DNA of 52,776 nucleotides from Parcubacteria group bacterium GW2011_GWA2_47_26 (lineage in GTDB: Bacteria > Patescibacteriota > Patescibacteriia > GWA2-47-26), in NCBI GenBank assembly GCA_001001705.1, contig LCOG01000008.1:1-52776 (forward strand), given 5' to 3'. The position numbers and the translations under genes are program-made. This document shows, in pieces, positions 1 to 52,776 of this stretch (the first letter of the stretch is position 1; the number at the start of each line of letters is the position of its first letter). The notes beneath the pieces are model-generated. The model was given only the letters and a program-made list of their open reading frames with translations, was not told the origin of the DNA and ran no database searches.

Positions 1-93
1 GATTTCAAAAATCCCTTCAAAATCCTTGCCGAAGCCGAGCCCCGCCTCTGGCGGGGCGAGGCAACAATCGCCCAAAATCCGAATTCTGAAAAT

Positions 94-181
94 TGGCGGT
101 GGGGGTGGGATTTGAACCCACGAGACCCCGAAGGGTCACGGCTTTCCAAGCCGTTGCACTAGGCCGCTATGCGACCCCACC
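94..181 (-). tRNA. tRNA-Ser (anticodon GGA), class II with long variable arm, 3' CCA encoded
   Basis: Reverse complement reads GGTGGGG...ACGGC-TTGGAAA-GCCGT-GACCCTTCGGGGTC...GTGGG-TTCAAAT-CCCAC-CCCCACC-G-CCA. It has a 7-bp acceptor stem, a canonical T-loop and anticodon loop TTGGAAA. Confidence 0.9.
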
Positions 182-216
182 AAAATGCTTACATTGTGTC
201 CCTTCGGAACATCTCC

Positions 217-648
217 CTACGGGATGACAGTAGAAATGTTGTCCTGTAACAGCTCCTTAATACAGCACTGGGGAATGAGGACATTTGCTAATTCAAATTT
301 AGCAAGTTGCCATGCTATAAGCATTAAAGCCCCGACGACGAGGATTCCAAAACCCACGCCCAACCAAAAAGAAGTGCGCGGTGAGGTATATGAATGATTC
401 AAAATTGTCTTTTTACACTGTACATCTTTAACAATTGGCTCGACAGGTAGATTTTTGGGTGGCCCACTATCTGCTACAACTGGCTGTGTATTTCTGATTT
501 CTATGTTGGCCGATGCCGGTTGGACAATTTGCCGCGTATCCACGCCTAATTGATCTACTTGTAAAATATCGGAAACTTTTTTAGCAGATAACTTTACTGT
601 GCGCCGCACGGATGTCGCCTTTCGCGCAACTTTTTTATTTACAGGCAT
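217..648 (-). CDS. hypothetical protein with a basic N-terminus and one C-terminal TM helix
   Basis: 143-aa ORF. Hydrophobic stretch WLGVGFGILVVGALMLIAW near the C-terminus. No recognisable family motif. Confidence 0.4.
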   Translation of the reverse strand: MPVNKKVARKATSVRRTVKLSAKKVSDILQVDQLGVDTRQIVQPASANIEIRNTQPVVADSGPPKNLPVEPIVKDVQCKKTILNHSYTSPRTSFWLGVGFGILVVGALMLIAWQLAKFELANVLIPQCCIKELLQDNISTVIP

Positions 649-721
649 ATATTTAATTAGGATTCACTTGTATTTTTATAGTCTACACGAAAAAGTCGCT
701 ATATTCAAGGGACGCTCGCAA

Positions 722-792
722 AGCGGGTGAGCGGAATCGAACCGCCGTTTCATGCTTGGGAAGCATGCATTCTGCCATTGAACTACACCCGC
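722..792 (-). tRNA. tRNA-Gly (anticodon CCC)
   Basis: Reverse complement GCGGGTG..CATGC-TTCCCAA-GCATG..GGCGG-TTCGATT-CCGCT-CACCCGC-T. Cloverleaf is readable. CCA is not encoded. Confidence 0.9.
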
Positions 793-858
793 ATTTACCA
801 TGCCAATCTTTTAAGCAGTATCAACATATCACATAGTCCAAAAAGTTGGGAGGGCAAG

Positions 859-1245
859 TCACATCTCACCAAAAAAATAAATCCACCACTTATAAGAATT
901 AGAAAGATTGTTATTACCCATGGCATCTTCACCATTTCCCCCAACTCCATTTTTGCTTTCAACCACAACTAGATTCTCACCGGGACGCGCAAAGCCAAGA
1001 ACACGGCGCGCCTCACTTTCAAGAAATTCCGGCGTCTCTAAAGTATTAATTAGCGCCTCATAAGATTCGCGTTCCTTTGTTAAATCATCAACTTCAGATT
1101 GCAGGTTAGCAATTTCCCGACGAATAGCTCTATCGCTCCACTGTGCACGCGTTAAATTTACCGATAACAAAATCAGCAAAATAAGACCAACAACAAAAAA
1201 CCAGTGCGAATGATAGAATTTTTTCCAGCTAAATTGTTTGCGCAT
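859..1245 (-). CDS. septum formation initiator, FtsB/DivIC-like
   Basis: N-terminal TM helix, then a coiled coil (REIANLQSEVDDLTKERESYEALINTL), then EFLESEARRVLGFARPGENLVVV, which is typical of the DivIC/FtsB family. Confidence 0.6.
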   Translation of the reverse strand: MRKQFSWKKFYHSHWFFVVGLILLILLSVNLTRAQWSDRAIRREIANLQSEVDDLTKERESYEALINTLETPEFLESEARRVLGFARPGENLVVVESKNGVGGNGEDAMGNNNLSNSYKWWIYFFGEM

Positions 1246-1349
1246 ACCCGGTGCTACAACGCTTTATTAAAACTGTTAATTTGATTCGTAGTCATATGCT
1301 TACTTGTTGCCGGTGCCACTTTAAGCCATACAGTTGTAGCACCGGGCAT
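1246..1349 (-). mobile_element. 104-nt deletion derivative of the GIY-YIG inverted-repeat element (copy A)
   Basis: Minus strand reads ATGCCCGGTGCTACAAC...GTTGTAGCACCGGGT followed by the ATG of the FtsB-like gene. A 32-codon ORF, MPGATTVWLKVAPATSKHMTTNQINSFNKAL, runs from the left-arm ATG to a TAG inside the right arm. Confidence 0.7.
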
Positions 1350-1355
1350 ATCTCG

Positions 1356-1865
1356 TTATAATAATCCCGCCCCGCCATCATCAGATGGAAGCCGCTGCAA
1401 AAGTCCATTGAGAATTTTCAAGGCTTTACCGGGATTTTGCATATATTCAAAATCCAGCACTGTTTCACCGTTGCCCGCCACAATATGCAAGGTGCCGTAA
1501 TGAAATATCGTGCTCCAAAATCCGCGTATACGATGGGAGACATCATTAATGCGCGAAAGCAACATTTCTGAAACTGTGCGGTCAAAAAACCCGACTTGTC
1601 TGATTTTAACAACTCGTTTGGTCGTAATTATCAAAATATTAAACCTCCACATGACTAAAGTCTTTAATAAAGTTAAGAGTCCAACTGCGATTGAAAAGAC
1701 AAAAAAAATAACGCCCCACCTCCCCCAAGAAAAAAGCGGAAAGAGCAGGAAAAACGGCATTACAATTAAAAAGAAAGCAACAAAAATGTGGGCAAATAAT
1801 GTCAATAAATAACGCCTGGTGGCGAGACAAATCTTTTCATCAGCATCGAGATTAAATTGCTGCAT
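1356..1865 (-). CDS. membrane protein with bacterial PH domain (YdbS/YdbT-like, bPH_2)
   Basis: Two N-terminal TM helices, then ITTKRVVKIRQVGFFDRTVSEMLLSRINDVSH...GTLHIVAGNG, which matches the bPH_2 pattern. Confidence 0.55.
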   Translation of the reverse strand: MQQFNLDADEKICLATRRYLLTLFAHIFVAFFLIVMPFFLLFPLFSWGRWGVIFFVFSIAVGLLTLLKTLVMWRFNILIITTKRVVKIRQVGFFDRTVSEMLLSRINDVSHRIRGFWSTIFHYGTLHIVAGNGETVLDFEYMQNPGKALKILNGLLQRLPSDDGGAGLL

Positions 1866-1875
1866 AACAGTCCCT

Positions 1876-2931
1876 TTATCTCAAAGTGGCAGAAGTAGAA
1901 GCTGACGGCAAGGCTATTTCTTTTAGTAATTCCATGTCCTCTAAAATAATCCCGGTACCCCGAACTACACAAGTTAACGGATCGTCTGCGACGCGCACGG
2001 GTATCTCGGTAACTTTGGCAATCAGCCGATCCAAGCCCTTGAGCAACGCTCCTCCACCGGTCATGATAATGCCGCGTTCATAAATATCCGCGACGAGTTC
2101 CGGCGGCGTTGTCTCCAGCGCAGATTTTACATTTTCAACAATTTGTTTTACCGAGCGCGATAAAGCATCGCGAAGCTGACTGTCGTTAACCATAACCTCT
2201 TTAGGCAAACCATTCATCAAATCGCGGCCGCGCATTGGACATTCAAGCTGTTCGGACAGTTCAACCGCGGAACCGAGCTTTATTTTAACCTCTTCAGCCG
2301 TTTTTTCGCCGAGCAATAAATTAAAAACATCGCGCGCGTACTGAATAATATTGCGGTTCATCTCATCTCCGGCAACCGGAATGACGCGCCAATTTACTAC
2401 TCCGCCTAAAGAAATAATAGCAATTTCCGTAACCCCGCCTCCAATATCAATAATCATAGTGCCAAGCGCATCTTTAATAGGCAGACGCGCGCCAATCGCC
2501 GCCGCCATCGGCTCTTCCACTAAGTAAACCGAGCGCGCGCCAGCTCCAAGCACTGCATCCTCCACCGCTTTTCTTTCAACTTCGGTAAGATCAAGGGGCA
2601 CGCCGATAATAACGCGCGGACGAGGATAAAGAGAGCTCTTTCTTTCATGAACTTTTTCAATAAAATACTTGAGCATTTTTTCCGTAACTTCAAAATCAGA
2701 AATAATCCCCTTAACAAGAGGGCGGCAAGTTACAATATGCGCCGGGGTTTTGCCCAACATGTTTTTGGCCGTATGCCCCACAGCCAAAAGCTGGTCGGTC
2801 CGAGTATTAACCGCTACTATGGTCGGTTCATTGATTACAATGCCTTGGCCGCGCACATAAACTAAGGTATTGGCTGTTCCAAGATCAATGCCAATATCTT
2901 TTGAAAAACGGTGAAACAATTTATCAAACAT
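1876..2931 (-). CDS. mreB: rod shape-determining actin homologue MreB
   Basis: DIGIDLGTANTLVY, EPMAAAIGA, IDIGGGVTEIA and GIIMTGGGALLKGLD are actin-fold phosphate and adenosine motifs. Length is 351 aa. Confidence 0.95.
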   Translation of the reverse strand: MFDKLFHRFSKDIGIDLGTANTLVYVRGQGIVINEPTIVAVNTRTDQLLAVGHTAKNMLGKTPAHIVTCRPLVKGIISDFEVTEKMLKYFIEKVHERKSSLYPRPRVIIGVPLDLTEVERKAVEDAVLGAGARSVYLVEEPMAAAIGARLPIKDALGTMIIDIGGGVTEIAIISLGGVVNWRVIPVAGDEMNRNIIQYARDVFNLLLGEKTAEEVKIKLGSAVELSEQLECPMRGRDLMNGLPKEVMVNDSQLRDALSRSVKQIVENVKSALETTPPELVADIYERGIIMTGGGALLKGLDRLIAKVTEIPVRVADDPLTCVVRGTGIILEDMELLKEIALPSASTSATLR

Positions 2932-2933
2932 AG

Positions 2934-4250
2934 CTAGTCCATACTGCCTCCTAGTGCCTTGACCACATCTTTAAGCTTTAATATCTGCGGCGTATTTTCC
3001 GCTCTCTTCTTCAATTCAGCGCTATCGGCGCCGATACTTTTTTCACTGACAATTAACCTTGCTGGTATGCCGATTAAATCCGCATCATTGAGTTTTTCCC
3101 CCGCAGATATATTCTCACAATCGTCATACAATACTTCAACCCCGGCCTTTTGCAAAGCTTCATAGAGTTTTTTTGCGGCATTGCGTACTTGAATATCTTC
3201 TTGCAGGGCAACAAGATGCACCCCGAAAGGCGCGACCGTCTCGGGCCAGATAATTCCGCGCTCATCATGATGAACCTCTACAATGCTTCCCATGGCGCGT
3301 CCAAGCCCAATGCCATAACATCCCATAAGCGCAAGCCGATCCTTGCCGCCTGCATCTTTGACTGCCAAATTAAAAGCTTGCGAGTATTTTGTTTTTAGCT
3401 TGAAAATATTGCCCACTTCAATAGCGCGTTCCGCATGCACTGGTTTTCCGCATTTAGGGCATTTTCCGCCAGCTTCAAGATCGGTAATTTCGCGATTCTG
3501 CGCAAAGTCGCAAAGATTCTTCAGGCTTGTCTTGCGCGCACTCTCCTTGTTAATAGCAACAAAGTCGCGATTATTTTCGCAAACCATGACAATGTCTTCG
3601 CCAGCCGGAGTCAAGACTTGAAATTCATGTGAATATTTTGAAAAAGTCCCGCCCGATGCTTCAACTACAAGCGCCTTAAGGCCTAAACGCTCAAATATTT
3701 TTCGGTACGCAAGACTAACTGTATTGTAAAACTCATCGAGATCGCTTTCCTCAAGATGAAAACTGTATAAATCTTTCATTAAAAATTCGCGGCCGCGCAG
3801 AAGCCCCGACTTTGCCCGCGGTTCATCGCGAAATTTTGCCTGAATCTGGTATAAAGCGATGGGCAAGTCTTTATAGGAGTGTACAAATTTTTTAACTAAC
3901 GGAGTGATAATTTCCTCATGAGTCCAGCCAAGTCCGTACTCCCTATCGCCTCTGCCCGCAAATTGAAACATTACTTCGCGGCCCGGATCTTTCCAGCGCC
4001 CAGTTTTTTCCCAGTTTTCTTTGGGGTGCATGGCCGGAAGCAATAATTCCTGTCCGCCGATTCTATCCATTTCCTCGCGTATCACGCACTCAATTTTCTT
4101 AAGCACCCGTAAGCCCAGCGGCAAAAATGAATACACTCCGGCCATTAATTTATCAACAAAACCGGCGCGCAAAAGCAATTTTGCATTAACGCTCGACTCA
4201 TCAGCCGGAACTTCTCTTACTGTTTTGCTAAAAAGTTTTGACTGCAGCAT
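2934..4250 (-). CDS. proS: prolyl-tRNA synthetase, short form without the INS editing domain
   Basis: Class II aaRS motifs (REEMDRIGGQELLLPAMHP, FRDEPRAKSGLLRGREFLMKD, GCYGIGLGR) and a C-terminal anticodon-binding domain. It carries a Cys-containing insert with CPKCGKPV. Length is 438 aa. Confidence 0.9.
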   Translation of the reverse strand: MLQSKLFSKTVREVPADESSVNAKLLLRAGFVDKLMAGVYSFLPLGLRVLKKIECVIREEMDRIGGQELLLPAMHPKENWEKTGRWKDPGREVMFQFAGRGDREYGLGWTHEEIITPLVKKFVHSYKDLPIALYQIQAKFRDEPRAKSGLLRGREFLMKDLYSFHLEESDLDEFYNTVSLAYRKIFERLGLKALVVEASGGTFSKYSHEFQVLTPAGEDIVMVCENNRDFVAINKESARKTSLKNLCDFAQNREITDLEAGGKCPKCGKPVHAERAIEVGNIFKLKTKYSQAFNLAVKDAGGKDRLALMGCYGIGLGRAMGSIVEVHHDERGIIWPETVAPFGVHLVALQEDIQVRNAAKKLYEALQKAGVEVLYDDCENISAGEKLNDADLIGIPARLIVSEKSIGADSAELKKRAENTPQILKLKDVVKALGGSMD

Positions 4251-4268
4251 AGTCTCATCTCTAATTCG

Positions 4269-4688
4269 CTAATTCTCCAGCGCTCCAGACTCATCAAGAG
4301 TGTGCTTTACATTACGGCGCGGACGCTTATCTAAAGAAATAAAAAATAACTCTGCTGTTAGAATTAATAGGGCAAGCGGTAAGATATTCCACCATTTAAG
4401 TAATTTATATGCGGCTAGATTCAAAATTATAATCGTAAAAGCTACAACCAAAGTGGCTTCCCTTGCAATCGTTAATATTTCGGCTTTAGAGGCGGCTAGG
4501 CGAAAACGGATATGATGTAAAATAATACCCAAAAGCATGCAGGTTCCCAAAAGCGCCACGCTTACGCTCAAATAAAAAAGCATGTGAACAATCCACCCGC
4601 CGAAAAAAGGATCAAAACGAAACAGCACGAAAATCCAGGCTGCCCAAGCCACCAAACTCCCCATGCTTAATAAAACAAATGGAAACAT
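4269..4688 (-). CDS. hypothetical integral membrane protein (about 4 TM)
   Basis: 139-aa ORF made almost entirely of hydrophobic helices. No family motif recognised. Confidence 0.45.
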   Translation of the reverse strand: MFPFVLLSMGSLVAWAAWIFVLFRFDPFFGGWIVHMLFYLSVSVALLGTCMLLGIILHHIRFRLAASKAEILTIAREATLVVAFTIIILNLAAYKLLKWWNILPLALLILTAELFFISLDKRPRRNVKHTLDESGALEN

Positions 4689-4710
4689 AACCGCTTAAAT
4701 TTTCAGTCAT

Positions 4711-5295
4711 TTATTCTTCGCCTTCGCCGCCGCGCGGCTTGCCGATTTCCGAAAGCAACACATTCTCAACTTTTATACCCCGGGGATAAAAAATCCGTTC
4801 CAGCTCGTCTTTCAATTGCATCTCTACTGCGTCGCGTTGGTTGGTAATCAAATCTTGATATGAAAATCTTGAGGCAATCATGCGCAATCTTGAACGCACT
4901 GTCGGCCGCACAATTTTATCTACAAAATCCTCGCCGATATTCTGCCAAATATTGGGAATTTGATTAATATCAAGACGCAGTAAAATCGTACCCTCAATAG
5001 AAATCGCCTTACCATCAAGAGTGATAGCGCTAACCGGAATATCCCCCATGGCCCGGACATTTTTGAGATTAAAATCTTTAGAAAGGCGATATTCCAAAGT
5101 TTGCGTATTAAATAACTTAGCCCTTTGCCAAAACGGCACTTTCAAATGCAAGCCCGGCAAAAGGCACTTTTTTAGCACGCCTCGCCCTAAATCATAAACG
5201 CAAGCGACATATCCCGGCGGCACATACACAAAAAATCCTTTCAAAACATCCTCAACGACAAATGAATACATTAAACGATCTAAAGAATCATTCAT
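4711..5295 (-). CDS. SPFH/band-7 (prohibitin-like) domain protein
   Basis: VYVPPGYVACVYDLGRGVLKKCLLPGLHLKVPFWQRAKLFNTQTLEY followed by an IVRPTVRSRLR pattern fits an SPFH domain. Confidence 0.6.
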   Translation of the reverse strand: MNDSLDRLMYSFVVEDVLKGFFVYVPPGYVACVYDLGRGVLKKCLLPGLHLKVPFWQRAKLFNTQTLEYRLSKDFNLKNVRAMGDIPVSAITLDGKAISIEGTILLRLDINQIPNIWQNIGEDFVDKIVRPTVRSRLRMIASRFSYQDLITNQRDAVEMQLKDELERIFYPRGIKVENVLLSEIGKPRGGEGEE

Positions 5296-5311
5296 ATCTG
5301 TAGATTATTTA

Positions 5312-6061
5312 TTAAGTGGCGGCATGTCCGCCATTTACGATTTTATCATGCAAGCGCAGGGCGGTATGCTTAACGGCTTGCAATTTTTTGGTAAAAAATG
5401 GCCTAAACAAGTGCACAATATACGAAAATGCCATGGATGTCAAGATAAAAATAGTCTTAACCGCGGGCAGACTTGCTAGGATAACAAAAGACATCAAAGG
5501 AAACGCGTAGCGAAACAAGCTATCGCTTAAAGTCAGCGTATCGCGGCGATGCCGCTGGGAACGCCAAATTTGCCAGTACAAAAGAACGCCCACCAATCCC
5601 GCTACATATATATTTTTTTGTGCAATATCAAATCCTAGAAAACGAGTATTGATTACATCTGGCCGCGCTATGCTCGGATATAGCGCATTTAATTTGCCGG
5701 TCATTCCACCAACAAAAACTTGGTACAAAAGCACTAAAGCCAAGAGTTGTATGCCTAACAGGATCGCCGAAGCCCAAGGCTGAATCCGATTTGCGCGCAA
5801 GACTTCTCTAATATGATCTTTGCGGGCAATCGGATCATCTTTAAATTCATTTTGGATAGCAACCAAATCTTCCTGAATTTTTTCAAATTTGAAGCTGTTG
5901 CGTTCCGCTATGATTGAAAATGGGATAAGCACAACGCGCAAAGCCACAGTCATATAAGCAACCGCCAAACCCAGATTTTCAAAGGCTACGTTATTATAAA
6001 GCCAAATCAAAAAATTCAAAAGGGGCGTGAACAAATAATCATGCCAAAATATACTTAACAT
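5312..6061 (-). CDS. yidC: membrane protein insertase, short YidC/Oxa1 family
   Basis: GLAVAYMTVALRVVLIPFS, then an amphipathic helix (KFEKIQEDLVAIQNEFKDDP), then LANRIQPW-type TM helices. Length is 249 aa. Confidence 0.7.
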   Translation of the reverse strand: MLSIFWHDYLFTPLLNFLIWLYNNVAFENLGLAVAYMTVALRVVLIPFSIIAERNSFKFEKIQEDLVAIQNEFKDDPIARKDHIREVLRANRIQPWASAILLGIQLLALVLLYQVFVGGMTGKLNALYPSIARPDVINTRFLGFDIAQKNIYVAGLVGVLLYWQIWRSQRHRRDTLTLSDSLFRYAFPLMSFVILASLPAVKTIFILTSMAFSYIVHLFRPFFTKKLQAVKHTALRLHDKIVNGGHAAT

Positions 6062-6168
6062 AGATTTTGCATGGATTTAGTATAGCACAAAACGCAATCC
6101 AGCGCATCCACAGCCCTATATAAGTTGACACACTGTTATTTTTGCATTAAACTAAAAGCCTGCTCTTT

Positions 6169-6791
6169 TTGGCGGAGGAACGGAGGAATAGAATGTATGC
6201 CATGGCCCATCCGGTCCAGTTTGTAGTACTAACAGCCGAAGAGGAAAGAACGCTAGCCCGTAAATGGCTAGATCACGGAGATGAGAAAGCGCACACACGC
6301 TTGATGGGACTGTTGCCGAATATCCATTTTGGCCATTTCTTCCCAAATACGGCTGCGACTCGTTGAAAATCACTCGAAATAGCTCTGCTATTCCTGCGTA
6401 TTTTCAACTTCGTCTCGCTCGTATTTTGAAAGAACTATCTCAAAAGCATATTCGGCAGGAGTCCCTTGATGCAAGCCTGCATTGGCCTAACATGGAAAAT
6501 CGCCTGGGGCTTCAGGAATTACGGGTTCCCTGTGGAAGATTTGGCGCAGGAAGGCCAGCTTGGCGCAATCAAAGATCTTGCAAAATACGATCCCGCAAGA
6601 GCACGGTTGTACACCTACGCGGCATGGTGGATACGGGCGTACATCCTGACCTATGTTCTCAAAAACTGCAAGATCGTAGGAAGTTGTCGCGCGAACGTGT
6701 GCGACAGCTTGAAGCACGCGCCAAAGCCAAACTCCGCGCGCATATCGCGGCCACTTACGGTAAAGACGCTATAGCAACCCTACTAGGGTAA
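6169..6791 (+). pseudogene. sigma-70 family (RpoH-like) sigma factor remnant, split by a MITE and carrying an internal deletion and frameshift
   Basis: Region 1.2/2.1 (LTAEEERTLARKWLDHGDEKAHTRLM) ends at 6306. Region 2 (QACIGLTWKIAWGFRNYGFPVEDLAQEGQLGAIKDLAKYDP...YAAWWIRAYILTYVLKN) resumes at 6472 in the same frame. Region 4.2 (LSRERVRQLEARAKAKLR) follows directly in another frame, so regions 3 to 4.1 are missing. Confidence 0.8.
6307..6465. mobile_element. 159-bp MITE-like element (GGGACTGTTGCCGAATA family), copy 1, inside the sigma gene
   Basis: Terminal inverted repeats GGGACTGTTGCCGAATAT and ATATTCGGCAGGAGTCCC. Flanked by the direct repeat TTGATG (6301-6306 and 6466-6471). Removing the element plus one repeat restores the sigma reading frame. 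Confidence 0.85.
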
Positions 6792-6813
6792 GGCGATTCG
6801 CGAGGAGATATTG

Positions 6814-6845
6814 ATCGGTGTCGGGGGAACACCGATTTTGTTTTT
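6814..6845 (+). terminator. Rho-independent terminator after the sigma remnant
   Basis: ATCGGTGT-cggggga-ACACCGAT followed by TTTGTTTTT. Confidence 0.7.
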
Positions 6846-6980
6846 ATGGAATACTTTTGGTGGAAAAGGCAAGCATAAGAAAGTGTGCAATAACACACGG
6901 CCGTGAACTACTGCTCACGGATGCAAACAGCCCTTTTTAATAATTCAATTCGGTAACGGAGAAAAATAGGAATGTTGGAC

Positions 6981-7005
6981 GAACCCAAGGCTTAGCCTTG
7001 GGTTC
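6981..7005. repeat. CCAAGGCTTAGCCTTGG-type palindrome
   Basis: GAACCCAAGGCTTAGCCTTGGGTTC. The same core recurs at 11505-11544 (two copies) and 37850-37865. Confidence 0.8.
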
Positions 7006-7031
7006 GTAAGAAATCCAGATTTTATTGAATT

Positions 7032-7475
7032 TCAGATGGTCGTTGGCCAAATAAGTTTGCCATAATGATCATATATTGGGAGTCGGAGATTGGGATTGTT
7101 CTGCGTCGCCTCCAACATTTTCTGCAATACTTTGCGTTGCAAATCTTCTGATCCATAAGGCACGTGTATTCCATGGATAAGTCTAAAATAAAGTTCTCGT
7201 GATTTTTCTGCTTCAGATAATCCAACGGTTGTTCCTCTAATACTACTTTTACCTATACGCCCCAACCATTCATTCGTCCCCCGATTGTAGAAGCCAATAA
7301 TATCATCGCTTATCCCTTGAACGCTAAGCGATGGGTCATTTATTATGGAATCACTTACTTGAAAAATAATGCCAATTGGCTCTTTATCCTGATATGTTGA
7401 AAATTGTTGTAAAATAAAAATCGTTGCCTCGTGGCGTTCTTCAGGAGTATTAAGATTTTGCATCATTTTTTGCAT
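7032..7475 (-). CDS. hypothetical protein (AT-rich orphan)
   Basis: 147-aa ORF with no recognisable motif. The frame stays open a further 39 codons upstream without a canonical start. Confidence 0.4.
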   Translation of the reverse strand: MQKMMQNLNTPEERHEATIFILQQFSTYQDKEPIGIIFQVSDSIINDPSLSVQGISDDIIGFYNRGTNEWLGRIGKSSIRGTTVGLSEAEKSRELYFRLIHGIHVPYGSEDLQRKVLQKMLEATQNNPNLRLPIYDHYGKLIWPTTI

Positions 7476-7612
7476 GAGTTCAATTTCCTTCCTGAATTCC
7501 TCACACCACGCTGGTACCGGAGTTATTTTTTTCCTTTGAATTCTCTCAATCTCATCCTGTCTCTCTTTTACCCATTCCGCGCTACGACTATTTCAACGGG
7601 CATTAAATATAT

Positions 7613-7978
7613 TTATAAAACAAAAGCCCGCAATCCAATCATCGCGAGCTTCTCCCACTGCACCCCAAATGAGCAAATATTTTTTCTAATAGTCAGAAAA
7701 ACAGCTTCTTCCACCACATATACACCATAGGCATACCCACTAAAACCACAACAACGAACAGAACCCCAGTACGGGCCCATAGAAACTGCTACTGTGAGAT
7801 CCACCCATGGTGCTTCACTTCGGTTAAACTTTCCTCCTAGATTTCTGTGGAAATCGCGCGCGATGTTCCACAGAAATGCCGGGTCTCTCTGCAGCCCCTT
7901 AAGATTGGCGAGGAACTCTTGTGTAGGGCTCTCGGGCATGACAAGAATGTGAACCGTGCAACTGCACACTGACGTCAT
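7613..7978 (-). CDS. hypothetical protein
   Basis: 121-aa ORF with no recognisable motif. It lies between two degenerate regions. Confidence 0.3.
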   Translation of the reverse strand: MTSVCSCTVHILVMPESPTQEFLANLKGLQRDPAFLWNIARDFHRNLGGKFNRSEAPWVDLTVAVSMGPYWGSVRCCGFSGYAYGVYVVEEAVFLTIRKNICSFGVQWEKLAMIGLRAFVL

Positions 7979-8014
7979 GTCCCGTATGATTGCAAGGGGG
8001 ATGGTGTGGATAAC

Positions 8015-8037
8015 AAAAGCGGGGCATAAAGCCCCGC
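8015..8037 (-). terminator. Rho-independent terminator downstream of murF and the MITE
   Basis: On the minus strand, GCGGGGC-tttat-GCCCCGC followed by TTTT. Confidence 0.6.
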
Positions 8038-8048
8038 GCCCTTATCAT

Positions 8049-8195
8049 GGGACTGTTGCCGAATACCATTTCTACTGCAAGTTAAGAATTTTGGCTGCGA
8101 CTTTGTGAAACATTCTCAACATATACGCCGTATATGCTTCAAATGTTTCACTTCGTCTCGCTCAAAATTCTTACCTTTCGTAGAACCATGTGTCC
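8049..8195. mobile_element. MITE-like element copy 2 with a degenerate right terminus
   Basis: The first 132 nt (8049-8180) differ from copy 6 (48839-48970) at one position. Confidence 0.8.
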
Positions 8196-8296
8196 TAGAC
8201 CGGGCTAGACGATAGGAGCAAAAATTTAAGCGGCAAACCACACCCATCCCATACAACAGAAGTAGATAAAAATCTATCACATAACACACTTCTTGT

Positions 8297-9586
8297 CTAT
8301 GACAGCCATTCTTGACTTTGCCGACATAGCAACTCCTTTGCCTTGAGCGGTTCGGCCATTAATCCCCCTACCAGTTGCTCCATACGCATGCTTTGCGACC
8401 CTTTGATTAAGAGTAAATCTCCCGGTTTTATGCGTTCTTGTAAAAAATGCTCTACGCCGTCTTCAAGAGTATGAAAATGAAAAACGCGATCATTTGAAAG
8501 GCCGCTTTTAACAGCCTCTTCAAAAATCCATGCCGCGCTTGGACCAACGGCTAAGAGCACGTCTGCCTGTTTCGCGGCAATCCGACCCATTTCACGATGC
8601 TCTGCTTCAGTTAAATTGCCCAACTCAAGCATGTCGGCTAAAATTGCGTACCGTGTGGCGCCTTCTCTTAAAGAAAGGCGGCCCAGAGTTTCCAAAGCCG
8701 CTTTTGTCGCTTTAGGCGAGGCATTATAACTATCATCAATAATCCTCGCTCCCTTCACGCCGGCAATAATTCTCATCCGACCCGGAGGCGCGTTGTAATT
8801 TAAAAGCGCATTGGAGATTTCCACAAGATTCATCTCAAAAGCGCGTCCGACTGCCGCGGCGGCCAAGGCCGCGTATACATGCTGAAAACCCAAAGCGTTT
8901 CTTATATGCACAGGCACTGCCGCGCCATCTTGCACAGTTTTAAAATGGATACCGCCCAATTCCCCGCTTAACTGTATTTCAAGATGTTCTTGTATTTCTA
9001 TAGCCTTCAAATTAGCTCCGCTGACAATTCCATAGCCGACAACCGTGCCGTCTGTATATTCAGCAAAGGTCTGCACGATTTCATCATCCGTATTTAATAT
9101 CAATGTCCCCTCTTTTGGAATGGCTTCTGCCAAGCGCCGTTTTTCTACCGCAACCCGTTTTATGCTGCCGAAAAATTCCGTGTGTACCGGCGAAACAGCG
9201 GTTATAACTCCCACTCGCGGCGGAGCTAGTCTAACTAATTTTTGGATATCGCGAGGTCGATCCGCGGCCATTTCCAAAATCAAAATCGCTGGATAACGCG
9301 CCGGCATGATCAGTAGCCAAATTGCACGTAAAAATACTGTGAACCAGTGCACTAGAGATTTCCCCGGCGCCTTTGCGCCAATAATTGAAAGCGGAACGCC
9401 CAATTCGTTATTGTAATTCTTAGGTGATGCCCAGGTTGAAAACTTTGACGAGAGCACAGCCTGTATAGCTTCTTTAGTGGAAGTTTTGCCCACTGATCCA
9501 GTAATCCCCACAATTGTAGGACGATATTTTCGAAGTATTAAACGTGCAAACAGCTGGAGAAAACTGGTCAAAAAAGATTTTGTCAT
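8297..9586 (-). CDS. murF: UDP-N-acetylmuramoyl-tripeptide--D-alanyl-D-alanine ligase
   Basis: Mur ligase P-loop ITGSVGKTSTKE, the MurF-typical NYNNELGVPLS, and DDSYNASP. Length is 429 aa. It sits directly after the PBP gene, as in a dcw cluster. Confidence 0.9.
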   Translation of the reverse strand: MTKSFLTSFLQLFARLILRKYRPTIVGITGSVGKTSTKEAIQAVLSSKFSTWASPKNYNNELGVPLSIIGAKAPGKSLVHWFTVFLRAIWLLIMPARYPAILILEMAADRPRDIQKLVRLAPPRVGVITAVSPVHTEFFGSIKRVAVEKRRLAEAIPKEGTLILNTDDEIVQTFAEYTDGTVVGYGIVSGANLKAIEIQEHLEIQLSGELGGIHFKTVQDGAAVPVHIRNALGFQHVYAALAAAAVGRAFEMNLVEISNALLNYNAPPGRMRIIAGVKGARIIDDSYNASPKATKAALETLGRLSLREGATRYAILADMLELGNLTEAEHREMGRIAAKQADVLLAVGPSAAWIFEEAVKSGLSNDRVFHFHTLEDGVEHFLQERIKPGDLLLIKGSQSMRMEQLVGGLMAEPLKAKELLCRQSQEWLS

Positions 9587-9592
9587 AAAATT

Positions 9593-11473
9593 TTATGGTT
9601 CAACTGGCCTGCTAGGCTTTACTTCAAAATATTGTAGCAAAAATTTGGCTATATCGCCAAAAAGCGGCGCGGCAGTGCTTTCCGCGAATTGCACGCCACG
9701 CGGACGATCAATGCGCGTTAACATGACAAAACGCGGATCTTCTACTGGCGCAAATCCCGCAAAAGTTCCAATAGTTGCTCCCTGCTCATATCCCGGTCCG
9801 TCGCGGCGCGGAATTTGGGCAGTGCCTGTTTTTCCCGCTACATAATACCCCGGCACTCCCGCGCGTTTTCCATGGCCGCGTTCAACAGTCGAAGTCATCA
9901 TTCCCTTTAGCAACGTTGCGGCTTGCACTGAAATCACTTCACGTATTGTTTCCGGCGCAAATTGCACGACAGCCCCGGTGTTTTTTCGTATCTCCTCAAC
10001 AATATATGGCTTAACAAGCTTACCCTGATTGGCAATCGCCGCAAAAGCGGTAACCAACTGAATAGGCGTAACAGCAATACCTTGACCAAATGACGCCGTC
10101 GCCAAATAAATTTCACCCCGTTTTGAAAGCGCGCCTATATCGCCGTCAACTTCGGTGTCTAATTGAATATCCGTTTTCTTGCCAAAACCAAAACGCTCAA
10201 TATAATCTTGAAAACGATCAAACCCAACTTTTTCAGCGGCAAAAATCGCGCCGGTATTTAACGACTGTTCAAGCACCTGCGTCATGGTTTGCACGCCATG
10301 AGCTTTATTGTCAGAATTATTAATTTTATGCAGCCCAACTTTTATTTCACCGGTATCAGTATATGTTGTTTCAGGGGTCACCTCGCCGCTATCAAGCGCC
10401 GCCGCCATAGTTATGACCTTAAATACTGAACCCGGCTCATATTGCGCGGAAATTATTGGGTTATTAAAAACCGCTATATCTTCAACAGAGCGATACTCAT
10501 TCGGATTGAAACTGGGAGAATTGCACATTGCTAAAATTTTTCCTTCCGGGATTTTCATGATGATTACTGATCCTCCCGCGGCATCATATCGGTTGATAGT
10601 TTCTTCCAATTTATTGCAAGCGACATATTCAATAGCCCTATCAATTGTCAAAACTATTGCGCTTCCATCTTGTGCGGGCTGAAGTTCACGTCGCGAAACC
10701 GGAATCCAGCGTCCACCCACATCTTTCTCCCCCTCAAAAAAACCTGGAGCCCCCGCTAATTCATGGTTAAAATAACCCTCAATTCCATAACGGCCGGCTA
10801 ATTTATCGCCTTCGGCACCAACAAAACCGGCAATCTGCGCGCCAATCTCTTTGTTAGGATAATAGCGCACAGATTCTCGCACTGTGTCAATTCCCGCGAT
10901 ATGCAGCTCCTTAATCTGATCAACTACAGACTCCTCAACGCCGTGTTTTAAGGGCTCATAGGGGTCATCGCTTTTTGATAGCCTATCTAATAATTTTTGA
11001 TATTCGTCATTTGCATCCGTCATCGCGAGCCCCGATCCCGCCATCGCGGGACGGGGCGTGGCGATCTCAGGAGATTGCTTCGCTTCGCTCGCAATGACGT
11101 CGTGAGGACGCTTAATTCCAAACAATGGCGCGAGTTTATTAGCTGCATCCGCCGGATCGACAATCATTCTGGGGTCAGCATAAACCAAATAAAGATCCTT
11201 ATTTGTTGCCAGAGCAGTTAAACCGCCTCCTTTGCCTTCATGCATTAAAATTTCTCCTCGTTCAGGAAATAATTTGCGAAAAATTTCGCGTTGATCAGAA
11301 GCCAAAAGCCTATAAGTCGCGCTATCTAACACCTGTAATATAAATAGTCTAAAAATTATGATAAGACCAATAGCAACAAAAGCGCCCTTAATAATTTTAA
11401 GGCGCGTATCTGCGCGCGTAATTTTATGGCTAGTATAACTGCGCTTATTGCTATAACGACTAAAATAAGGCAT
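9593..11473 (-). CDS. ftsI: class B penicillin-binding protein (transpeptidase), FtsI-like
   Basis: N-terminal TM anchor. SxxK (GSVFKV), SxN (NSDN) and KTG (GKTGTAQ) motifs are present. The dcw-like position upstream of murF suggests ftsI, but pbpA/mrdA cannot be excluded. Confidence 0.85.
   Translation of the reverse strand: MPYFSRYSNKRSYTSHKITRADTRLKIIKGAFVAIGLIIIFRLFILQVLDSATYRLLASDQREIFRKLFPERGEILMHEGKGGGLTALATNKDLYLVYADPRMIVDPADAANKLAPLFGIKRPHDVIASEAKQSPEIATPRPAMAGSGLAMTDANDEYQKLLDRLSKSDDPYEPLKHGVEESVVDQIKELHIAGIDTVRESVRYYPNKEIGAQIAGFVGAEGDKLAGRYGIEGYFNHELAGAPGFFEGEKDVGGRWIPVSRRELQPAQDGSAIVLTIDRAIEYVACNKLEETINRYDAAGGSVIIMKIPEGKILAMCNSPSFNPNEYRSVEDIAVFNNPIISAQYEPGSVFKVITMAAALDSGEVTPETTYTDTGEIKVGLHKINNSDNKAHGVQTMTQVLEQSLNTGAIFAAEKVGFDRFQDYIERFGFGKKTDIQLDTEVDGDIGALSKRGEIYLATASFGQGIAVTPIQLVTAFAAIANQGKLVKPYIVEEIRKNTGAVVQFAPETIREVISVQAATLLKGMMTSTVERGHGKRAGVPGYYVAGKTGTAQIPRRDGPGYEQGATIGTFAGFAPVEDPRFVMLTRIDRPRGVQFAESTAAPLFGDIAKFLLQYFEVKPSRPVEP
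11019..11098 (-). repeat. GC-rich palindromic element translated in frame within the PBP gene
   Basis: On the minus strand GTCATTGCGAGCGAAGCGAAGCAATCTCC...GGGGCTCGCGATGAC, with inverted termini GTCATTGCGAGC and GCTCGCGATGAC. It encodes VIASEAKQSPEIATPRPAMAGSGLAMT in the non-catalytic N-terminal module. Confidence 0.75.
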
Positions 11474-11504
11474 AGCCGAAAGGCGGTCTAAAGACCATCA
11501 CTAA

Positions 11505-11544
11505 ACAAGGCTAAGCCTTGGGTCGCCCAAGGCCTTAGCCTTGT
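11505..11544. repeat. composite hairpin made of two CAAGGCTAAGCCTTG-type palindromes
   Basis: ACAAGGCTAAGCCTTGGGTCGCCCAAGGCCTTAGCCTTGT, in the spacer upstream of the PBP gene. Confidence 0.8.
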
Positions 11545-11574
11545 GCCAAATTTTGGAAGCCATGTAAACCATGT

Positions 11575-11976
11575 TTAACGTCTCGCAGTTAAGATAGACA
11601 TCACTTTACCGCCCAGCAAAGCGCCTATAAAAGACACCAATGCGCCATATAAAATTATAGGCCGCCATTGCGCAGTCGTAATAAAGTACACTGCAAAAGC
11701 TGGCAAGGTTCCCACCAGATAAACTATCACACCATACAACCATCCCGAATCGCGTTTAACGCCATAAACCGCAAAGCCAATTGCCCACATTATTCCAATA
11801 AAAAGTGAAACCAGTAAATGCTCTATTTGCCAGCCCGGAAGCAGCGCCGTATTTGGTATAGCAATTGCCAAAGGCACCACGGGTAAAAACTTGGATAACC
11901 CCCAAATCAGCAGTGAAATAACATAAAACAACAAACCAACAACCAATCCTGCTCCTAGAATTTTTTTATTGTTCAT
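11575..11976 (-). CDS. hypothetical integral membrane protein (4 TM)
   Basis: 133-aa hydrophobic ORF. Its ATG overlaps the stop of the upstream gene (ATGA). Confidence 0.5.
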   Translation of the reverse strand: MNNKKILGAGLVVGLLFYVISLLIWGLSKFLPVVPLAIAIPNTALLPGWQIEHLLVSLFIGIMWAIGFAVYGVKRDSGWLYGVIVYLVGTLPAFAVYFITTAQWRPIILYGALVSFIGALLGGKVMSILTARR

Positions 11977-12968
11977 CGCATATCACCTCCTATCTTATCA
12001 TTGCCCAGCGGATTGTATCCGTTTTCAATCTCGTCGCCGTCAAGATGTTCATCATCGTCGCTATCCGGATTAGCCGGATCAGTCCCATACACCTGCTCTA
12101 TTGTATCAGGAAGATGATCGCCATCAAAATCCGCTGAAAATTGCTGAATAGAAATGCGCGGGGATGTCAAAGATGACGGCATCGCGATTTTCTCCAAAAA
12201 AAGAGCTGCGTTTTCAAGTTTTGGAAAAACCTCTGCAACAGCTAAAAACCCCGATGGGGCATCCATCATCCAAACCGGCTCAAAACTAATCTGTCGGACA
12301 GTAATCTCTGACGCTTTCTCGCTCTTACCCAATTTCGCTTGTATATGCAAGCCTGCCGGCAGCCAAGTTTTAGAATTCAACATTATTTCCCCTTTAAAAT
12401 CTCGCAGTGCGCTGGGTGGCGCCTTAAATTCAAATGAATAATGGGCCTGCTTTTCATTGGACAAACGTCTGTCCAGTACAACATGGCTTACCGCATCAAA
12501 TAAAGCAAAAAGCGTTTGCGCTGTCTCCGGCGGCGCGTCTAATTTTATCCACTGATTATTAATAATTTTAAGCGGTAAAAAAGAAACTCTGATATAGTCG
12601 CCATCCTCCGCAAATCTTAGATCTCCCTTGAAGCGATAGTTATTTTTTTGATCATCTACAAGACCATCAAGATTTACTATCCCCTGCTTTTTCAAAAAAT
12701 CCAGTGACAACTTGGCCTGGCCTTTAAAACTAGGTAATTGTAAATAGGGTAGCTCCAGGGACACATCCGCTTCAAAAGTCACCGCGTTTTTTGTTCGTAA
12801 TGCTTGCACTGTCCTGAATTGCGCTGCCGCCGGCGGAATCCAAATCTGTGCGATTATCAATAAACCAATGCTGATTAATAATGCAACAAAAGCCACGGTT
12901 AATCGCATATCGAGTCGTAAAGAGAAACGTTCTCTAAATAGGCGGCGCTTTGACTTCTTCCCACTCAT
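11973..12968 (-). CDS. membrane-anchored protein with C-terminal thrombospondin type-3-like Ca-binding repeats
   Basis: TM anchor LTVAFVALLISIGLLIIAQIW. C-terminus DFDGDHLPDTIEQVYGTDPANPDSDDDEHLDGDEIENGYNPLG. A more likely start is the internal Met at 12908 (MRLTVAF). Confidence 0.55.
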   Translation of the reverse strand: MSGKKSKRRLFRERFSLRLDMRLTVAFVALLISIGLLIIAQIWIPPAAAQFRTVQALRTKNAVTFEADVSLELPYLQLPSFKGQAKLSLDFLKKQGIVNLDGLVDDQKNNYRFKGDLRFAEDGDYIRVSFLPLKIINNQWIKLDAPPETAQTLFALFDAVSHVVLDRRLSNEKQAHYSFEFKAPPSALRDFKGEIMLNSKTWLPAGLHIQAKLGKSEKASEITVRQISFEPVWMMDAPSGFLAVAEVFPKLENAALFLEKIAMPSSLTSPRISIQQFSADFDGDHLPDTIEQVYGTDPANPDSDDDEHLDGDEIENGYNPLGNDKIGGDMR

Positions 12969-13257
12969 TTAAGCCATCGCTCCATTTATAAGCTTTAAAT
13001 CTATGCGACACCTCATCCGGCGAGTAACTATACTCAATTTTTGAAGCGCTGCCGCCCAATTTTGAATATATGGTTTTTTTATCAAGCACAACCGGTTGAG
13101 TCGTGCGCTCTAATTTCATTTTGCCTTGCGGGCTGTCAAAACTAATAAATTCAACATACGCGTTCGGTATATATTCCAAATCATACCGGCCTTCTTCAAC
13201 CGCCTTGAATTTAGTTTTAACCATTGCTTTTATCTCATTCCACTTGTCGTCGCGCAT
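12934..13257 (-). CDS. hypothetical protein
   Basis: I place the start at the ATG at 13255-13257 (MRDDKWNEIK...), which is the last 3 nt of the right inverted repeat of the GIY-YIG unit. No family motif. Confidence 0.45.
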   Translation of the reverse strand: MRDDKWNEIKAMVKTKFKAVEEGRYDLEYIPNAYVEFISFDSPQGKMKLERTTQPVVLDKKTIYSKLGGSASKIEYSYSPDEVSHRFKAYKWSDGLNEWEEVKAPPI

Positions 13258-13550
13258 ACCCGGTGTCACAACTTCGATTTATAGTATAAGATTAAACGTT
13301 TTGCAAGAAAACGGCGTCCCCGAGTTGTCTTCAGATATTGCTCGCGTCGGCGCGCATCTTCTTCGTTGGTACATACTTCCGCATAAATGAACCGCATAGG
13401 TAGTCGTGATTTTGTGGAGAATACTTCTCCTTTATAATGTTGTAGAAGTCTTTGTTTAAGATTAGTTGTAAATCCTATATACCGATTGCCATCTTTCCTG
13501 CTCTCTAATATATAGACCCAGAAACCTATCGAAGTTGTGGCACCGGACAT
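13258..13550 (-). mobile_element. 293-bp unit: GIY-YIG nuclease ORF bracketed by 17-nt inverted repeats
   Basis: Left arm ATGTCCGGTGCCACAAC (13550-13534) and right arm GTTGTGACACCGGGTAT(G) (13272-13255) are complementary at 15 of 17 positions. The same arms bound the shorter copies at 1246-1349 and 42483-42609. Confidence 0.7.
13266..13550 (-). CDS. small GIY-YIG domain nuclease (94 aa)
   Basis: WVYILES...NRYIGFTTNLKQRLLQH...EEDARRREQYLK gives the GIY, YIG, Arg and Glu motifs. The start is set at the internal ATG (MSGATTSIGF), 4 nt after the pilT stop. The track start at 13601 would overlap pilT by 47 nt. Confidence 0.75.
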   Translation of the reverse strand: MSGATTSIGFWVYILESRKDGNRYIGFTTNLKQRLLQHYKGEVFSTKSRLPMRFIYAEVCTNEEDARRREQYLKTTRGRRFLAKRLILYYKSKL

Positions 13551-13554
13551 ACTC

Positions 13555-14589
13555 CTAAAAATATCTCCCTTTTTCCGATCCGCGATGCTTAGCCACGACA
13601 TCGGAAATAACGCCGTCTTGATAAAGTTTCTTGACTGCCATTTCCATGGTAACCATGCCGTCCCTTACTGAAGTTTGTATTACAGAGGCAATTTGCGCAA
13701 CACGATGCTCGCGAATCAAATTTGCAATAGCGGGATTAACCAACATAATTTCTCGCGCCGCAACAAGTCCACCACGTACAGTGGGTAAAAGCTGCTGCGC
13801 AATTACTGCCCGCAAGGTTGAGGCGAGCTGAATTAATACTTGGCGCTGACGGACCCCTTCAAACATATCAATAATCCGCTCTACCGTATCGGCCGCTGTC
13901 GGCGTGTGCAAAGTTGAAAGCACTAAATGTCCTGTTTCCGCCGCGGTTAATGCGGCCTGTATGGTTTCAAGGTCGCGCATTTCTCCAACCAAAATAACAT
14001 TGGGATCTTGCCGTAAAACATACTTCAAAGCGCTGGCGAACGAAGGCGTATCCTCCCCTACTTCTCTTTGCTCAATCATGCTTTTTGTATTCGTGTAGAG
14101 AAATTCTATCGGATCTTCTATCGTGATAATATGCGCTGACCTCTCCCGATTAATAATTTCAATCATCGCCGCAAGAGTTGTAGACTTTCCACAACCAGAC
14201 GGTCCAGTTACAAGAATTAGGCCGTGATTTAAATGGGTCAACGCATACATCACTTCAGAAAATCCCAAATCTTCCGGAGTGGGTATTTGTTGCGGAATCA
14301 AACGAGCCGCTAGACCAATCTGTCCCCGCTGAAAATGCAGATTGACGCGAAAGCGCCAATTATCATAAGAATATGCAAAATCCAGCTCGCGCTCATGCTC
14401 AAAATCCGCAAACTGTTCTTTAGTCAAAAGTTCAGTCAATAAACCGGCGAGATCGGTTTTTGTTAAAGGTGTATCCTCTACCGCTATAAGTTCGGAGGCA
14501 ATTCGCAAAGTCGGTTTCGTGCCGGCAATCAAGTGCAGATCCGAAGCTTTTTTATCAATGGCTAACTGAAAATATTTGTCAATTTTCAT
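13555..14589 (-). CDS. pilT: type IV pilus retraction ATPase PilT
   Basis: Walker A GPSGCGKSTT, Asp box, Walker B ILVGEMRD and His box TGHLVLSTLHT. The 344-aa length is typical of PilT. Confidence 0.9.
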   Translation of the reverse strand: MKIDKYFQLAIDKKASDLHLIAGTKPTLRIASELIAVEDTPLTKTDLAGLLTELLTKEQFADFEHERELDFAYSYDNWRFRVNLHFQRGQIGLAARLIPQQIPTPEDLGFSEVMYALTHLNHGLILVTGPSGCGKSTTLAAMIEIINRERSAHIITIEDPIEFLYTNTKSMIEQREVGEDTPSFASALKYVLRQDPNVILVGEMRDLETIQAALTAAETGHLVLSTLHTPTAADTVERIIDMFEGVRQRQVLIQLASTLRAVIAQQLLPTVRGGLVAAREIMLVNPAIANLIREHRVAQIASVIQTSVRDGMVTMEMAVKKLYQDGVISDVVAKHRGSEKGRYF

Positions 14590-14625
14590 ACCGTTAGAGG
14601 CAGGTCATCCTTAGACGACCGTACC
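14590..14625 (-). repeat. CTCTAACGG-type hairpin abutting the pilT start codon
   Basis: On the minus strand GGTCGTC-taag-GATGACC then TGCCTCTAACGGT then ATG. It shares GACCTGC(Y)TCTAACGG with the element at 45516-45630. Confidence 0.6.
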
Positions 14626-14720
14626 TAGTTAAATTATTAAATTGTTTATATTTTACACAAGTTATGACGACCACTGAAATAAATTGCCAAAAAAATCTAA
14701 AAATATATCAAAGAAATTTC

Positions 14721-15078
14721 GGGCTATTTCATATAACGGACGGAACGCGCCGCCCGTTGGCCAAAAGGCGAAGTCCGAGCAGAGCGAGGATTTCGCCAGC
14801 GAGCCCCGTACCAAAGCAGAGCTTGGTACGGGGTAGACTCCGCGAGCGATGTTGGCCAACGTTTCGCGATATCCGACGTTCCCGACCGAGACGAGCGGTA
14901 CAATCGCCCTGCCACAAGCGGGGCCACCGCGCAGGCGAGGAAGGGAATGTAGGAGAGGGCACAATTGTCGTTAGTCTAGCGACTTCTTATCTGTTGGGCA
15001 ATTGTTACTGACCAGACACTGCGTCCTCACGAACCGCGCCCGAACCGCATATCCGATGTTGTGCGCCGTAAAAAGCCC
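14721..15078. ncRNA. candidate structured RNA of about 360 nt, class and strand unresolved
   Basis: A GC-rich island inside AT-rich flanks with no credible ORF. The ends can pair (GGGCTATTT with AAAAAGCCC). Internal perfect hairpin CCCCGTACCAA-agcagagc-TTGGTACGGGG. There are RNase P-like strings (GGCGAAGTCCGAGC, GCGGTACAATCGCC, CCACCGCGCAGGCGAGGAAGGG), but I could not build a P4 helix. Confidence 0.3.
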
Positions 15079-15683
15079 TACCTATACTTATCGTTTAATT
15101 TTTTTATCTGATCCTGAACTTCTGTAAGAATGTTTTGTTGAGCTTCTTTATCCAACGATCTCAAGGCAAAGCAGTCAAGTATATTGCCATCAGAATCGAC
15201 TTCAAAATGAATAGGGCTAAATCTACGCCCTCGTTCATCATCTAATGATTGGCCATCTTTCATAACGAATATAAGAATTATCGCATATTCTGAAGATCCA
15301 GATTTAAGATTTCTGTGCCTGTTCAGTATGAGATGAACGGTATCTCCAACTGCAGCTTTATATAAATCAGATTCATAGTCACGGGCGTGTCCCATTTTTG
15401 ATTGTGTTCGTCTCTCCCATTTTGTGTTAGGATCTGCTGAATAAATTCTTAAAGCCTCTAAAGTTAAATCTCGTTCTTCTTCTTCGTATTTATCGTGGCA
15501 CGATAATAATCGTTGATAATCCTGATATTCTTGTTTTGTGAGATACTCTTTAAGAGGAGGCCACGTTGATCCCTTAAACTGGGTCTCATATTTTTTCTGA
15601 TATCTAATATCGTCTGCAGCTGCTTCAATTTTCCATTTCTCTGACGCCTTATTATCTGTAAAGTACCTATTAATGTTATCCAA
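15078..15683 (-). CDS. hypothetical protein (AT-rich orphan)
   Basis: 201-aa ORF, highly charged, with no recognisable motif. It sits next to the only plus-strand tRNA. Confidence 0.45.
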   Translation of the reverse strand: MDNINRYFTDNKASEKWKIEAAADDIRYQKKYETQFKGSTWPPLKEYLTKQEYQDYQRLLSCHDKYEEEERDLTLEALRIYSADPNTKWERRTQSKMGHARDYESDLYKAAVGDTVHLILNRHRNLKSGSSEYAIILIFVMKDGQSLDDERGRRFSPIHFEVDSDGNILDCFALRSLDKEAQQNILTEVQDQIKKLNDKYR

Positions 15684-15795
15684 TAATACCTTTTTTTGTG
15701 CTCTAAAATTTCTATAACATTTTTATCAGGATTTGATTCTTTCTCGTACATAATGATTATTTACTTCTAAGTATACTTTTAGTTAATACTAATAA

Positions 15796-15840
15796 TCCCG
15801 TTGAGTCTTAAAAGTAAATGCAGTTGTCTCTAACGGGATT
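15796..15840 (+). repeat. short CCCGTT/AACGGG hairpin
   Basis: AATCCCGTTGAGTC-(19 nt)-TCTCTAACGGGATT, with the same arm motif as 45516-45630 and 46895-46996. Confidence 0.6.
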
Positions 15841-15905
15841 CATACCTGTTGATTATACCGCATTGCTTGTCAAAACACAAGAAACGCGATACCATGTCAT
15901 ACTAA

Positions 15906-15979
15906 CGGGGTGTGGCCCAGTAGTCTAAGGCGCTGCGTTCGGGACGCAGAGATCGAGGGTGCGAATCCCTCCACCCCGA
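15906..15979 (+). tRNA. tRNA-Pro (anticodon CGG) with a non-canonical T-loop
   Basis: CGGGGTG..CTGCG-TTCGGGA-CGCAG..GAGGG-TGCGAAT-CCCTC-CACCCCG-A. The T-loop reads TGC where TTC is expected. It is the only RNA gene on the plus strand. Confidence 0.75.
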
Positions 15980-16010
15980 TTTTTGCAAATAAAACTCAAT
16001 CATGCCACAT

Positions 16011-16847
16011 TTAAATAATCTTTGACGCGGTTTTACGGGGAATAAATTGTGCGAGAATGATCAAGATAATTCCACCCGCAAATATTACTATCGACATTAT
16101 AAGCGCAGAGTTAAAGAGATTGTTGACCAAAAACCCCACAGCGCGCATTAGGCTTTCAGTCTGATCCGGCGCCTGTTCCGCCATAATCAAAGAAACCACT
16201 TTAGGCAGGCTTAACACGATAAGTCCCGCCAGCACACCGCCAAGAATCAGCACACCGCCAAGAAAACGCAATATCGAACGCATTGAGGTCATGGTCAGCA
16301 ATAGTATAAAAATTCCCAATACAATCAACAAGCCTAGTATAAGAGTCCTTATAAATTGCGCAAGACGGTAATAATTGCGCACCTCCTCTGCGCGGCTCAA
16401 AAAATTTTGTCGGCTATCCGACGGCATAATTTCAAGAATTGATAACTCATCCGGCACGCCCGGAATTCCTGTGCCGATATTTTGTTTTAACTCTTTCAGA
16501 TTGACCTTTATCACCAACTCTGAAGCTGGCCGATCAGAATTAAACCAAGCTAGCGCTGAATCCAGAGCTGCTTTTAATTGCGACTCAAAAAACTCCGGCG
16601 TGATTATGCGCGTAATCAGACTGCTCGCATCTTGCTTGCCCATCAAGGGCAACCCCGATTTATTCGCTTCACCTAATAATTGCATTCCCAGTTGATCAAC
16701 AGCCATCCCATAGAGATCAATCTCCTTGGCTGTTTGCACAAATAACTTTGAATCTCGCAAATGAGAAAATATACTCTGCGCTAAAATTGCAACAGCTAAT
16801 ATTAGGGAGGCTATCAATACACAAATAACAGCAAAACCTTTTTGCAT
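16011..16847 (-). CDS. hypothetical membrane protein (N-terminal anchor, extracytoplasmic domain, C-terminal TM bundle)
   Basis: 278-aa ORF with TM helices at both ends and no family motif. Confidence 0.5.
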   Translation of the reverse strand: MQKGFAVICVLIASLILAVAILAQSIFSHLRDSKLFVQTAKEIDLYGMAVDQLGMQLLGEANKSGLPLMGKQDASSLITRIITPEFFESQLKAALDSALAWFNSDRPASELVIKVNLKELKQNIGTGIPGVPDELSILEIMPSDSRQNFLSRAEEVRNYYRLAQFIRTLILGLLIVLGIFILLLTMTSMRSILRFLGGVLILGGVLAGLIVLSLPKVVSLIMAEQAPDQTESLMRAVGFLVNNLFNSALIMSIVIFAGGIILIILAQFIPRKTASKII

Positions 16848-16915
16848 AACACAGGGAAGAAAGAGAACACTTCTAACTTTTGCAAAACAAAATTAAAGGC
16901 GTTCTCTTTTTTCTC

Positions 16916-18076
16916 TTAGGGCAGCAGCTTCCTATACAATTGTTCAGTCTCATTAACGATTTTATCCCATTCAAAATATCGTTTGATAAAACCCAAGGCT
17001 AATTTGCCTTTCTCTTCAACTATTTCCGGGTGATTCAAAAGCGTCATCAGTTTTTCACAAAGATCTTCAGTGTTGCTTACCTCAAACGGAATGCCGGAAT
17101 GATCAATGGCCTCCAAATTTTCGGGGATATTAGAAATCAATACGCATTTTCCAAAACTCATGGCCTCAAGAATAGACAAAGACAGTCCTTCTGCTTCGGA
17201 AGGGTGAACATAAAGATAAGCATTGGCATAAAGCTCGTTTAGAACATCGCCAGTTTGGTAGCCAGTAAAAATAATGCGGTGATCTTCTTTAGCCAGCTCT
17301 TTCAAATATGTTTCGTAGTCATCGGTAAAACTCGGCGCGCCAACGATGGCCAGCTTCAACTCGCTCTTAAGCGTATCGGGAATATTTTTATAAGCTTCAA
17401 TCAAATAATGAATGCCCTTGTGTCGAATTAAACGCGCCACGGTTATAATATAGCGTCCTTTTTTAAGACCAAAACGCTGAAGATTTGTACTGCTCTCAAT
17501 TTTTTGCACTTTTACGCCATTGGGAATATATTTTATGGTTTTGCCATATTGTTTTTTGCAATATTTAACAATTGACCGTGAAACAGCAATTGTAGCATGC
17601 GGAATATGCACCGCTGTCCATTCTCCAAACTTTAGAATAAGGCGCGCAATCGCTCCCCATTTAGTATGAAAACGATCAATGGAATGAAAAGTTACGACAA
17701 TTTTAGCCCGTGTGAAAATACGCGGAAGCCAAGCCAGAAGTGCCGGACCTACGCCATGGAAGTGGATGATATCAAACCCTTTTGTGACTAGGTCACCGTG
17801 CGTTTGTGACCTAGTCACAAAAGGCAATACTACCTTAAGCGTCGCAAAAAATGTATAAGTGATCGTATCTAAATGTTTGGTTGGAATAGAAGGAACTCGT
17901 ACAATATGTATCCCTTGCCAAATATCATCTTTGGTCGCCACATAACGCGACCGCACATAAACCGTAACTTCGTGTCCGCGCTTAGCTAACCGCGTAGCTA
18001 GATCTTCAACATGACGCTCCACTCCCCCATCACGATAAAAGGGTACAGCCTTTTGACCAATAAAGGCAATTTTCAT
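16916..18076 (-). CDS. GT4-family (GT-B fold) glycosyltransferase
   Basis: N-terminal GGVERHVEDLATRLAKRGHEV and C-terminal EX7E region PSEAEGLSLSILEAMSFGKCVLISN. Confidence 0.85.
   Translation of the reverse strand: MKIAFIGQKAVPFYRDGGVERHVEDLATRLAKRGHEVTVYVRSRYVATKDDIWQGIHIVRVPSIPTKHLDTITYTFFATLKVVLPFVTRSQTHGDLVTKGFDIIHFHGVGPALLAWLPRIFTRAKIVVTFHSIDRFHTKWGAIARLILKFGEWTAVHIPHATIAVSRSIVKYCKKQYGKTIKYIPNGVKVQKIESSTNLQRFGLKKGRYIITVARLIRHKGIHYLIEAYKNIPDTLKSELKLAIVGAPSFTDDYETYLKELAKEDHRIIFTGYQTGDVLNELYANAYLYVHPSEAEGLSLSILEAMSFGKCVLISNIPENLEAIDHSGIPFEVSNTEDLCEKLMTLLNHPEIVEEKGKLALGFIKRYFEWDKIVNETEQLYRKLLP
17781..17821. repeat. CTAG-centred palindrome pair translated inside the GT4 gene
   Basis: TTTGTGACTAGGTCAC-cgtgcgttt-GTGACCTAGTCACAAA encodes FVTRSQTHGDLVTKG. 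Related GTGGCCTAGCCAC palindromes lie at 35962-35998. Confidence 0.7.
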
Positions 18077-18079
18077 AAT

Positions 18080-18919
18080 TTAAGGCCGAGAAAACTCAAA
18101 GTTTGAAAAATTCAGTATTGAGAAAACAGCTAAAATCCTAGTGATTATCCGTTCTATCATCAGACTCATCCTTGCAGAAATTACGCGTTTAAATAATTTA
18201 CTGACCGGATCAGTTTCGGTCTGATCGCTCAACGAGCCGCATCCCTGATCAGCGGGATAATCTACTCGCCCGTCGTTGTCATTATCATATCCGTCCGCGC
18301 AAGATGGAAGCACCTCCGGTCTAACTTCTGGCCCCAAAGGCATAACGGGCGCTTCAATAAGCGGCGGCTTTTCTCCTTCAATCGGGGGGAGTATGGCTTC
18401 TGGCGGAAGAGGCGGGGTCGGCCCGATAACAGGAGCGGGCTCTTCAATAGCATATAAAGCAGTCTTAGCCGAGGTAAATATATTTGTTCCTTCTCCGTCA
18501 TTGGCAAGTATTCGAACATTACGCACGTTCAGCGATACCGCACCGCTTCGCAATCCGCGGAAACGAATTTTGAATATCTCCCCCACCCCGGTAAACCCCG
18601 GAGCTGGTAGTCCGCCCGCAAATTCTACACGACCGGTTAATTTATTAAAGGCTGGCTCGCGCGCCCAAACCGTAATAAAAGAATTCGCGGAAGACAACGC
18701 AATGATCTCCACGCGTTCTTTAGGATAGACCATCACTCCTTCCAAAGCATTGATTGCTTGTTTTTGCGTATTAATTTTAACCGTTACTTCAAATTCATCA
18801 CCAACCTCTAGAGCACGAGTATTAGGATCAAAAGAAATAGTCGCCGCCGCTGATGCGCGCGCAAAAAATATCAGCGTAAAAACGCTTACTGCAACAATGC
18901 TTGCCGCGCGTCTAATCAT
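18080..18919 (-). CDS. secreted cohesin-like domain protein with Pro-rich linker and a CxDGxDNDxDG motif
   Basis: Signal-like MIRRAASIVAVSVFTLIFFARASA. Beta-rich domain ISFDPNTRALEVGDEFEVTVKINT...INALEGVMVYP...VEFAGGLP...IFKIRFRGLRSG. The start is set at 18919, which forms an ATGA overlap with the upstream stop. Confidence 0.55.
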   Translation of the reverse strand: MIRRAASIVAVSVFTLIFFARASAAATISFDPNTRALEVGDEFEVTVKINTQKQAINALEGVMVYPKERVEIIALSSANSFITVWAREPAFNKLTGRVEFAGGLPAPGFTGVGEIFKIRFRGLRSGAVSLNVRNVRILANDGEGTNIFTSAKTALYAIEEPAPVIGPTPPLPPEAILPPIEGEKPPLIEAPVMPLGPEVRPEVLPSCADGYDNDNDGRVDYPADQGCGSLSDQTETDPVSKLFKRVISARMSLMIERIITRILAVFSILNFSNFEFSRP

Positions 18920-19503
18920 AAAGACTTTGCTGGTGTCATGCGTTTTAGTCGCCATAATATAACGGCTAAAATAATCAATGCAAGCGCGGCAAATCCCGCA
19001 ATTCTCACTAGAACTAGAACGCCGGCCTTTGAAGGTTTGCCCTTTACTTCAAGACTAAAATCCGGCCGGATAATTTCTCCGCGCGTGCCCAAACCGTCAT
19101 TGAGATAAATTTCTGATTGCGGCGCCAGCGAAAGCGCATATGACCCGCGCGCGTTTATTTTAACCGCAACCTCAAGCAACACGGTACTACCCAACAATCC
19201 TCCGGGCACACCGCCCACTAATGATACGGTGCGCGCCGCTTCGTCGTATTTTGGCTCTTGAATCCAAATATTTACCGCAGAGTTTTCCTTGTTCAAACGA
19301 ACCAAGGAAAACTGCTCTGGCAAAGTAAAAGCTAGATTAAAAATATTTACGCGTTCTCCTTGGGTATCAACTCCGATTTTCAACGCGACCTCTTCGCCAA
19401 TCTGTACGGCATTTTTTTCCGCGCTAACTGTCAATACCGCCGCTTCGACATTAGACGGAAACATGAACAGCGCCACTATTATAAACAAAAATATTTTTAA
19501 CAC
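18916..19503 (-). CDS. cohesin-like domain protein with signal peptide and C-terminal TM anchor
   Basis: LTVSAEKNAVQIGEEVALKIGVDTQGERVNIFNLAFTLP...VSLVGGVPGG...LLEVAVKINARG, then the TM helix GVLVLVRIAGFAALALIILAVILW. Confidence 0.55.
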   Translation of the reverse strand: MLKIFLFIIVALFMFPSNVEAAVLTVSAEKNAVQIGEEVALKIGVDTQGERVNIFNLAFTLPEQFSLVRLNKENSAVNIWIQEPKYDEAARTVSLVGGVPGGLLGSTVLLEVAVKINARGSYALSLAPQSEIYLNDGLGTRGEIIRPDFSLEVKGKPSKAGVLVLVRIAGFAALALIILAVILWRLKRMTPAKSL

Positions 19504-19571
19504 AAAATTTTGGCTTAGCCTCGCCTAAAATCTAACAATTTCGCTGCGAAAATTATTAAGCAACAGGTCTA

Positions 19572-20711
19572 TTATCCTGTCCAATTGAATAGTAAAATAC
19601 TAAAATCTACAAGATCAACAATGTTATCTTGATTGATATCAACGCGAGGATTTGCTATGCCGTCTCCGGTCTGTTTCCAAAAAGCGAGCAAAATGCTAAT
19701 ATCCGCGAGATTAACCGCGTTATCAAAATTAATATCCGACCGCCTATATGTTGGCGCTCCCGGAATAGAAGAAGGGGTCGGGAGAATTGGGGAAATTGGA
19801 GGAGAAGGCGGAGTTGGAACAACCGGCGGAGTTGAAACCGCTGTAATAGTCAAAATCTGGGGCGCGCTCGTTTCGCTCTGATCTCCGTTTATTTGCGCTT
19901 TTGCGCGCAGAGTATAAGTTCCCGGATTTAACCTAGCAGTATCAATAGTCGTGGACCATGATCCCGTGCTTGCCGCTCTAGACACGCTCTCAATGACCGG
20001 GGGAATTTCTACTTTAACCGTACTGCCCGGAAAGGCAGTTCCACGCGCTGTAAATTTCGCGCCTTGAATCACGCTGGTTTCAGAAAGCTCAATTGTAGAG
20101 GGCAAAAAAATGTTTTCTATACCCGCTTGCTGAACTCCTAAAGGAATATTAAGCGTGTAAGTAATTAAAGGCGTACTGCGCCCCGCGCTGTCTTTGGCGA
20201 GCAAACCAAACGTGTAAGTATTACCGGAAGTTACCGCCTCAATAGAGCCGCTAAATGCGCCATCCGCTGCCGCACTGACTTGTTTGACAAGCGTCCCGTT
20301 CTTAAAAAATGAAATTGCCGCGGCAGGATAGGCGCGGCCGCTAAAAACCGTGTTTAGAGTAGTTGGCCCGGAAGTTACTGAACCGCCGGCCGAACCAGTC
20401 GTGCTAACCGTCGTACCGCCTACGGCCGGAGTTGGCGCAGCAACCGCGGCGGGAAACGTTAATGATCCGGCGTTAACCGTAAAACTTGAAGTAGTGGAAC
20501 GTCCAGTAGAAAGCTCGCCAACTACTCCATAAAGCCGATAAGAAGTTGAGCTCATCATAGCGCTTCCGGCGTCATTTACGACTGGATCAAGCACCTTAAA
20601 ATTTGGACTGGTAAATTCTGTCGCCTGAATACCAACAACAAAAAATCCTAAACTAAAAATCAGGAGTAGCACATAGAATATTCTGCTCATAAAAACTTTT
20701 CTTATTGTCAT
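19572..20711 (-). CDS. secreted Ig-like repeat protein with C-terminal dockerin-like module
   Basis: Signal or TM at the N-terminus and Thr/Ser/Gly-rich beta domains. The C-terminus carries duplicated Ca-loop segments DINFDNAVNLADISILL and DINQDNIVDLVDFSILL. Confidence 0.6.
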   Translation of the reverse strand: MTIRKVFMSRIFYVLLLIFSLGFFVVGIQATEFTSPNFKVLDPVVNDAGSAMMSSTSYRLYGVVGELSTGRSTTSSFTVNAGSLTFPAAVAAPTPAVGGTTVSTTGSAGGSVTSGPTTLNTVFSGRAYPAAAISFFKNGTLVKQVSAAADGAFSGSIEAVTSGNTYTFGLLAKDSAGRSTPLITYTLNIPLGVQQAGIENIFLPSTIELSETSVIQGAKFTARGTAFPGSTVKVEIPPVIESVSRAASTGSWSTTIDTARLNPGTYTLRAKAQINGDQSETSAPQILTITAVSTPPVVPTPPSPPISPILPTPSSIPGAPTYRRSDINFDNAVNLADISILLAFWKQTGDGIANPRVDINQDNIVDLVDFSILLFNWTG

Positions 20712-20744
20712 GACGAAACAGGCGTTTGTAATTCAAACTTCGTC

Positions 20745-23111
20745 TTATTCAGATTCGGCAGGCTCGCTACTGCTTTCAAGCGCGGCGATTTTGTCTTTCA
20801 CTTCTTGATTGTCAGCGGAAAGCTCAAGCACTTTCTTATACGCTTCAAGCGCGGCCGCAGTATCGCCTCGCTTCTCATAAATTGCCCCTAATGTAAAGTG
20901 CGCGTTCGCATAGCTTGAATTGCGGGCCAGAATTGCTTTTAAGATACTCTCGGACTTTTTTAAATCCTCGCCTTGCTTCCGGTTAAAATATAGCCGCGCA
21001 AGATTAAAGGCAACATCTAAATCGCCGCGCGCAAACTGTGCCGCTTGCTCGGCACGCTCAATAGCTTGATCAAAATTTTTGTCTCCCTCGGCCATCTGCG
21101 CTAGAATAAGGTACGCCGGCACATAATTGCGCTTAAGCGCAAGGGCTTTTTCAAAGTCAGCTTTAGCTTCCACGGTTTTTTTGTCATCGCGATAAATGAG
21201 GCCACGCGCAAGATAAAGCGCGGGGTTATTTGGTTCAAGCGCGAGCGCACTTACATACGCGTCAAGCGCCCATTGCGTTGCCTCCGGCGTAAGCGAGCGC
21301 ACTTGGGTATAAACTCCGCCTAACGTTTCCCAGGCCGCGGCAGAGCGAGGACTCAACTGTGTGGCGCGGCGCGCTTCTCCCACTGCGGCGCTGATTAACT
21401 GTCCCACTTTAGCTTTATTTGGCTCACTTGCGCCTGACTCAATAAGCGCGCTTTTAAACGCTCCTTGCGCCACTCCAATATGATATTCATAACGATTATT
21501 ATTCAAACGCAGAGCCCGCAAAAATAATGCCATGGCGCTATCGCTTCGATTTACGGCAAGCTCTTTAAGCCCCTTAGCATATAAATAATCCGCGGCGTAG
21601 AATCGTCCAAGATAAATGCCAAGCAGAGCAAGCGCCGCGATGGCAACCATTGCGCCAAATGAAGCGGCAAGCGACCATTGCGGCGAATTGCTATACGGCC
21701 GAACAAATTCGCGCGAAGCATGCGTGCCATAAAGTTCTCCAAGCAGAGCCAGAGAAGCTAGCAGTCCAAAAAAATATACCCACCCCACTGTCCCAAAAGG
21801 AATAAAAAACAAAAGCGCCAAAGTTAATAGCCACGCGCTTCCCACGGCTACAAAAAGCGAAGGAATAGAACGAGAACGCGGCTTCTCTTTTCCTCCTTTT
21901 GCTCCGGCCACGCTTTGAGCAACCAGACGAAATACGCCGAGTGCCAAGAATCCAGTAAAAACCCAAGCAATTATTCCAACTACTCCTACTCCCGCAGCCT
22001 GATGAACAATCTCGCTTGCGGGAGTATTGAACCGCACTGACCAGACAAAATTTTCATTAAACGAAACCGGACGATAAGCGGAAAAATCGTAGCCAAATGT
22101 ATTGGGGCCGCTTCCGATAAGCAGGCGGCCCACTCCTTCCTTAAGCATGCTCCACACAGTCTGCCAAGAAACGCTGTGCGTAAGGCTTACTTCAATGGGT
22201 GTTTCAACTGTAAGCAACGAGGGCGTGCCGAACACCGCAAACAATATAAAAATTATCCATAGCGCAAACCCAAAAGATATCAGGGTTAGACGAACCTTGG
22301 TAAAACGTATAAAACACGAAACCAAAAACAATCCGAGCGCCGCGGCGCTAACAATCATAAGACTGCGGTATCCTAGAGACACGATGGTTATAATAGAAAG
22401 CGCCACGGCGCCAGCCCAAAGACCTAGCCAGAGTGAGGAAAAACGCGCGTGATGACGTTCCGTCTCCGGTTCAATACTCGCCAAACGAGTCAACCCTATC
22501 AAAAGCGGAGGAAGCAATAGCATACTAAATCGGCTGTTAATCCCCTGAACCGTATTCCATGCTGGAAACACGCCGGGAAAATCAGCCAGACCAAACACTC
22601 GGCCCCAGTAATACAGCGTTGAAAGCCCGGCACCCGCGACTAAAAATCCCAAAAATCGCCGAACATGCCGCTCGCTTTCCATGTATTGCACCACAAGAAA
22701 AAAGAAAAGCAAATAAAACAGAATCGGCACGAATCCCCAACTTGTATTTCCGGAAAGCCCAAAAAAACTCGTAACGCGATCTTTGGAAAAAATGCTCGCC
22801 GCAAGAACCGCTATGCTTAAAATAATCAAAGGCATATCAAGAAATGTCCTTTTTACCGCGATTGTCCGCTCAACCATAACTTTGAATATCCAAGCCAGAG
22901 TACCAAGGCTTACCGTGGCGTAAAGAAGATACTGTTTATTGAACTCCAGCCATTCCGAGGTAAAAGGCAGGAAAAAAACAGGTATTAAAAAAATAAAAAC
23001 ATAAAGCGTGTTGCGGGTGATCACGGAAAGTATGCGACTGGTGGTCATAGAAATAGAGCTATTTAAGCAATTTTGAGCCTCATCACTAGCTTTATAATAC
23101 CATAAATACAA
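20745..23111 (-). CDS. polytopic membrane protein (O-antigen ligase/Wzy-like architecture) fused to C-terminal TPR repeats
   Basis: More than 10 TM helices followed by about 250 aa of TPR-like repeats (ALRLNNNRYEYHIGVAQG..., AKADFEKALALKRNYVPAYLILAQM..., ALEAYKKVLELSADN). The start is ambiguous; an alternative Met lies at 23048. Confidence 0.5.
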   Translation of the reverse strand: MYLWYYKASDEAQNCLNSSISMTTSRILSVITRNTLYVFIFLIPVFFLPFTSEWLEFNKQYLLYATVSLGTLAWIFKVMVERTIAVKRTFLDMPLIILSIAVLAASIFSKDRVTSFFGLSGNTSWGFVPILFYLLFFFLVVQYMESERHVRRFLGFLVAGAGLSTLYYWGRVFGLADFPGVFPAWNTVQGINSRFSMLLLPPLLIGLTRLASIEPETERHHARFSSLWLGLWAGAVALSIITIVSLGYRSLMIVSAAALGLFLVSCFIRFTKVRLTLISFGFALWIIFILFAVFGTPSLLTVETPIEVSLTHSVSWQTVWSMLKEGVGRLLIGSGPNTFGYDFSAYRPVSFNENFVWSVRFNTPASEIVHQAAGVGVVGIIAWVFTGFLALGVFRLVAQSVAGAKGGKEKPRSRSIPSLFVAVGSAWLLTLALLFFIPFGTVGWVYFFGLLASLALLGELYGTHASREFVRPYSNSPQWSLAASFGAMVAIAALALLGIYLGRFYAADYLYAKGLKELAVNRSDSAMALFLRALRLNNNRYEYHIGVAQGAFKSALIESGASEPNKAKVGQLISAAVGEARRATQLSPRSAAAWETLGGVYTQVRSLTPEATQWALDAYVSALALEPNNPALYLARGLIYRDDKKTVEAKADFEKALALKRNYVPAYLILAQMAEGDKNFDQAIERAEQAAQFARGDLDVAFNLARLYFNRKQGEDLKKSESILKAILARNSSYANAHFTLGAIYEKRGDTAAALEAYKKVLELSADNQEVKDKIAALESSSEPAESE

Positions 23112-23164
23112 GGATTAAAACCAATTATGCTGTGTATAACTCCTGCATGTATTCCAAGATATCC

Positions 23165-24337
23165 CTACACCTGAAACCCGTACCAAGCCTTCGCCTTTGA
23201 TGCGAAGTGAAATGAGATAAGGCTTGCGTCCTCTATACTCAACTCCTGCGCAAGGCGGTCAAGCGTATTTTGATCGCGTTCGGTTCCCTTTAGTTTTACT
23301 TCATACGCTTCTTTTTTCTTATCCCGCGTAACCAGAAAATCAATTTCCACTCCGGTCTTTTTCCGATAATAATTAAGCGCGACCCCTTGTGCGCGCAATT
23401 GGTGAAAAATCGCATTTTCAAATACTCGGCCAAATTCAACTTTGGCAATCTGCATAGCCAGTCCGCTGTCGCAGGCGTAAAATTTCGGCGCGCCGCGAAT
23501 TTCCACATCGCGACTGCGCGAATAAGGCCGTACCAAACTAATAAAATAAGTTCCTTCAAGAAATGCCAGATATTCTTTAAGTGTAAGGCGCGAAATTCCT
23601 AATTCCGCAGACAATTTGGAAATATCCAAACGACTGCCGATGCGCTCAAGCAGCAAAAGCATGAGATCGCGCACAATTTTATTATTGCGGAAATCACCCA
23701 GTTGAAGCACTTCCTTATTAAAATACGAGGAGAAAATATCGTTAAGCGCGTCGCGCTTTTCCGGCGCGGAAGATTTTGCCGCTACGCCGGGAAAACCTCC
23801 GAATTCCACATATTCTTTATATTGTGTTTGAAAATGCGTATAAAGCGACTCGCGCGTGATATAATCCGGCGGCACTTTAGCTGATTCGCCTTTGAGTGTA
23901 AGAAATTCTTCAAAATCAAGCGGATAGAGTTCATATAAATACTTGCGCCCAGCAAGCGATTCAGAAAATACGTTTTTAAGGTAAAAACTGGCTGAACCAG
24001 TAAGAAAGAATTTAATCGGATAATGGTCCGAAAGATATTTAACTATGGAGGGCATTGTCCGGACAAATTGTATCTCATCTAAAAATACATAGGAGCGCAT
24101 TTTTAGATTAAGACCAAGGGTTGAAAACTCATAGGCAATTGCCTCATAATCAATTTCTTCAAAATACTTTTGATGAAGCGGGTTTTCAAGATCAAGGAAT
24201 AACTTGTTATCAGAAGTAATACGCTCAAAAATCTGGCGCAAAAGTGTAGTTTTCTCGACGCGACGCATACCAGTTACCACGATTGCTTCGGGCGATTCTA
24301 GCCGCTCCAAATATAGGATGAAGTAGTTTACGCTCAA
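23165..24337 (-). CDS. AAA-type ATPase (AAA_14 plus DUF4143 architecture) with a degenerate Walker A
   Basis: VVTGMRRVEKTTLLRQ, then FLDEIQ (Walker B-like), then a C-terminal region typical of DUF4143. Walker A reads GMRRVEKT, with Glu where the conserved Gly is expected. The apparent start is TTG. Confidence 0.6.
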   Translation of the reverse strand: MSVNYFILYLERLESPEAIVVTGMRRVEKTTLLRQIFERITSDNKLFLDLENPLHQKYFEEIDYEAIAYEFSTLGLNLKMRSYVFLDEIQFVRTMPSIVKYLSDHYPIKFFLTGSASFYLKNVFSESLAGRKYLYELYPLDFEEFLTLKGESAKVPPDYITRESLYTHFQTQYKEYVEFGGFPGVAAKSSAPEKRDALNDIFSSYFNKEVLQLGDFRNNKIVRDLMLLLLERIGSRLDISKLSAELGISRLTLKEYLAFLEGTYFISLVRPYSRSRDVEIRGAPKFYACDSGLAMQIAKVEFGRVFENAIFHQLRAQGVALNYYRKKTGVEIDFLVTRDKKKEAYEVKLKGTERDQNTLDRLAQELSIEDASLISFHFASKAKAWYGFQV

Positions 24338-24481
24338 TCATATAATATAGTATACAAAAAGTCGGATATTTTGTCAAGTACTACTTTACATAAGATCCAA
24401 CTACCTCAAATGTATTGAAAAACGTAGATTCCCGCTTCCGCGGGAATGACAAAGTTTTGTTGTGTATCATTTCTCGACTAA

Positions 24482-27400
24482 CTATGATTCAGCCGGGGCC
24501 GGGGGTGACTCAACTGCCGGTTCAGGAGCTGGCTCTGGCGCGGGAGTAGGCGCGGATTCTTGAACTGGCGCGGGAGTAGGTTCTTCTGCTATGGGAGCTG
24601 GAGTGGAGGCCGATTCAGAAGTTGTCGCAGTCTCAATCGGTTCTGGCGCTGGCACTGCGGGAGAACTTTCCACCGGCGCAGAGGCTAGCGCAGGTTCAGG
24701 CGCAGGCGCAGGAGTAGGAGTAGGCTCCGGCGTAGAAACAGGCGCAGAGGCGGGTTCAACTGCTGAAACTGGGGCTTCTTCCGGTTCAACCTCAACTACG
24801 GCGGATGCAGGCTCTTCCGCTACACTTACGTCATCTTGGGGCGTAGCCCGGCCTGCCACAACCGAAGTTGTGGCACCGGGCGTAGCCGAAGGATCCCGCG
24901 ATTCTTGAGTGGCACGGGATTCTTCACGCTGTTCAGAATGACTGTCTTGGGATGTGGAAGATGCCGGAGCAACAGAAACACTGCTTGCGCTAGAGGCCGG
25001 CGCCTCACAAAGCGCTTTTACAAACTCGCCATTGCGAATACTTACACAATACTTCTCGCCCGTTGCCTCATCATACATAATCAACCGCTTCTTTACTTCC
25101 AAATCTTGAAGCATCATATTTCCGCTTGAATCAATGCTCCAAGCACCCGAGGAACTGGCAATGGCCAGCACGCCGGTAAGCGCGCGGCCATTCATATTGC
25201 CGTCAAAAGCGCTCGGTGCCGCAGCAATAGTCCCATCCGACGCTTGCGAGACCGTCAACTGATCCGGACCGTTCCAGAAGGTATTTATTACCTGTACCAT
25301 AACTTGCCCGCGCTCTTCATCAAATTGCGCAAGAGCCATACCAATCACGCGCCCAGAACGCGTAGCTTTCATGGCATGCCCTGGAGTTGAAGAGGTGGTG
25401 AGAAAATCCCCAACTTGGATGGATCCATTCTCGCGCGTCACCTTGACGGGTACGCGCCCGACAAGCGCGACGGGCAGTGGATTATCCTTATCCTCAATAT
25501 TATAGCCCGCAGAAGTGAAGTCACTGTAATTGTCAGAAACAATACCTACCACCGGTTCTTGATATGGTGTACTGGAACGCACCGTCTCTACAATGCGATG
25601 TCCTTGGGTAGTAACGACTTCACGAGTCCCGGGAACCACAATATCTCCGTACGAGACGCCTTGCGCTACAGGAAATTGCTCGGCATAGTCAGCCGTAGGA
25701 GCGCCGTTACAATCCTTAATTGCTTCGGTAGCCGCGCCATTAGTTTCATGACACAACGCATACGGCCCGTTAGCCCCTGTCGCCGTTGCAAAAGTGGCAA
25801 TCACCGTACCCGCCGTTTCCACAATAAACGCGCCCGCATTCACATTAATCGCATCATCCCAGCCGTCGCCGATTATCAATCCCGTCTCCGTCCCAGAACC
25901 GGCAGAAGTCAAAGCCGCAATGTTGACGCCATTAAGCGTGCCGGCGGCTGGACCAGAAGTGGTGGGTGAGACAATGTTTATCCCGGACATGGTACCACCG
26001 GTCACAATGGCGCCGGAGGCGGGAATAAGCACGCGCAGACCATCAGCCGTGACGGTGTCGCCGGTATTTTGGGTAATCACGGGCATGGTCACATTAAGAC
26101 CGCGCCAGGAAAGCACCGCGGCATTGGCGCCGTCAGTAACGCTTAACGCGCCGGCGGCAGAGATATTATATCCAGTGTAAGTGGTGGTGACAGCAGTATC
26201 AGCGGCGGTGAGTGCGTTCATGATGATGTTCGTACCCGTGATATCACGATCAACAGTGCCAGTGAGATTAGTATCAAAATCAAATTGAAGCCCGATTATA
26301 TCGCCAGCACCCTGTGTAGTAGCGCTCGCAAAATCCGCGTTGATGAGCGTGCCGAAAGTCCATTCGGTTTCTAGAGCAAAATCAAGGAAAGTACCGGTGG
26401 CTTGCGGAGTGATTGAAACGTCACCAAGTTCAGTAACCTTGAATACTAAAACCCCCGCGCCCGACAATTCATAATTATTGGCAATTATTTGGAAATCAGC
26501 TGTAGTTGTATCATTATTAGAGTCAATCGCTAATTTAAGATTAGCAGAACTTGCTCCTATAACTCCACCTGCTCCATTTAAGCCCCACTGATCTTGACTT
26601 GATACTTGCAAACCATATGTACTTAAAGTATTTCCACCAACTACAAAGCCGTCGGCTGTTATCTTACTTGATGCCGCGCCATTCACGGCAAAACCTATCT
26701 GGTTGGCCGCTACGGAATAGATGCCTGTGTCAGGGTCGCTTATAAACGCCAAACTAGGCAAAGCCGCGGTACCCGCGCCAAACCCAACATTCCCAGCAAA
26801 ACCAGCCGCCCACGATCTTGTGAGCGTCATGTTTGCCCCTTGCACTGGGTCATCTACATATAACGTATAAGCATCTGATATTGTCAGCGCGCCATCCGCA
26901 TTTCCCGCATAGGTGGGGCCTTGGATGAATACCTCTCTCTGCGTCGCCAGCGGCCCCGCTCCCGCCGCCCAGGTTTTCGTAGCGGAGAAATTAAAGTTTG
27001 CGCCGATATTTTCGGTGGCCGCGGTAAGATTTGTATGAGCCGCGCCTGTTAAAGTTAAGAAGGTTGCCAAGCCAGAAGCTATAGCTCCTTCTGTTAAAAT
27101 AAAATTCCGAGAACTTGCCCCAATTTGTAACGCCGTGCCACCACTGTGAATAATTCTAAATTCATCAGGGGAATTATCTGCAACGATAGACCATGTTCTC
27201 GAACTATTCGTTAATTCAATAGTGAAATCAGAAGCTCCTGTATAGGTTTGAGTGCTTGCCGTGAGAACACTGCGCGCGACATCATTCACACTGAACTCAA
27301 AAGTCGCTCCTGTCGGTACATTGAAATGGAGCTGGTTTGTTGCGTCTGCGTCGCGGCCTATTGAATAAGAAGCCGCTACCATTGCCACGCCGGTATCAAA

Positions 27401-30400
27401 TCTAACATGGTCATTCATCTCTAAAATACCTGTTGCCATGTCAAAAAGAGTCACACCGGCAAAGGCAAGGGTATCTCCCGTCTGGGTAATCGTGGCATCG
27501 CTGCTATCCCAGTTGATGACTGCGCCTTCGGCCAGAAACAAATCGCTGAACGCCGTTCCTGACACGCCAAGCGCGAGGCCGTCATCGGCATTGGGTTGAA
27601 GATTCGTCGCATTGAGAACAAGCTCATTAGTCCCGCCGATGCCCACCTCCAAAGACGTGGTAGCATTGATATCTGTGTCCCACCCAGAACCGACTGAAAT
27701 AGCGGTTTCCGTTCCTGAGCCGGCGGAAGTAAGGTTGGCGATCGCAATGCCTGTAAGAGTGCCCGCGGCAGGCCCTGAAGTTGTTGGCGCAATTATATTA
27801 ATTCCGGTTGATGTTCCGTCGGTTGTAATCGCGGATGAAGCGGGGAACACGATACGAATTGCATCCGCGGTTACCGTGCCCGTGGTTTGAGTGATGGCTG
27901 GAATTGTAATTGTCTCACCTCGCCAATTGATAGTTCCCGCGGCGGTGCTTTGAATTAAACCGGCGCTACTTGTGATTGTAATGCCACTCAATACCTCGGT
28001 GCCGGTTCCAGTGCGCGTAGCGCCATCAGTAGTAAGCGCGATATTGATCATATTCCGACCATTCGCGCCGGTTAAATTAGTGGCCAAATCAATATTTAGG
28101 CCCGTGAGCGCGCCAGCACCCTGCGTATTAGCTGACTCATACGAAACGTCAATAAGCGTGCCTGTGTCATTCATGCTTTCAAAATCCATCATATTTGCCG
28201 TAGTGATACTTGTGCCCGTAATAACAATAGCGGCGCCATCTCCACTGGGAACAAACGACGTCCGTCCATCGCTAAACATTGTAAACACATCCGAGTCTGT
28301 AGCATCCGCGTTTTGACTCGCACGTATGAACCCGGCCGAGGCATCTTCTGAAATCATATGCAGGAAATAGCCATTTGTAGAATTAGTGTCGTTGTATTCA
28401 AGACGAAGCAAAGCTGAATCAAATTGTGACCATGTTCCAGTTTTTTGAATTACCATGGCCGCTTGTCCAGCGGTGTCAAAGGTATTGGCATCACGAATAC
28501 CAATCCCAAAAGCTGATGGTGTGACAGCCTCTGTAAGACCGGCGCCGAACGCTCCGCCGACATGCAAGCCCTCATCCCACCCGGTTCCAATTGAAATAGC
28601 TGTTTCTGTGCCCGATCCAGCGGAGGTCAGGTTTCCGATTTGCATGCCATAAAGCGTGCCGGCCGCCGGACCAGAGGTTGTGGGTGAGACAATGTTTATC
28701 CCGGACATGGTACCACCGGTCACAATGGCGCCGGAGGCGGGAATGGTTACTTTCAGACCATCAGAGGTAATGGTGCCGGCGGTTCCGGTAATGGCAGCCA
28801 GTGTAATGTTGGTTCCAATTGAACTTACTGTACTACCGGCAAAATTTGCAGTTGCCACAGGAGCAGTAATATTCAGACCGCGCCAGTTGATAGTTCCAGC
28901 GGCGGTGTCTTGGGTAAGCGCGCCGGAGGCGGAATTATTGTAGGCAATGTAGGTTGTGGTATTGGCCGCGGATTGAGTGAGCGCGTTCATAACCACATTC
29001 GTGCCAGTGATATCGCGGTCAGTGGCGCCGGTAAGGTTGGTGTCAAAGTCAAACTGCAAACCAATGATGTCTCCGGCTCCTTGGGTGGTTGCGCCCCCAA
29101 AATTGGCGTTTATGAGCGTGCCTAAAGTCCACTCGGTTGCGAGTTCAAAATCAAGAAAGGTTCCCGTAGTATTGGGATCAATCGCAAGTGCACCGGAAGT
29201 TTCGGCAATAAAGGTGCCAGAATTAATGTTGATCGCGTCGTCCCAACCGGAGGCAATAGCTAAGCCTGTGGCCGTAATGGTGCCGGTGGTTTCGGATTGA
29301 GTCAGGGTGCCGATGTTTAAGGCATTTAAGGTAAGGGTGCCGGCCGCGCTAATAGTACCGGTAAAGGCATCCACGTCAATCACATTGAAGGTATCCGAGG
29401 CATTGACTGAAATTGAGGGGGTGATATCAATGACATTGCCCGAGGCATTAGAGCCGGTGAAAGTGAGCTGGAGCGCGTCAACGCCGTCAGTCGCTGAAGT
29501 GTCCCCGGAACCAATAGTCACGATGTCGGCGGTAGGGGTGGCATCCCCGTCAAAGTTAATGGTTTGTCCATCAATGATTTCCACATTAAAGTCACCCCCG
29601 GCAACGGCCAGAGAGTTCGCGGCATGGGTGAGGGTGACATCGCCATTATCAAAGTTGATGACTCCACCCGAGGCCAGGAAAAGATCTGACCACATTAAGG
29701 AGGTGGTGCCTAACGCATTAGAGTCGGTGGTGGCGGGTGAGAAAGCCGAGCTGGTCAGGGTTAGTTCATTGGTACCACCAATGCCGATCTCAAGTGAGGT
29801 GGTGGCATTGATATCCGTATCATATCCTGTACCAATAGAAATACCAGTGGTAGCAGAGTTGGTGGTGGTGGTGTTGGGTAAAGATAACCCAATAAACGTG
29901 TCAGCATCAGTGGATTCTGTCCAGTTGATTACCAAGCCATTGACGGCGTCTACTGCCGCATCGGCCGTAGAGATGGCGGAAAGATCCAGCACATCAATAG
30001 CGTTGACTGAAGTACCGGAAAACGCTACGACATCCCCAGCATTGGCACCAGTTTTAGTCACGTTGGCCGTATCTCCAGCATCGAGCGTCACATTAAAATC
30101 TCCGCCTGAAACATCAAGATCGCCGTTTGAGATAAGGATGTCGCCATCGGTAAGGACTAAAGAATCTACTCCGTCTCCACCGCCGTTTAAGGTGACTTGG
30201 CTGTCCGCGTCTGTATCTATAATCACGTCACCTGTGCCTCCAGGAGTAATAGTCAGAGATTCGTTTGTGCCTGTTGTAATAGAACCGTTGCCAAAGGTTG
30301 TTGTGGCTCCGGCGATGAATGAACCGTCCGTATAGACATTGCCTTCAATGCCTGCAATGCCAGCCACAAAAAGATCGTCTCCATCAAGTGTGAATCCAGC

Positions 30401-32095
30401 ATTGTCAAGAGTTTCTACCGCCGCGCCGACTGTCAGATTGTTGGTAAGGTTCAAGTCTCCGCTGTCTGTGAATGTCGCAAATGCAACGCCTCCATCCTGA
30501 ATGATGAAATCTGTTGTTGTTGAGAGATTGAAAACAAGGTCTCCGGCGGCGTCCACTGTAATGGTTTGACCGTTTGTATAGGCCTCGTCAAGAGTGACGC
30601 CGCCGTCAAGCGAGGTGAATTCGGCTGTTGAAATAAGTGTACCGGCAATGTCAAAAAGATTGGTGAATCCTCCGCCCGCGTCAATCACTTTAATGGCCGC
30701 GCCAATCGCGTCATCTAAATCTGAATTATCAATGACAAGAGAAGCATCAAGGCCTTCGGTTGAAGCAAGGTTATCAATGTAGATGCCATATTGGTCTGTT
30801 GTGCCAGAAGTCGTGTCAGAAGCTGTTGAGTTTATGGTCATCGAGTTTTCTGCCGTGGCGTTGGTAAGGGTTCGAGTTAGAGTAACGGTCTCTCCCGCTG
30901 TTCCAGTAATAGATAAGGCGGCGTCAAGAGAAGAAGCGTCAATAAATTTGTCGAAATCCAGCGTGTCGTCGGCAATATCCGCGTTCTCAATATTGGTAAT
31001 GGAATTCCCCGAACCGTTTGCGTCAAAAGAAACTCCTGTAATCGCGCCTGTTGTTGAGATGTCCCAATCCGATGAATCAATAGCCACTGTGCTCAAGTTG
31101 TTGCCAATAGAAATAGCTGTTGCTCCAGTGAGCGTCAGACCGCCAGCGCCTGTAATCAGGCCGTCGGCTGTGAGCGCTCCGATACCGGTCATGATCCCTG
31201 TGGCATCAATATCCCAATCCGAAGAGTTAACGGCAACCGTGTCGCCCCCATCGCCGAGCAACACCGCGCCTCCGGGTGTGAGAGTAAACGCTCCAGTTGT
31301 GGTGAACGTAGTTGATGTTCCATCAAATGCGATATCTGTATCAGCGATTGCGACATTGCCGTTTGCATCAAGAAGACCGCTTGCTGTCAAAGTTCCTGTT
31401 GCAGTAAGCGCATTGTTCACGGTGCTTGTTCCAGTGGCCGCACCCAGCGATAGCGTGGTAGCCGCTCCGCCGATATTCAAAGCAGTCGCTGTGGTATTTG
31501 CAAGATTAAATGTAGTCGCTGTTGTTGTAAAATCTCCGCCGTTTACCGCAAGATCAGCGCTGGTGGTAATGTTACCCGTAACCGTAATCTCGCCCGAAGC
31601 GCCGAGACGCAAAACATTATTAGCCGAGGTGCCCGCGTGCACACCATCCACAGTGTCGGCATTAATAGCAAATCCTGATGACGCGATTCTCTGCCGCGGC
31701 GCTAACGTTTCTGAAGTTGCAAAAATATCGCTTGTTGAAATTTCAACGCGCAAATATATGCTTGAATCCGAATCAAAATCAAGCGTTAACGCGTCAAACC
31801 CCGCGCTAGTGTCGCCAATAAGCGCGTTAAATACGCCATTCTGCACAGTAAGCCCGACAATCGCCGGATTTCCAGCGGGCCAAAGCTGGGTACCTCCAGT
31901 CAAATCGGAATAGATTGAAAATCGGAAATAAAAGGTCTGGCCGGAAGAACCTCCCAATAAATTACCACTCGCATCAGTAAGCCGTCCTTGATAGCTAATT
32001 ATACTTGGCGGCGCAGCCAAAGAAACCCTGAAAATTCCAAAAGTTAGCATCAGGGCTATTACCGAAAATGCACTTACAAACACAATCCTGCGCAT
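24482..32095 (-). CDS. giant (2537 aa) repetitive surface protein, fibre or adhesin-like
   Basis: N-terminal anchor or signal, then PPSIISYQGRLTD...LWP...VQNGVFN. Three modules of about 200 aa each end in SPTTSGPAAGTL..LTSAGSGTETAISIGTGWD. Tail-fibre-like strings are present (LEIGIGGTNEL...LGTTSLMWSDLFLA). A beta-rich C-terminal domain (ADYAEQF...PVALVGRVPVKV...GDFLTTSSTPGHAMKA) is followed by a P/A/E/S-rich tail. Confidence 0.85.
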   Translation of the reverse strand: MRRIVFVSAFSVIALMLTFGIFRVSLAAPPSIISYQGRLTDASGNLLGGSSGQTFYFRFSIYSDLTGGTQLWPAGNPAIVGLTVQNGVFNALIGDTSAGFDALTLDFDSDSSIYLRVEISTSDIFATSETLAPRQRIASSGFAINADTVDGVHAGTSANNVLRLGASGEITVTGNITTSADLAVNGGDFTTTATTFNLANTTATALNIGGAATTLSLGAATGTSTVNNALTATGTLTASGLLDANGNVAIADTDIAFDGTSTTFTTTGAFTLTPGGAVLLGDGGDTVAVNSSDWDIDATGIMTGIGALTADGLITGAGGLTLTGATAISIGNNLSTVAIDSSDWDISTTGAITGVSFDANGSGNSITNIENADIADDTLDFDKFIDASSLDAALSITGTAGETVTLTRTLTNATAENSMTINSTASDTTSGTTDQYGIYIDNLASTEGLDASLVIDNSDLDDAIGAAIKVIDAGGGFTNLFDIAGTLISTAEFTSLDGGVTLDEAYTNGQTITVDAAGDLVFNLSTTTDFIIQDGGVAFATFTDSGDLNLTNNLTVGAAVETLDNAGFTLDGDDLFVAGIAGIEGNVYTDGSFIAGATTTFGNGSITTGTNESLTITPGGTGDVIIDTDADSQVTLNGGGDGVDSLVLTDGDILISNGDLDVSGGDFNVTLDAGDTANVTKTGANAGDVVAFSGTSVNAIDVLDLSAISTADAAVDAVNGLVINWTESTDADTFIGLSLPNTTTTNSATTGISIGTGYDTDINATTSLEIGIGGTNELTLTSSAFSPATTDSNALGTTSLMWSDLFLASGGVINFDNGDVTLTHAANSLAVAGGDFNVEIIDGQTINFDGDATPTADIVTIGSGDTSATDGVDALQLTFTGSNASGNVIDITPSISVNASDTFNVIDVDAFTGTISAAGTLTLNALNIGTLTQSETTGTITATGLAIASGWDDAININSGTFIAETSGALAIDPNTTGTFLDFELATEWTLGTLINANFGGATTQGAGDIIGLQFDFDTNLTGATDRDITGTNVVMNALTQSAANTTTYIAYNNSASGALTQDTAAGTINWRGLNITAPVATANFAGSTVSSIGTNITLAAITGTAGTITSDGLKVTIPASGAIVTGGTMSGINIVSPTTSGPAAGTLYGMQIGNLTSAGSGTETAISIGTGWDEGLHVGGAFGAGLTEAVTPSAFGIGIRDANTFDTAGQAAMVIQKTGTWSQFDSALLRLEYNDTNSTNGYFLHMISEDASAGFIRASQNADATDSDVFTMFSDGRTSFVPSGDGAAIVITGTSITTANMMDFESMNDTGTLIDVSYESANTQGAGALTGLNIDLATNLTGANGRNMINIALTTDGATRTGTGTEVLSGITITSSAGLIQSTAAGTINWRGETITIPAITQTTGTVTADAIRIVFPASSAITTDGTSTGINIIAPTTSGPAAGTLTGIAIANLTSAGSGTETAISVGSGWDTDINATTSLEVGIGGTNELVLNATNLQPNADDGLALGVSGTAFSDLFLAEGAVINWDSSDATITQTGDTLAFAGVTLFDMATGILEMNDHVRFDTGVAMVAASYSIGRDADATNQLHFNVPTGATFEFSVNDVARSVLTASTQTYTGASDFTIELTNSSRTWSIVADNSPDEFRIIHSGGTALQIGASSRNFILTEGAIASGLATFLTLTGAAHTNLTAATENIGANFNFSATKTWAAGAGPLATQREVFIQGPTYAGNADGALTISDAYTLYVDDPVQGANMTLTRSWAAGFAGNVGFGAGTAALPSLAFISDPDTGIYSVAANQIGFAVNGAASSKITADGFVVGGNTLSTYGLQVSSQDQWGLNGAGGVIGASSANLKLAIDSNNDTTTADFQIIANNYELSGAGVLVFKVTELGDVSITPQATGTFLDFALETEWTFGTLINADFASATTQGAGDIIGLQFDFDTNLTGTVDRDITGTNIIMNALTAADTAVTTTYTGYNISAAGALSVTDGANAAVLSWRGLNVTMPVITQNTGDTVTADGLRVLIPASGAIVTGGTMSGINIVSPTTSGPAAGTLNGVNIAALTSAGSGTETGLIIGDGWDDAINVNAGAFIVETAGTVIATFATATGANGPYALCHETNGAATEAIKDCNGAPTADYAEQFPVAQGVSYGDIVVPGTREVVTTQGHRIVETVRSSTPYQEPVVGIVSDNYSDFTSAGYNIEDKDNPLPVALVGRVPVKVTRENGSIQVGDFLTTSSTPGHAMKATRSGRVIGMALAQFDEERGQVMVQVINTFWNGPDQLTVSQASDGTIAAAPSAFDGNMNGRALTGVLAIASSSGAWSIDSSGNMMLQDLEVKKRLIMYDEATGEKYCVSIRNGEFVKALCEAPASSASSVSVAPASSTSQDSHSEQREESRATQESRDPSATPGATTSVVAGRATPQDDVSVAEEPASAVVEVEPEEAPVSAVEPASAPVSTPEPTPTPAPAPEPALASAPVESSPAVPAPEPIETATTSESASTPAPIAEEPTPAPVQESAPTPAPEPAPEPAVESPPAPAES
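24830..24942 (-). repeat. composite palindromic element translated in frame near the 3' end of the giant gene
   Basis: On the minus strand GTCATTCTGAACAGCGTGAAGAATCCC...CCCAAGATGAC, with an inner hairpin CCCGGTGCCACAAC-TTCG-GTTGTGGCAGGCCGGG (24847-24880). It encodes HSEQREESRATQESRDPSATPGATTSVVAGRATPQDD. Confidence 0.7.
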
Positions 32096-32150
32096 GTGTT
32101 GATTATAACATTTTTCATATCAAGGAGGGGGGGGGGGTACTGTGGATAAC
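32096..32150 (-). promoter_or_regulatory. putative promoter of the giant gene: GTTATCCACA box, C11 tract, extended -10, start codon 6 nt after the -10
   Basis: Minus strand reads GTTATCCACA-gta-CCCCCCCCCCC-tccttgatatgaaaaa-TGT-TATAAT-caacac-ATG. The homopolymer is 32127-32137, the -10 is 32102-32107, and no SD is present. Confidence 0.5.
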
Positions 32151-32154
32151 TTAA

Positions 32155-33204
32155 TTACTTAACAAACTCTTCCCGCGCGGCTTCCCACAATTGCGGATAG
32201 CCTTGTATCTTTAGCCGCCACCACCATTCCACGCCCCAAGCATATATTTCATCAATTCCGGTCCTGCGGGCATAATCAATCGTGCTTCTAAATTCTTCCG
32301 GCGTCAACATGCGCAACTGCTCTTCTATAGGAACATTAATAATACTGTCCGGCGCCCACACTTCTAATTGCAGTTCTGTAATAATAAACCGCGGCGCCCA
32401 TGGGCGCAGGAGGCGTCCTTTTCTTGTATAAAACGAAGGCGGCAAAGGATAGGTGATATATCCAAAGGTTGGACTCCAAACCTTGCGATACAAACTAGTA
32501 CCAACAACATCGGCAACAACTGCAGAACGCAGGCCAAAAGACAATTCTCCAGATTCGGTCATGAGAATAGGCCGGGAATCAAGAGACCGTACAAGCTCCA
32601 CTTCCTTGTGCACAAACGCGTCAGGAATCGGAGGGCAATCGCCAAACCACCCAATAAACCCTTCATTCTCAATTTGCCAAGCCGTAATATTTATCCGCCC
32701 TTGAAAATGCTGAACTACCGTAGCCATCATTTCCAGTTGCGCTTTTTCAAATTCTGGCCGCTGTGGTCCAGCTCCCAAATCCAGCATGCGTTTCCATAAC
32801 GGACGAGATTCCGGCAGCCATGTTTGCGCCCATTGCGGCGCGCGGCATTCTGGCCAGCGCGGCAGTTTAAAACCAATGGTCGGCAAAACTGTAACATTCC
32901 GTTTAGCGGCCTCATCAATCATCCAATCATAATCCGCAAAATCAAAACGGCCGCGCGTGGACTCAATCTCATCCCAATTTATGCCAATTCGCACGCTCTT
33001 GACTTTTAGGTCATCCAAAATTTCCAGATACGCTTGTTTCCAATCCAAACCGAGATACTCGGCATATGATTTTGTAAAAGTAACTCCCCATGTTATGCTC
33101 TTGGCCTGCTCAATTTCGCGCGGAAAAAAAAGATACAAACTAAAAAACAAAACCAGCGCAATCACTGCAAGCAGAACACGTTTTATCCAACGCCAGAAAG
33201 CCAT
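32155..33204 (-). CDS. membrane-anchored TIM-barrel glycoside hydrolase (clan GH-A-like)
   Basis: N-terminal TM helix. VRIGINWDEIESTRGRFDFADYDWMIDEA, WQIENEG and LMTESGE resemble the acid/base and nucleophile strands of clan A hydrolases. Confidence 0.5.
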   Translation of the reverse strand: MAFWRWIKRVLLAVIALVLFFSLYLFFPREIEQAKSITWGVTFTKSYAEYLGLDWKQAYLEILDDLKVKSVRIGINWDEIESTRGRFDFADYDWMIDEAAKRNVTVLPTIGFKLPRWPECRAPQWAQTWLPESRPLWKRMLDLGAGPQRPEFEKAQLEMMATVVQHFQGRINITAWQIENEGFIGWFGDCPPIPDAFVHKEVELVRSLDSRPILMTESGELSFGLRSAVVADVVGTSLYRKVWSPTFGYITYPLPPSFYTRKGRLLRPWAPRFIITELQLEVWAPDSIINVPIEEQLRMLTPEEFRSTIDYARRTGIDEIYAWGVEWWWRLKIQGYPQLWEAAREEFVK

Positions 33205-33215
33205 AATAAAATACT

Positions 33216-33296
33216 GTCATTCTGAGGAGTCCCGCAGGCGCGGGACGACGAAGAATCTCGCACGAATGTGCGATTTTAACAGACACAGACAATGAT
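33216..33296 (+). repeat. intergenic copy of the GTCATTCTGA...GAAGAATCTC family
   Basis: GTCATTCTGAGGAGTCCCGCAGGCGCGGGACGACGAAGAATCTCGCACGAATGTGCG... It shares GAAGAATCTC-CACGAATGTG with the copy inside trxB. Confidence 0.7.
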
Positions 33297-33301
33297 AAGT
33301 T

Positions 33302-34630
33302 TCAGCTCCCATTGCGCAGCTCCTCCTCTATATCCGCCGCTTTATCAAGCACCAGGTTAGCATAATAATTGCAAATGCTTCTTGAGCAATTAGGACTGCC
33401 GCCAATATAGGCGCGCGCCGCGCGCAATTCGCCGGCACGCGTTTTTTCCGCCGCGCCTTGGCGCGATAATTTAATTGCCGCCGCTGTAAAAGCATCCTCA
33501 AGATTCCATGGCGAAGGCGGATTATGCCCTGTCAAGCTCGCTACCTCGCTTTCGTAAGCCAGCCAAGTCTGCGGCAAAAACTGCGCCGCACCCATAGCGC
33601 CGCCCCAGCCATACGACGGCGCTTTTGAAACCGGCGTTGTGTCCGGATCAAGACCTAATTTCTTCGTTATTGCCAAAAAGGCGTCATGATCGCGAGAATG
33701 CATATCCTTGCGCCAGTTGCCTCTCCCGACATTTTGTCCCAGACGCGATTCTACTTCAAGTACAGCAATAAGAAATGAGGCGCGAATGCCGCTCCGAATT
33801 GCCGCGAGTTCTCCGAGCCGCACCGCTTCTTCGGCAGAAACCCCCGCCCGCGCCAGATAGGTAATCTGCTCCCGAATCTTATCAAGATCGCGTTTCTTCG
33901 TCACAATCACCGCCATGATCTTGTTTTTTTCTTTTTCAATTTTAGTAAGAAATCCGGATTGACGCTTGCGCCTTTGCGCCACAATCTCACGCTGCGATTC
34001 TTCTATGCGCTTTAAACGTTCCTGCGATTCCTTGTTCTCAAGAATCTCGCCGCGATCGTTTTCTAACGCGCTTCGGGTTTCCCGCAGAGCATTCAAAATA
34101 TCCTGCAAAGAACCATGAAACTGGCTGAATTCATTTAGAACATTAAAAATATCCGACAATTTTTCCGCTTCAATTAGCCGATTGATCAATGGCGTCTCTT
34201 CGCGCTCTTGGAGCATCCGCAACGCAAGCGCAACCTTTCCTTTAAGGTCGCCGATCTTGCCTTCGGTTTTTTGAAGTTTATTCTCGGTCTGCCGTAATTC
34301 GTATCCAAGTTTTTGCAAAGTCAAATTCAGGCTCCGAATCTCCAACTCGCTCGCCTGAATTTTTTCATTCAGCGCGGCGATGTCGTTTTGAACCGTAGCC
34401 GCCTCGCTCTTTTTGCTGTCCACCGCTTTCCAATGATTATTAATCTGCTGTTCCAAGTTCGCAATTTGCCTCTCTCGCTCCTCAATAAGCTGCGCTATCT
34501 CCTCCGGCGTTTCGGCTCTCACAGCAACGGATGTAAAACCGAAAATAATAAACAAGAAAACTAGGAATCCTACAACAATTGGGTATTGTCTCATACTGCC
34601 ACAAGTATAACAAAAAACAATAGCGCCCAC
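33302..34630 (-). CDS. coiled-coil protein with C-terminal lytic murein transglycosylase (SLT_2/MltB-like) domain
   Basis: Long heptad region (residues 40-260), then LIAVLEVESRLGQNVG and GAMGAAQFLPQTW. An alternative start lies at 34594. Confidence 0.7.
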   Translation of the reverse strand: MGAIVFCYTCGSMRQYPIVVGFLVFLFIIFGFTSVAVRAETPEEIAQLIEERERQIANLEQQINNHWKAVDSKKSEAATVQNDIAALNEKIQASELEIRSLNLTLQKLGYELRQTENKLQKTEGKIGDLKGKVALALRMLQEREETPLINRLIEAEKLSDIFNVLNEFSQFHGSLQDILNALRETRSALENDRGEILENKESQERLKRIEESQREIVAQRRKRQSGFLTKIEKEKNKIMAVIVTKKRDLDKIREQITYLARAGVSAEEAVRLGELAAIRSGIRASFLIAVLEVESRLGQNVGRGNWRKDMHSRDHDAFLAITKKLGLDPDTTPVSKAPSYGWGGAMGAAQFLPQTWLAYESEVASLTGHNPPSPWNLEDAFTAAAIKLSRQGAAEKTRAGELRAARAYIGGSPNCSRSICNYYANLVLDKAADIEEELRNGS

Positions 34631-34696
34631 AACCCATCGAATTGAATCATCTAAAATGACACCTTGATTCCCTATGACATTTCCTTAACGCTACTC

Positions 34697-34732
34697 GTCC
34701 CGCATTTGGCTCGATCGAGCCAAATGCGGGAC
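34697..34732. repeat. perfect 36-nt palindrome
   Basis: GTCCCGCATTTGGCTCGATCGAGCCAAATGCGGGAC, followed by GTTTTGG on the plus strand. Confidence 0.8.
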
Positions 34733-34824
34733 GTTTTGGGAAGCATTTTATGGCACTCTCCGTATACTTCAGTGTGCAGTTCGATGTCATGATTAAATGA
34801 TCTGACACGTTCACTCATACATTA

Positions 34825-34986
34825 GGGGACTGTTGCCGAATACGCTTTCGTAACGAAAGGTAAGAATTTTGAGCGAGACGAAGCAAAAGGTATGAAGCAT
34901 ATACGCAGTATATGTTGAATAGCTTTTGCAAAGTCGCAGCCAAAATTCTTACCTTGCAGTAGAAATGGTGTTTGGCAACAGTCCCC
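34825..34986. mobile_element. MITE-like element copy 3, full length, inverted relative to copies 2 and 6
   Basis: Termini GGGGACTGTTGCCGAATAC and GTGTTTGGCAACAGTCCCC. TTAG is present on both flanks. Confidence 0.85.
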
Positions 34987-35004
34987 TTAGACAAGTCTAT
35001 TAAC

Positions 35005-35364
35005 CTACCTTGCCAAAAGCCAAATTGCGACTATAAGCAAAATTAAGCCGATGTATTGCGGCGGTGACAAACTTTCTCTAAATAAAAAAACGGAAATGAT
35101 CAAAACCACGGCAAAAGCCGCGGTCGTAATAAGCGGATAAGCCACGGCTAATTTCAAGCGCTGCAAAAGCAAACTATAAAGTGGAAAATTCAGCATAAAA
35201 AGAAGCGCTCCCAATAAAATCCAGGGATTCCCCACAATTTTTCCGAGATTGCCAAGTATATTTTTTACCTCTAGCGGCGGAAGTCTCTGGGTGCCAAATT
35301 TTATAAAAATGTTGGCAAAAGCGTTAGACAAGATTGTGATGATTAAGATAATGGCGGTTTGCAT
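35005..35364 (-). CDS. small DMT/SMR-type membrane transporter subunit (EamA/ArnE-like)
   Basis: 119 aa with 4 TM helices. The pattern NAFANIFIKFG...LAVAYPLITTAAFAVV is typical of small EamA-like proteins. Confidence 0.5.
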   Translation of the reverse strand: MQTAIILIITILSNAFANIFIKFGTQRLPPLEVKNILGNLGKIVGNPWILLGALLFMLNFPLYSLLLQRLKLAVAYPLITTAAFAVVLIISVFLFRESLSPPQYIGLILLIVAIWLLAR

Positions 35365-35384
35365 AAAAAATTAGTCAGGCTTAC

Positions 35385-35544
35385 GGGGACTGTTGCCGAA
35401 TGCCATTTCTACTGCAATCGCGTATATGCGGCTACGGCTTTGCAGAAATTTTTCGACAGATACTGCGTATATGCCTCAAAATTTCTGCTTCGCCTCGCTC
35501 GCATCTTCGCGATTTCGCTACGAAAGCGCATTCGGTACCCGTGC
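35385..35544. mobile_element. MITE-like element copy 4, overlapping the 3' end of the nucleotidyltransferase gene
   Basis: GGGGACTGTTGCCGAATGCCATTTCTACTGCAA...CGCTACGAAAGCGCATTCGGTACCC. Confidence 0.8.
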
Positions 35545-35947
35545 AAATGCGTCGCCGAATTTTTGTCGCTGATACGCCAGGATATTCGTCAATCCGCTTA
35601 ACCGGCAATCCTGCTGCTTTAAAAATTTTAATAACTAGATCATTTCCAGACCACGCCATATCAAACTTGCCTGCTTGTTTTTTTACCAGCTCTACCCATT
35701 CTGCGTCAGTCGCAGTATCCGGAAGTTCAATAATTTTATACTTTTCAGCGCCAATTCCTTTCATGACTTTATTCACCATTTCTTTGCGCTCCGCAAGCAT
35801 AAACGGATTTTTGTAAGTTCCTGACTCTTGCGGAGAACCAATCGCTACAATCAAAAGATTCGCGCGTCTAACGCAGTCGCGCATAGCCAACATATGGCCT
35901 TTATGCAAAGGTTGAAATCTGCCAATAAATAACCCGATCTCCTGCAT
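35432..35947 (-). CDS. nicotinamide-nucleotide adenylyltransferase-like cytidylyltransferase (NadM type) with a repeat-encoded C-terminus
   Basis: GLFIGRFQPLHKGH (HxGH motif) and SATKIRRRI (ISxTxIR motif). The start is set at MQEIG (35947). The last ~35 codons and the stop lie inside MITE copy 4. Confidence 0.7.
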   Translation of the reverse strand: MQEIGLFIGRFQPLHKGHMLAMRDCVRRANLLIVAIGSPQESGTYKNPFMLAERKEMVNKVMKGIGAEKYKIIELPDTATDAEWVELVKKQAGKFDMAWSGNDLVIKIFKAAGLPVKRIDEYPGVSATKIRRRICTGTECAFVAKSRRCERGEAEILRHIRSICRKISAKP

Positions 35948-35961
35948 ACTAAACGTCCGCT

Positions 35962-35998
35962 TGTGGCCTAGCCACAAAATTTATGTGGCTAGGCCACA
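35962..35998. repeat. two CTAG-centred palindromes
   Basis: TGTGGCCTAGCCACA and TGTGGCTAGGCCACA, directly upstream of the nadM-like start. Confidence 0.75.
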
Positions 35999-36006
35999 CC
36001 ACTGCC

Positions 36007-36456
36007 TTACTCCCCTGCCTTGACCTCAATCTTTCCTTTTTCCGTCGGCGCAATGTGATTATGGAACGGACAATCCTTAACTTCCGTAAAAACGAAGGAA
36101 TAACTCTCGCCTTTATCAAGCGCTCTTAGCGCATCAAATCCCGGACAAATCTTATGAGCCGGATGAACTCCTGACACCGGCCAAACGCTTTTGGCGCCGC
36201 GATTCTTAAAAGTTACTTTGGTGCCAGCTTTAATCCTCAATATCGCGGGGTTAAACAAACCGTCTTGGTATTCAATGATTGCCTCTGACACCGCCGGGGT
36301 TGGCGCAGGCACGACTCCGCTCTCGGGGCTCGCTTGCGGCGCTGGTCCAGTCCCGGCTGGCGGGCTAACTCGCGCGCCAAACCTTAAACATCCGGCCCCC
36401 AATAAAACGAAACCAACTAGTATAAGACTCGTACGAATTGTTTTTGGCATATGCAC
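36007..36456 (-). CDS. cupredoxin-fold (plastocyanin-like) lipoprotein or secreted protein
   Basis: Signal with LLGAGC. FNPAILRIKAGTKVTFKNRG...HP...CPFHNHIAPTEKGKIEV resembles a type-1 copper site arrangement. Confidence 0.5.
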   Translation of the reverse strand: MHMPKTIRTSLILVGFVLLGAGCLRFGARVSPPAGTGPAPQASPESGVVPAPTPAVSEAIIEYQDGLFNPAILRIKAGTKVTFKNRGAKSVWPVSGVHPAHKICPGFDALRALDKGESYSFVFTEVKDCPFHNHIAPTEKGKIEVKAGE

Positions 36457-36490
36457 GATAATACACTTATTAAATTTATACGATCGACCT

Positions 36491-37831
36491 TTAATATGGC
36501 GAAACCGTTTGCACTATCTTTATCTCTTCCGGCTTGTTCTCAACCAAGCGTTCAATATTAAATGTACCAAATTTGAAAGCCTCGCGATACCCGGACATTG
36601 CCGCTTTGGCTAAAAAGCCAGAACGCAGCCAATCGCTCAACCATTCACTTACAAAATCAGGATCCTCTTGCGGAACGCCGGCATCAAGAGTTAAAAGCCA
36701 GGCGCGATTGTACTCCTCTTGCGAACCAATCGGCGGCGCAATAATGATTGGCAAGCCTAGAGCGGTATAAAAAGACAGCTCTGACGGCTTAGTCCAAAGA
36801 ATATCTGTGGTGCGCAGCCATTTATTAAACTCAACAAAATATTCTTCTTTAGTCTTCGTAAACAGCACGCGCACGGCAGTATCCAAAGCGCTCCCGAGGC
36901 CTTGTTTTTCAATGTGCGAAGTAAAGTAATCGCGCACCTCTTCATTAATGCCGGCGATTAAATTAACCCGCATCTGGCGCGCAATTATTCTCTGACGTAA
37001 ATTTTTTACAATCGCGGCCCCAATCTCGCGTTGCGCGCCTGCGCCGCCAACAGCAAACGTAAGCGTTAAGGGATGATTTGCCTGAAGCGGCAATCTCTTC
37101 AAATGCAAACGCTCTTTAATATGAGTGGAATGCACTTTGAGATAACGCCGTGCGGGATCCAAATTAATAATTCGCCGGGCAAGATCATGCTGTAAAATGG
37201 TAAGATCAGTATCTAGGCCAATATTTTCTTTAGGCAAGGGAAAGCCCGTCAAAAAAATATTTCTCGGCGGCACGCCGTAAAGTTTCAGTCGCTCGGCAAC
37301 TCGATAAGTCGGGGCGCAATATTTAATACGGCTTTGCGACGGATTAACCGGAACCCATGCCCGAGAAATATCCGTGTCCGTCGCAATGCAATAAATCGGC
37401 CCGCGATAGCCCCAGTACTCGGCCATGTGCGCGACTGTAAAAAATGTGGCAATCAGCGGAAGTGGACGCCTGTTGAGCTCACCAATCAAATGGCGCCCCC
37501 AGCCTTTTTTAATAGTAGCCAAAGTGGCTTTAAGCTGCCAAATCGGTCGAGCTAAATTCCTGCGCGGATAAAAACTGGCGATCTCTTGCAGTTCATCCAT
37601 TAATTCAAAAAGCCCTTCTCCAATAATTGGTATACGCTTAAACCGGGACACAAACTCGTAAGCCTTCCTTAATTTCTCCCAGGTCTTGCGATCATTTTCC
37701 GGGATGCCTTTATAATTGTCAGCGCTAATAACGCTACCCACTGCCAAATGCCGCAAATTATAGGCCGGGCGTAAATGGCCATAACCCATGGTTACTGCCA
37801 CGACATACGCCTTTGTTTTTTTTATTGGCAT
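36491..37831 (-). CDS. GT-B fold glycosyltransferase, MGDG synthase/UgtP (GT28)-like
   Basis: N-terminal VVAVTMGYGHLRPAYNL (GxGH motif) and C-terminal FAVGGAGAQ...TKPSELSFYTALGLPIIIAPPIGSQEEYN. The start is set at the ATG at 37829-37831. Confidence 0.45.
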   Translation of the reverse strand: MPIKKTKAYVVAVTMGYGHLRPAYNLRHLAVGSVISADNYKGIPENDRKTWEKLRKAYEFVSRFKRIPIIGEGLFELMDELQEIASFYPRRNLARPIWQLKATLATIKKGWGRHLIGELNRRPLPLIATFFTVAHMAEYWGYRGPIYCIATDTDISRAWVPVNPSQSRIKYCAPTYRVAERLKLYGVPPRNIFLTGFPLPKENIGLDTDLTILQHDLARRIINLDPARRYLKVHSTHIKERLHLKRLPLQANHPLTLTFAVGGAGAQREIGAAIVKNLRQRIIARQMRVNLIAGINEEVRDYFTSHIEKQGLGSALDTAVRVLFTKTKEEYFVEFNKWLRTTDILWTKPSELSFYTALGLPIIIAPPIGSQEEYNRAWLLTLDAGVPQEDPDFVSEWLSDWLRSGFLAKAAMSGYREAFKFGTFNIERLVENKPEEIKIVQTVSPY

Positions 37832-37880
37832 AATGGGACTGTTGTGCAACAAGGCTAAGCCTTGGCGTTTTCAGTATTAT

Positions 37881-37913
37881 ACAAGAAGACAGTCCTCTTT
37901 GGAAGGACTGTCT
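37881..37913 (-). terminator. hairpin terminator after the HU gene
   Basis: On the minus strand AGACAGTCCT-tccaaag-AGGACTGTCT then TCTTGT. It lies 30 nt after the stop. Confidence 0.5.
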
Positions 37914-37942
37914 ATCTAGTGCAGCTTACTGTTTTCAACAAG

Positions 37943-38218
37943 TTACGACAATATCTCGTCTTTCGCCGCCTTAGCCATCCGGAACTTAACCACAGTTTTG
38001 GCCGGAATCTGGATCTGCTCGCCTGTGGCTGGGTTGCGACCCATTCGAGCTGCCCGCTGCTTTTTCTGGAGTTTTCCAAGCCCTGGAATTGTGAACTCCC
38101 CTACTCTTTTGGCCTCTTTATAGGCCAAATCTACCAAGACTTCCAGCAATTCCCCAGCTTCTTTGCGGGTCTTGCCAAGCTTTTCAGCCAAGGTATTAAG
38201 TAGTTGTGACTTATTCAT
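37943..38218 (-). CDS. hup: HU/IHF family DNA-binding protein
   Basis: MNKSQLLNTLAEKLG...FTIPGLGKLQKKQRAARMGRNPATGEQIQIPAKTVVKFRMAKAAKD. Confidence 0.9.
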   Translation of the reverse strand: MNKSQLLNTLAEKLGKTRKEAGELLEVLVDLAYKEAKRVGEFTIPGLGKLQKKQRAARMGRNPATGEQIQIPAKTVVKFRMAKAAKDEILS

Positions 38219-38339
38219 GCCTTTTGCCATAGGGCATTAATTTAAGGATTAAGTCCATAAAATATACCATTTTATCCAAGGGCCTGCAAGTTTGACTAAT
38301 CCACAGGCAAGATTCTCGCAATTTTTGGCTTTGCCGCCC

Positions 38340-39644
38340 TTATAATCCGTGCCTTCCGTCGGGTCCTGCGCCGCCATGGCTTTGATGGCCGACTACATCC
38401 TCGCGACCAGTAGCGAGAAGATAATCTTCAACCATTCCCTTGGGATACCAAAGAGCATACCAGCGATGAGATTCGCCGACTAATTCCTCGTCGCTATATT
38501 TATCACCATAAGCCTGAATCATGTAGCGATAAAAACCCCGCACTGCTTTTGCATGCGCACAGCCGCAATTTCTGTTCATGGTAACATTGTTTGGCCCGCC
38601 GCAGCAGTAACTGCAAGTCATCATGGTAGTAATAAGTTTCTGATATCTTGCTTCTTGTTCGTCTGATAACCTTATGGATGTCTCAAACGCTCCCCATCTA
38701 TTTTGAGCATTTACCGGATCATCAAAAGAAATATCTTCAGGAGCATAAAATGGTTTGCCAGCCGCTATCATTACGACTTTTGCCGCCTCAAGAGGATCCA
38801 GGCCTTTTGGTTCAGCCAGTACTTCAGTGATTGTTGGCCACGGCGCAATTGAAGTAGTTTTGCCATCGGGGTTTACTTTTGGAGCTAAAATCTGACGCTG
38901 GGCTTTTTGCTGAATTCCAAATAGCGCACGCAATCCGCCGCTACTGCGCGAAATGCTCTGCGCCTTAGGCACAAACGAGCCAATCAAGAATTGGTTGACC
39001 GCCAAGATCGCGATAATCGCCCAAACTAAACCATGTCGCAATCGTTTCTGTCGCGGCATAGCTTCTAACTGATGCGCTCCACTATCCGATACGACCCCTA
39101 CTTCGCGTGCACAGCCTTTTGTCTTAAATTTTGCAATGCGTTTTGACGCAAAAGCAATTGAGCCAAGCATTAATCCCAAACTCAAGGCTTTCAATTCCAG
39201 GCCCTTGAGCGGAAAAATGCTAATTCCTCCGCTAACCCCGATCAGCGTAAGCAAAAATGTTCCACAGACAGGACAACCTGAAGCAAACAAGCTTGTCAGC
39301 GTTCCGCCAACACCCCAGCCCGCAGCGTTTTTGTTTTTTGCATCTGTCGTGTGCCTAAAAAGCCATGCTAACAAAGCCGCGGACACTCCAAAGGCGATAA
39401 TCGCCGTGACAGTCATCAGCAAATATAGTGCCACATAAATCACGCCCAGAATTCTAGCTTTGCCCAACTCAAACGCGCTAAAATAGCTCCCATCCCAAGC
39501 CATGCTAAAGAAAGACGCCAGTGTCGTCGTGCGGCTCAATAACCAAAAGAGTGCTAGGGCAAATATTACACTCGAGGCTATGGCAATTTTACTATATGCT
39601 GATTCGCGCAGGATACTAATAATTACCTTCAGATTTGAACGCAT
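38340..39644 (-). CDS. Cys-rich polytopic membrane protein of unknown function
   Basis: TM region with an intramembrane GCPVCG. The soluble C-terminal domain carries CSYCCGG...CGCAHAKA. The start is set at ATG 39644 (MRSNLKV). Confidence 0.5.
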   Translation of the reverse strand: MRSNLKVIISILRESAYSKIAIASSVIFALALFWLLSRTTTLASFFSMAWDGSYFSAFELGKARILGVIYVALYLLMTVTAIIAFGVSAALLAWLFRHTTDAKNKNAAGWGVGGTLTSLFASGCPVCGTFLLTLIGVSGGISIFPLKGLELKALSLGLMLGSIAFASKRIAKFKTKGCAREVGVVSDSGAHQLEAMPRQKRLRHGLVWAIIAILAVNQFLIGSFVPKAQSISRSSGGLRALFGIQQKAQRQILAPKVNPDGKTTSIAPWPTITEVLAEPKGLDPLEAAKVVMIAAGKPFYAPEDISFDDPVNAQNRWGAFETSIRLSDEQEARYQKLITTMMTCSYCCGGPNNVTMNRNCGCAHAKAVRGFYRYMIQAYGDKYSDEELVGESHRWYALWYPKGMVEDYLLATGREDVVGHQSHGGAGPDGRHGL

Positions 39645-39670
39645 AATAATATTAGTGAAATAACCCAAAT

Positions 39671-39770
39671 TGTAGCCGCCGGCTTTAGCCGGCGCAATGA
39701 ACGCAGGTCCCGGCGTTGCCGAGGATTCTCGGTGTTAAACCGGAAATGAAGACCTGCGGCTACAGACTAG
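39671..39770. repeat. 100-nt intergenic hairpin element
   Basis: TGTAGCCGC...GCAGGTC at the left pairs with GACCTGCGGCTACA at the right. It also has an inner CCGGCTTTAGCCGG hairpin. Confidence 0.65.
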
Positions 39771-40031
39771 TTAACACCCGCCCACCATTGATTGCAAGCC
39801 ATTGCCACTCGCTGCCGCCGGCGCAGCTCCTCCCGACGACGCGGCTTGAGCAGGACGCACGCTAACAGCGCCCTTGAGACGAGCGAGCTGCGCGGTTTGC
39901 AAACCAGCCACTAGAGCAATGAGGATTAAAGCAACAATCTGCCAATTAAGTTTTGGCACGCGCAGAGTAATGGTTCCCCCTGCAGTTGAACTTGTATTTA
40001 CGGAATTAAGATTGTGTAATTCTTCAGACAT
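39771..40031 (-). CDS. small single-pass membrane protein ending in Gly-Gly-Cys
   Basis: 86 aa. TM helix WQIVALILIALVAGL, an Ala/Ser/Gly-rich tail, and C-terminus LQSMVGGC. Confidence 0.4.
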   Translation of the reverse strand: MSEELHNLNSVNTSSTAGGTITLRVPKLNWQIVALILIALVAGLQTAQLARLKGAVSVRPAQAASSGGAAPAAASGNGLQSMVGGC

Positions 40032-40080
40032 ATGTTGATTTATTAGATTATTAAATTATTAAGTGCTTAATTTACTTCAA

Positions 40081-40974
40081 TTATTCGTGATGGGATGACA
40101 TATCACCGGCACTCGGCTGACTCACGCTCGGCGGGACTGCCGCCGCATCTTCCGGTGACGGGGACTTGATAACTTTATTGGTTTTTAAATCATGATAAGT
40201 GCCCATCAGTGACTGGCCGTCTCGGAATACATACATGCCGTCTTTTTCAACTGTGCCAACCGACGGCCAGACTTGCTGGAACCGCGGATATTCTGCCAAG
40301 TCGCCAGTAAGCAGCAGTGTCGGCGCGCTTGCTATTCTATATTGCCTGACAAGACGCCTTCCCTCCGCATCATTGCGATCCATAAATTTTTCCTCCGCTG
40401 GCTGCATAGCCAGTCCAGCCAAAGCCTGGCGATGGAGCGTCGGATCATAACATTCCTTACATCCCTTGTCTCCCAGATATATCGCGGTAAAACGCCCCTT
40501 TACCGCGCCTGAAGCTACTTCAACATAAGGCGGCGGAATATTTGTTACAATAAGCGTGCCATCGGCTTCGCTGCGGCCCAAATTTTGCAAAAATGAGGCC
40601 TGATCAAACAGCTTCGCCGTATCTCCGCTAATAATTAAGGTCGGTACGCGCGTCACACTATATTTTTGGACAAGCTCGGCTCCTGCTTGTGACGCATACT
40701 CCAGACTTTCCTCTTTGCTGATTTTAACTTTACCGTTTTCTTTAAGCGGAGCAACTAAATTATTAATATCAAAACATTCTAGACAGGTTGGCGCAGTTAA
40801 AATTGTAAGTGCAATTTCCGCTGGTGCTTCCGCCTCCTCGGCCGCTTTTTTCTCGCCATCAACTTTATTTTGCATTCTGTATAAAAGCAAGGCGTTGACA
40901 ACTAAAAGTCCGCCCACCGCTAAAAAAATTAAAACGTGACCAAACGTGCTTAAGTTTATTTTTAATTTTCTCAT
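40081..40974 (-). CDS. membrane-anchored protein with two thioredoxin-like modules (CLEC and CKEC)
   Basis: TM anchor, then TAPTCLECFD...VTRVPTLIISG, and a second copy DKGCKECYD...IASAPTLLLTG. The start is set at 40974 (MRKLKINL). Confidence 0.6.
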   Translation of the reverse strand: MRKLKINLSTFGHVLIFLAVGGLLVVNALLLYRMQNKVDGEKKAAEEAEAPAEIALTILTAPTCLECFDINNLVAPLKENGKVKISKEESLEYASQAGAELVQKYSVTRVPTLIISGDTAKLFDQASFLQNLGRSEADGTLIVTNIPPPYVEVASGAVKGRFTAIYLGDKGCKECYDPTLHRQALAGLAMQPAEEKFMDRNDAEGRRLVRQYRIASAPTLLLTGDLAEYPRFQQVWPSVGTVEKDGMYVFRDGQSLMGTYHDLKTNKVIKSPSPEDAAAVPPSVSQPSAGDMSSHHE

Positions 40975-40996
40975 TATGGTAAAATAATATTTTATT

Positions 40997-41881
40997 TTAA
41001 TTTGATGAATTATAGTAGACCGAGGGCGCCGCGTCAAGCATAGGCCTCACGCATTGTTGCCGAGGGTGCATTGGACACATATTCACTCCTGCAGCCGCTG
41101 GTCTCACGAGAATCGTACCCGCAACCCCTAATACAATAGCAAGTGTTATAAAAACACTGGACACATCTAACTGAAAGCTGGCTTTCCAATTTGGTTTTAT
41201 AAGCCGGTCAATGCGTATGCTCAAACGTGAAGCAAAGCTAGCGGCTATACTCGCAAATTCAGGCCTTTGCACCATTTGTAAAAGAACGCCGCCCAAGGCC
41301 TGACGGCTATCTACCCGCTCATCTGCCTCTATTTCAGCCATAGTGCGATATTCAGAAATTAAATTGCGCAAAAACGGAGCAAAGAAAAAACTGTACTTTA
41401 CTGTATCCGTGACAAAAAACTTAAGGGGATGACGTTTTGCAACATGGTGCGACTCGTGCTGCAATATAGCGGCAAGCTCATCTTTTGATAAATTCCGCAC
41501 ACAATGCGCGCAAAGCGCGATTTTAGGACGCAAAAAACCAAAGGTAAATGATTCGCAATGGCTGCCGTTGAATAAAAACAATCCTTTCATTCCCTCATAT
41601 ACGCTAACATGTTTAAGCAATGTTCTTGTACGTATCAATGCGATCACTGCGTAAGTCATACCAACCAACACACCGACGCTAAACAAACCCGCAAAGCCAA
41701 GAATTGCCCAATCTCGCGCTGTTATCAAAGTATCCATAGCACAAGAACAACCCCCGGACGCGGACACGCGATCATTAACAATATGTGCCGCCGCTCTAAA
41801 CAATAAAATCTCCAATCCTGCCAGTACTGCAACTGTAGCCGCGATAGCCAAAACAATTTTTCTTTTGGCAGACCTTACCAT
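40997..41881 (-). CDS. M56-family (BlaR1/MecR1-like) membrane metalloprotease without a sensor domain
   Basis: LAAILQHESHHVAKRHPLKFF (HExxH), multiple TM helices, and a position directly after a BlaI-type repressor gene. Confidence 0.7.
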   Translation of the reverse strand: MVRSAKRKIVLAIAATVAVLAGLEILLFRAAAHIVNDRVSASGGCSCAMDTLITARDWAILGFAGLFSVGVLVGMTYAVIALIRTRTLLKHVSVYEGMKGLFLFNGSHCESFTFGFLRPKIALCAHCVRNLSKDELAAILQHESHHVAKRHPLKFFVTDTVKYSFFFAPFLRNLISEYRTMAEIEADERVDSRQALGGVLLQMVQRPEFASIAASFASRLSIRIDRLIKPNWKASFQLDVSSVFITLAIVLGVAGTILVRPAAAGVNMCPMHPRQQCVRPMLDAAPSVYYNSSN

Positions 41882-41901
41882 AAATTAAACTTTTGCAATA
41901 C

Positions 41902-42063
41902 TAGACCTGTTGCCTTATAACTTTCCTGGCGTTTTTGATGCCGTTTGAGCCGAAACTAATGAAGGACGAGGAGGAATAGCTCATGCTATTTCGACGAGTT
42001 CTGAATTTGTTGCAGGCCAAATCGGTGCGAAAACGGCCGGGAGATTATAAGGCAACAGGTCTA
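41902..42063. mobile_element. variant MITE with GACCTGTTGCC termini
   Basis: TAGACCTGTTGCCTTATAA...TTATAAGGCAACAGGTCTA. The right terminus contains the TAA stop of the repressor gene. Confidence 0.75.
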
Positions 42064-42482
42064 CTGTCATTCTGATCCGCCGTTGAGGCGGAACGGTTTA
42101 ATTTCTGACGCAATTCTTCCAACTGGCGCGGATCAACCTCTTCCAGAACATCAACAAATTGCGCTATTGCCACTGATCCAAAATTGCGAAGGATTTCCCC
42201 GAAAAGCACCCTGCTCGTTTTGGCATAAAACGCATCGCGATCATAAGCAGGCTTATAAATAAAACTCCCGTTTGGCAACTCCTCCCTAGATAAATATCCC
42301 TTTTCTGTCATGCGCGTCATCACGGTCATAACCGTTGTGTAAGCCAGATCCCGCCGCCGCCCGACTATCTGCAATATATCGCGCACAGTGCCCGCGCGCC
42401 TTTGCCAAAGCGCCTCTAAAATCGCTTTTTCAAGCATGCCTAAAAGTTGTCCCTTTTTCTTGGTATTCCTAATCAAGGCCAT
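42045..42482 (-). CDS. BlaI/MecI/CopY-family winged-helix repressor
   Basis: LEKAILEALWQRRAGTVRDILQIV...AYTTVMTVMTRMTEKGYLSRE. The last 16 codons come from two repeat termini. Confidence 0.8.
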   Translation of the reverse strand: MALIRNTKKKGQLLGMLEKAILEALWQRRAGTVRDILQIVGRRRDLAYTTVMTVMTRMTEKGYLSREELPNGSFIYKPAYDRDAFYAKTSRVLFGEILRNFGSVAIAQFVDVLEEVDPRQLEELRQKLNRSASTADQNDSRPVAL

Positions 42483-42609
42483 ACCCGGTGCTACAACACT
42501 TTATGCCAATATTGTTGCGTTAAATTCTTGAATCAAACTTATATTTATTGCCTTGCATTTCTACTTGTGCCGACGCCACTTTAATACCGACAGTTGTAGC
42601 ACCGGGCAT
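42483..42609 (-). mobile_element. 127-nt deletion derivative of the GIY-YIG inverted-repeat element (copy B)
   Basis: On the minus strand ATGCCCGGTGCTACAAC...GTTGTAGCACCGGGT followed by the ATG of the repressor gene. The mini-ORF reads MPGATTVGIKVASAQVEMQGNKYKFDSRI. Confidence 0.7.
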
Positions 42610-42614
42610 ACTAT

Positions 42615-42631
42615 TACTACAGCATGTAGTA
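42615..42631. promoter_or_regulatory. 17-bp palindromic operator candidate
   Basis: TACTACAGCATGTAGTA (TACA-N3-TGTA core). A second copy with one central change lies at 48765-48781. Confidence 0.55.
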
Positions 42632-42674
42632 TTGCCTGACTTATGTCAAATGAATCATGTGGATAACTAGCTTT

Positions 42675-43715
42675 CTAATCAAATCGCGCATCAGCAAAAA
42701 AAATTTCCACAGCCTTGCAGGGATCAACACTACAATAAAGCACATCGTAGACTGTTTGAATAAGCGGAGCCCGTATTTTATGTTTGCGCGCAAATTCGTA
42801 AAAAGATCTTGTTGCGCCAACCCCTTCAAAAGTATGCGTTTTATCCTTAAAAACAAATTTGCATGAACCCTCGCGGCAAATTCTCTCTCCCAGCGCGCGA
42901 TTGCGCCCTTCGCCAAGCCCCGTGACAATCATATCCCCCAAACCCGCAAGACCATGCACTGTTGAGGATTTGCCGCCCGCCGTTTTCACTACCTCGCTCA
43001 TTTCATGAAGCGCGGCTGTAGCCATAAATGCCTTGGTATTCATAGTTAAACGCATGCCGTCGCACATACCCAAAGCAATCGCGTACACATTTTTTAATGC
43101 GCTGCAAATTCCTACTCCTCTAAAATCGCTGGACAACGCTACTTTAAACGAGCGCGATTCAAATACATGGCGCACTAGCTCTCTAGCTTTGGAATTCTCG
43201 CTGGCGGCCACAACCGCAGTTGGTACGCCCTGCACAAATTCTTTGGCAATAGACGGACCGGAAATCGTAACTACACTGCGCCGCAAAATCGCCGGCAGCA
43301 CCGACTGGATAACCTCATGCATGGTTAAAAAAGTTTTTTCTTCCAAACCTTTAATGACATGGGCAATAATAACCCCACCACTTCCTCCCCTTAAATTAAG
43401 GGGAGGTGTAGGAGGAGTTATACAATGCGCCAGATGTTGCGTAGTCGCACGCACATACGGAGATGCGCAGGCCAAAACCACTAACGCCGACTTTTCTACC
43501 GCGGTTTGCATGCTCTTCTCCGGAATAATATTATGCGAAAGTTTGATGCCGGGTAAAAATTGTTTATTTTCGCCATCCGCTTTAATGGCTTGAATAGTCG
43601 CGGGATTATAATCCCAAAGCCAAACCCGGTGGCCATTTTTGGCAAGAATCTGGGCCACCGCGGTTCCCATGTTTCCAGCGCCTAAAACAGCCAAGCGTAT
43701 TTTTTTGCTAGGCAT
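42675..43715 (-). CDS. gpsA: NAD(P)H-dependent glycerol-3-phosphate dehydrogenase
   Basis: LAVLGAGNMGTAVAQILAKNGH (Rossmann fold), NKQFLPGIKL and ALKNVYAIALGMCDG. It contains a palindrome-encoded insert. Confidence 0.85.
   Translation of the reverse strand: MPSKKIRLAVLGAGNMGTAVAQILAKNGHRVWLWDYNPATIQAIKADGENKQFLPGIKLSHNIIPEKSMQTAVEKSALVVLACASPYVRATTQHLAHCITPPTPPLNLRGGSGGVIIAHVIKGLEEKTFLTMHEVIQSVLPAILRRSVVTISGPSIAKEFVQGVPTAVVAASENSKARELVRHVFESRSFKVALSSDFRGVGICSALKNVYAIALGMCDGMRLTMNTKAFMATAALHEMSEVVKTAGGKSSTVHGLAGLGDMIVTGLGEGRNRALGERICREGSCKFVFKDKTHTFEGVGATRSFYEFARKHKIRAPLIQTVYDVLYCSVDPCKAVEIFFADARFD
43366..43408. repeat. palindromic insert translated in frame within gpsA
   Basis: CCTCCCCTTAAATTAAGGGGAGG core (43374-43396). 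It encodes PPTPPLNLRGGSGGV. Confidence 0.7.
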
Positions 43716-43843
43716 ATAAACAAACGCCTAAATCATTAAAACTCTACTTGCAACAGGATCCCTCATGCTTACCACCTTCATGCCCTTCGTGGCTAGAAAC
43801 ACCGCTTAGAACTTAATTTTTTATACTAAACCTCGACCTTTGT

Positions 43844-44320
43844 TTACCCTAACCAACTGCGCAGTCGTGGAAAACGCGCGCAAATTGGCAAACCAGCACA
43901 CCAATTATCAAGTCCATAAATCCGTCCCGCGCGTATCGCCGCTAAAAATATCAAAGCGAGTGCATAAATTATATGCTCATCCACGATATACGAGTGAGGT
44001 TTAATGTATGGAAAACTCAATACTGGAAAATAATAAAGCAGCATCAGGAGAGCGCCGAGCACTGAACTCAATCGCACAAAAATCCCAAAAATAAGCGAGA
44101 TGCCGAGCAAGGTTAAACCCCATTCGTTAATAAAATTGGTAATCGGCAATGCGCTGGGCTGCAAAAACCATTGATAAAAACTCCCGAATGTCTGGGCATT
44201 TTGTAAATAACCCGCCGCTGACCAAGAAGGATTTAATATCTTAGTAACCCCCGCGTAAAACATGTACCACCCCATGCCTAGACGCAGGATAAAAAGTGAG
44301 ACTTTCTGGGCCTTATTCAT
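43844..44320 (-). CDS. DoxX-family membrane protein
   Basis: LFILRLGMGWYMFYAGVTKI followed by 4 TM helices. Length is 158 aa. Confidence 0.65.
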   Translation of the reverse strand: MNKAQKVSLFILRLGMGWYMFYAGVTKILNPSWSAAGYLQNAQTFGSFYQWFLQPSALPITNFINEWGLTLLGISLIFGIFVRLSSVLGALLMLLYYFPVLSFPYIKPHSYIVDEHIIYALALIFLAAIRAGRIYGLDNWCAGLPICARFPRLRSWLG

Positions 44321-44370
44321 AATAATTTAGTCTTAAATTTTAAAGTTTCCACAGCTAATATTGTACCACT

Positions 44371-44808
44371 TTACATCCGGCTTTTCAAAAGTTTGCCCGT
44401 AATATAGGCAATACCTGCTATATTTGATAAAAGCCCAACCCAAAAGAGCTGAATTTGATACTGACCAACTAGAGAAACCAGACCGGTTACCCCCAGTATG
44501 GGCAAAATATTAACAAGGTAGTGCGCGCAGCACGAGATCATGGCGCCCGTGGAAGTTGTGCCCGACACTGCCAGCACACCTGAAGCGCGGACACGATTAT
44601 GTAGCGAATTCTTAAGATAAGTATAAAGTCCGACTTGAATTCCAAACCCCAAAGCAAGACTCACAATAAAATACCAAAATTCAAAAAATTGACCTCGCGC
44701 AAAAGGCCATCCTGAAATCAAGGTCAGCAAAGTAAAATATAAACCTAATAAAAGTGATGAGGCTAAAATGCCAAACGCTATAGACTTTAGCCGAGCGTTT
44801 ACGGCCAT
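44371..44808 (-). CDS. membrane protein with an intramembrane CCxH motif
   Basis: 145 aa and 4 TM helices, with GAMISCCAHYLVNILP. No family is assigned. Confidence 0.45.
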   Translation of the reverse strand: MAVNARLKSIAFGILASSLLLGLYFTLLTLISGWPFARGQFFEFWYFIVSLALGFGIQVGLYTYLKNSLHNRVRASGVLAVSGTTSTGAMISCCAHYLVNILPILGVTGLVSLVGQYQIQLFWVGLLSNIAGIAYITGKLLKSRM

Positions 44809-45515
44809 ACTAATTCACGCATGGAAACACCAGCCAGATCCGTTACTACTAGCTTCGCGGCTCCCTCGATTTTAGGGAAACGCGCTATAAATTCCAGATG
44901 ATGCCCGCTTCCCTCTTGCTGTATAGCAGTCGGATTGATCATATTTGCTTGTCCATCCTGAAGTGCGATTTGCCGTTCCGGACTAAACGCGCTCAAATCT
45001 TCTGAATGCGTATTAATATTTATCGTGAAAACAAGTTCATCGCCCTCTTCAACAAACTCTGCGTCAACAGTTACATTGCCTTCCCCCGCGTCTGTTTTTA
45101 ATTCGCCTCGCCTGGAAACTGCCACAGAACTTTCCTGTGTTCCACCACTACTTGATGCGGTCGGAAGAGCGCATCCGCTTTCAGCCACAAGTTTTTCCAA
45201 TCCTTGTTCCCCTTCTAACTTTTTACCGCCCGAAAATGTCCACGTTGGATAACCATTAACTCCTGCTTCAATGCATCTTGCCGGATGTTTTGGGCATTCA
45301 ATGTATTGAACATAACGAAAAGAGTCTCCAAAAGCTTTTTTCTCATTTTGACAATGCGCGCACCACTCCGCGCCGTACATCGTTACTCCTTTATTGGTAA
45401 GACACTGCGCAAAAGCATCCAATGCTCCACTAGGCACTGCACTCGGGCGAAATAAATAGGATCCCCCACTTACTACCGCAACGATTATGACTGCCCCAAA
45501 TAAATATTTTTTCAT
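44799..45515 (-). CDS. secreted thioredoxin-like protein of the type fused to bacterial VKOR, plus a C-terminal beta domain
   Basis: MYGAEWCAHCQNEKKAFGDSFRYVQYIEC...GVNGYPTWTF matches the Trx-like partner domain of VKOR homologues. Confidence 0.65.
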   Translation of the reverse strand: MKKYLFGAVIIVAVVSGGSYLFRPSAVPSGALDAFAQCLTNKGVTMYGAEWCAHCQNEKKAFGDSFRYVQYIECPKHPARCIEAGVNGYPTWTFSGGKKLEGEQGLEKLVAESGCALPTASSSGGTQESSVAVSRRGELKTDAGEGNVTVDAEFVEEGDELVFTININTHSEDLSAFSPERQIALQDGQANMINPTAIQQEGSGHHLEFIARFPKIEGAAKLVVTDLAGVSMRELVWP

Positions 45516-45630
45516 CCCGTTAGAAGCAGGTCGCGGTCATGCCGCTCTGCTGATTAAGATTCAATGAGATAAAACTGACTTTTTGCATACAGTGGTTTAG
45601 TGAGGCATCGCGACCGCGGCTTCTAACGGG
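45516..45630 (-). repeat. 115-nt hairpin element filling the stop-to-start spacer (CCCGTTAGAAG/CTTCTAACGGG arms)
   Basis: On the minus strand CCCGTTAGAAGCCGCGGTCGCG...CGCGACCTGCTTCTAACGGG followed directly by ATG. It begins 1 nt after the upstream TAG. Confidence 0.75.
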
Positions 45631-45631
45631 A

Positions 45632-46105
45632 CTAGCAGCACTTATCCAATTTTTTTTCTAAATTTTTTACAGTAACAGAATCGCCGCGATCAATGTCTCG
45701 CGCCGCGCCACGACCGTGTTTACGCACAAAAAATGCGTACATCACAAGACCAAGAATCGCAACCGCAAAAATAAACGTCATCCAGCTCATATATTGTATA
45801 GCGCCGTACACTGCTAAAAATCCAGGCAACACTATCACTAACTTCCACCACATTGGATTTTCGGACGCCCACTTTATTGATTTTTCCCCCTGAAATGCAA
45901 TACCCACAACTGTACCACCCATTAAAATCGCGATGATCAATTGCCACGCCTCTATCTGCAGTGCGCCAATAAGCACGCCGAATATTAAAATCAACCAAGT
46001 TCCGCTTACACCCACGCAAGCCGGACAAATTTTGATCGCCATAAACCGACTTACTCCCCAAACGATGAGCGTAATAGCTGTAATTAGAACAAGAACCAAA
46101 AGCAT
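45632..46105 (-). CDS. membrane protein with a CPAC motif and C-terminal Cys-Cys
   Basis: 157 aa and 4-5 TM helices. KICPACVGV lies at the first TM boundary. The protein ends KLDKCC. Confidence 0.45.
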   Translation of the reverse strand: MLLVLVLITAITLIVWGVSRFMAIKICPACVGVSGTWLILIFGVLIGALQIEAWQLIIAILMGGTVVGIAFQGEKSIKWASENPMWWKLVIVLPGFLAVYGAIQYMSWMTFIFAVAILGLVMYAFFVRKHGRGAARDIDRGDSVTVKNLEKKLDKCC

Positions 46106-46111
46106 ATTTTT

Positions 46112-46894
46112 TTACAACAAGAAAATAATTATACCCAGAGCAATCATGGCCACCCCGCCCCAAATGCGCATCCCTTTTCTTTCTTTTTGCTGCCAAGCTT
46201 GAACTTTTTCCAGCAGCCCGCGATCGCTGGCAATAAGCAATATTACGACAAGCGGAAGAATAAAGATTAGATTGTACAAGATAAGATAGCCTAGTCCCCT
46301 AATAAAATTGGCTTTGTCATGCAAGAGACCCAAAATCATCAAATACGGCCCGCCAGTACAAGGAAATTCGCAAAGGCCAACCAACACGCCAAGAAGGAAA
46401 GCTGTAGGCAGCGAACTCTTTTCCATCAAGGACGCCATCCGATGATGCGCGACATGAGGAATTTTCAGCTTCAATGGAAACTTGGGTATAAATTCATTGA
46501 TCAGGTTTATTCCGCCCAATACAATCAAAAGCAGAGCGCCGACTTTGGCCATAAAATGCGGTGTATTGAAAATGTGCAGAGTCTGCAAAATCCCCAGCCC
46601 GATCATGATGTACACCAAAAATATGCCCGCGATATAGGTACTGCCGATCTTCAAGATGCTTGAACGCAATTTGCCAATGCTTAAAAGAAAAGCAATGGTT
46701 AAAATGAGCACGGAAAACGCGCAAGGATTGATGCTGTCAATAAGCGCTGATATTCCTACCAGCGGAAGCAGCCATTTTCCGCCATTAGACAAATTCCACA
46801 ACGCTGCTGTTCCAAAATTGCCAAAACGAAAAAGCGCGACCAAACCAAAAAGCGCTACTCCAAACGCAATCAATATAGCGATCCGTTTATTCAT
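46112..46894 (-). CDS. CcdA/DsbD-family thiol-disulfide electron transporter
   Basis: LIDSINPCAFSVLI and LCEFPCTGGPYL are the two conserved Cys-containing half-sites. The start is set at ATG 46894 (MNKRIAIL). Confidence 0.75.
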   Translation of the reverse strand: MNKRIAILIAFGVALFGLVALFRFGNFGTAALWNLSNGGKWLLPLVGISALIDSINPCAFSVLILTIAFLLSIGKLRSSILKIGSTYIAGIFLVYIMIGLGILQTLHIFNTPHFMAKVGALLLIVLGGINLINEFIPKFPLKLKIPHVAHHRMASLMEKSSLPTAFLLGVLVGLCEFPCTGGPYLMILGLLHDKANFIRGLGYLILYNLIFILPLVVILLIASDRGLLEKVQAWQQKERKGMRIWGGVAMIALGIIIFLL

Positions 46895-46996
46895 CCCGTT
46901 AGAAGTTGAAGAATAATTTTCTTTTAAGTGTCCGCTAGACGTTAGTCGGCTTCGTCCCGTTAGAGGTAGGACGCGGACTGCGTCCGCTACCTCCAA
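46895..46996 (-). repeat. hairpin element with two CTCTAACGGGA-type motifs, filling the stop-to-start spacer
   Basis: On the minus strand GGAGGTAGCGGACGCAGTCCGCGTCCTACCTCTAACGGGA...CAACTTCTAACGGG followed by ATG. Confidence 0.65.
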
Positions 46997-47539
46997 TCAA
47001 GGCGTTACATTTACGCTAATTTGCAACTGCAGAGGAGCTCCCTCTGAAGTCTCAATAGTGATTGCACGACTGATACGGCCAACTCCTGCTGGTCCGTGCG
47101 CCGCGGGATCATAAACTACATCAATGGTCGCTTCCTCGTCAGGCGCGATGCTTTCATTAATACGCGGAATAATACCATGCCCCGGCATGCCAAACGGCCC
47201 TTTGCGAGTCTCACCATTTATCAAAGTCGCTTCAGTGCACATGCACGAGGTGTACATTTTTACAATTGCAACTGGCTTATCGCCGGTATTCTTAACCTTA
47301 AACGGATGGGTTACTTTTCCGGCCGCCATAGAAATCGTGCCAAAATCATAAGAAAGCATATCTACTGATAGAGTACTAGTACCAGTCTCGCCACTGCCGC
47401 CATTCTGCTCTTCATGACTATCTGTCGGGCTGGCCGGCGCTGGCCCGGCAATCCAAATCAGACCGACTATAATTATTAAAATCATTGCGATACCAAAAAT
47501 CGTGTTTTGATGTTTTTTTATTTTTTCCTTGAAGTTCAT
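46997..47539 (-). CDS. DUF1573-type (ASH/Ig-like) secreted protein
   Basis: YDFGTISMAAGKVTHPFKVKNTGDKPVAIVKMYTSCMCTEA is the family signature. Confidence 0.7.
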   Translation of the reverse strand: MNFKEKIKKHQNTIFGIAMILIIIVGLIWIAGPAPASPTDSHEEQNGGSGETGTSTLSVDMLSYDFGTISMAAGKVTHPFKVKNTGDKPVAIVKMYTSCMCTEATLINGETRKGPFGMPGHGIIPRINESIAPDEEATIDVVYDPAAHGPAGVGRISRAITIETSEGAPLQLQISVNVTP

Positions 47540-47569
47540 AATTTTATTAATATTATGAAAGTTTTATTG

Positions 47570-48076
47570 CTAATGCGCCAACCGTTCAGGAGAGCGATTC
47601 TTATTATCTCTGATAAATTGCACCATACGCCCTTCGTCAAAATTATCTAACTTATCTAAACGCCCCCAAGACGCCAAAGCGATTTTCGCATCATTGCCGG
47701 GGCGATGTGTAACAATGACGCTCCCGGGATAGCGGCGCGCAAGTTCTTGCAATTTCAATTGCGTACTCTCGTCTATATCTTTATAAGCAATCCAAACTCC
47801 GCCATGCTCCAAATTATGTATTACTTGCTCGTCCGGCAATTCCCGATCATAAAATCCCCAGTCCGCGGCTTGCCCGTAATGCCAACCTGAAGTTGGCGGA
47901 TTAGAATTGTAAGGCGGATGAGTTGCACCCATAGCTATGTGTTCCCGTCCCATTGCCGAAACTGCGGTACCCGTCCGCTCCTCTTCCGGCTGAATAGCTA
48001 TATATATCAAACCGTAGATTATTCCAACCAAAACAAATGCCCCGGCTAGATATGTCCAACGCTTTTTAGACTGCAT
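47570..48076 (-). CDS. DUF3105-domain membrane-anchored protein
   Basis: PPTSGWHY and HNLEHGGVWIAY signatures, with an N-terminal TM helix. Confidence 0.7.
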   Translation of the reverse strand: MQSKKRWTYLAGAFVLVGIIYGLIYIAIQPEEERTGTAVSAMGREHIAMGATHPPYNSNPPTSGWHYGQAADWGFYDRELPDEQVIHNLEHGGVWIAYKDIDESTQLKLQELARRYPGSVIVTHRPGNDAKIALASWGRLDKLDNFDEGRMVQFIRDNKNRSPERLAH

Positions 48077-48089
48077 ACCCGTCTAAATT

Positions 48090-48734
48090 CTATTTAAAGA
48101 GATTTTTTCCTAGCTTCAAAATCAACATTATCAATAGCACTACTAACAAAATACCAATCACATACCACAGTGCAACAAAGCCTAAAGCATATGCTGGGCG
48201 TGAAACGCCTAACGCGCCCATCATATTTTGGGACTGCCCCGTAAATCCGCCCATCATGCCCCCGCCCATCATGGAAGCCATCATCGGCATCATGCCCATC
48301 ATTTGATTAACACCACCGGTGGTGCCACCCATCATATTATTTCCGCTTCCCATCACACCGCCTCCTACACCAACACCTGTTTCACATCCACTCATACGCT
48401 TACCCATTGTAACATGCATAGCTTTCTCACCAGCTTCACCCATCATCTGCTGCATCATCGTATCCATAGCTTCGTGTCCTGTACCCATCATCCGTTCCAT
48501 CAAAAATTCTCCAACCAGTCCAAAATCATCATCTTTCAAATCCGTACATTGCACCTTTTTACTGCGCAACCAATCAAAAAGTGCCTCACCCGGATTTTCA
48601 GCACTAGCAAGACTGCTCCCAAGATCAATATTTTCCTCTCCGGCATGCGCACTGACACCCCCAACCATTATAAAAAAGATTGCTAAAACCGCAACACTAA
48701 TGAAAAAATTGATACCGTGCTTATATCGTCTCAT
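48090..48734 (-). CDS. Met/Gly-rich exported protein with a C-terminal TM helix (possible Cu(I)-binding)
   Basis: MMGTGHEAMDTMMQQMMGEAGEKAMH and GGVNQMMGMMPMMASMMGGGMMGG. Confidence 0.55.
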   Translation of the reverse strand: MRRYKHGINFFISVAVLAIFFIMVGGVSAHAGEENIDLGSSLASAENPGEALFDWLRSKKVQCTDLKDDDFGLVGEFLMERMMGTGHEAMDTMMQQMMGEAGEKAMHVTMGKRMSGCETGVGVGGGVMGSGNNMMGGTTGGVNQMMGMMPMMASMMGGGMMGGFTGQSQNMMGALGVSRPAYALGFVALWYVIGILLVVLLIMLILKLGKNLFK

Positions 48735-48764
48735 AGAATGAAATTACTAAAATTATATCTTATT

Positions 48765-48781
48765 TACTACAGTATGTAGTA
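48765..48781. promoter_or_regulatory. second copy of the 17-bp palindromic operator candidate
   Basis: TACTACAGTATGTAGTA. On the minus strand it is followed by aataaga-TATAAT and the Met-rich gene start 31 nt away. Confidence 0.55.
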
Positions 48782-48838
48782 ACACAAAAGTTTTGTCTAG
48801 TCAAGCGTTGTGGATAACTTCTATGTACCCCGCCTAAT

Positions 48839-49000
48839 GGGACTGTTGCCGAATACCATTTCTACTGCAAGGTAAGAATTTTGGCTGCGACTTTGTGAAA
48901 CATTCTCAACATATACGCCGTATATGCTTCAAATGTTTCACTTCGTCTCGCTCAAAATTCTTACCTTTCGCGCACATGGCCGCATTTTTGGCACTGTTCC
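48839..49000. mobile_element. MITE-like element copy 6
   Basis: GGGACTGTTGCCGAATACC...TTTTTGGCACTGTTCC. 131 of the first 132 positions are identical to copy 2. Confidence 0.85.
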
Positions 49001-49073
49001 TCCTGCATAAAGCATATAAATAAGGGATTAAACTAAAGACGGACCTTTAACAAAGTATACCACAAAACTCGAC

Positions 49074-50432
49074 TCAATAAAGATAACCCCACGTCTGCAA
49101 TTTATCGCTATCATGAGCCCAACGCATGCCAATATCCGTACGATAAAACATGCTTTGCAGCATAATATTGCTAATCCTGCTGTACATTTGCTGGCGCGCT
49201 TCCGCGGCTGTAACACCTGAACCGGTAACTACCAACGCGTATCCGGATTCGCCAGCCAAACGCCAGTCGCCCTCAATCAATTTAACATCACCAATATGCA
49301 CGCCATCCAAATTATTCGGTTTTTTAAATAGTATGGAAATATCCCGATAAATCTCAAATTCTCTTTTATCCGAATACGGAAACGGCGGAACTGCTATAAC
49401 CGCCCCGATCTGAAAACCCTTTTTAACTTTTAAATCAAAGGGCTGACCGCTCGCCAAAGTATAAAGGAATTCACCCCATTGACTGGTAACTCCCTCCATT
49501 TGAATAGATATTGTTGGATATCCAAAACGACAAGTAAATTCCAGCGGGTATATGCCGCGAGCATTGGCAATACAATTAATATCTATGTAGCCTACATAGC
49601 CGCATTTTTTAAGATCTTCTTTCATTTTTGATAATGTAGCATTAAAAATAGTATTCGGCGGCGACCAATACATCAATGTCCCCATCTCACCCGTATATGG
49701 CCCAATATCGCCGGGAAAAAGTTTTTTATGTTCAAAATTTACATTGATCGGGTAAACAAAATCCTGCCCATTGAAAAACGCGCCAACAGCCACCTCAACT
49801 CCAGAGGCAAATTTTTGCAATTGAAAATTTTTGATTTTTTTTACCCAGGCTGTTTTATTATGCTCTAAAAGCTCCATGATATCCCGGCCATCCTCTTCTT
49901 TGCCTAGAAACAAAATTCCTTTAAAATCCGAGGAAATATATCCGGAAGGCTTCCAAACATAACGGCCGGGATTATTCTTCAGGAATGCTATGGCTTCATC
50001 ATAATTATTAAAATCCAAGTGAGGCAAAGTTAACATGCCTACTCGCCCCATTTCTGACTGGCCAAATTCCCGATCATCCTCCAGCTGATCCGTATATTGG
50101 GAACCGCCCACAACCAGTTTACCAGCCTTTCGCAATTTATCCGCTTTTGTACCAAAACCCGTATCGTCAAAAACTATAACATCAGCCCAGCCAACCTCAT
50201 TTTCCCAATCGCTGACTTTAGTTAAAATGCCATCATATACATCAACGTCGGTCTGCTCTTTGATATACATTTTTACCTCGTGGCCTTCTTTTTGAACTTG
50301 CCATGCCAAATCGCCATTCAAGCTCTCCCAGTCAACAAAGAGAAATTTTTTAGGCTGCGGATTTTCAATACTCTTAGCGCCATTATGCCCATTATGCAAC
50401 GAGATGCTGGGATTTTTTAGATCGCTAGCCAT
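49074..50432 (-). CDS. ATP-grasp enzyme, PurD (GAR synthetase)-like
   Basis: FEHKKLFPGDIGPYTGEMGT (compare DHKR..D.GPNTGGMG) and GYIDINCIANARGIYPLEFTCRFGYPT (compare LEFNCRFGDPE). Confidence 0.7.
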   Translation of the reverse strand: MASDLKNPSISLHNGHNGAKSIENPQPKKFLFVDWESLNGDLAWQVQKEGHEVKMYIKEQTDVDVYDGILTKVSDWENEVGWADVIVFDDTGFGTKADKLRKAGKLVVGGSQYTDQLEDDREFGQSEMGRVGMLTLPHLDFNNYDEAIAFLKNNPGRYVWKPSGYISSDFKGILFLGKEEDGRDIMELLEHNKTAWVKKIKNFQLQKFASGVEVAVGAFFNGQDFVYPINVNFEHKKLFPGDIGPYTGEMGTLMYWSPPNTIFNATLSKMKEDLKKCGYVGYIDINCIANARGIYPLEFTCRFGYPTISIQMEGVTSQWGEFLYTLASGQPFDLKVKKGFQIGAVIAVPPFPYSDKREFEIYRDISILFKKPNNLDGVHIGDVKLIEGDWRLAGESGYALVVTGSGVTAAEARQQMYSRISNIMLQSMFYRTDIGMRWAHDSDKLQTWGYLY

Positions 50433-50464
50433 ACCATTTATATATTATACATAATAAAAAGAAA

Positions 50465-50899
50465 TTAATCTACTTCATAATCACGGTAATCAACTGTCAA
50501 CTCCTCGCCTGCTTTGACGCATCTCACGGTATAAAGGTCGTTTATTCCATTTTTATCTTCCTTCGGTCGCAAATTCGGTTTTTTAGAAGTATTGGCAAAA
50601 AACGATATATTCATTCCATTCAAACCATGCTCTGGTATCCAAACTTTTGATCCTTCATACGTAAAAAAGTCAGCAACCATCTTTTGAATGCCCGGATGAA
50701 GCTCTTCAATCTCATTTTTATCAAACTCTATCCAACGTGTGTCGGCATTGGGTAAAAATGGATTTACACCTTTCGGAATATCCTTGATCGCAAAAATGCC
50801 GATACCATCTATAGGAGAACACTGTAATCTGCAATACGTGTGGCGCAAATTTGCAAGTAATCTAGATTTAAGCCGCCTCACATTTTTTGTAGCACTCAT
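50465..50899 (-). CDS. SET-domain protein (small)
   Basis: SPIDGIGIFAIKDIPKG...FFANTSKKPN...VKAGEELTVDY. The start is set at ATG 50899. Confidence 0.6.
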   Translation of the reverse strand: MSATKNVRRLKSRLLANLRHTYCRLQCSPIDGIGIFAIKDIPKGVNPFLPNADTRWIEFDKNEIEELHPGIQKMVADFFTYEGSKVWIPEHGLNGMNISFFANTSKKPNLRPKEDKNGINDLYTVRCVKAGEELTVDYRDYEVD

Positions 50900-50900
50900 A

Positions 50901-51060
50901 AGACCTCTTGCAGAATAATTTTTCGTTGCGAAATTCAAAAATTTTGAGCGAAAATTATGAAGAATGAGGAAGCGATGTGGCTATATCGTTGACGAATTCT
51001 GAATAATTTGCAGCCAAAATTTTTGAATTGCAGTAGAAAGGATTATTCTGCAAGAGGTCT
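50901..51060. mobile_element. variant MITE with GACCTCTTGCAGAATAAT termini, filling a stop-to-start spacer
   Basis: AGACCTCTTGCAGAATAAT...ATTATTCTGCAAGAGGTCT. The interior shares TTTTGAGCGA, GCAGCCAAAATT and TTGCAGTAGAAA with the main family. Confidence 0.8.
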
Positions 51061-51802
51061 ATACTCGCCAACCCATCACTAAATCATTGGAAACACCATA
51101 AACCATAAACCTCAAGGGTTTTCTAAATAAAAGGCACTTCCCTGTCTTACGCATCATCCTGCGCATCCACCCGATTGAAGGCAAACTATTAGCGGAGCAT
51201 AGATATGGCGATTGCTTTCTTGCTCCAAAAAGCTCGTAGCAAGAATTATCAGCTATCTTTTTTGGATACTTTGGCAAAGGAGCAAGATCGCTGCCATAAC
51301 GCACGGATTTTTTAGGCGGATATTTTTTAGATATTTTTTCGTCAAAAGCGTTCCATTTTTCAAAAATCATGGCTGGAGTATGCACGGTGCCGCGACATAT
51401 TGGTGCGCCACAAAAACATTCATGATCAACACATAACATTTTATCATTTTTATCTATCCCATAAAAATAAGAAACTGTCAATTCTTCTCCTTTAAAAATG
51501 CGCCGGAGAGTAAAGTATAACGTATGACCTTGAAAAGTATACATAGCACAATTCGGGGCACAAGAATGATTAATAAAATGAATTCCTGCGATTCGTGAAT
51601 CAGGCAAGATGCTCACTCGGTCATTATAATACATTTCGTAATGACCGCCCTGCCTTTTTTCGTAATCCTGATCGGCACGCACTACTTTACCTAAATAATC
51701 CCCTATCACTGTTCCGGGTTCAATTTCCGCGCACGCAAAAACTCCGCGGCCTTTATTACGTATTTTTTTCACTTCCCAATAATATTGCGGCAATAAAAAC
51801 AT
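51059..51802 (-). CDS. SET-domain methyltransferase with a post-SET Cys cluster
   Basis: NKGRGVFACAEIEPGTVIGDY, HFINHSCAPNC, FKGEELTVSY and CFCGAPICRG. Confidence 0.8.
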   Translation of the reverse strand: MFLLPQYYWEVKKIRNKGRGVFACAEIEPGTVIGDYLGKVVRADQDYEKRQGGHYEMYYNDRVSILPDSRIAGIHFINHSCAPNCAMYTFQGHTLYFTLRRIFKGEELTVSYFYGIDKNDKMLCVDHECFCGAPICRGTVHTPAMIFEKWNAFDEKISKKYPPKKSVRYGSDLAPLPKYPKKIADNSCYELFGARKQSPYLCSANSLPSIGWMRRMMRKTGKCLLFRKPLRFMVYGVSNDLVMGWRV

Positions 51803-51845
51803 AAGGCCTTAAAAAGTCTATATTGAGTGCGTAGCTAACCGCACT

Positions 51846-52776
51846 TCAAGATATTGACGGCACAACTACCGGCAAAGCATGAATATCGCAGGATTGCCCG
51901 CCATGAATTCCTAAATCCTGATACGCCGAAGTTGCCGCCATAGCGCCTTGCGCCGCGGCAATAATGTCTTGACGGAATGATCCGGCTCCGTCAGTAATGT
52001 CACCCGCTGCAAAAACGCCATCAACATTCGTCCGCATAAATTTATCAACATGAATATAGCCCCGCTCATCAAGCTTCACTCCCAACTTTTTAGCCATCTC
52101 GTTATTAGGCACTGCGCCGATTTGTATAAACAATCCCCCCAATTTTAAATTATCCGATCCTTGATATGGCCGCGATAAACGCACACCTTCAAACTTTTGA
52201 TCGCCAATAATTTCCTTGACTTCAGTCTCGTATAAAATCTCGGCCCTTCCAGTCTTTAGTAAATTTTTTTCAAAACGCTCCCAATTAACCGGCTCGGCTT
52301 TAATTTTAGCGCCGCGCACAATTAAATACAACTTGAACACATACTGCCCTGCCAAAATAGCGCCCTTAACTGACGCGTCACCGCCCCCCACAATAGCAAT
52401 CTCTTTTCCTTTATAAAGCGGGGCATCACAAGTCGTACAATAAGAAATGCCCTTACCGGTCAATTCCTTCTCTTTGGGCAATCCTAAACGGCGTGAACGC
52501 GCGCCAATGGCAAAGCAAACTGTGCGCGAAAGCAAATGCGCGCCGTCAGAAGTAAGCAAATCAAAACAATGCCCGCCAGTTTTGTCATCCTGAGCGTAAG
52601 CGAGGGATCCCGCGCGTATGCGCGAACCCACATTCGTGGGAGATTCTTCACTTCGTTCAGAATGACGTGGCATATGCGGGATGATGGACAAATTTCTGTT
52701 GGTGGATAATTGAAATTTTCCTGTATTGATAAGCAATTTTAGCTGTTTCTGATACAGTTTCACGTGTATGAAAATT
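51846..52776 (-). CDS. trxB: thioredoxin reductase-like flavoprotein, 5' end beyond the window edge
   Basis: GISYCTTCDAPLY (redox CxxC), IAIVGGGDASVKGA (NADPH site) and GVFAAGDITDG. The frame is open to position 52776. It contains a repeat-encoded insert. Confidence 0.75.
   Translation of the reverse strand, partial: IFIHVKLYQKQLKLLINTGKFQLSTNRNLSIIPHMPRHSERSEESPTNVGSRIRAGSLAYAQDDKTGGHCFDLLTSDGAHLLSRTVCFAIGARSRRLGLPKEKELTGKGISYCTTCDAPLYKGKEIAIVGGGDASVKGAILAGQYVFKLYLIVRGAKIKAEPVNWERFEKNLLKTGRAEILYETEVKEIIGDQKFEGVRLSRPYQGSDNLKLGGLFIQIGAVPNNEMAKKLGVKLDERGYIHVDKFMRTNVDGVFAAGDITDGAGSFRQDIIAAAQGAMAATSAYQDLGIHGGQSCDIHALPVVVPSIS
52584..52666 (-). repeat. GTCATTCTGA-family element translated in frame within trxB
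   Basis: On the minus strand GTCATTCTGAACGAAGTGAAGAATCTCCCACGAATGTGGG...CGCTCAGGATGAC. It encodes HSERSEESPTNVGSRIRAGSLAYAQDD. Confidence 0.75.

Follow-up and report, generated by a model that had tools for sequence, protein, structure and literature searches.

Genes and palindromes of the locus

The window, a stretch of DNA from a Candidatus Uhrbacteria genome analysed over its whole length of 52,776 bp, contains two intergenic 17-bp palindromes, each upstream of minus-strand genes. Site 1 precedes operon A, which encodes a repressor (PF03965), the M56 protease and thioredoxin-like proteins, while site 2 precedes operon B, of eight to nine genes, eight of them at 43844..48734 on the minus strand. 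Every gene of both operons lies on the minus strand.

Site 1 and operon A
42615..42631, no strand assigned: putative operator 1, TACTACAGCATGTAGTA, a perfect 17-bp palindrome with the frame TACTAC-N5-GTAGTA, in the repressor-operon promoter
42480..42610, minus: structured 131-nt insert with arms ATGCCCGGTGCTACAAC and GTTGTAGCACCGGGTATG, separating operator 1 from the repressor ATG
42045..42482, minus: BlaI/MecI-family winged-helix repressor (PF03965), 145 aa, zero cysteine, recognition helix AYTTVMTVMTRM
40997..41881, minus: M56/M48 membrane metalloprotease, 294 aa, HESHH motif
40081-41037, minus: double thioredoxin-like exported protein
39771-40031, minus: small protein ending ...MVGGC
38340-39668, minus: Cys-rich membrane protein (the operon beyond the protease spans 38340..41037)

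Site 2 and operon B
48765..48781, no strand assigned: putative operator 2, TACTACAGTATGTAGTA, located in the promoter that serves Met/Gly-rich...DoxX
48090-48734, minus: Met/Gly-rich protein, first gene
47570-48076, minus: DUF3105
46997-47539, minus: DUF1573
46112-46996, minus: CcdA/DsbD-like protein
45632-46105, minus: CPAC membrane protein
44799-45515, minus: thioredoxin-like protein
44371-44808, minus: CCxH membrane protein
43844-44320, minus: DoxX
42675..43715, minus: gpsA, NAD-dependent glycerol-3-phosphate dehydrogenase (PF01210/PF07479), between DoxX and operator 1

Both 17-mers lie where a preliminary description had placed them and, as it stated, differ solely in the central base. Scanning the window for TACTACANNNTGTAGTA with at most two mismatches returned these two sites only; with TACTACNNNNNGTAGTA at the same threshold, one extra weak site was found (42582-42598). 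Shuffles averaged 0.05 matches and none of 100 reached two, bearing out the earlier view that chance is an unlikely source of the pair. The distance to the start codon is 132 nt at site 1 (repressor ATG, 42482) and 30 nt at site 2 (Met/Gly-rich protein ATG, 48734). The 131-nt insert resembles a MITE-like element derived from a GIY-YIG cassette and is missing from most orthologous promoters.

The repressor matches the full PF03965 profile above the curated cut-off (2.4e-22), and aligns over its full length with PDB entries 2g9w (3e-10), MecI 1sd6 (9e-9) and BlaI 1sd4 (1e-5). It had been described as BlaI/CopY-like. The BlaI/MecI assignment stands; the protein has no cysteine, however, and is therefore not a CopY-type metal sensor. 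The adjoining protein was correctly called an M56 protease, both the M56 and M48 profiles being matched above curated cut-offs. Its conserved cysteines lie in a CxC motif after TM1, in a CAHC motif and, singly, in the C-terminal tail; C45, H142, E143, H146 and C269 are invariant in the M56 alignment.

In operon B, the DUF3105, DUF1573 and DoxX calls all hold above curated cut-offs. The CcdA label has only sub-threshold matches behind it (SfLAP, ArsG, DsbD), and the thioredoxin-like calls combine sub-threshold Pfam matches with CxxC motifs visible in the sequences. The gene order given previously is correct save for the omission of gpsA, which may close operon B as its final gene or, following a gap of 128 nt, form a separate unit.

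Promoter layout around the palindromes

Sites 1 and 2 have a common layout: GTTATCCACA, a -35 box, 12 nt and the palindrome, with the putative -10 (CAnnnT) at the palindrome centre.

42658..42667, minus: GTTATCCACA box, 27 nt ahead of ACTACA in operator 1
42644..42649, minus: P1 -35, TTGACA, 12 nt upstream of operator 1
42621..42626, minus: putative P1 -10, CATGCT, at the centre of operator 1, placed by its spacing of 17 nt past the -35
48809..48818, minus: GTTATCCACA box, 28 nt ahead of ACTACA in operator 2
48794..48799, minus: P2 -35-like TAGACA, 12 nt upstream of operator 2, in the -35 column of the 12-promoter alignment
48771..48776, minus: putative P2 -10, CATACT, within operator 2
48752-48757, minus: alternative P2 -10, TATAAT, proposed in the preliminary description

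The TGAC core of the -35 box, 12 nt upstream of the palindrome, is invariant across 12/12 aligned promoters, and P2 read as TAGACA-N17-CATACT scores 9/12. A second -35-like hexamer, TTGACT, is present at P2 (48799-48804). The central triplet of the palindrome is asymmetric, and on the coding strand of orthologues it forms part of -10-like hexamers: CACAAT in six lineages, CATAAT in two and CATCAT in one. The hexamers that would serve as -10 elements at the window sites, CATGCT and CATACT, are weak. GTTATCCACA is identical to a perfect DnaA box.

Site 2 had previously been placed over the -35 box and spacer of a TATAAT promoter. Its overlap with the core promoter is upheld, but that placement is disfavoured by the 12-promoter alignment, which favours TAGACA, 12 nt and the palindrome with CATACT inside. 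An operative promoter of the form ACTACA-N17-TATAAT (48752-48757), with the operator covering the -35 box and spacer instead of the -10, would benefit from a perfect TATAAT 7 nt downstream of the palindrome and would yield a leader of ~11 nt, resembling the near-leaderless mRNAs of orthologous repressors. We regard this arrangement as possible though doubtful: its -35, ACTACA, would match at just 3/6 positions, TGAC recurs at its fixed distance in all 12 promoters, and one metagenome locus (L106) carries the same 17-mer as TTGACG-N12-TACTACATACTGTAGTA without a downstream TATAAT. The choice alters geometry and not function, the core promoter being overlapped by the putative operator either way.

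Conservation at repressor homologues

In about 10 Uhrbacteria-like lineages, an orthologous repressor is preceded by the palindrome. At three loci recovered by protein homology alone (L081, L084 and L086; 55-63% identity), the repressor promoter has an architecture identical to that of sites 1 and 2, including GTTATCCACA at 26-28 nt, and the gene order of operon A is kept. A DNA-pattern scan of metagenomes yielded 18 stretches, eight of them upstream of repressor orthologues; the scan demanded GTTATCCACA, and its matches are therefore biased to promoters bearing that box. Other stretches precede a DsbA-like gene (L090) and, with a tandem pair of sites, a thioredoxin-like gene (L102); one more precedes the gene of a membrane protein (L106). 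In this last case, a 17-mer identical to operator 2 stands in the same layout before a non-repressor gene.

A distant survey covered 80 repressor-homologue loci from several phyla, comparing the 22 kb that immediately precede repressor genes with the other 1.22 Mb. TACTAC-N5-GTAGTA, allowing two mismatches or fewer, occurred at 38 sites in the former and 76 in the latter, an enrichment of about 28-fold. An M56 gene adjoins the repressor in 44/80 loci. With at most one mismatch, 15 of the 34 other sites at these 80 loci fall between +1.31 and +1.54 kb, corresponding to the end of the repressor-M56 pair where the two are adjacent. Secondary sites precede genes for DsbA, DsbD, DsbD_2-cupredoxin(-HMA), ResB with redoxin, and FtrD-like proteins. 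In WWE3, the motif lies directly before orthologues from both window operons (the MVGGC, thioredoxin-like and CCxH proteins), the CCxH orthologue having 57% identity to the operon B protein. The putative repressor-operator arrangement is recurrent in several bacterial phyla. Conservation at orthologous repressors, enrichment of the frame at distant homologues and the WWE3 sites all support the original reading of the palindromes as two copies of a BlaI/MecI/CopY-type operator, through which the repressor operon and the thiol/metal operon beside it would be co-regulated.

In Liptonbacteria, Jorgensenbacteria, Paceibacterota and an Uhrbacteria genome other than the source, CsoR and a P1B Cu+-ATPase share gene clusters with orthologues of the DUF1573, CcdA-like, CPAC, DoxX and CCxH proteins (40-66% identity). 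Neither CsoR nor CopA is present in the window; conversely, the TACTAC operator was not found in the intergenic DNA of these islands, where csoR is instead preceded by a CCCC-N2-GGGG palindrome in 4/4 loci with upstream DNA (L107, L110-L112). This suggests that the regulator may have been swapped by non-orthologous displacement. Since operon B orthologues lie beside CsoR and CopA in other candidate phyla radiation (CPR) lineages, copper or thiol stress is suggested as the signal.

Proposed regulation and comparison with known systems

Judged from sequence, both palindromes very probably serve as operators of the BlaI/MecI-family repressor at 42045-42482 (probability about 0.75), and the target genes are of the envelope thiol/copper-handling kind. 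The sequences themselves establish the two sites, their non-random occurrence and placement in the promoters, their conservation ahead of orthologous and distant repressor genes, and what kind of genes the targets are. We infer DNA binding, transcription starts, repressor proteolysis, M56 topology and the identity of the signal. A repressor dimer would bind TACTAC-N5-GTAGTA across the -10 of a sigma-70-type promoter (TTGACA or TAGACA, 12 nt, palindrome) and exclude RNA polymerase. At site 1 this would autoregulate the repressor-M56-thioredoxin-like operon, and at site 2 would place the Met/Gly-rich...DoxX operon under the same repressor. Induction would follow when activated M56 cleaves or degrades the repressor, as in BlaR1/BlaI and PetP/PetR. 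Gene content points to envelope copper or thiol (disulfide) stress as the likeliest cue, which may be sensed through conserved, predicted outward-facing cysteines of M56 in the CxC loop after TM1 and in the C-terminal tail.

It is unlikely that only site 1 functions, in autoregulation, with site 2 a non-functional or recent copy and operon B regulated otherwise. Such a reading would accommodate the single operator found within 10 kb either side at three Uhrbacteria repressor orthologues. It would also fit L107-L109, orthologues of the first operon B gene, which are without the TACTAC palindrome and lie beside CsoR or ArsR-type regulators; site 2 is therefore lineage-specific. However, the exact 14/14 match at site 2 is very unlikely by chance. 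Site 2 also repeats the 12-nt register to the -35 box and nearly that to GTTATCCACA (28 versus 27 nt) while the intervening bases differ, and selection is therefore favoured over recent copying. In distant relatives, secondary operators before thiol/metal genes are the rule, and the CCxH family of operon B is itself operator-preceded in WWE3.

It is very unlikely that another factor binds the palindrome, or that it is a promoter or recombination element and its proximity to a BlaI-family gene incidental. P1 and P2 may also be targets of other factors, as the additional conserved GTTATCCACA box indicates; yet the association of the palindrome with PF03965 spans phyla, whereas that of GTTATCCACA does not. 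Moreover, the half-site is that of the experimentally defined MecI operator (PMC1935004), and autoregulation through a promoter-overlapping site is the norm for the BlaI family (PMC8457756). A classical sensor of beta-lactams or cell-wall antibiotics is most improbable despite the BlaI/BlaR1 family membership of both proteins, given that the 294-aa M56 protein matches the 585-residue BlaR1 profile at positions 172-272 only, that no penicillin-binding (transpeptidase/PBP) sensor domain was detected in it by profile search, and that profile searches of the window revealed no beta-lactamase or PBP gene behind either operator.

The two putative operators resemble those of several characterised systems. 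CopY/CopR belong to the same protein family and act at TACA/TGTA-type half-sites over the promoters of metal-handling genes, the cop box being KACA-NN-TGTM with a 2-nt centre (PMC7253601). CopY senses Cu/Zn directly via a C-terminal CxC and without a partner protease, unlike the cysteine-free window repressor.

MecI/MecR1 and BlaI/BlaR1 of Staphylococcus aureus and Bacillus licheniformis likewise combine a PF03965 repressor, an adjacent M56 protein and a promoter-covering palindromic operator. These systems are autoregulated, and site 1 similarly lies on the repressor promoter. The S. aureus mecA operator is ATAAGACTACATTTGTAGTATATT (PMC1935004, Table 1), with the same 6-bp half-site, ACTACA/TGTAGT. 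In contrast, the centre is 3 nt in the window and 2 nt in MecI/BlaI (TACA-NN-TGTA), each window promoter has one dyad, the protease carries no penicillin-binding sensor domain, and the targets are not beta-lactamase or PBP2a.

Among solved structures, Mycobacterium tuberculosis BlaI (Rv1846c; partner BlaR, Rv1845c) matches best (2g9w, 3e-10), and it has the recognition helix AYTTVM in common with the window repressor. Actinobacterial homologue loci in the survey carry TACTAC/TACGAC-N5-GTCGTA/GTAGTA upstream. Rv1845c is likewise not known to carry a sensor domain, and the M. tuberculosis BlaI regulon covers several loci (blaC-sigC, ATP synthase and membrane proteins); unlike the window targets, these are not known as a Dsb/copper set.

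PetRP of Synechocystis switches the cell between plastocyanin and cytochrome c6 according to copper, a sensor-less M56 protease degrading a BlaI-family factor in response to the metal; the PetR operator, GACA-N3-TGTC, falls within the repressed gene's core promoter, and the regulon is very small (bioRxiv 10.1101/2020.07.31.226407). The window likewise has a BlaI-family protein adjoining an M48/M56 protease without a C-terminal beta-lactam-binding domain, a 3-nt-centred inverted repeat within the core promoter and a very small putative regulon. The preliminary description had set the 3-nt centre apart from the 2-nt centre of the cop box; the difference is real, but less unusual than that implied, as such a centre is already known from PetR and TACTAC-N5-GTAGTA is usual in the clade of the window repressor. 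The PetR/PetP signal is a metal and not an antibiotic, and gene content would suggest a copper cue in the window also. The systems differ in half-site (TACTACA in the window, GACA in PetR) and in targets (envelope thiol/metal proteins versus photosynthetic electron carriers). Furthermore, petRP mRNA is unaltered on copper addition, whereas site 1 lies on the repressor's own promoter, and the candidate sensing residues are two loop methionines in PetP and conserved cysteines in the window M56.

Palindromes and promoters of the two operons

The preliminary description had reported two 17-bp palindromes, both of which are present in the window, at 42615-42631 and 48765-48781. The window's genes lie almost all on the minus strand, so that both palindromes stand upstream of the genes previously named for them. 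The order of genes behind both sites was also as described, except that gpsA had been omitted. Judged from the names of homologues, the organism belongs to Candidatus Uhrbacteria, a lineage of the candidate phyla radiation (CPR).

42615-42631: predicted operator 1 (site 1), TACTACAGCATGTAGTA, before the repressor operon (operon A)
42482..42045, minus strand: repressor (145 aa), PF03965 'penicillinase repressor', E 2.4e-22
41881..40997, minus strand: M56/M48 protease (294 aa; hereafter M56)
Rest of operon A, in order: double thioredoxin-like (Trx-like) protein, small protein ending ...MVGGC, Cys-rich membrane protein
42675-43715: gpsA, between DoxX and site 1
48765-48781: predicted operator 2 (site 2), TACTACAGTATGTAGTA, before the Met/Gly-rich...DoxX operon (operon B)
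Operon B, first half: Met/Gly-rich protein, DUF3105, DUF1573, CcdA/DsbD-like membrane protein (so labelled from sub-threshold matches only)
Operon B, second half: CPAC membrane protein, Trx-like protein, CCxH membrane protein, DoxX

Elsewhere in the window, two SET-domain genes (PF00856; 50465-50938 and 51059-51802, minus strand; 7.5e-8 and 5.8e-18) lie in tandem directly upstream of a purD-like gene, an unusual content for a bacterium.

With up to two mismatches allowed, sites 1 and 2 were the sole matches to TACTACANNNTGTAGTA in the window. One hundred dinucleotide-preserving shuffles gave a mean of 0.05 matches each and none contained two, bearing out the view that two copies are unlikely by chance. 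Searching with ACTACANNNTGTAGT at 2 mismatches returned one extra match in the window, equal to the chance expectation. A weak third match to the frame, TAATACCGACAGTTGTA (42582-42598, 2 mismatches; 33 bp from operator 1, centre-to-centre), falls within the arm of an inserted element and is not kept in the orthologous locus L084, and is therefore probably not an operator. Neither the gathering cut-offs of Rfam nor E-value cut-offs gave a match in the region. A search for TACTACATATGTAGTA gave no match, and that sequence was not used.

On the coding strand, the site 1 promoter comprises AGTTATCCACA, an 8-nt gap, TTGACA (-35), 12 nt and the palindrome TACTACATGCTGTAGTA. At site 2, AGTTATCCACA is followed after a 4-nt gap by TTGACT, 17 nt ahead of the palindrome; the -35, TAGACA, overlaps TTGACT by one base and precedes the palindrome TACTACATACTGTAGTA by 12 nt. 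The bases between these conserved blocks differ at the two sites, and thus the regions are not a recent duplication. If the spacer is 17 nt long, the inferred -10 hexamer falls mid-palindrome (CATGCT at site 1, CATACT at site 2), and TAGACA-N17-CATACT is listed at site 2 by a consensus promoter scan.

The repressor has many homologues, and the contigs of three at 55-63% identity (L081, L084 and L086) were compared. All three keep the order repressor, M56, Trx-like protein, small protein and ~245-aa protein, and all three (3/3) carry the palindrome in the same promoter layout: GTTATCCACA-N9-TTGACG-N12-TACTACACAATGTAGTA in L081, GTTATCCACA-N7-TTGACA-N12-TACTACACAATGTAGTT in L084 and GTTATCCACA-N8-TTGACG-N12-AACTACATAATGTAGTA in L086. 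In an alignment of 12 promoters, the invariant columns were the GTTATCCACA box (demanded by the search in 7 of the 12 rows), the TGAC core of the -35 and ACTACA/TGTAGT. If the -10 hexamer lies within the operator, the central triplet should be asymmetric, and it is: the coding strand gives CACAAT as the inferred -10 in six lineages, CATAAT in two and CATCAT in one. Only 7-8 nt separate the palindrome from the ATG behind it in several lineages, whose mRNAs would therefore be nearly leaderless. The palindrome at site 2 had been placed over the -35/spacer; its overlap with the core promoter stands, but the comparative evidence favours the -10 hexamer as the part overlapped.

A metagenome pattern scan with GTTATCCACA-N20-36-ACTACANNNTGTAGT returned 18 stretches, of which eight precede further repressor orthologues. 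The exact site-2 17-mer, with TTGACG-N12, was found ahead of a different membrane protein (L106). Other palindromes stand ahead of a DsbA-like protein (L090; PF13462, 2.7e-25), whose gene adjoins ORFs recognised by eye as peroxiredoxin-like and superoxide-dismutase-like, and ahead of an uncharacterised 430-aa protein (L098); a CxxC thioredoxin-like protein is preceded by two in tandem (L102). Four matches (L091, L094, L096 and L099) appear inside one sequence conserved across four contigs and were set aside, as were two of unclear placement (L089 and L092). The Uhrbacteria repressor orthologues showed no second operator in the 10 kb to each side of them. No palindrome was found at the orthologues of the first gene of operon B (L107-L109), so that conservation of site 2 is not demonstrable by orthology.

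The upstream box and repeats near the predicted operators

The GTTATCCACA box has the sequence of a perfect DnaA box. At all Uhrbacteria operators, also where the locus was reached from protein homology alone, it stands 26-28 nt upstream of ACTACA, and it would span about -53 to -44 counted from the inferred -10. It is missing from all three WWE3 operators examined. The four exact copies in the window (42658-42667, 48809-48818, 32141-32150 and 8005-8014, all minus strand) are all intergenic and co-oriented with the downstream gene; two are upstream of unrelated genes, encoding a 2537-aa and a 121-aa protein. With 4 copies in 52 kb the box is too rare for a general promoter element, and only one intergenic copy occurs per 20-kb orthologous locus. 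The box may be bound by an activator or by DnaA, or may act as an UP-like element.

Between operator 1 and the ATG of the repressor lies an inserted repeat of 131 nt (42480-42610, minus strand), which is missing from most orthologous repressor promoters. Further copies occur in the window at 1243-1350 and 13255-13550 (both minus strand) and in L084 at 9898-10003 and 10398-10545. The arms, T-ATG-CCCGGTGCTACAAC and GTTGTAGCACCGGG-T-ATG, pair together (-47.2 kcal/mol, z -4.5). In every copy the end coincides precisely with the host gene's start codon and TATG stands on both flanks, the hosts being a DivIC-like gene at 1245, a gene at 13257, and blaI and M56 in L084. Within the long copy is a GIY-YIG gene (PF01541, 8.7e-16), with which the ATG of the arm is in frame and which it likely starts (MSGATT...); in the short copies no more than MPGATT... 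stubs remain. The repeat has the look of a mobile element directed at start codons, a GIY-YIG cassette accompanied by MITE-like derivatives.

A second type of repeat, palindromic, intergenic and ~135 nt long, occurs at 48837-48970, 8047-8180, 34854-34989, 35386-35500 and 50928-51056. The copy just upstream of the site 2 promoter (48837-48970; fold -65.8 kcal/mol, z -8.9) is 99% identical to that at 8047-8180, and both have the GTTATCCACA box 20-32 nt off on the same side. These repeats may be a MITE/REP-like element, or a terminator or insulator between transcription units. The gap between the repressor and M56 genes (163 nt; 41903-42060, minus strand) is closed by a perfect 16-bp long-range stem, ACCTGTTGCCTTATAA / TTATAAGGCAACAGGT, whose 5' arm takes in the repressor stop codon (fold -63.3 kcal/mol, z -5.6); the equivalent gap in L084 has a copy of the GIY-YIG-derived element instead.

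A cross-phylum frame of predicted operators and its probable target genes

A genome-contig scan with the repressor alignment identified at least 80 homologues, those listed all being distant (at most 44% identity), with no close Uhrbacteria among the matches listed. The 80 listed derive from Patescibacteria, WWE3, Chloroflexi, Actinobacteria, Longimicrobium, Holophagae and others. The perfect palindromes upstream of these distant repressors are repeatedly TACTAC-N5-GTAGTA, the 17-bp frame of the window. The 22,150 bases directly upstream of the repressor contain 38 sites with at most two mismatches (29 loci), against 76 such sites in the other 1.22 Mb of the 80 listed loci, a ~28-fold enrichment ahead of the repressor. 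An M56-like gene adjoins the repressor in 44 of the 80, and 15 of the 34 sites elsewhere with at most one mismatch lie at +1311 to +1538, about where an adjacent repressor-M56 pair ends.

Genes at secondary operator sites in the distant loci
DsbA-like: L001, L047
Full-length DsbD: L020, L024, L028
DsbD_2-cupredoxin, with or without HMA: L003, L025
ResB with a divergent redoxin: L041
FtrD-like: L022, L027, L033
MacB/FtsX permease: L009
Small ...MVGGC protein: L010 and L012 (WWE3); also L006

In both WWE3 loci, a multi-Trx-like protein follows the MVGGC protein and a further site stands ahead of a CCxH membrane protein.

WWE3 L010 proteins and their counterparts in the window
CCxH membrane protein: 44371-44808 (operon B), 57% identity, 6e-48
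MVGGC protein: 39771-40031 (operon A), 40% identity, 3e-16
Multi-Trx-like protein: 40081-41037 (operon A), 33% identity, 1e-44

In WWE3, another CPR phylum, orthologues from both window operons are thus preceded by an operator, which is the best available evidence that site 2 marks a true member of the regulon. Like those of the window, the three WWE3 sites lie across candidate core promoter elements. Together with the orthologous promoters and the upstream enrichment, these loci support the proposal that one operator of the BlaI/MecI/CopY type is shared by the two operons. The palindromes are real, and the central interpretation first put forward holds for them as predicted operators.

The family of the CCxH protein (44371-44808, minus strand; motif ISCCAHYL) is very large in CPR bacteria, with 3,176 matches at E <=1e-10 and ~60-66% identity across CPR lineages (P0154-P0272 among the homologues); no Pfam or NCBIfam model for it was found. 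Its gene usually adjoins a Cu+-ATPase, and some JGI records label the CCxH protein itself as Cu+-ATPase. In Liptonbacteria, Paceibacterota, Jorgensenbacteria and a marine lineage, the gene adjoins a P1B Cu+-ATPase and CsoR. The same clusters also hold DUF1573, an SfLAP/CcdA-like protein, a ~150-aa membrane protein and DoxX, and their genes are orthologous to those of operon B (32-65% identity). No intergenic TACTAC operator was found in the CsoR/Cu+-ATPase loci. Directly upstream of csoR, a CCCC-N2-GGGG palindrome occurs in all four loci with that DNA examined (L107 16313, L110 6221, L111 6160 and L112 4134), and is a candidate CsoR operator for these CPR lineages.

Neither CsoR nor CopA was found in the window. 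Elsewhere, the Met/Gly-rich first gene of operon B occurs with CsoR, or with ArsR and a MerA-like reductase. The company kept by these orthologues suggests that the cue is copper, a thiophilic metal related to it, or thiol stress. Comparison of the gene islands further points to the BlaI/M56 pair having replaced CsoR in the lineage of the window and in WWE3.

The repressor-protease pair and known operator systems

The repressor matches PF03965 over profile positions 1-114 of 115 (2.4e-22), covering the winged-helix and helical dimerisation domains, and aligns over its full length with the MecI and BlaI structures (2g9w, 1sd6, 1okr and 1sd4), including Mycobacterium tuberculosis BlaI (2g9w, 3e-10). 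Judged by position and conservation only, a palindrome with ACA/TGT-type half-sites lies over its own promoter. Its score against TIGR02698 is 36 (cut-off 122). The 145 residues include no cysteine, and hence no C-terminal CxC (CxCx4CxC) metal site, which rules the protein out as a CopY-type metal sensor.

The M56 protein matches PF05569 (34.3 bits, cut-off 31) and PF01435. Aligned with four orthologues, it shows an invariant HESHH; besides the HExxH residues, C45 and C269 are invariant too. In the four Uhrbacteria sequences C45 belongs to a CxC motif, and a CxHC motif adjoins the catalytic domain (CAHC in three, CRHC in L086); C269 lies in the tail past the last hydrophobic segment. By analogy with PetP/BlaR1 topology, the CxC loop and the C-terminal tail would face outward.

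A class of BlaI-family/M56 pairs, seen in CPR bacteria (Patescibacteria, WWE3), Chloroflexi, Actinobacteria, Longimicrobium and Holophagae, may constitute a dedicated envelope thiol/copper-stress pathway that crosses phyla. Such pairs would act at the TACTAC-N5-GTAGTA operator, sense through outward-facing cysteines of a sensor-less protease and control DsbA, DsbD/CcdA, ResB, cupredoxin-HMA and related genes, having displaced CsoR in some CPR lineages, including that of the window. We hold this reading as tentative, at somewhat under even odds (about 0.4). No description of such a regulon was found in the searchable literature, where absence is weak evidence. What appears to be new is the predicted assignment of a regulator in a CPR genome, the conserved promoter layout, the operator frame across phyla, the thiol/copper nature of the target genes and the apparent swap of regulators.

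CPR bacteria are uncultured and, to our knowledge, their transcriptional regulation is almost wholly undescribed. The present assignment proposes for them a concrete and testable regulator, operator and regulon with a defined promoter layout. It also supplies an apparent example of one gene island in which one regulator has taken the place of another (CsoR versus BlaI/M56). It would extend BlaI/BlaR1 proteolytic signalling from antibiotic resistance and a cyanobacterial copper switch to extracytoplasmic disulfide and copper handling in many phyla. The operator consensus is directly usable to annotate regulons in thousands of metagenome-assembled genomes.

The Staphylococcus aureus mecA operator used in MecI binding studies, ATAAGACTACATTTGTAGTATATT, has the same ACTACA/TGTAGT half-sites as the window, but a 2-base centre instead of 3 (PMC1935004, Table 1). 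The family motif is usually quoted as TACANNTGTA, and the cop box has been refined to RNYKACANNTGTMRNY; in the latter, KACA-NN-TGTM for CopY/CopR, the centre is again 2 nt, against 3 nt at both window sites and in all orthologues (PMC7253601). Clostridium thermocellum BlaI_0696 binds GTCTAT repeats five bases apart (PMC8457756), and the operator of cyanobacterial PetR, GACA-N3-TGTC, sits between the -35 and -10 of petE (bioRxiv 10.1101/2020.07.31.226407). Given these spacings, the 3-nt centre is a real difference from MecI, BlaI and CopY, as the preliminary description had stressed for the cop box, yet it is not unprecedented and is less odd than was implied; on the predicted sites compared, it is the norm for the surveyed clade.

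The window M56 resembles BlaR1/MecR1 in being an HExxH protease next to the repressor, but differs in lacking a penicillin-binding (transpeptidase-like) sensor domain: only positions 172-272 of the 585-residue BlaR1 model are matched, far under the cut-off. PetRP likewise pairs a sensor-less M56 protein with a BlaI-family partner, which it is able to degrade copper-dependently (bioRxiv 10.1101/2020.07.31.226407). Degradation of this type may also occur here, the pointer to it being circumstantial, namely that operon B orthologues occur in CsoR/CopA islands. The likeness to PetR/PetP is twofold: an ACA-N3-TGT operator lies inside the core promoter at both window sites, and an M56 gene without a sensor domain adjoins that of a BlaI-family protein.
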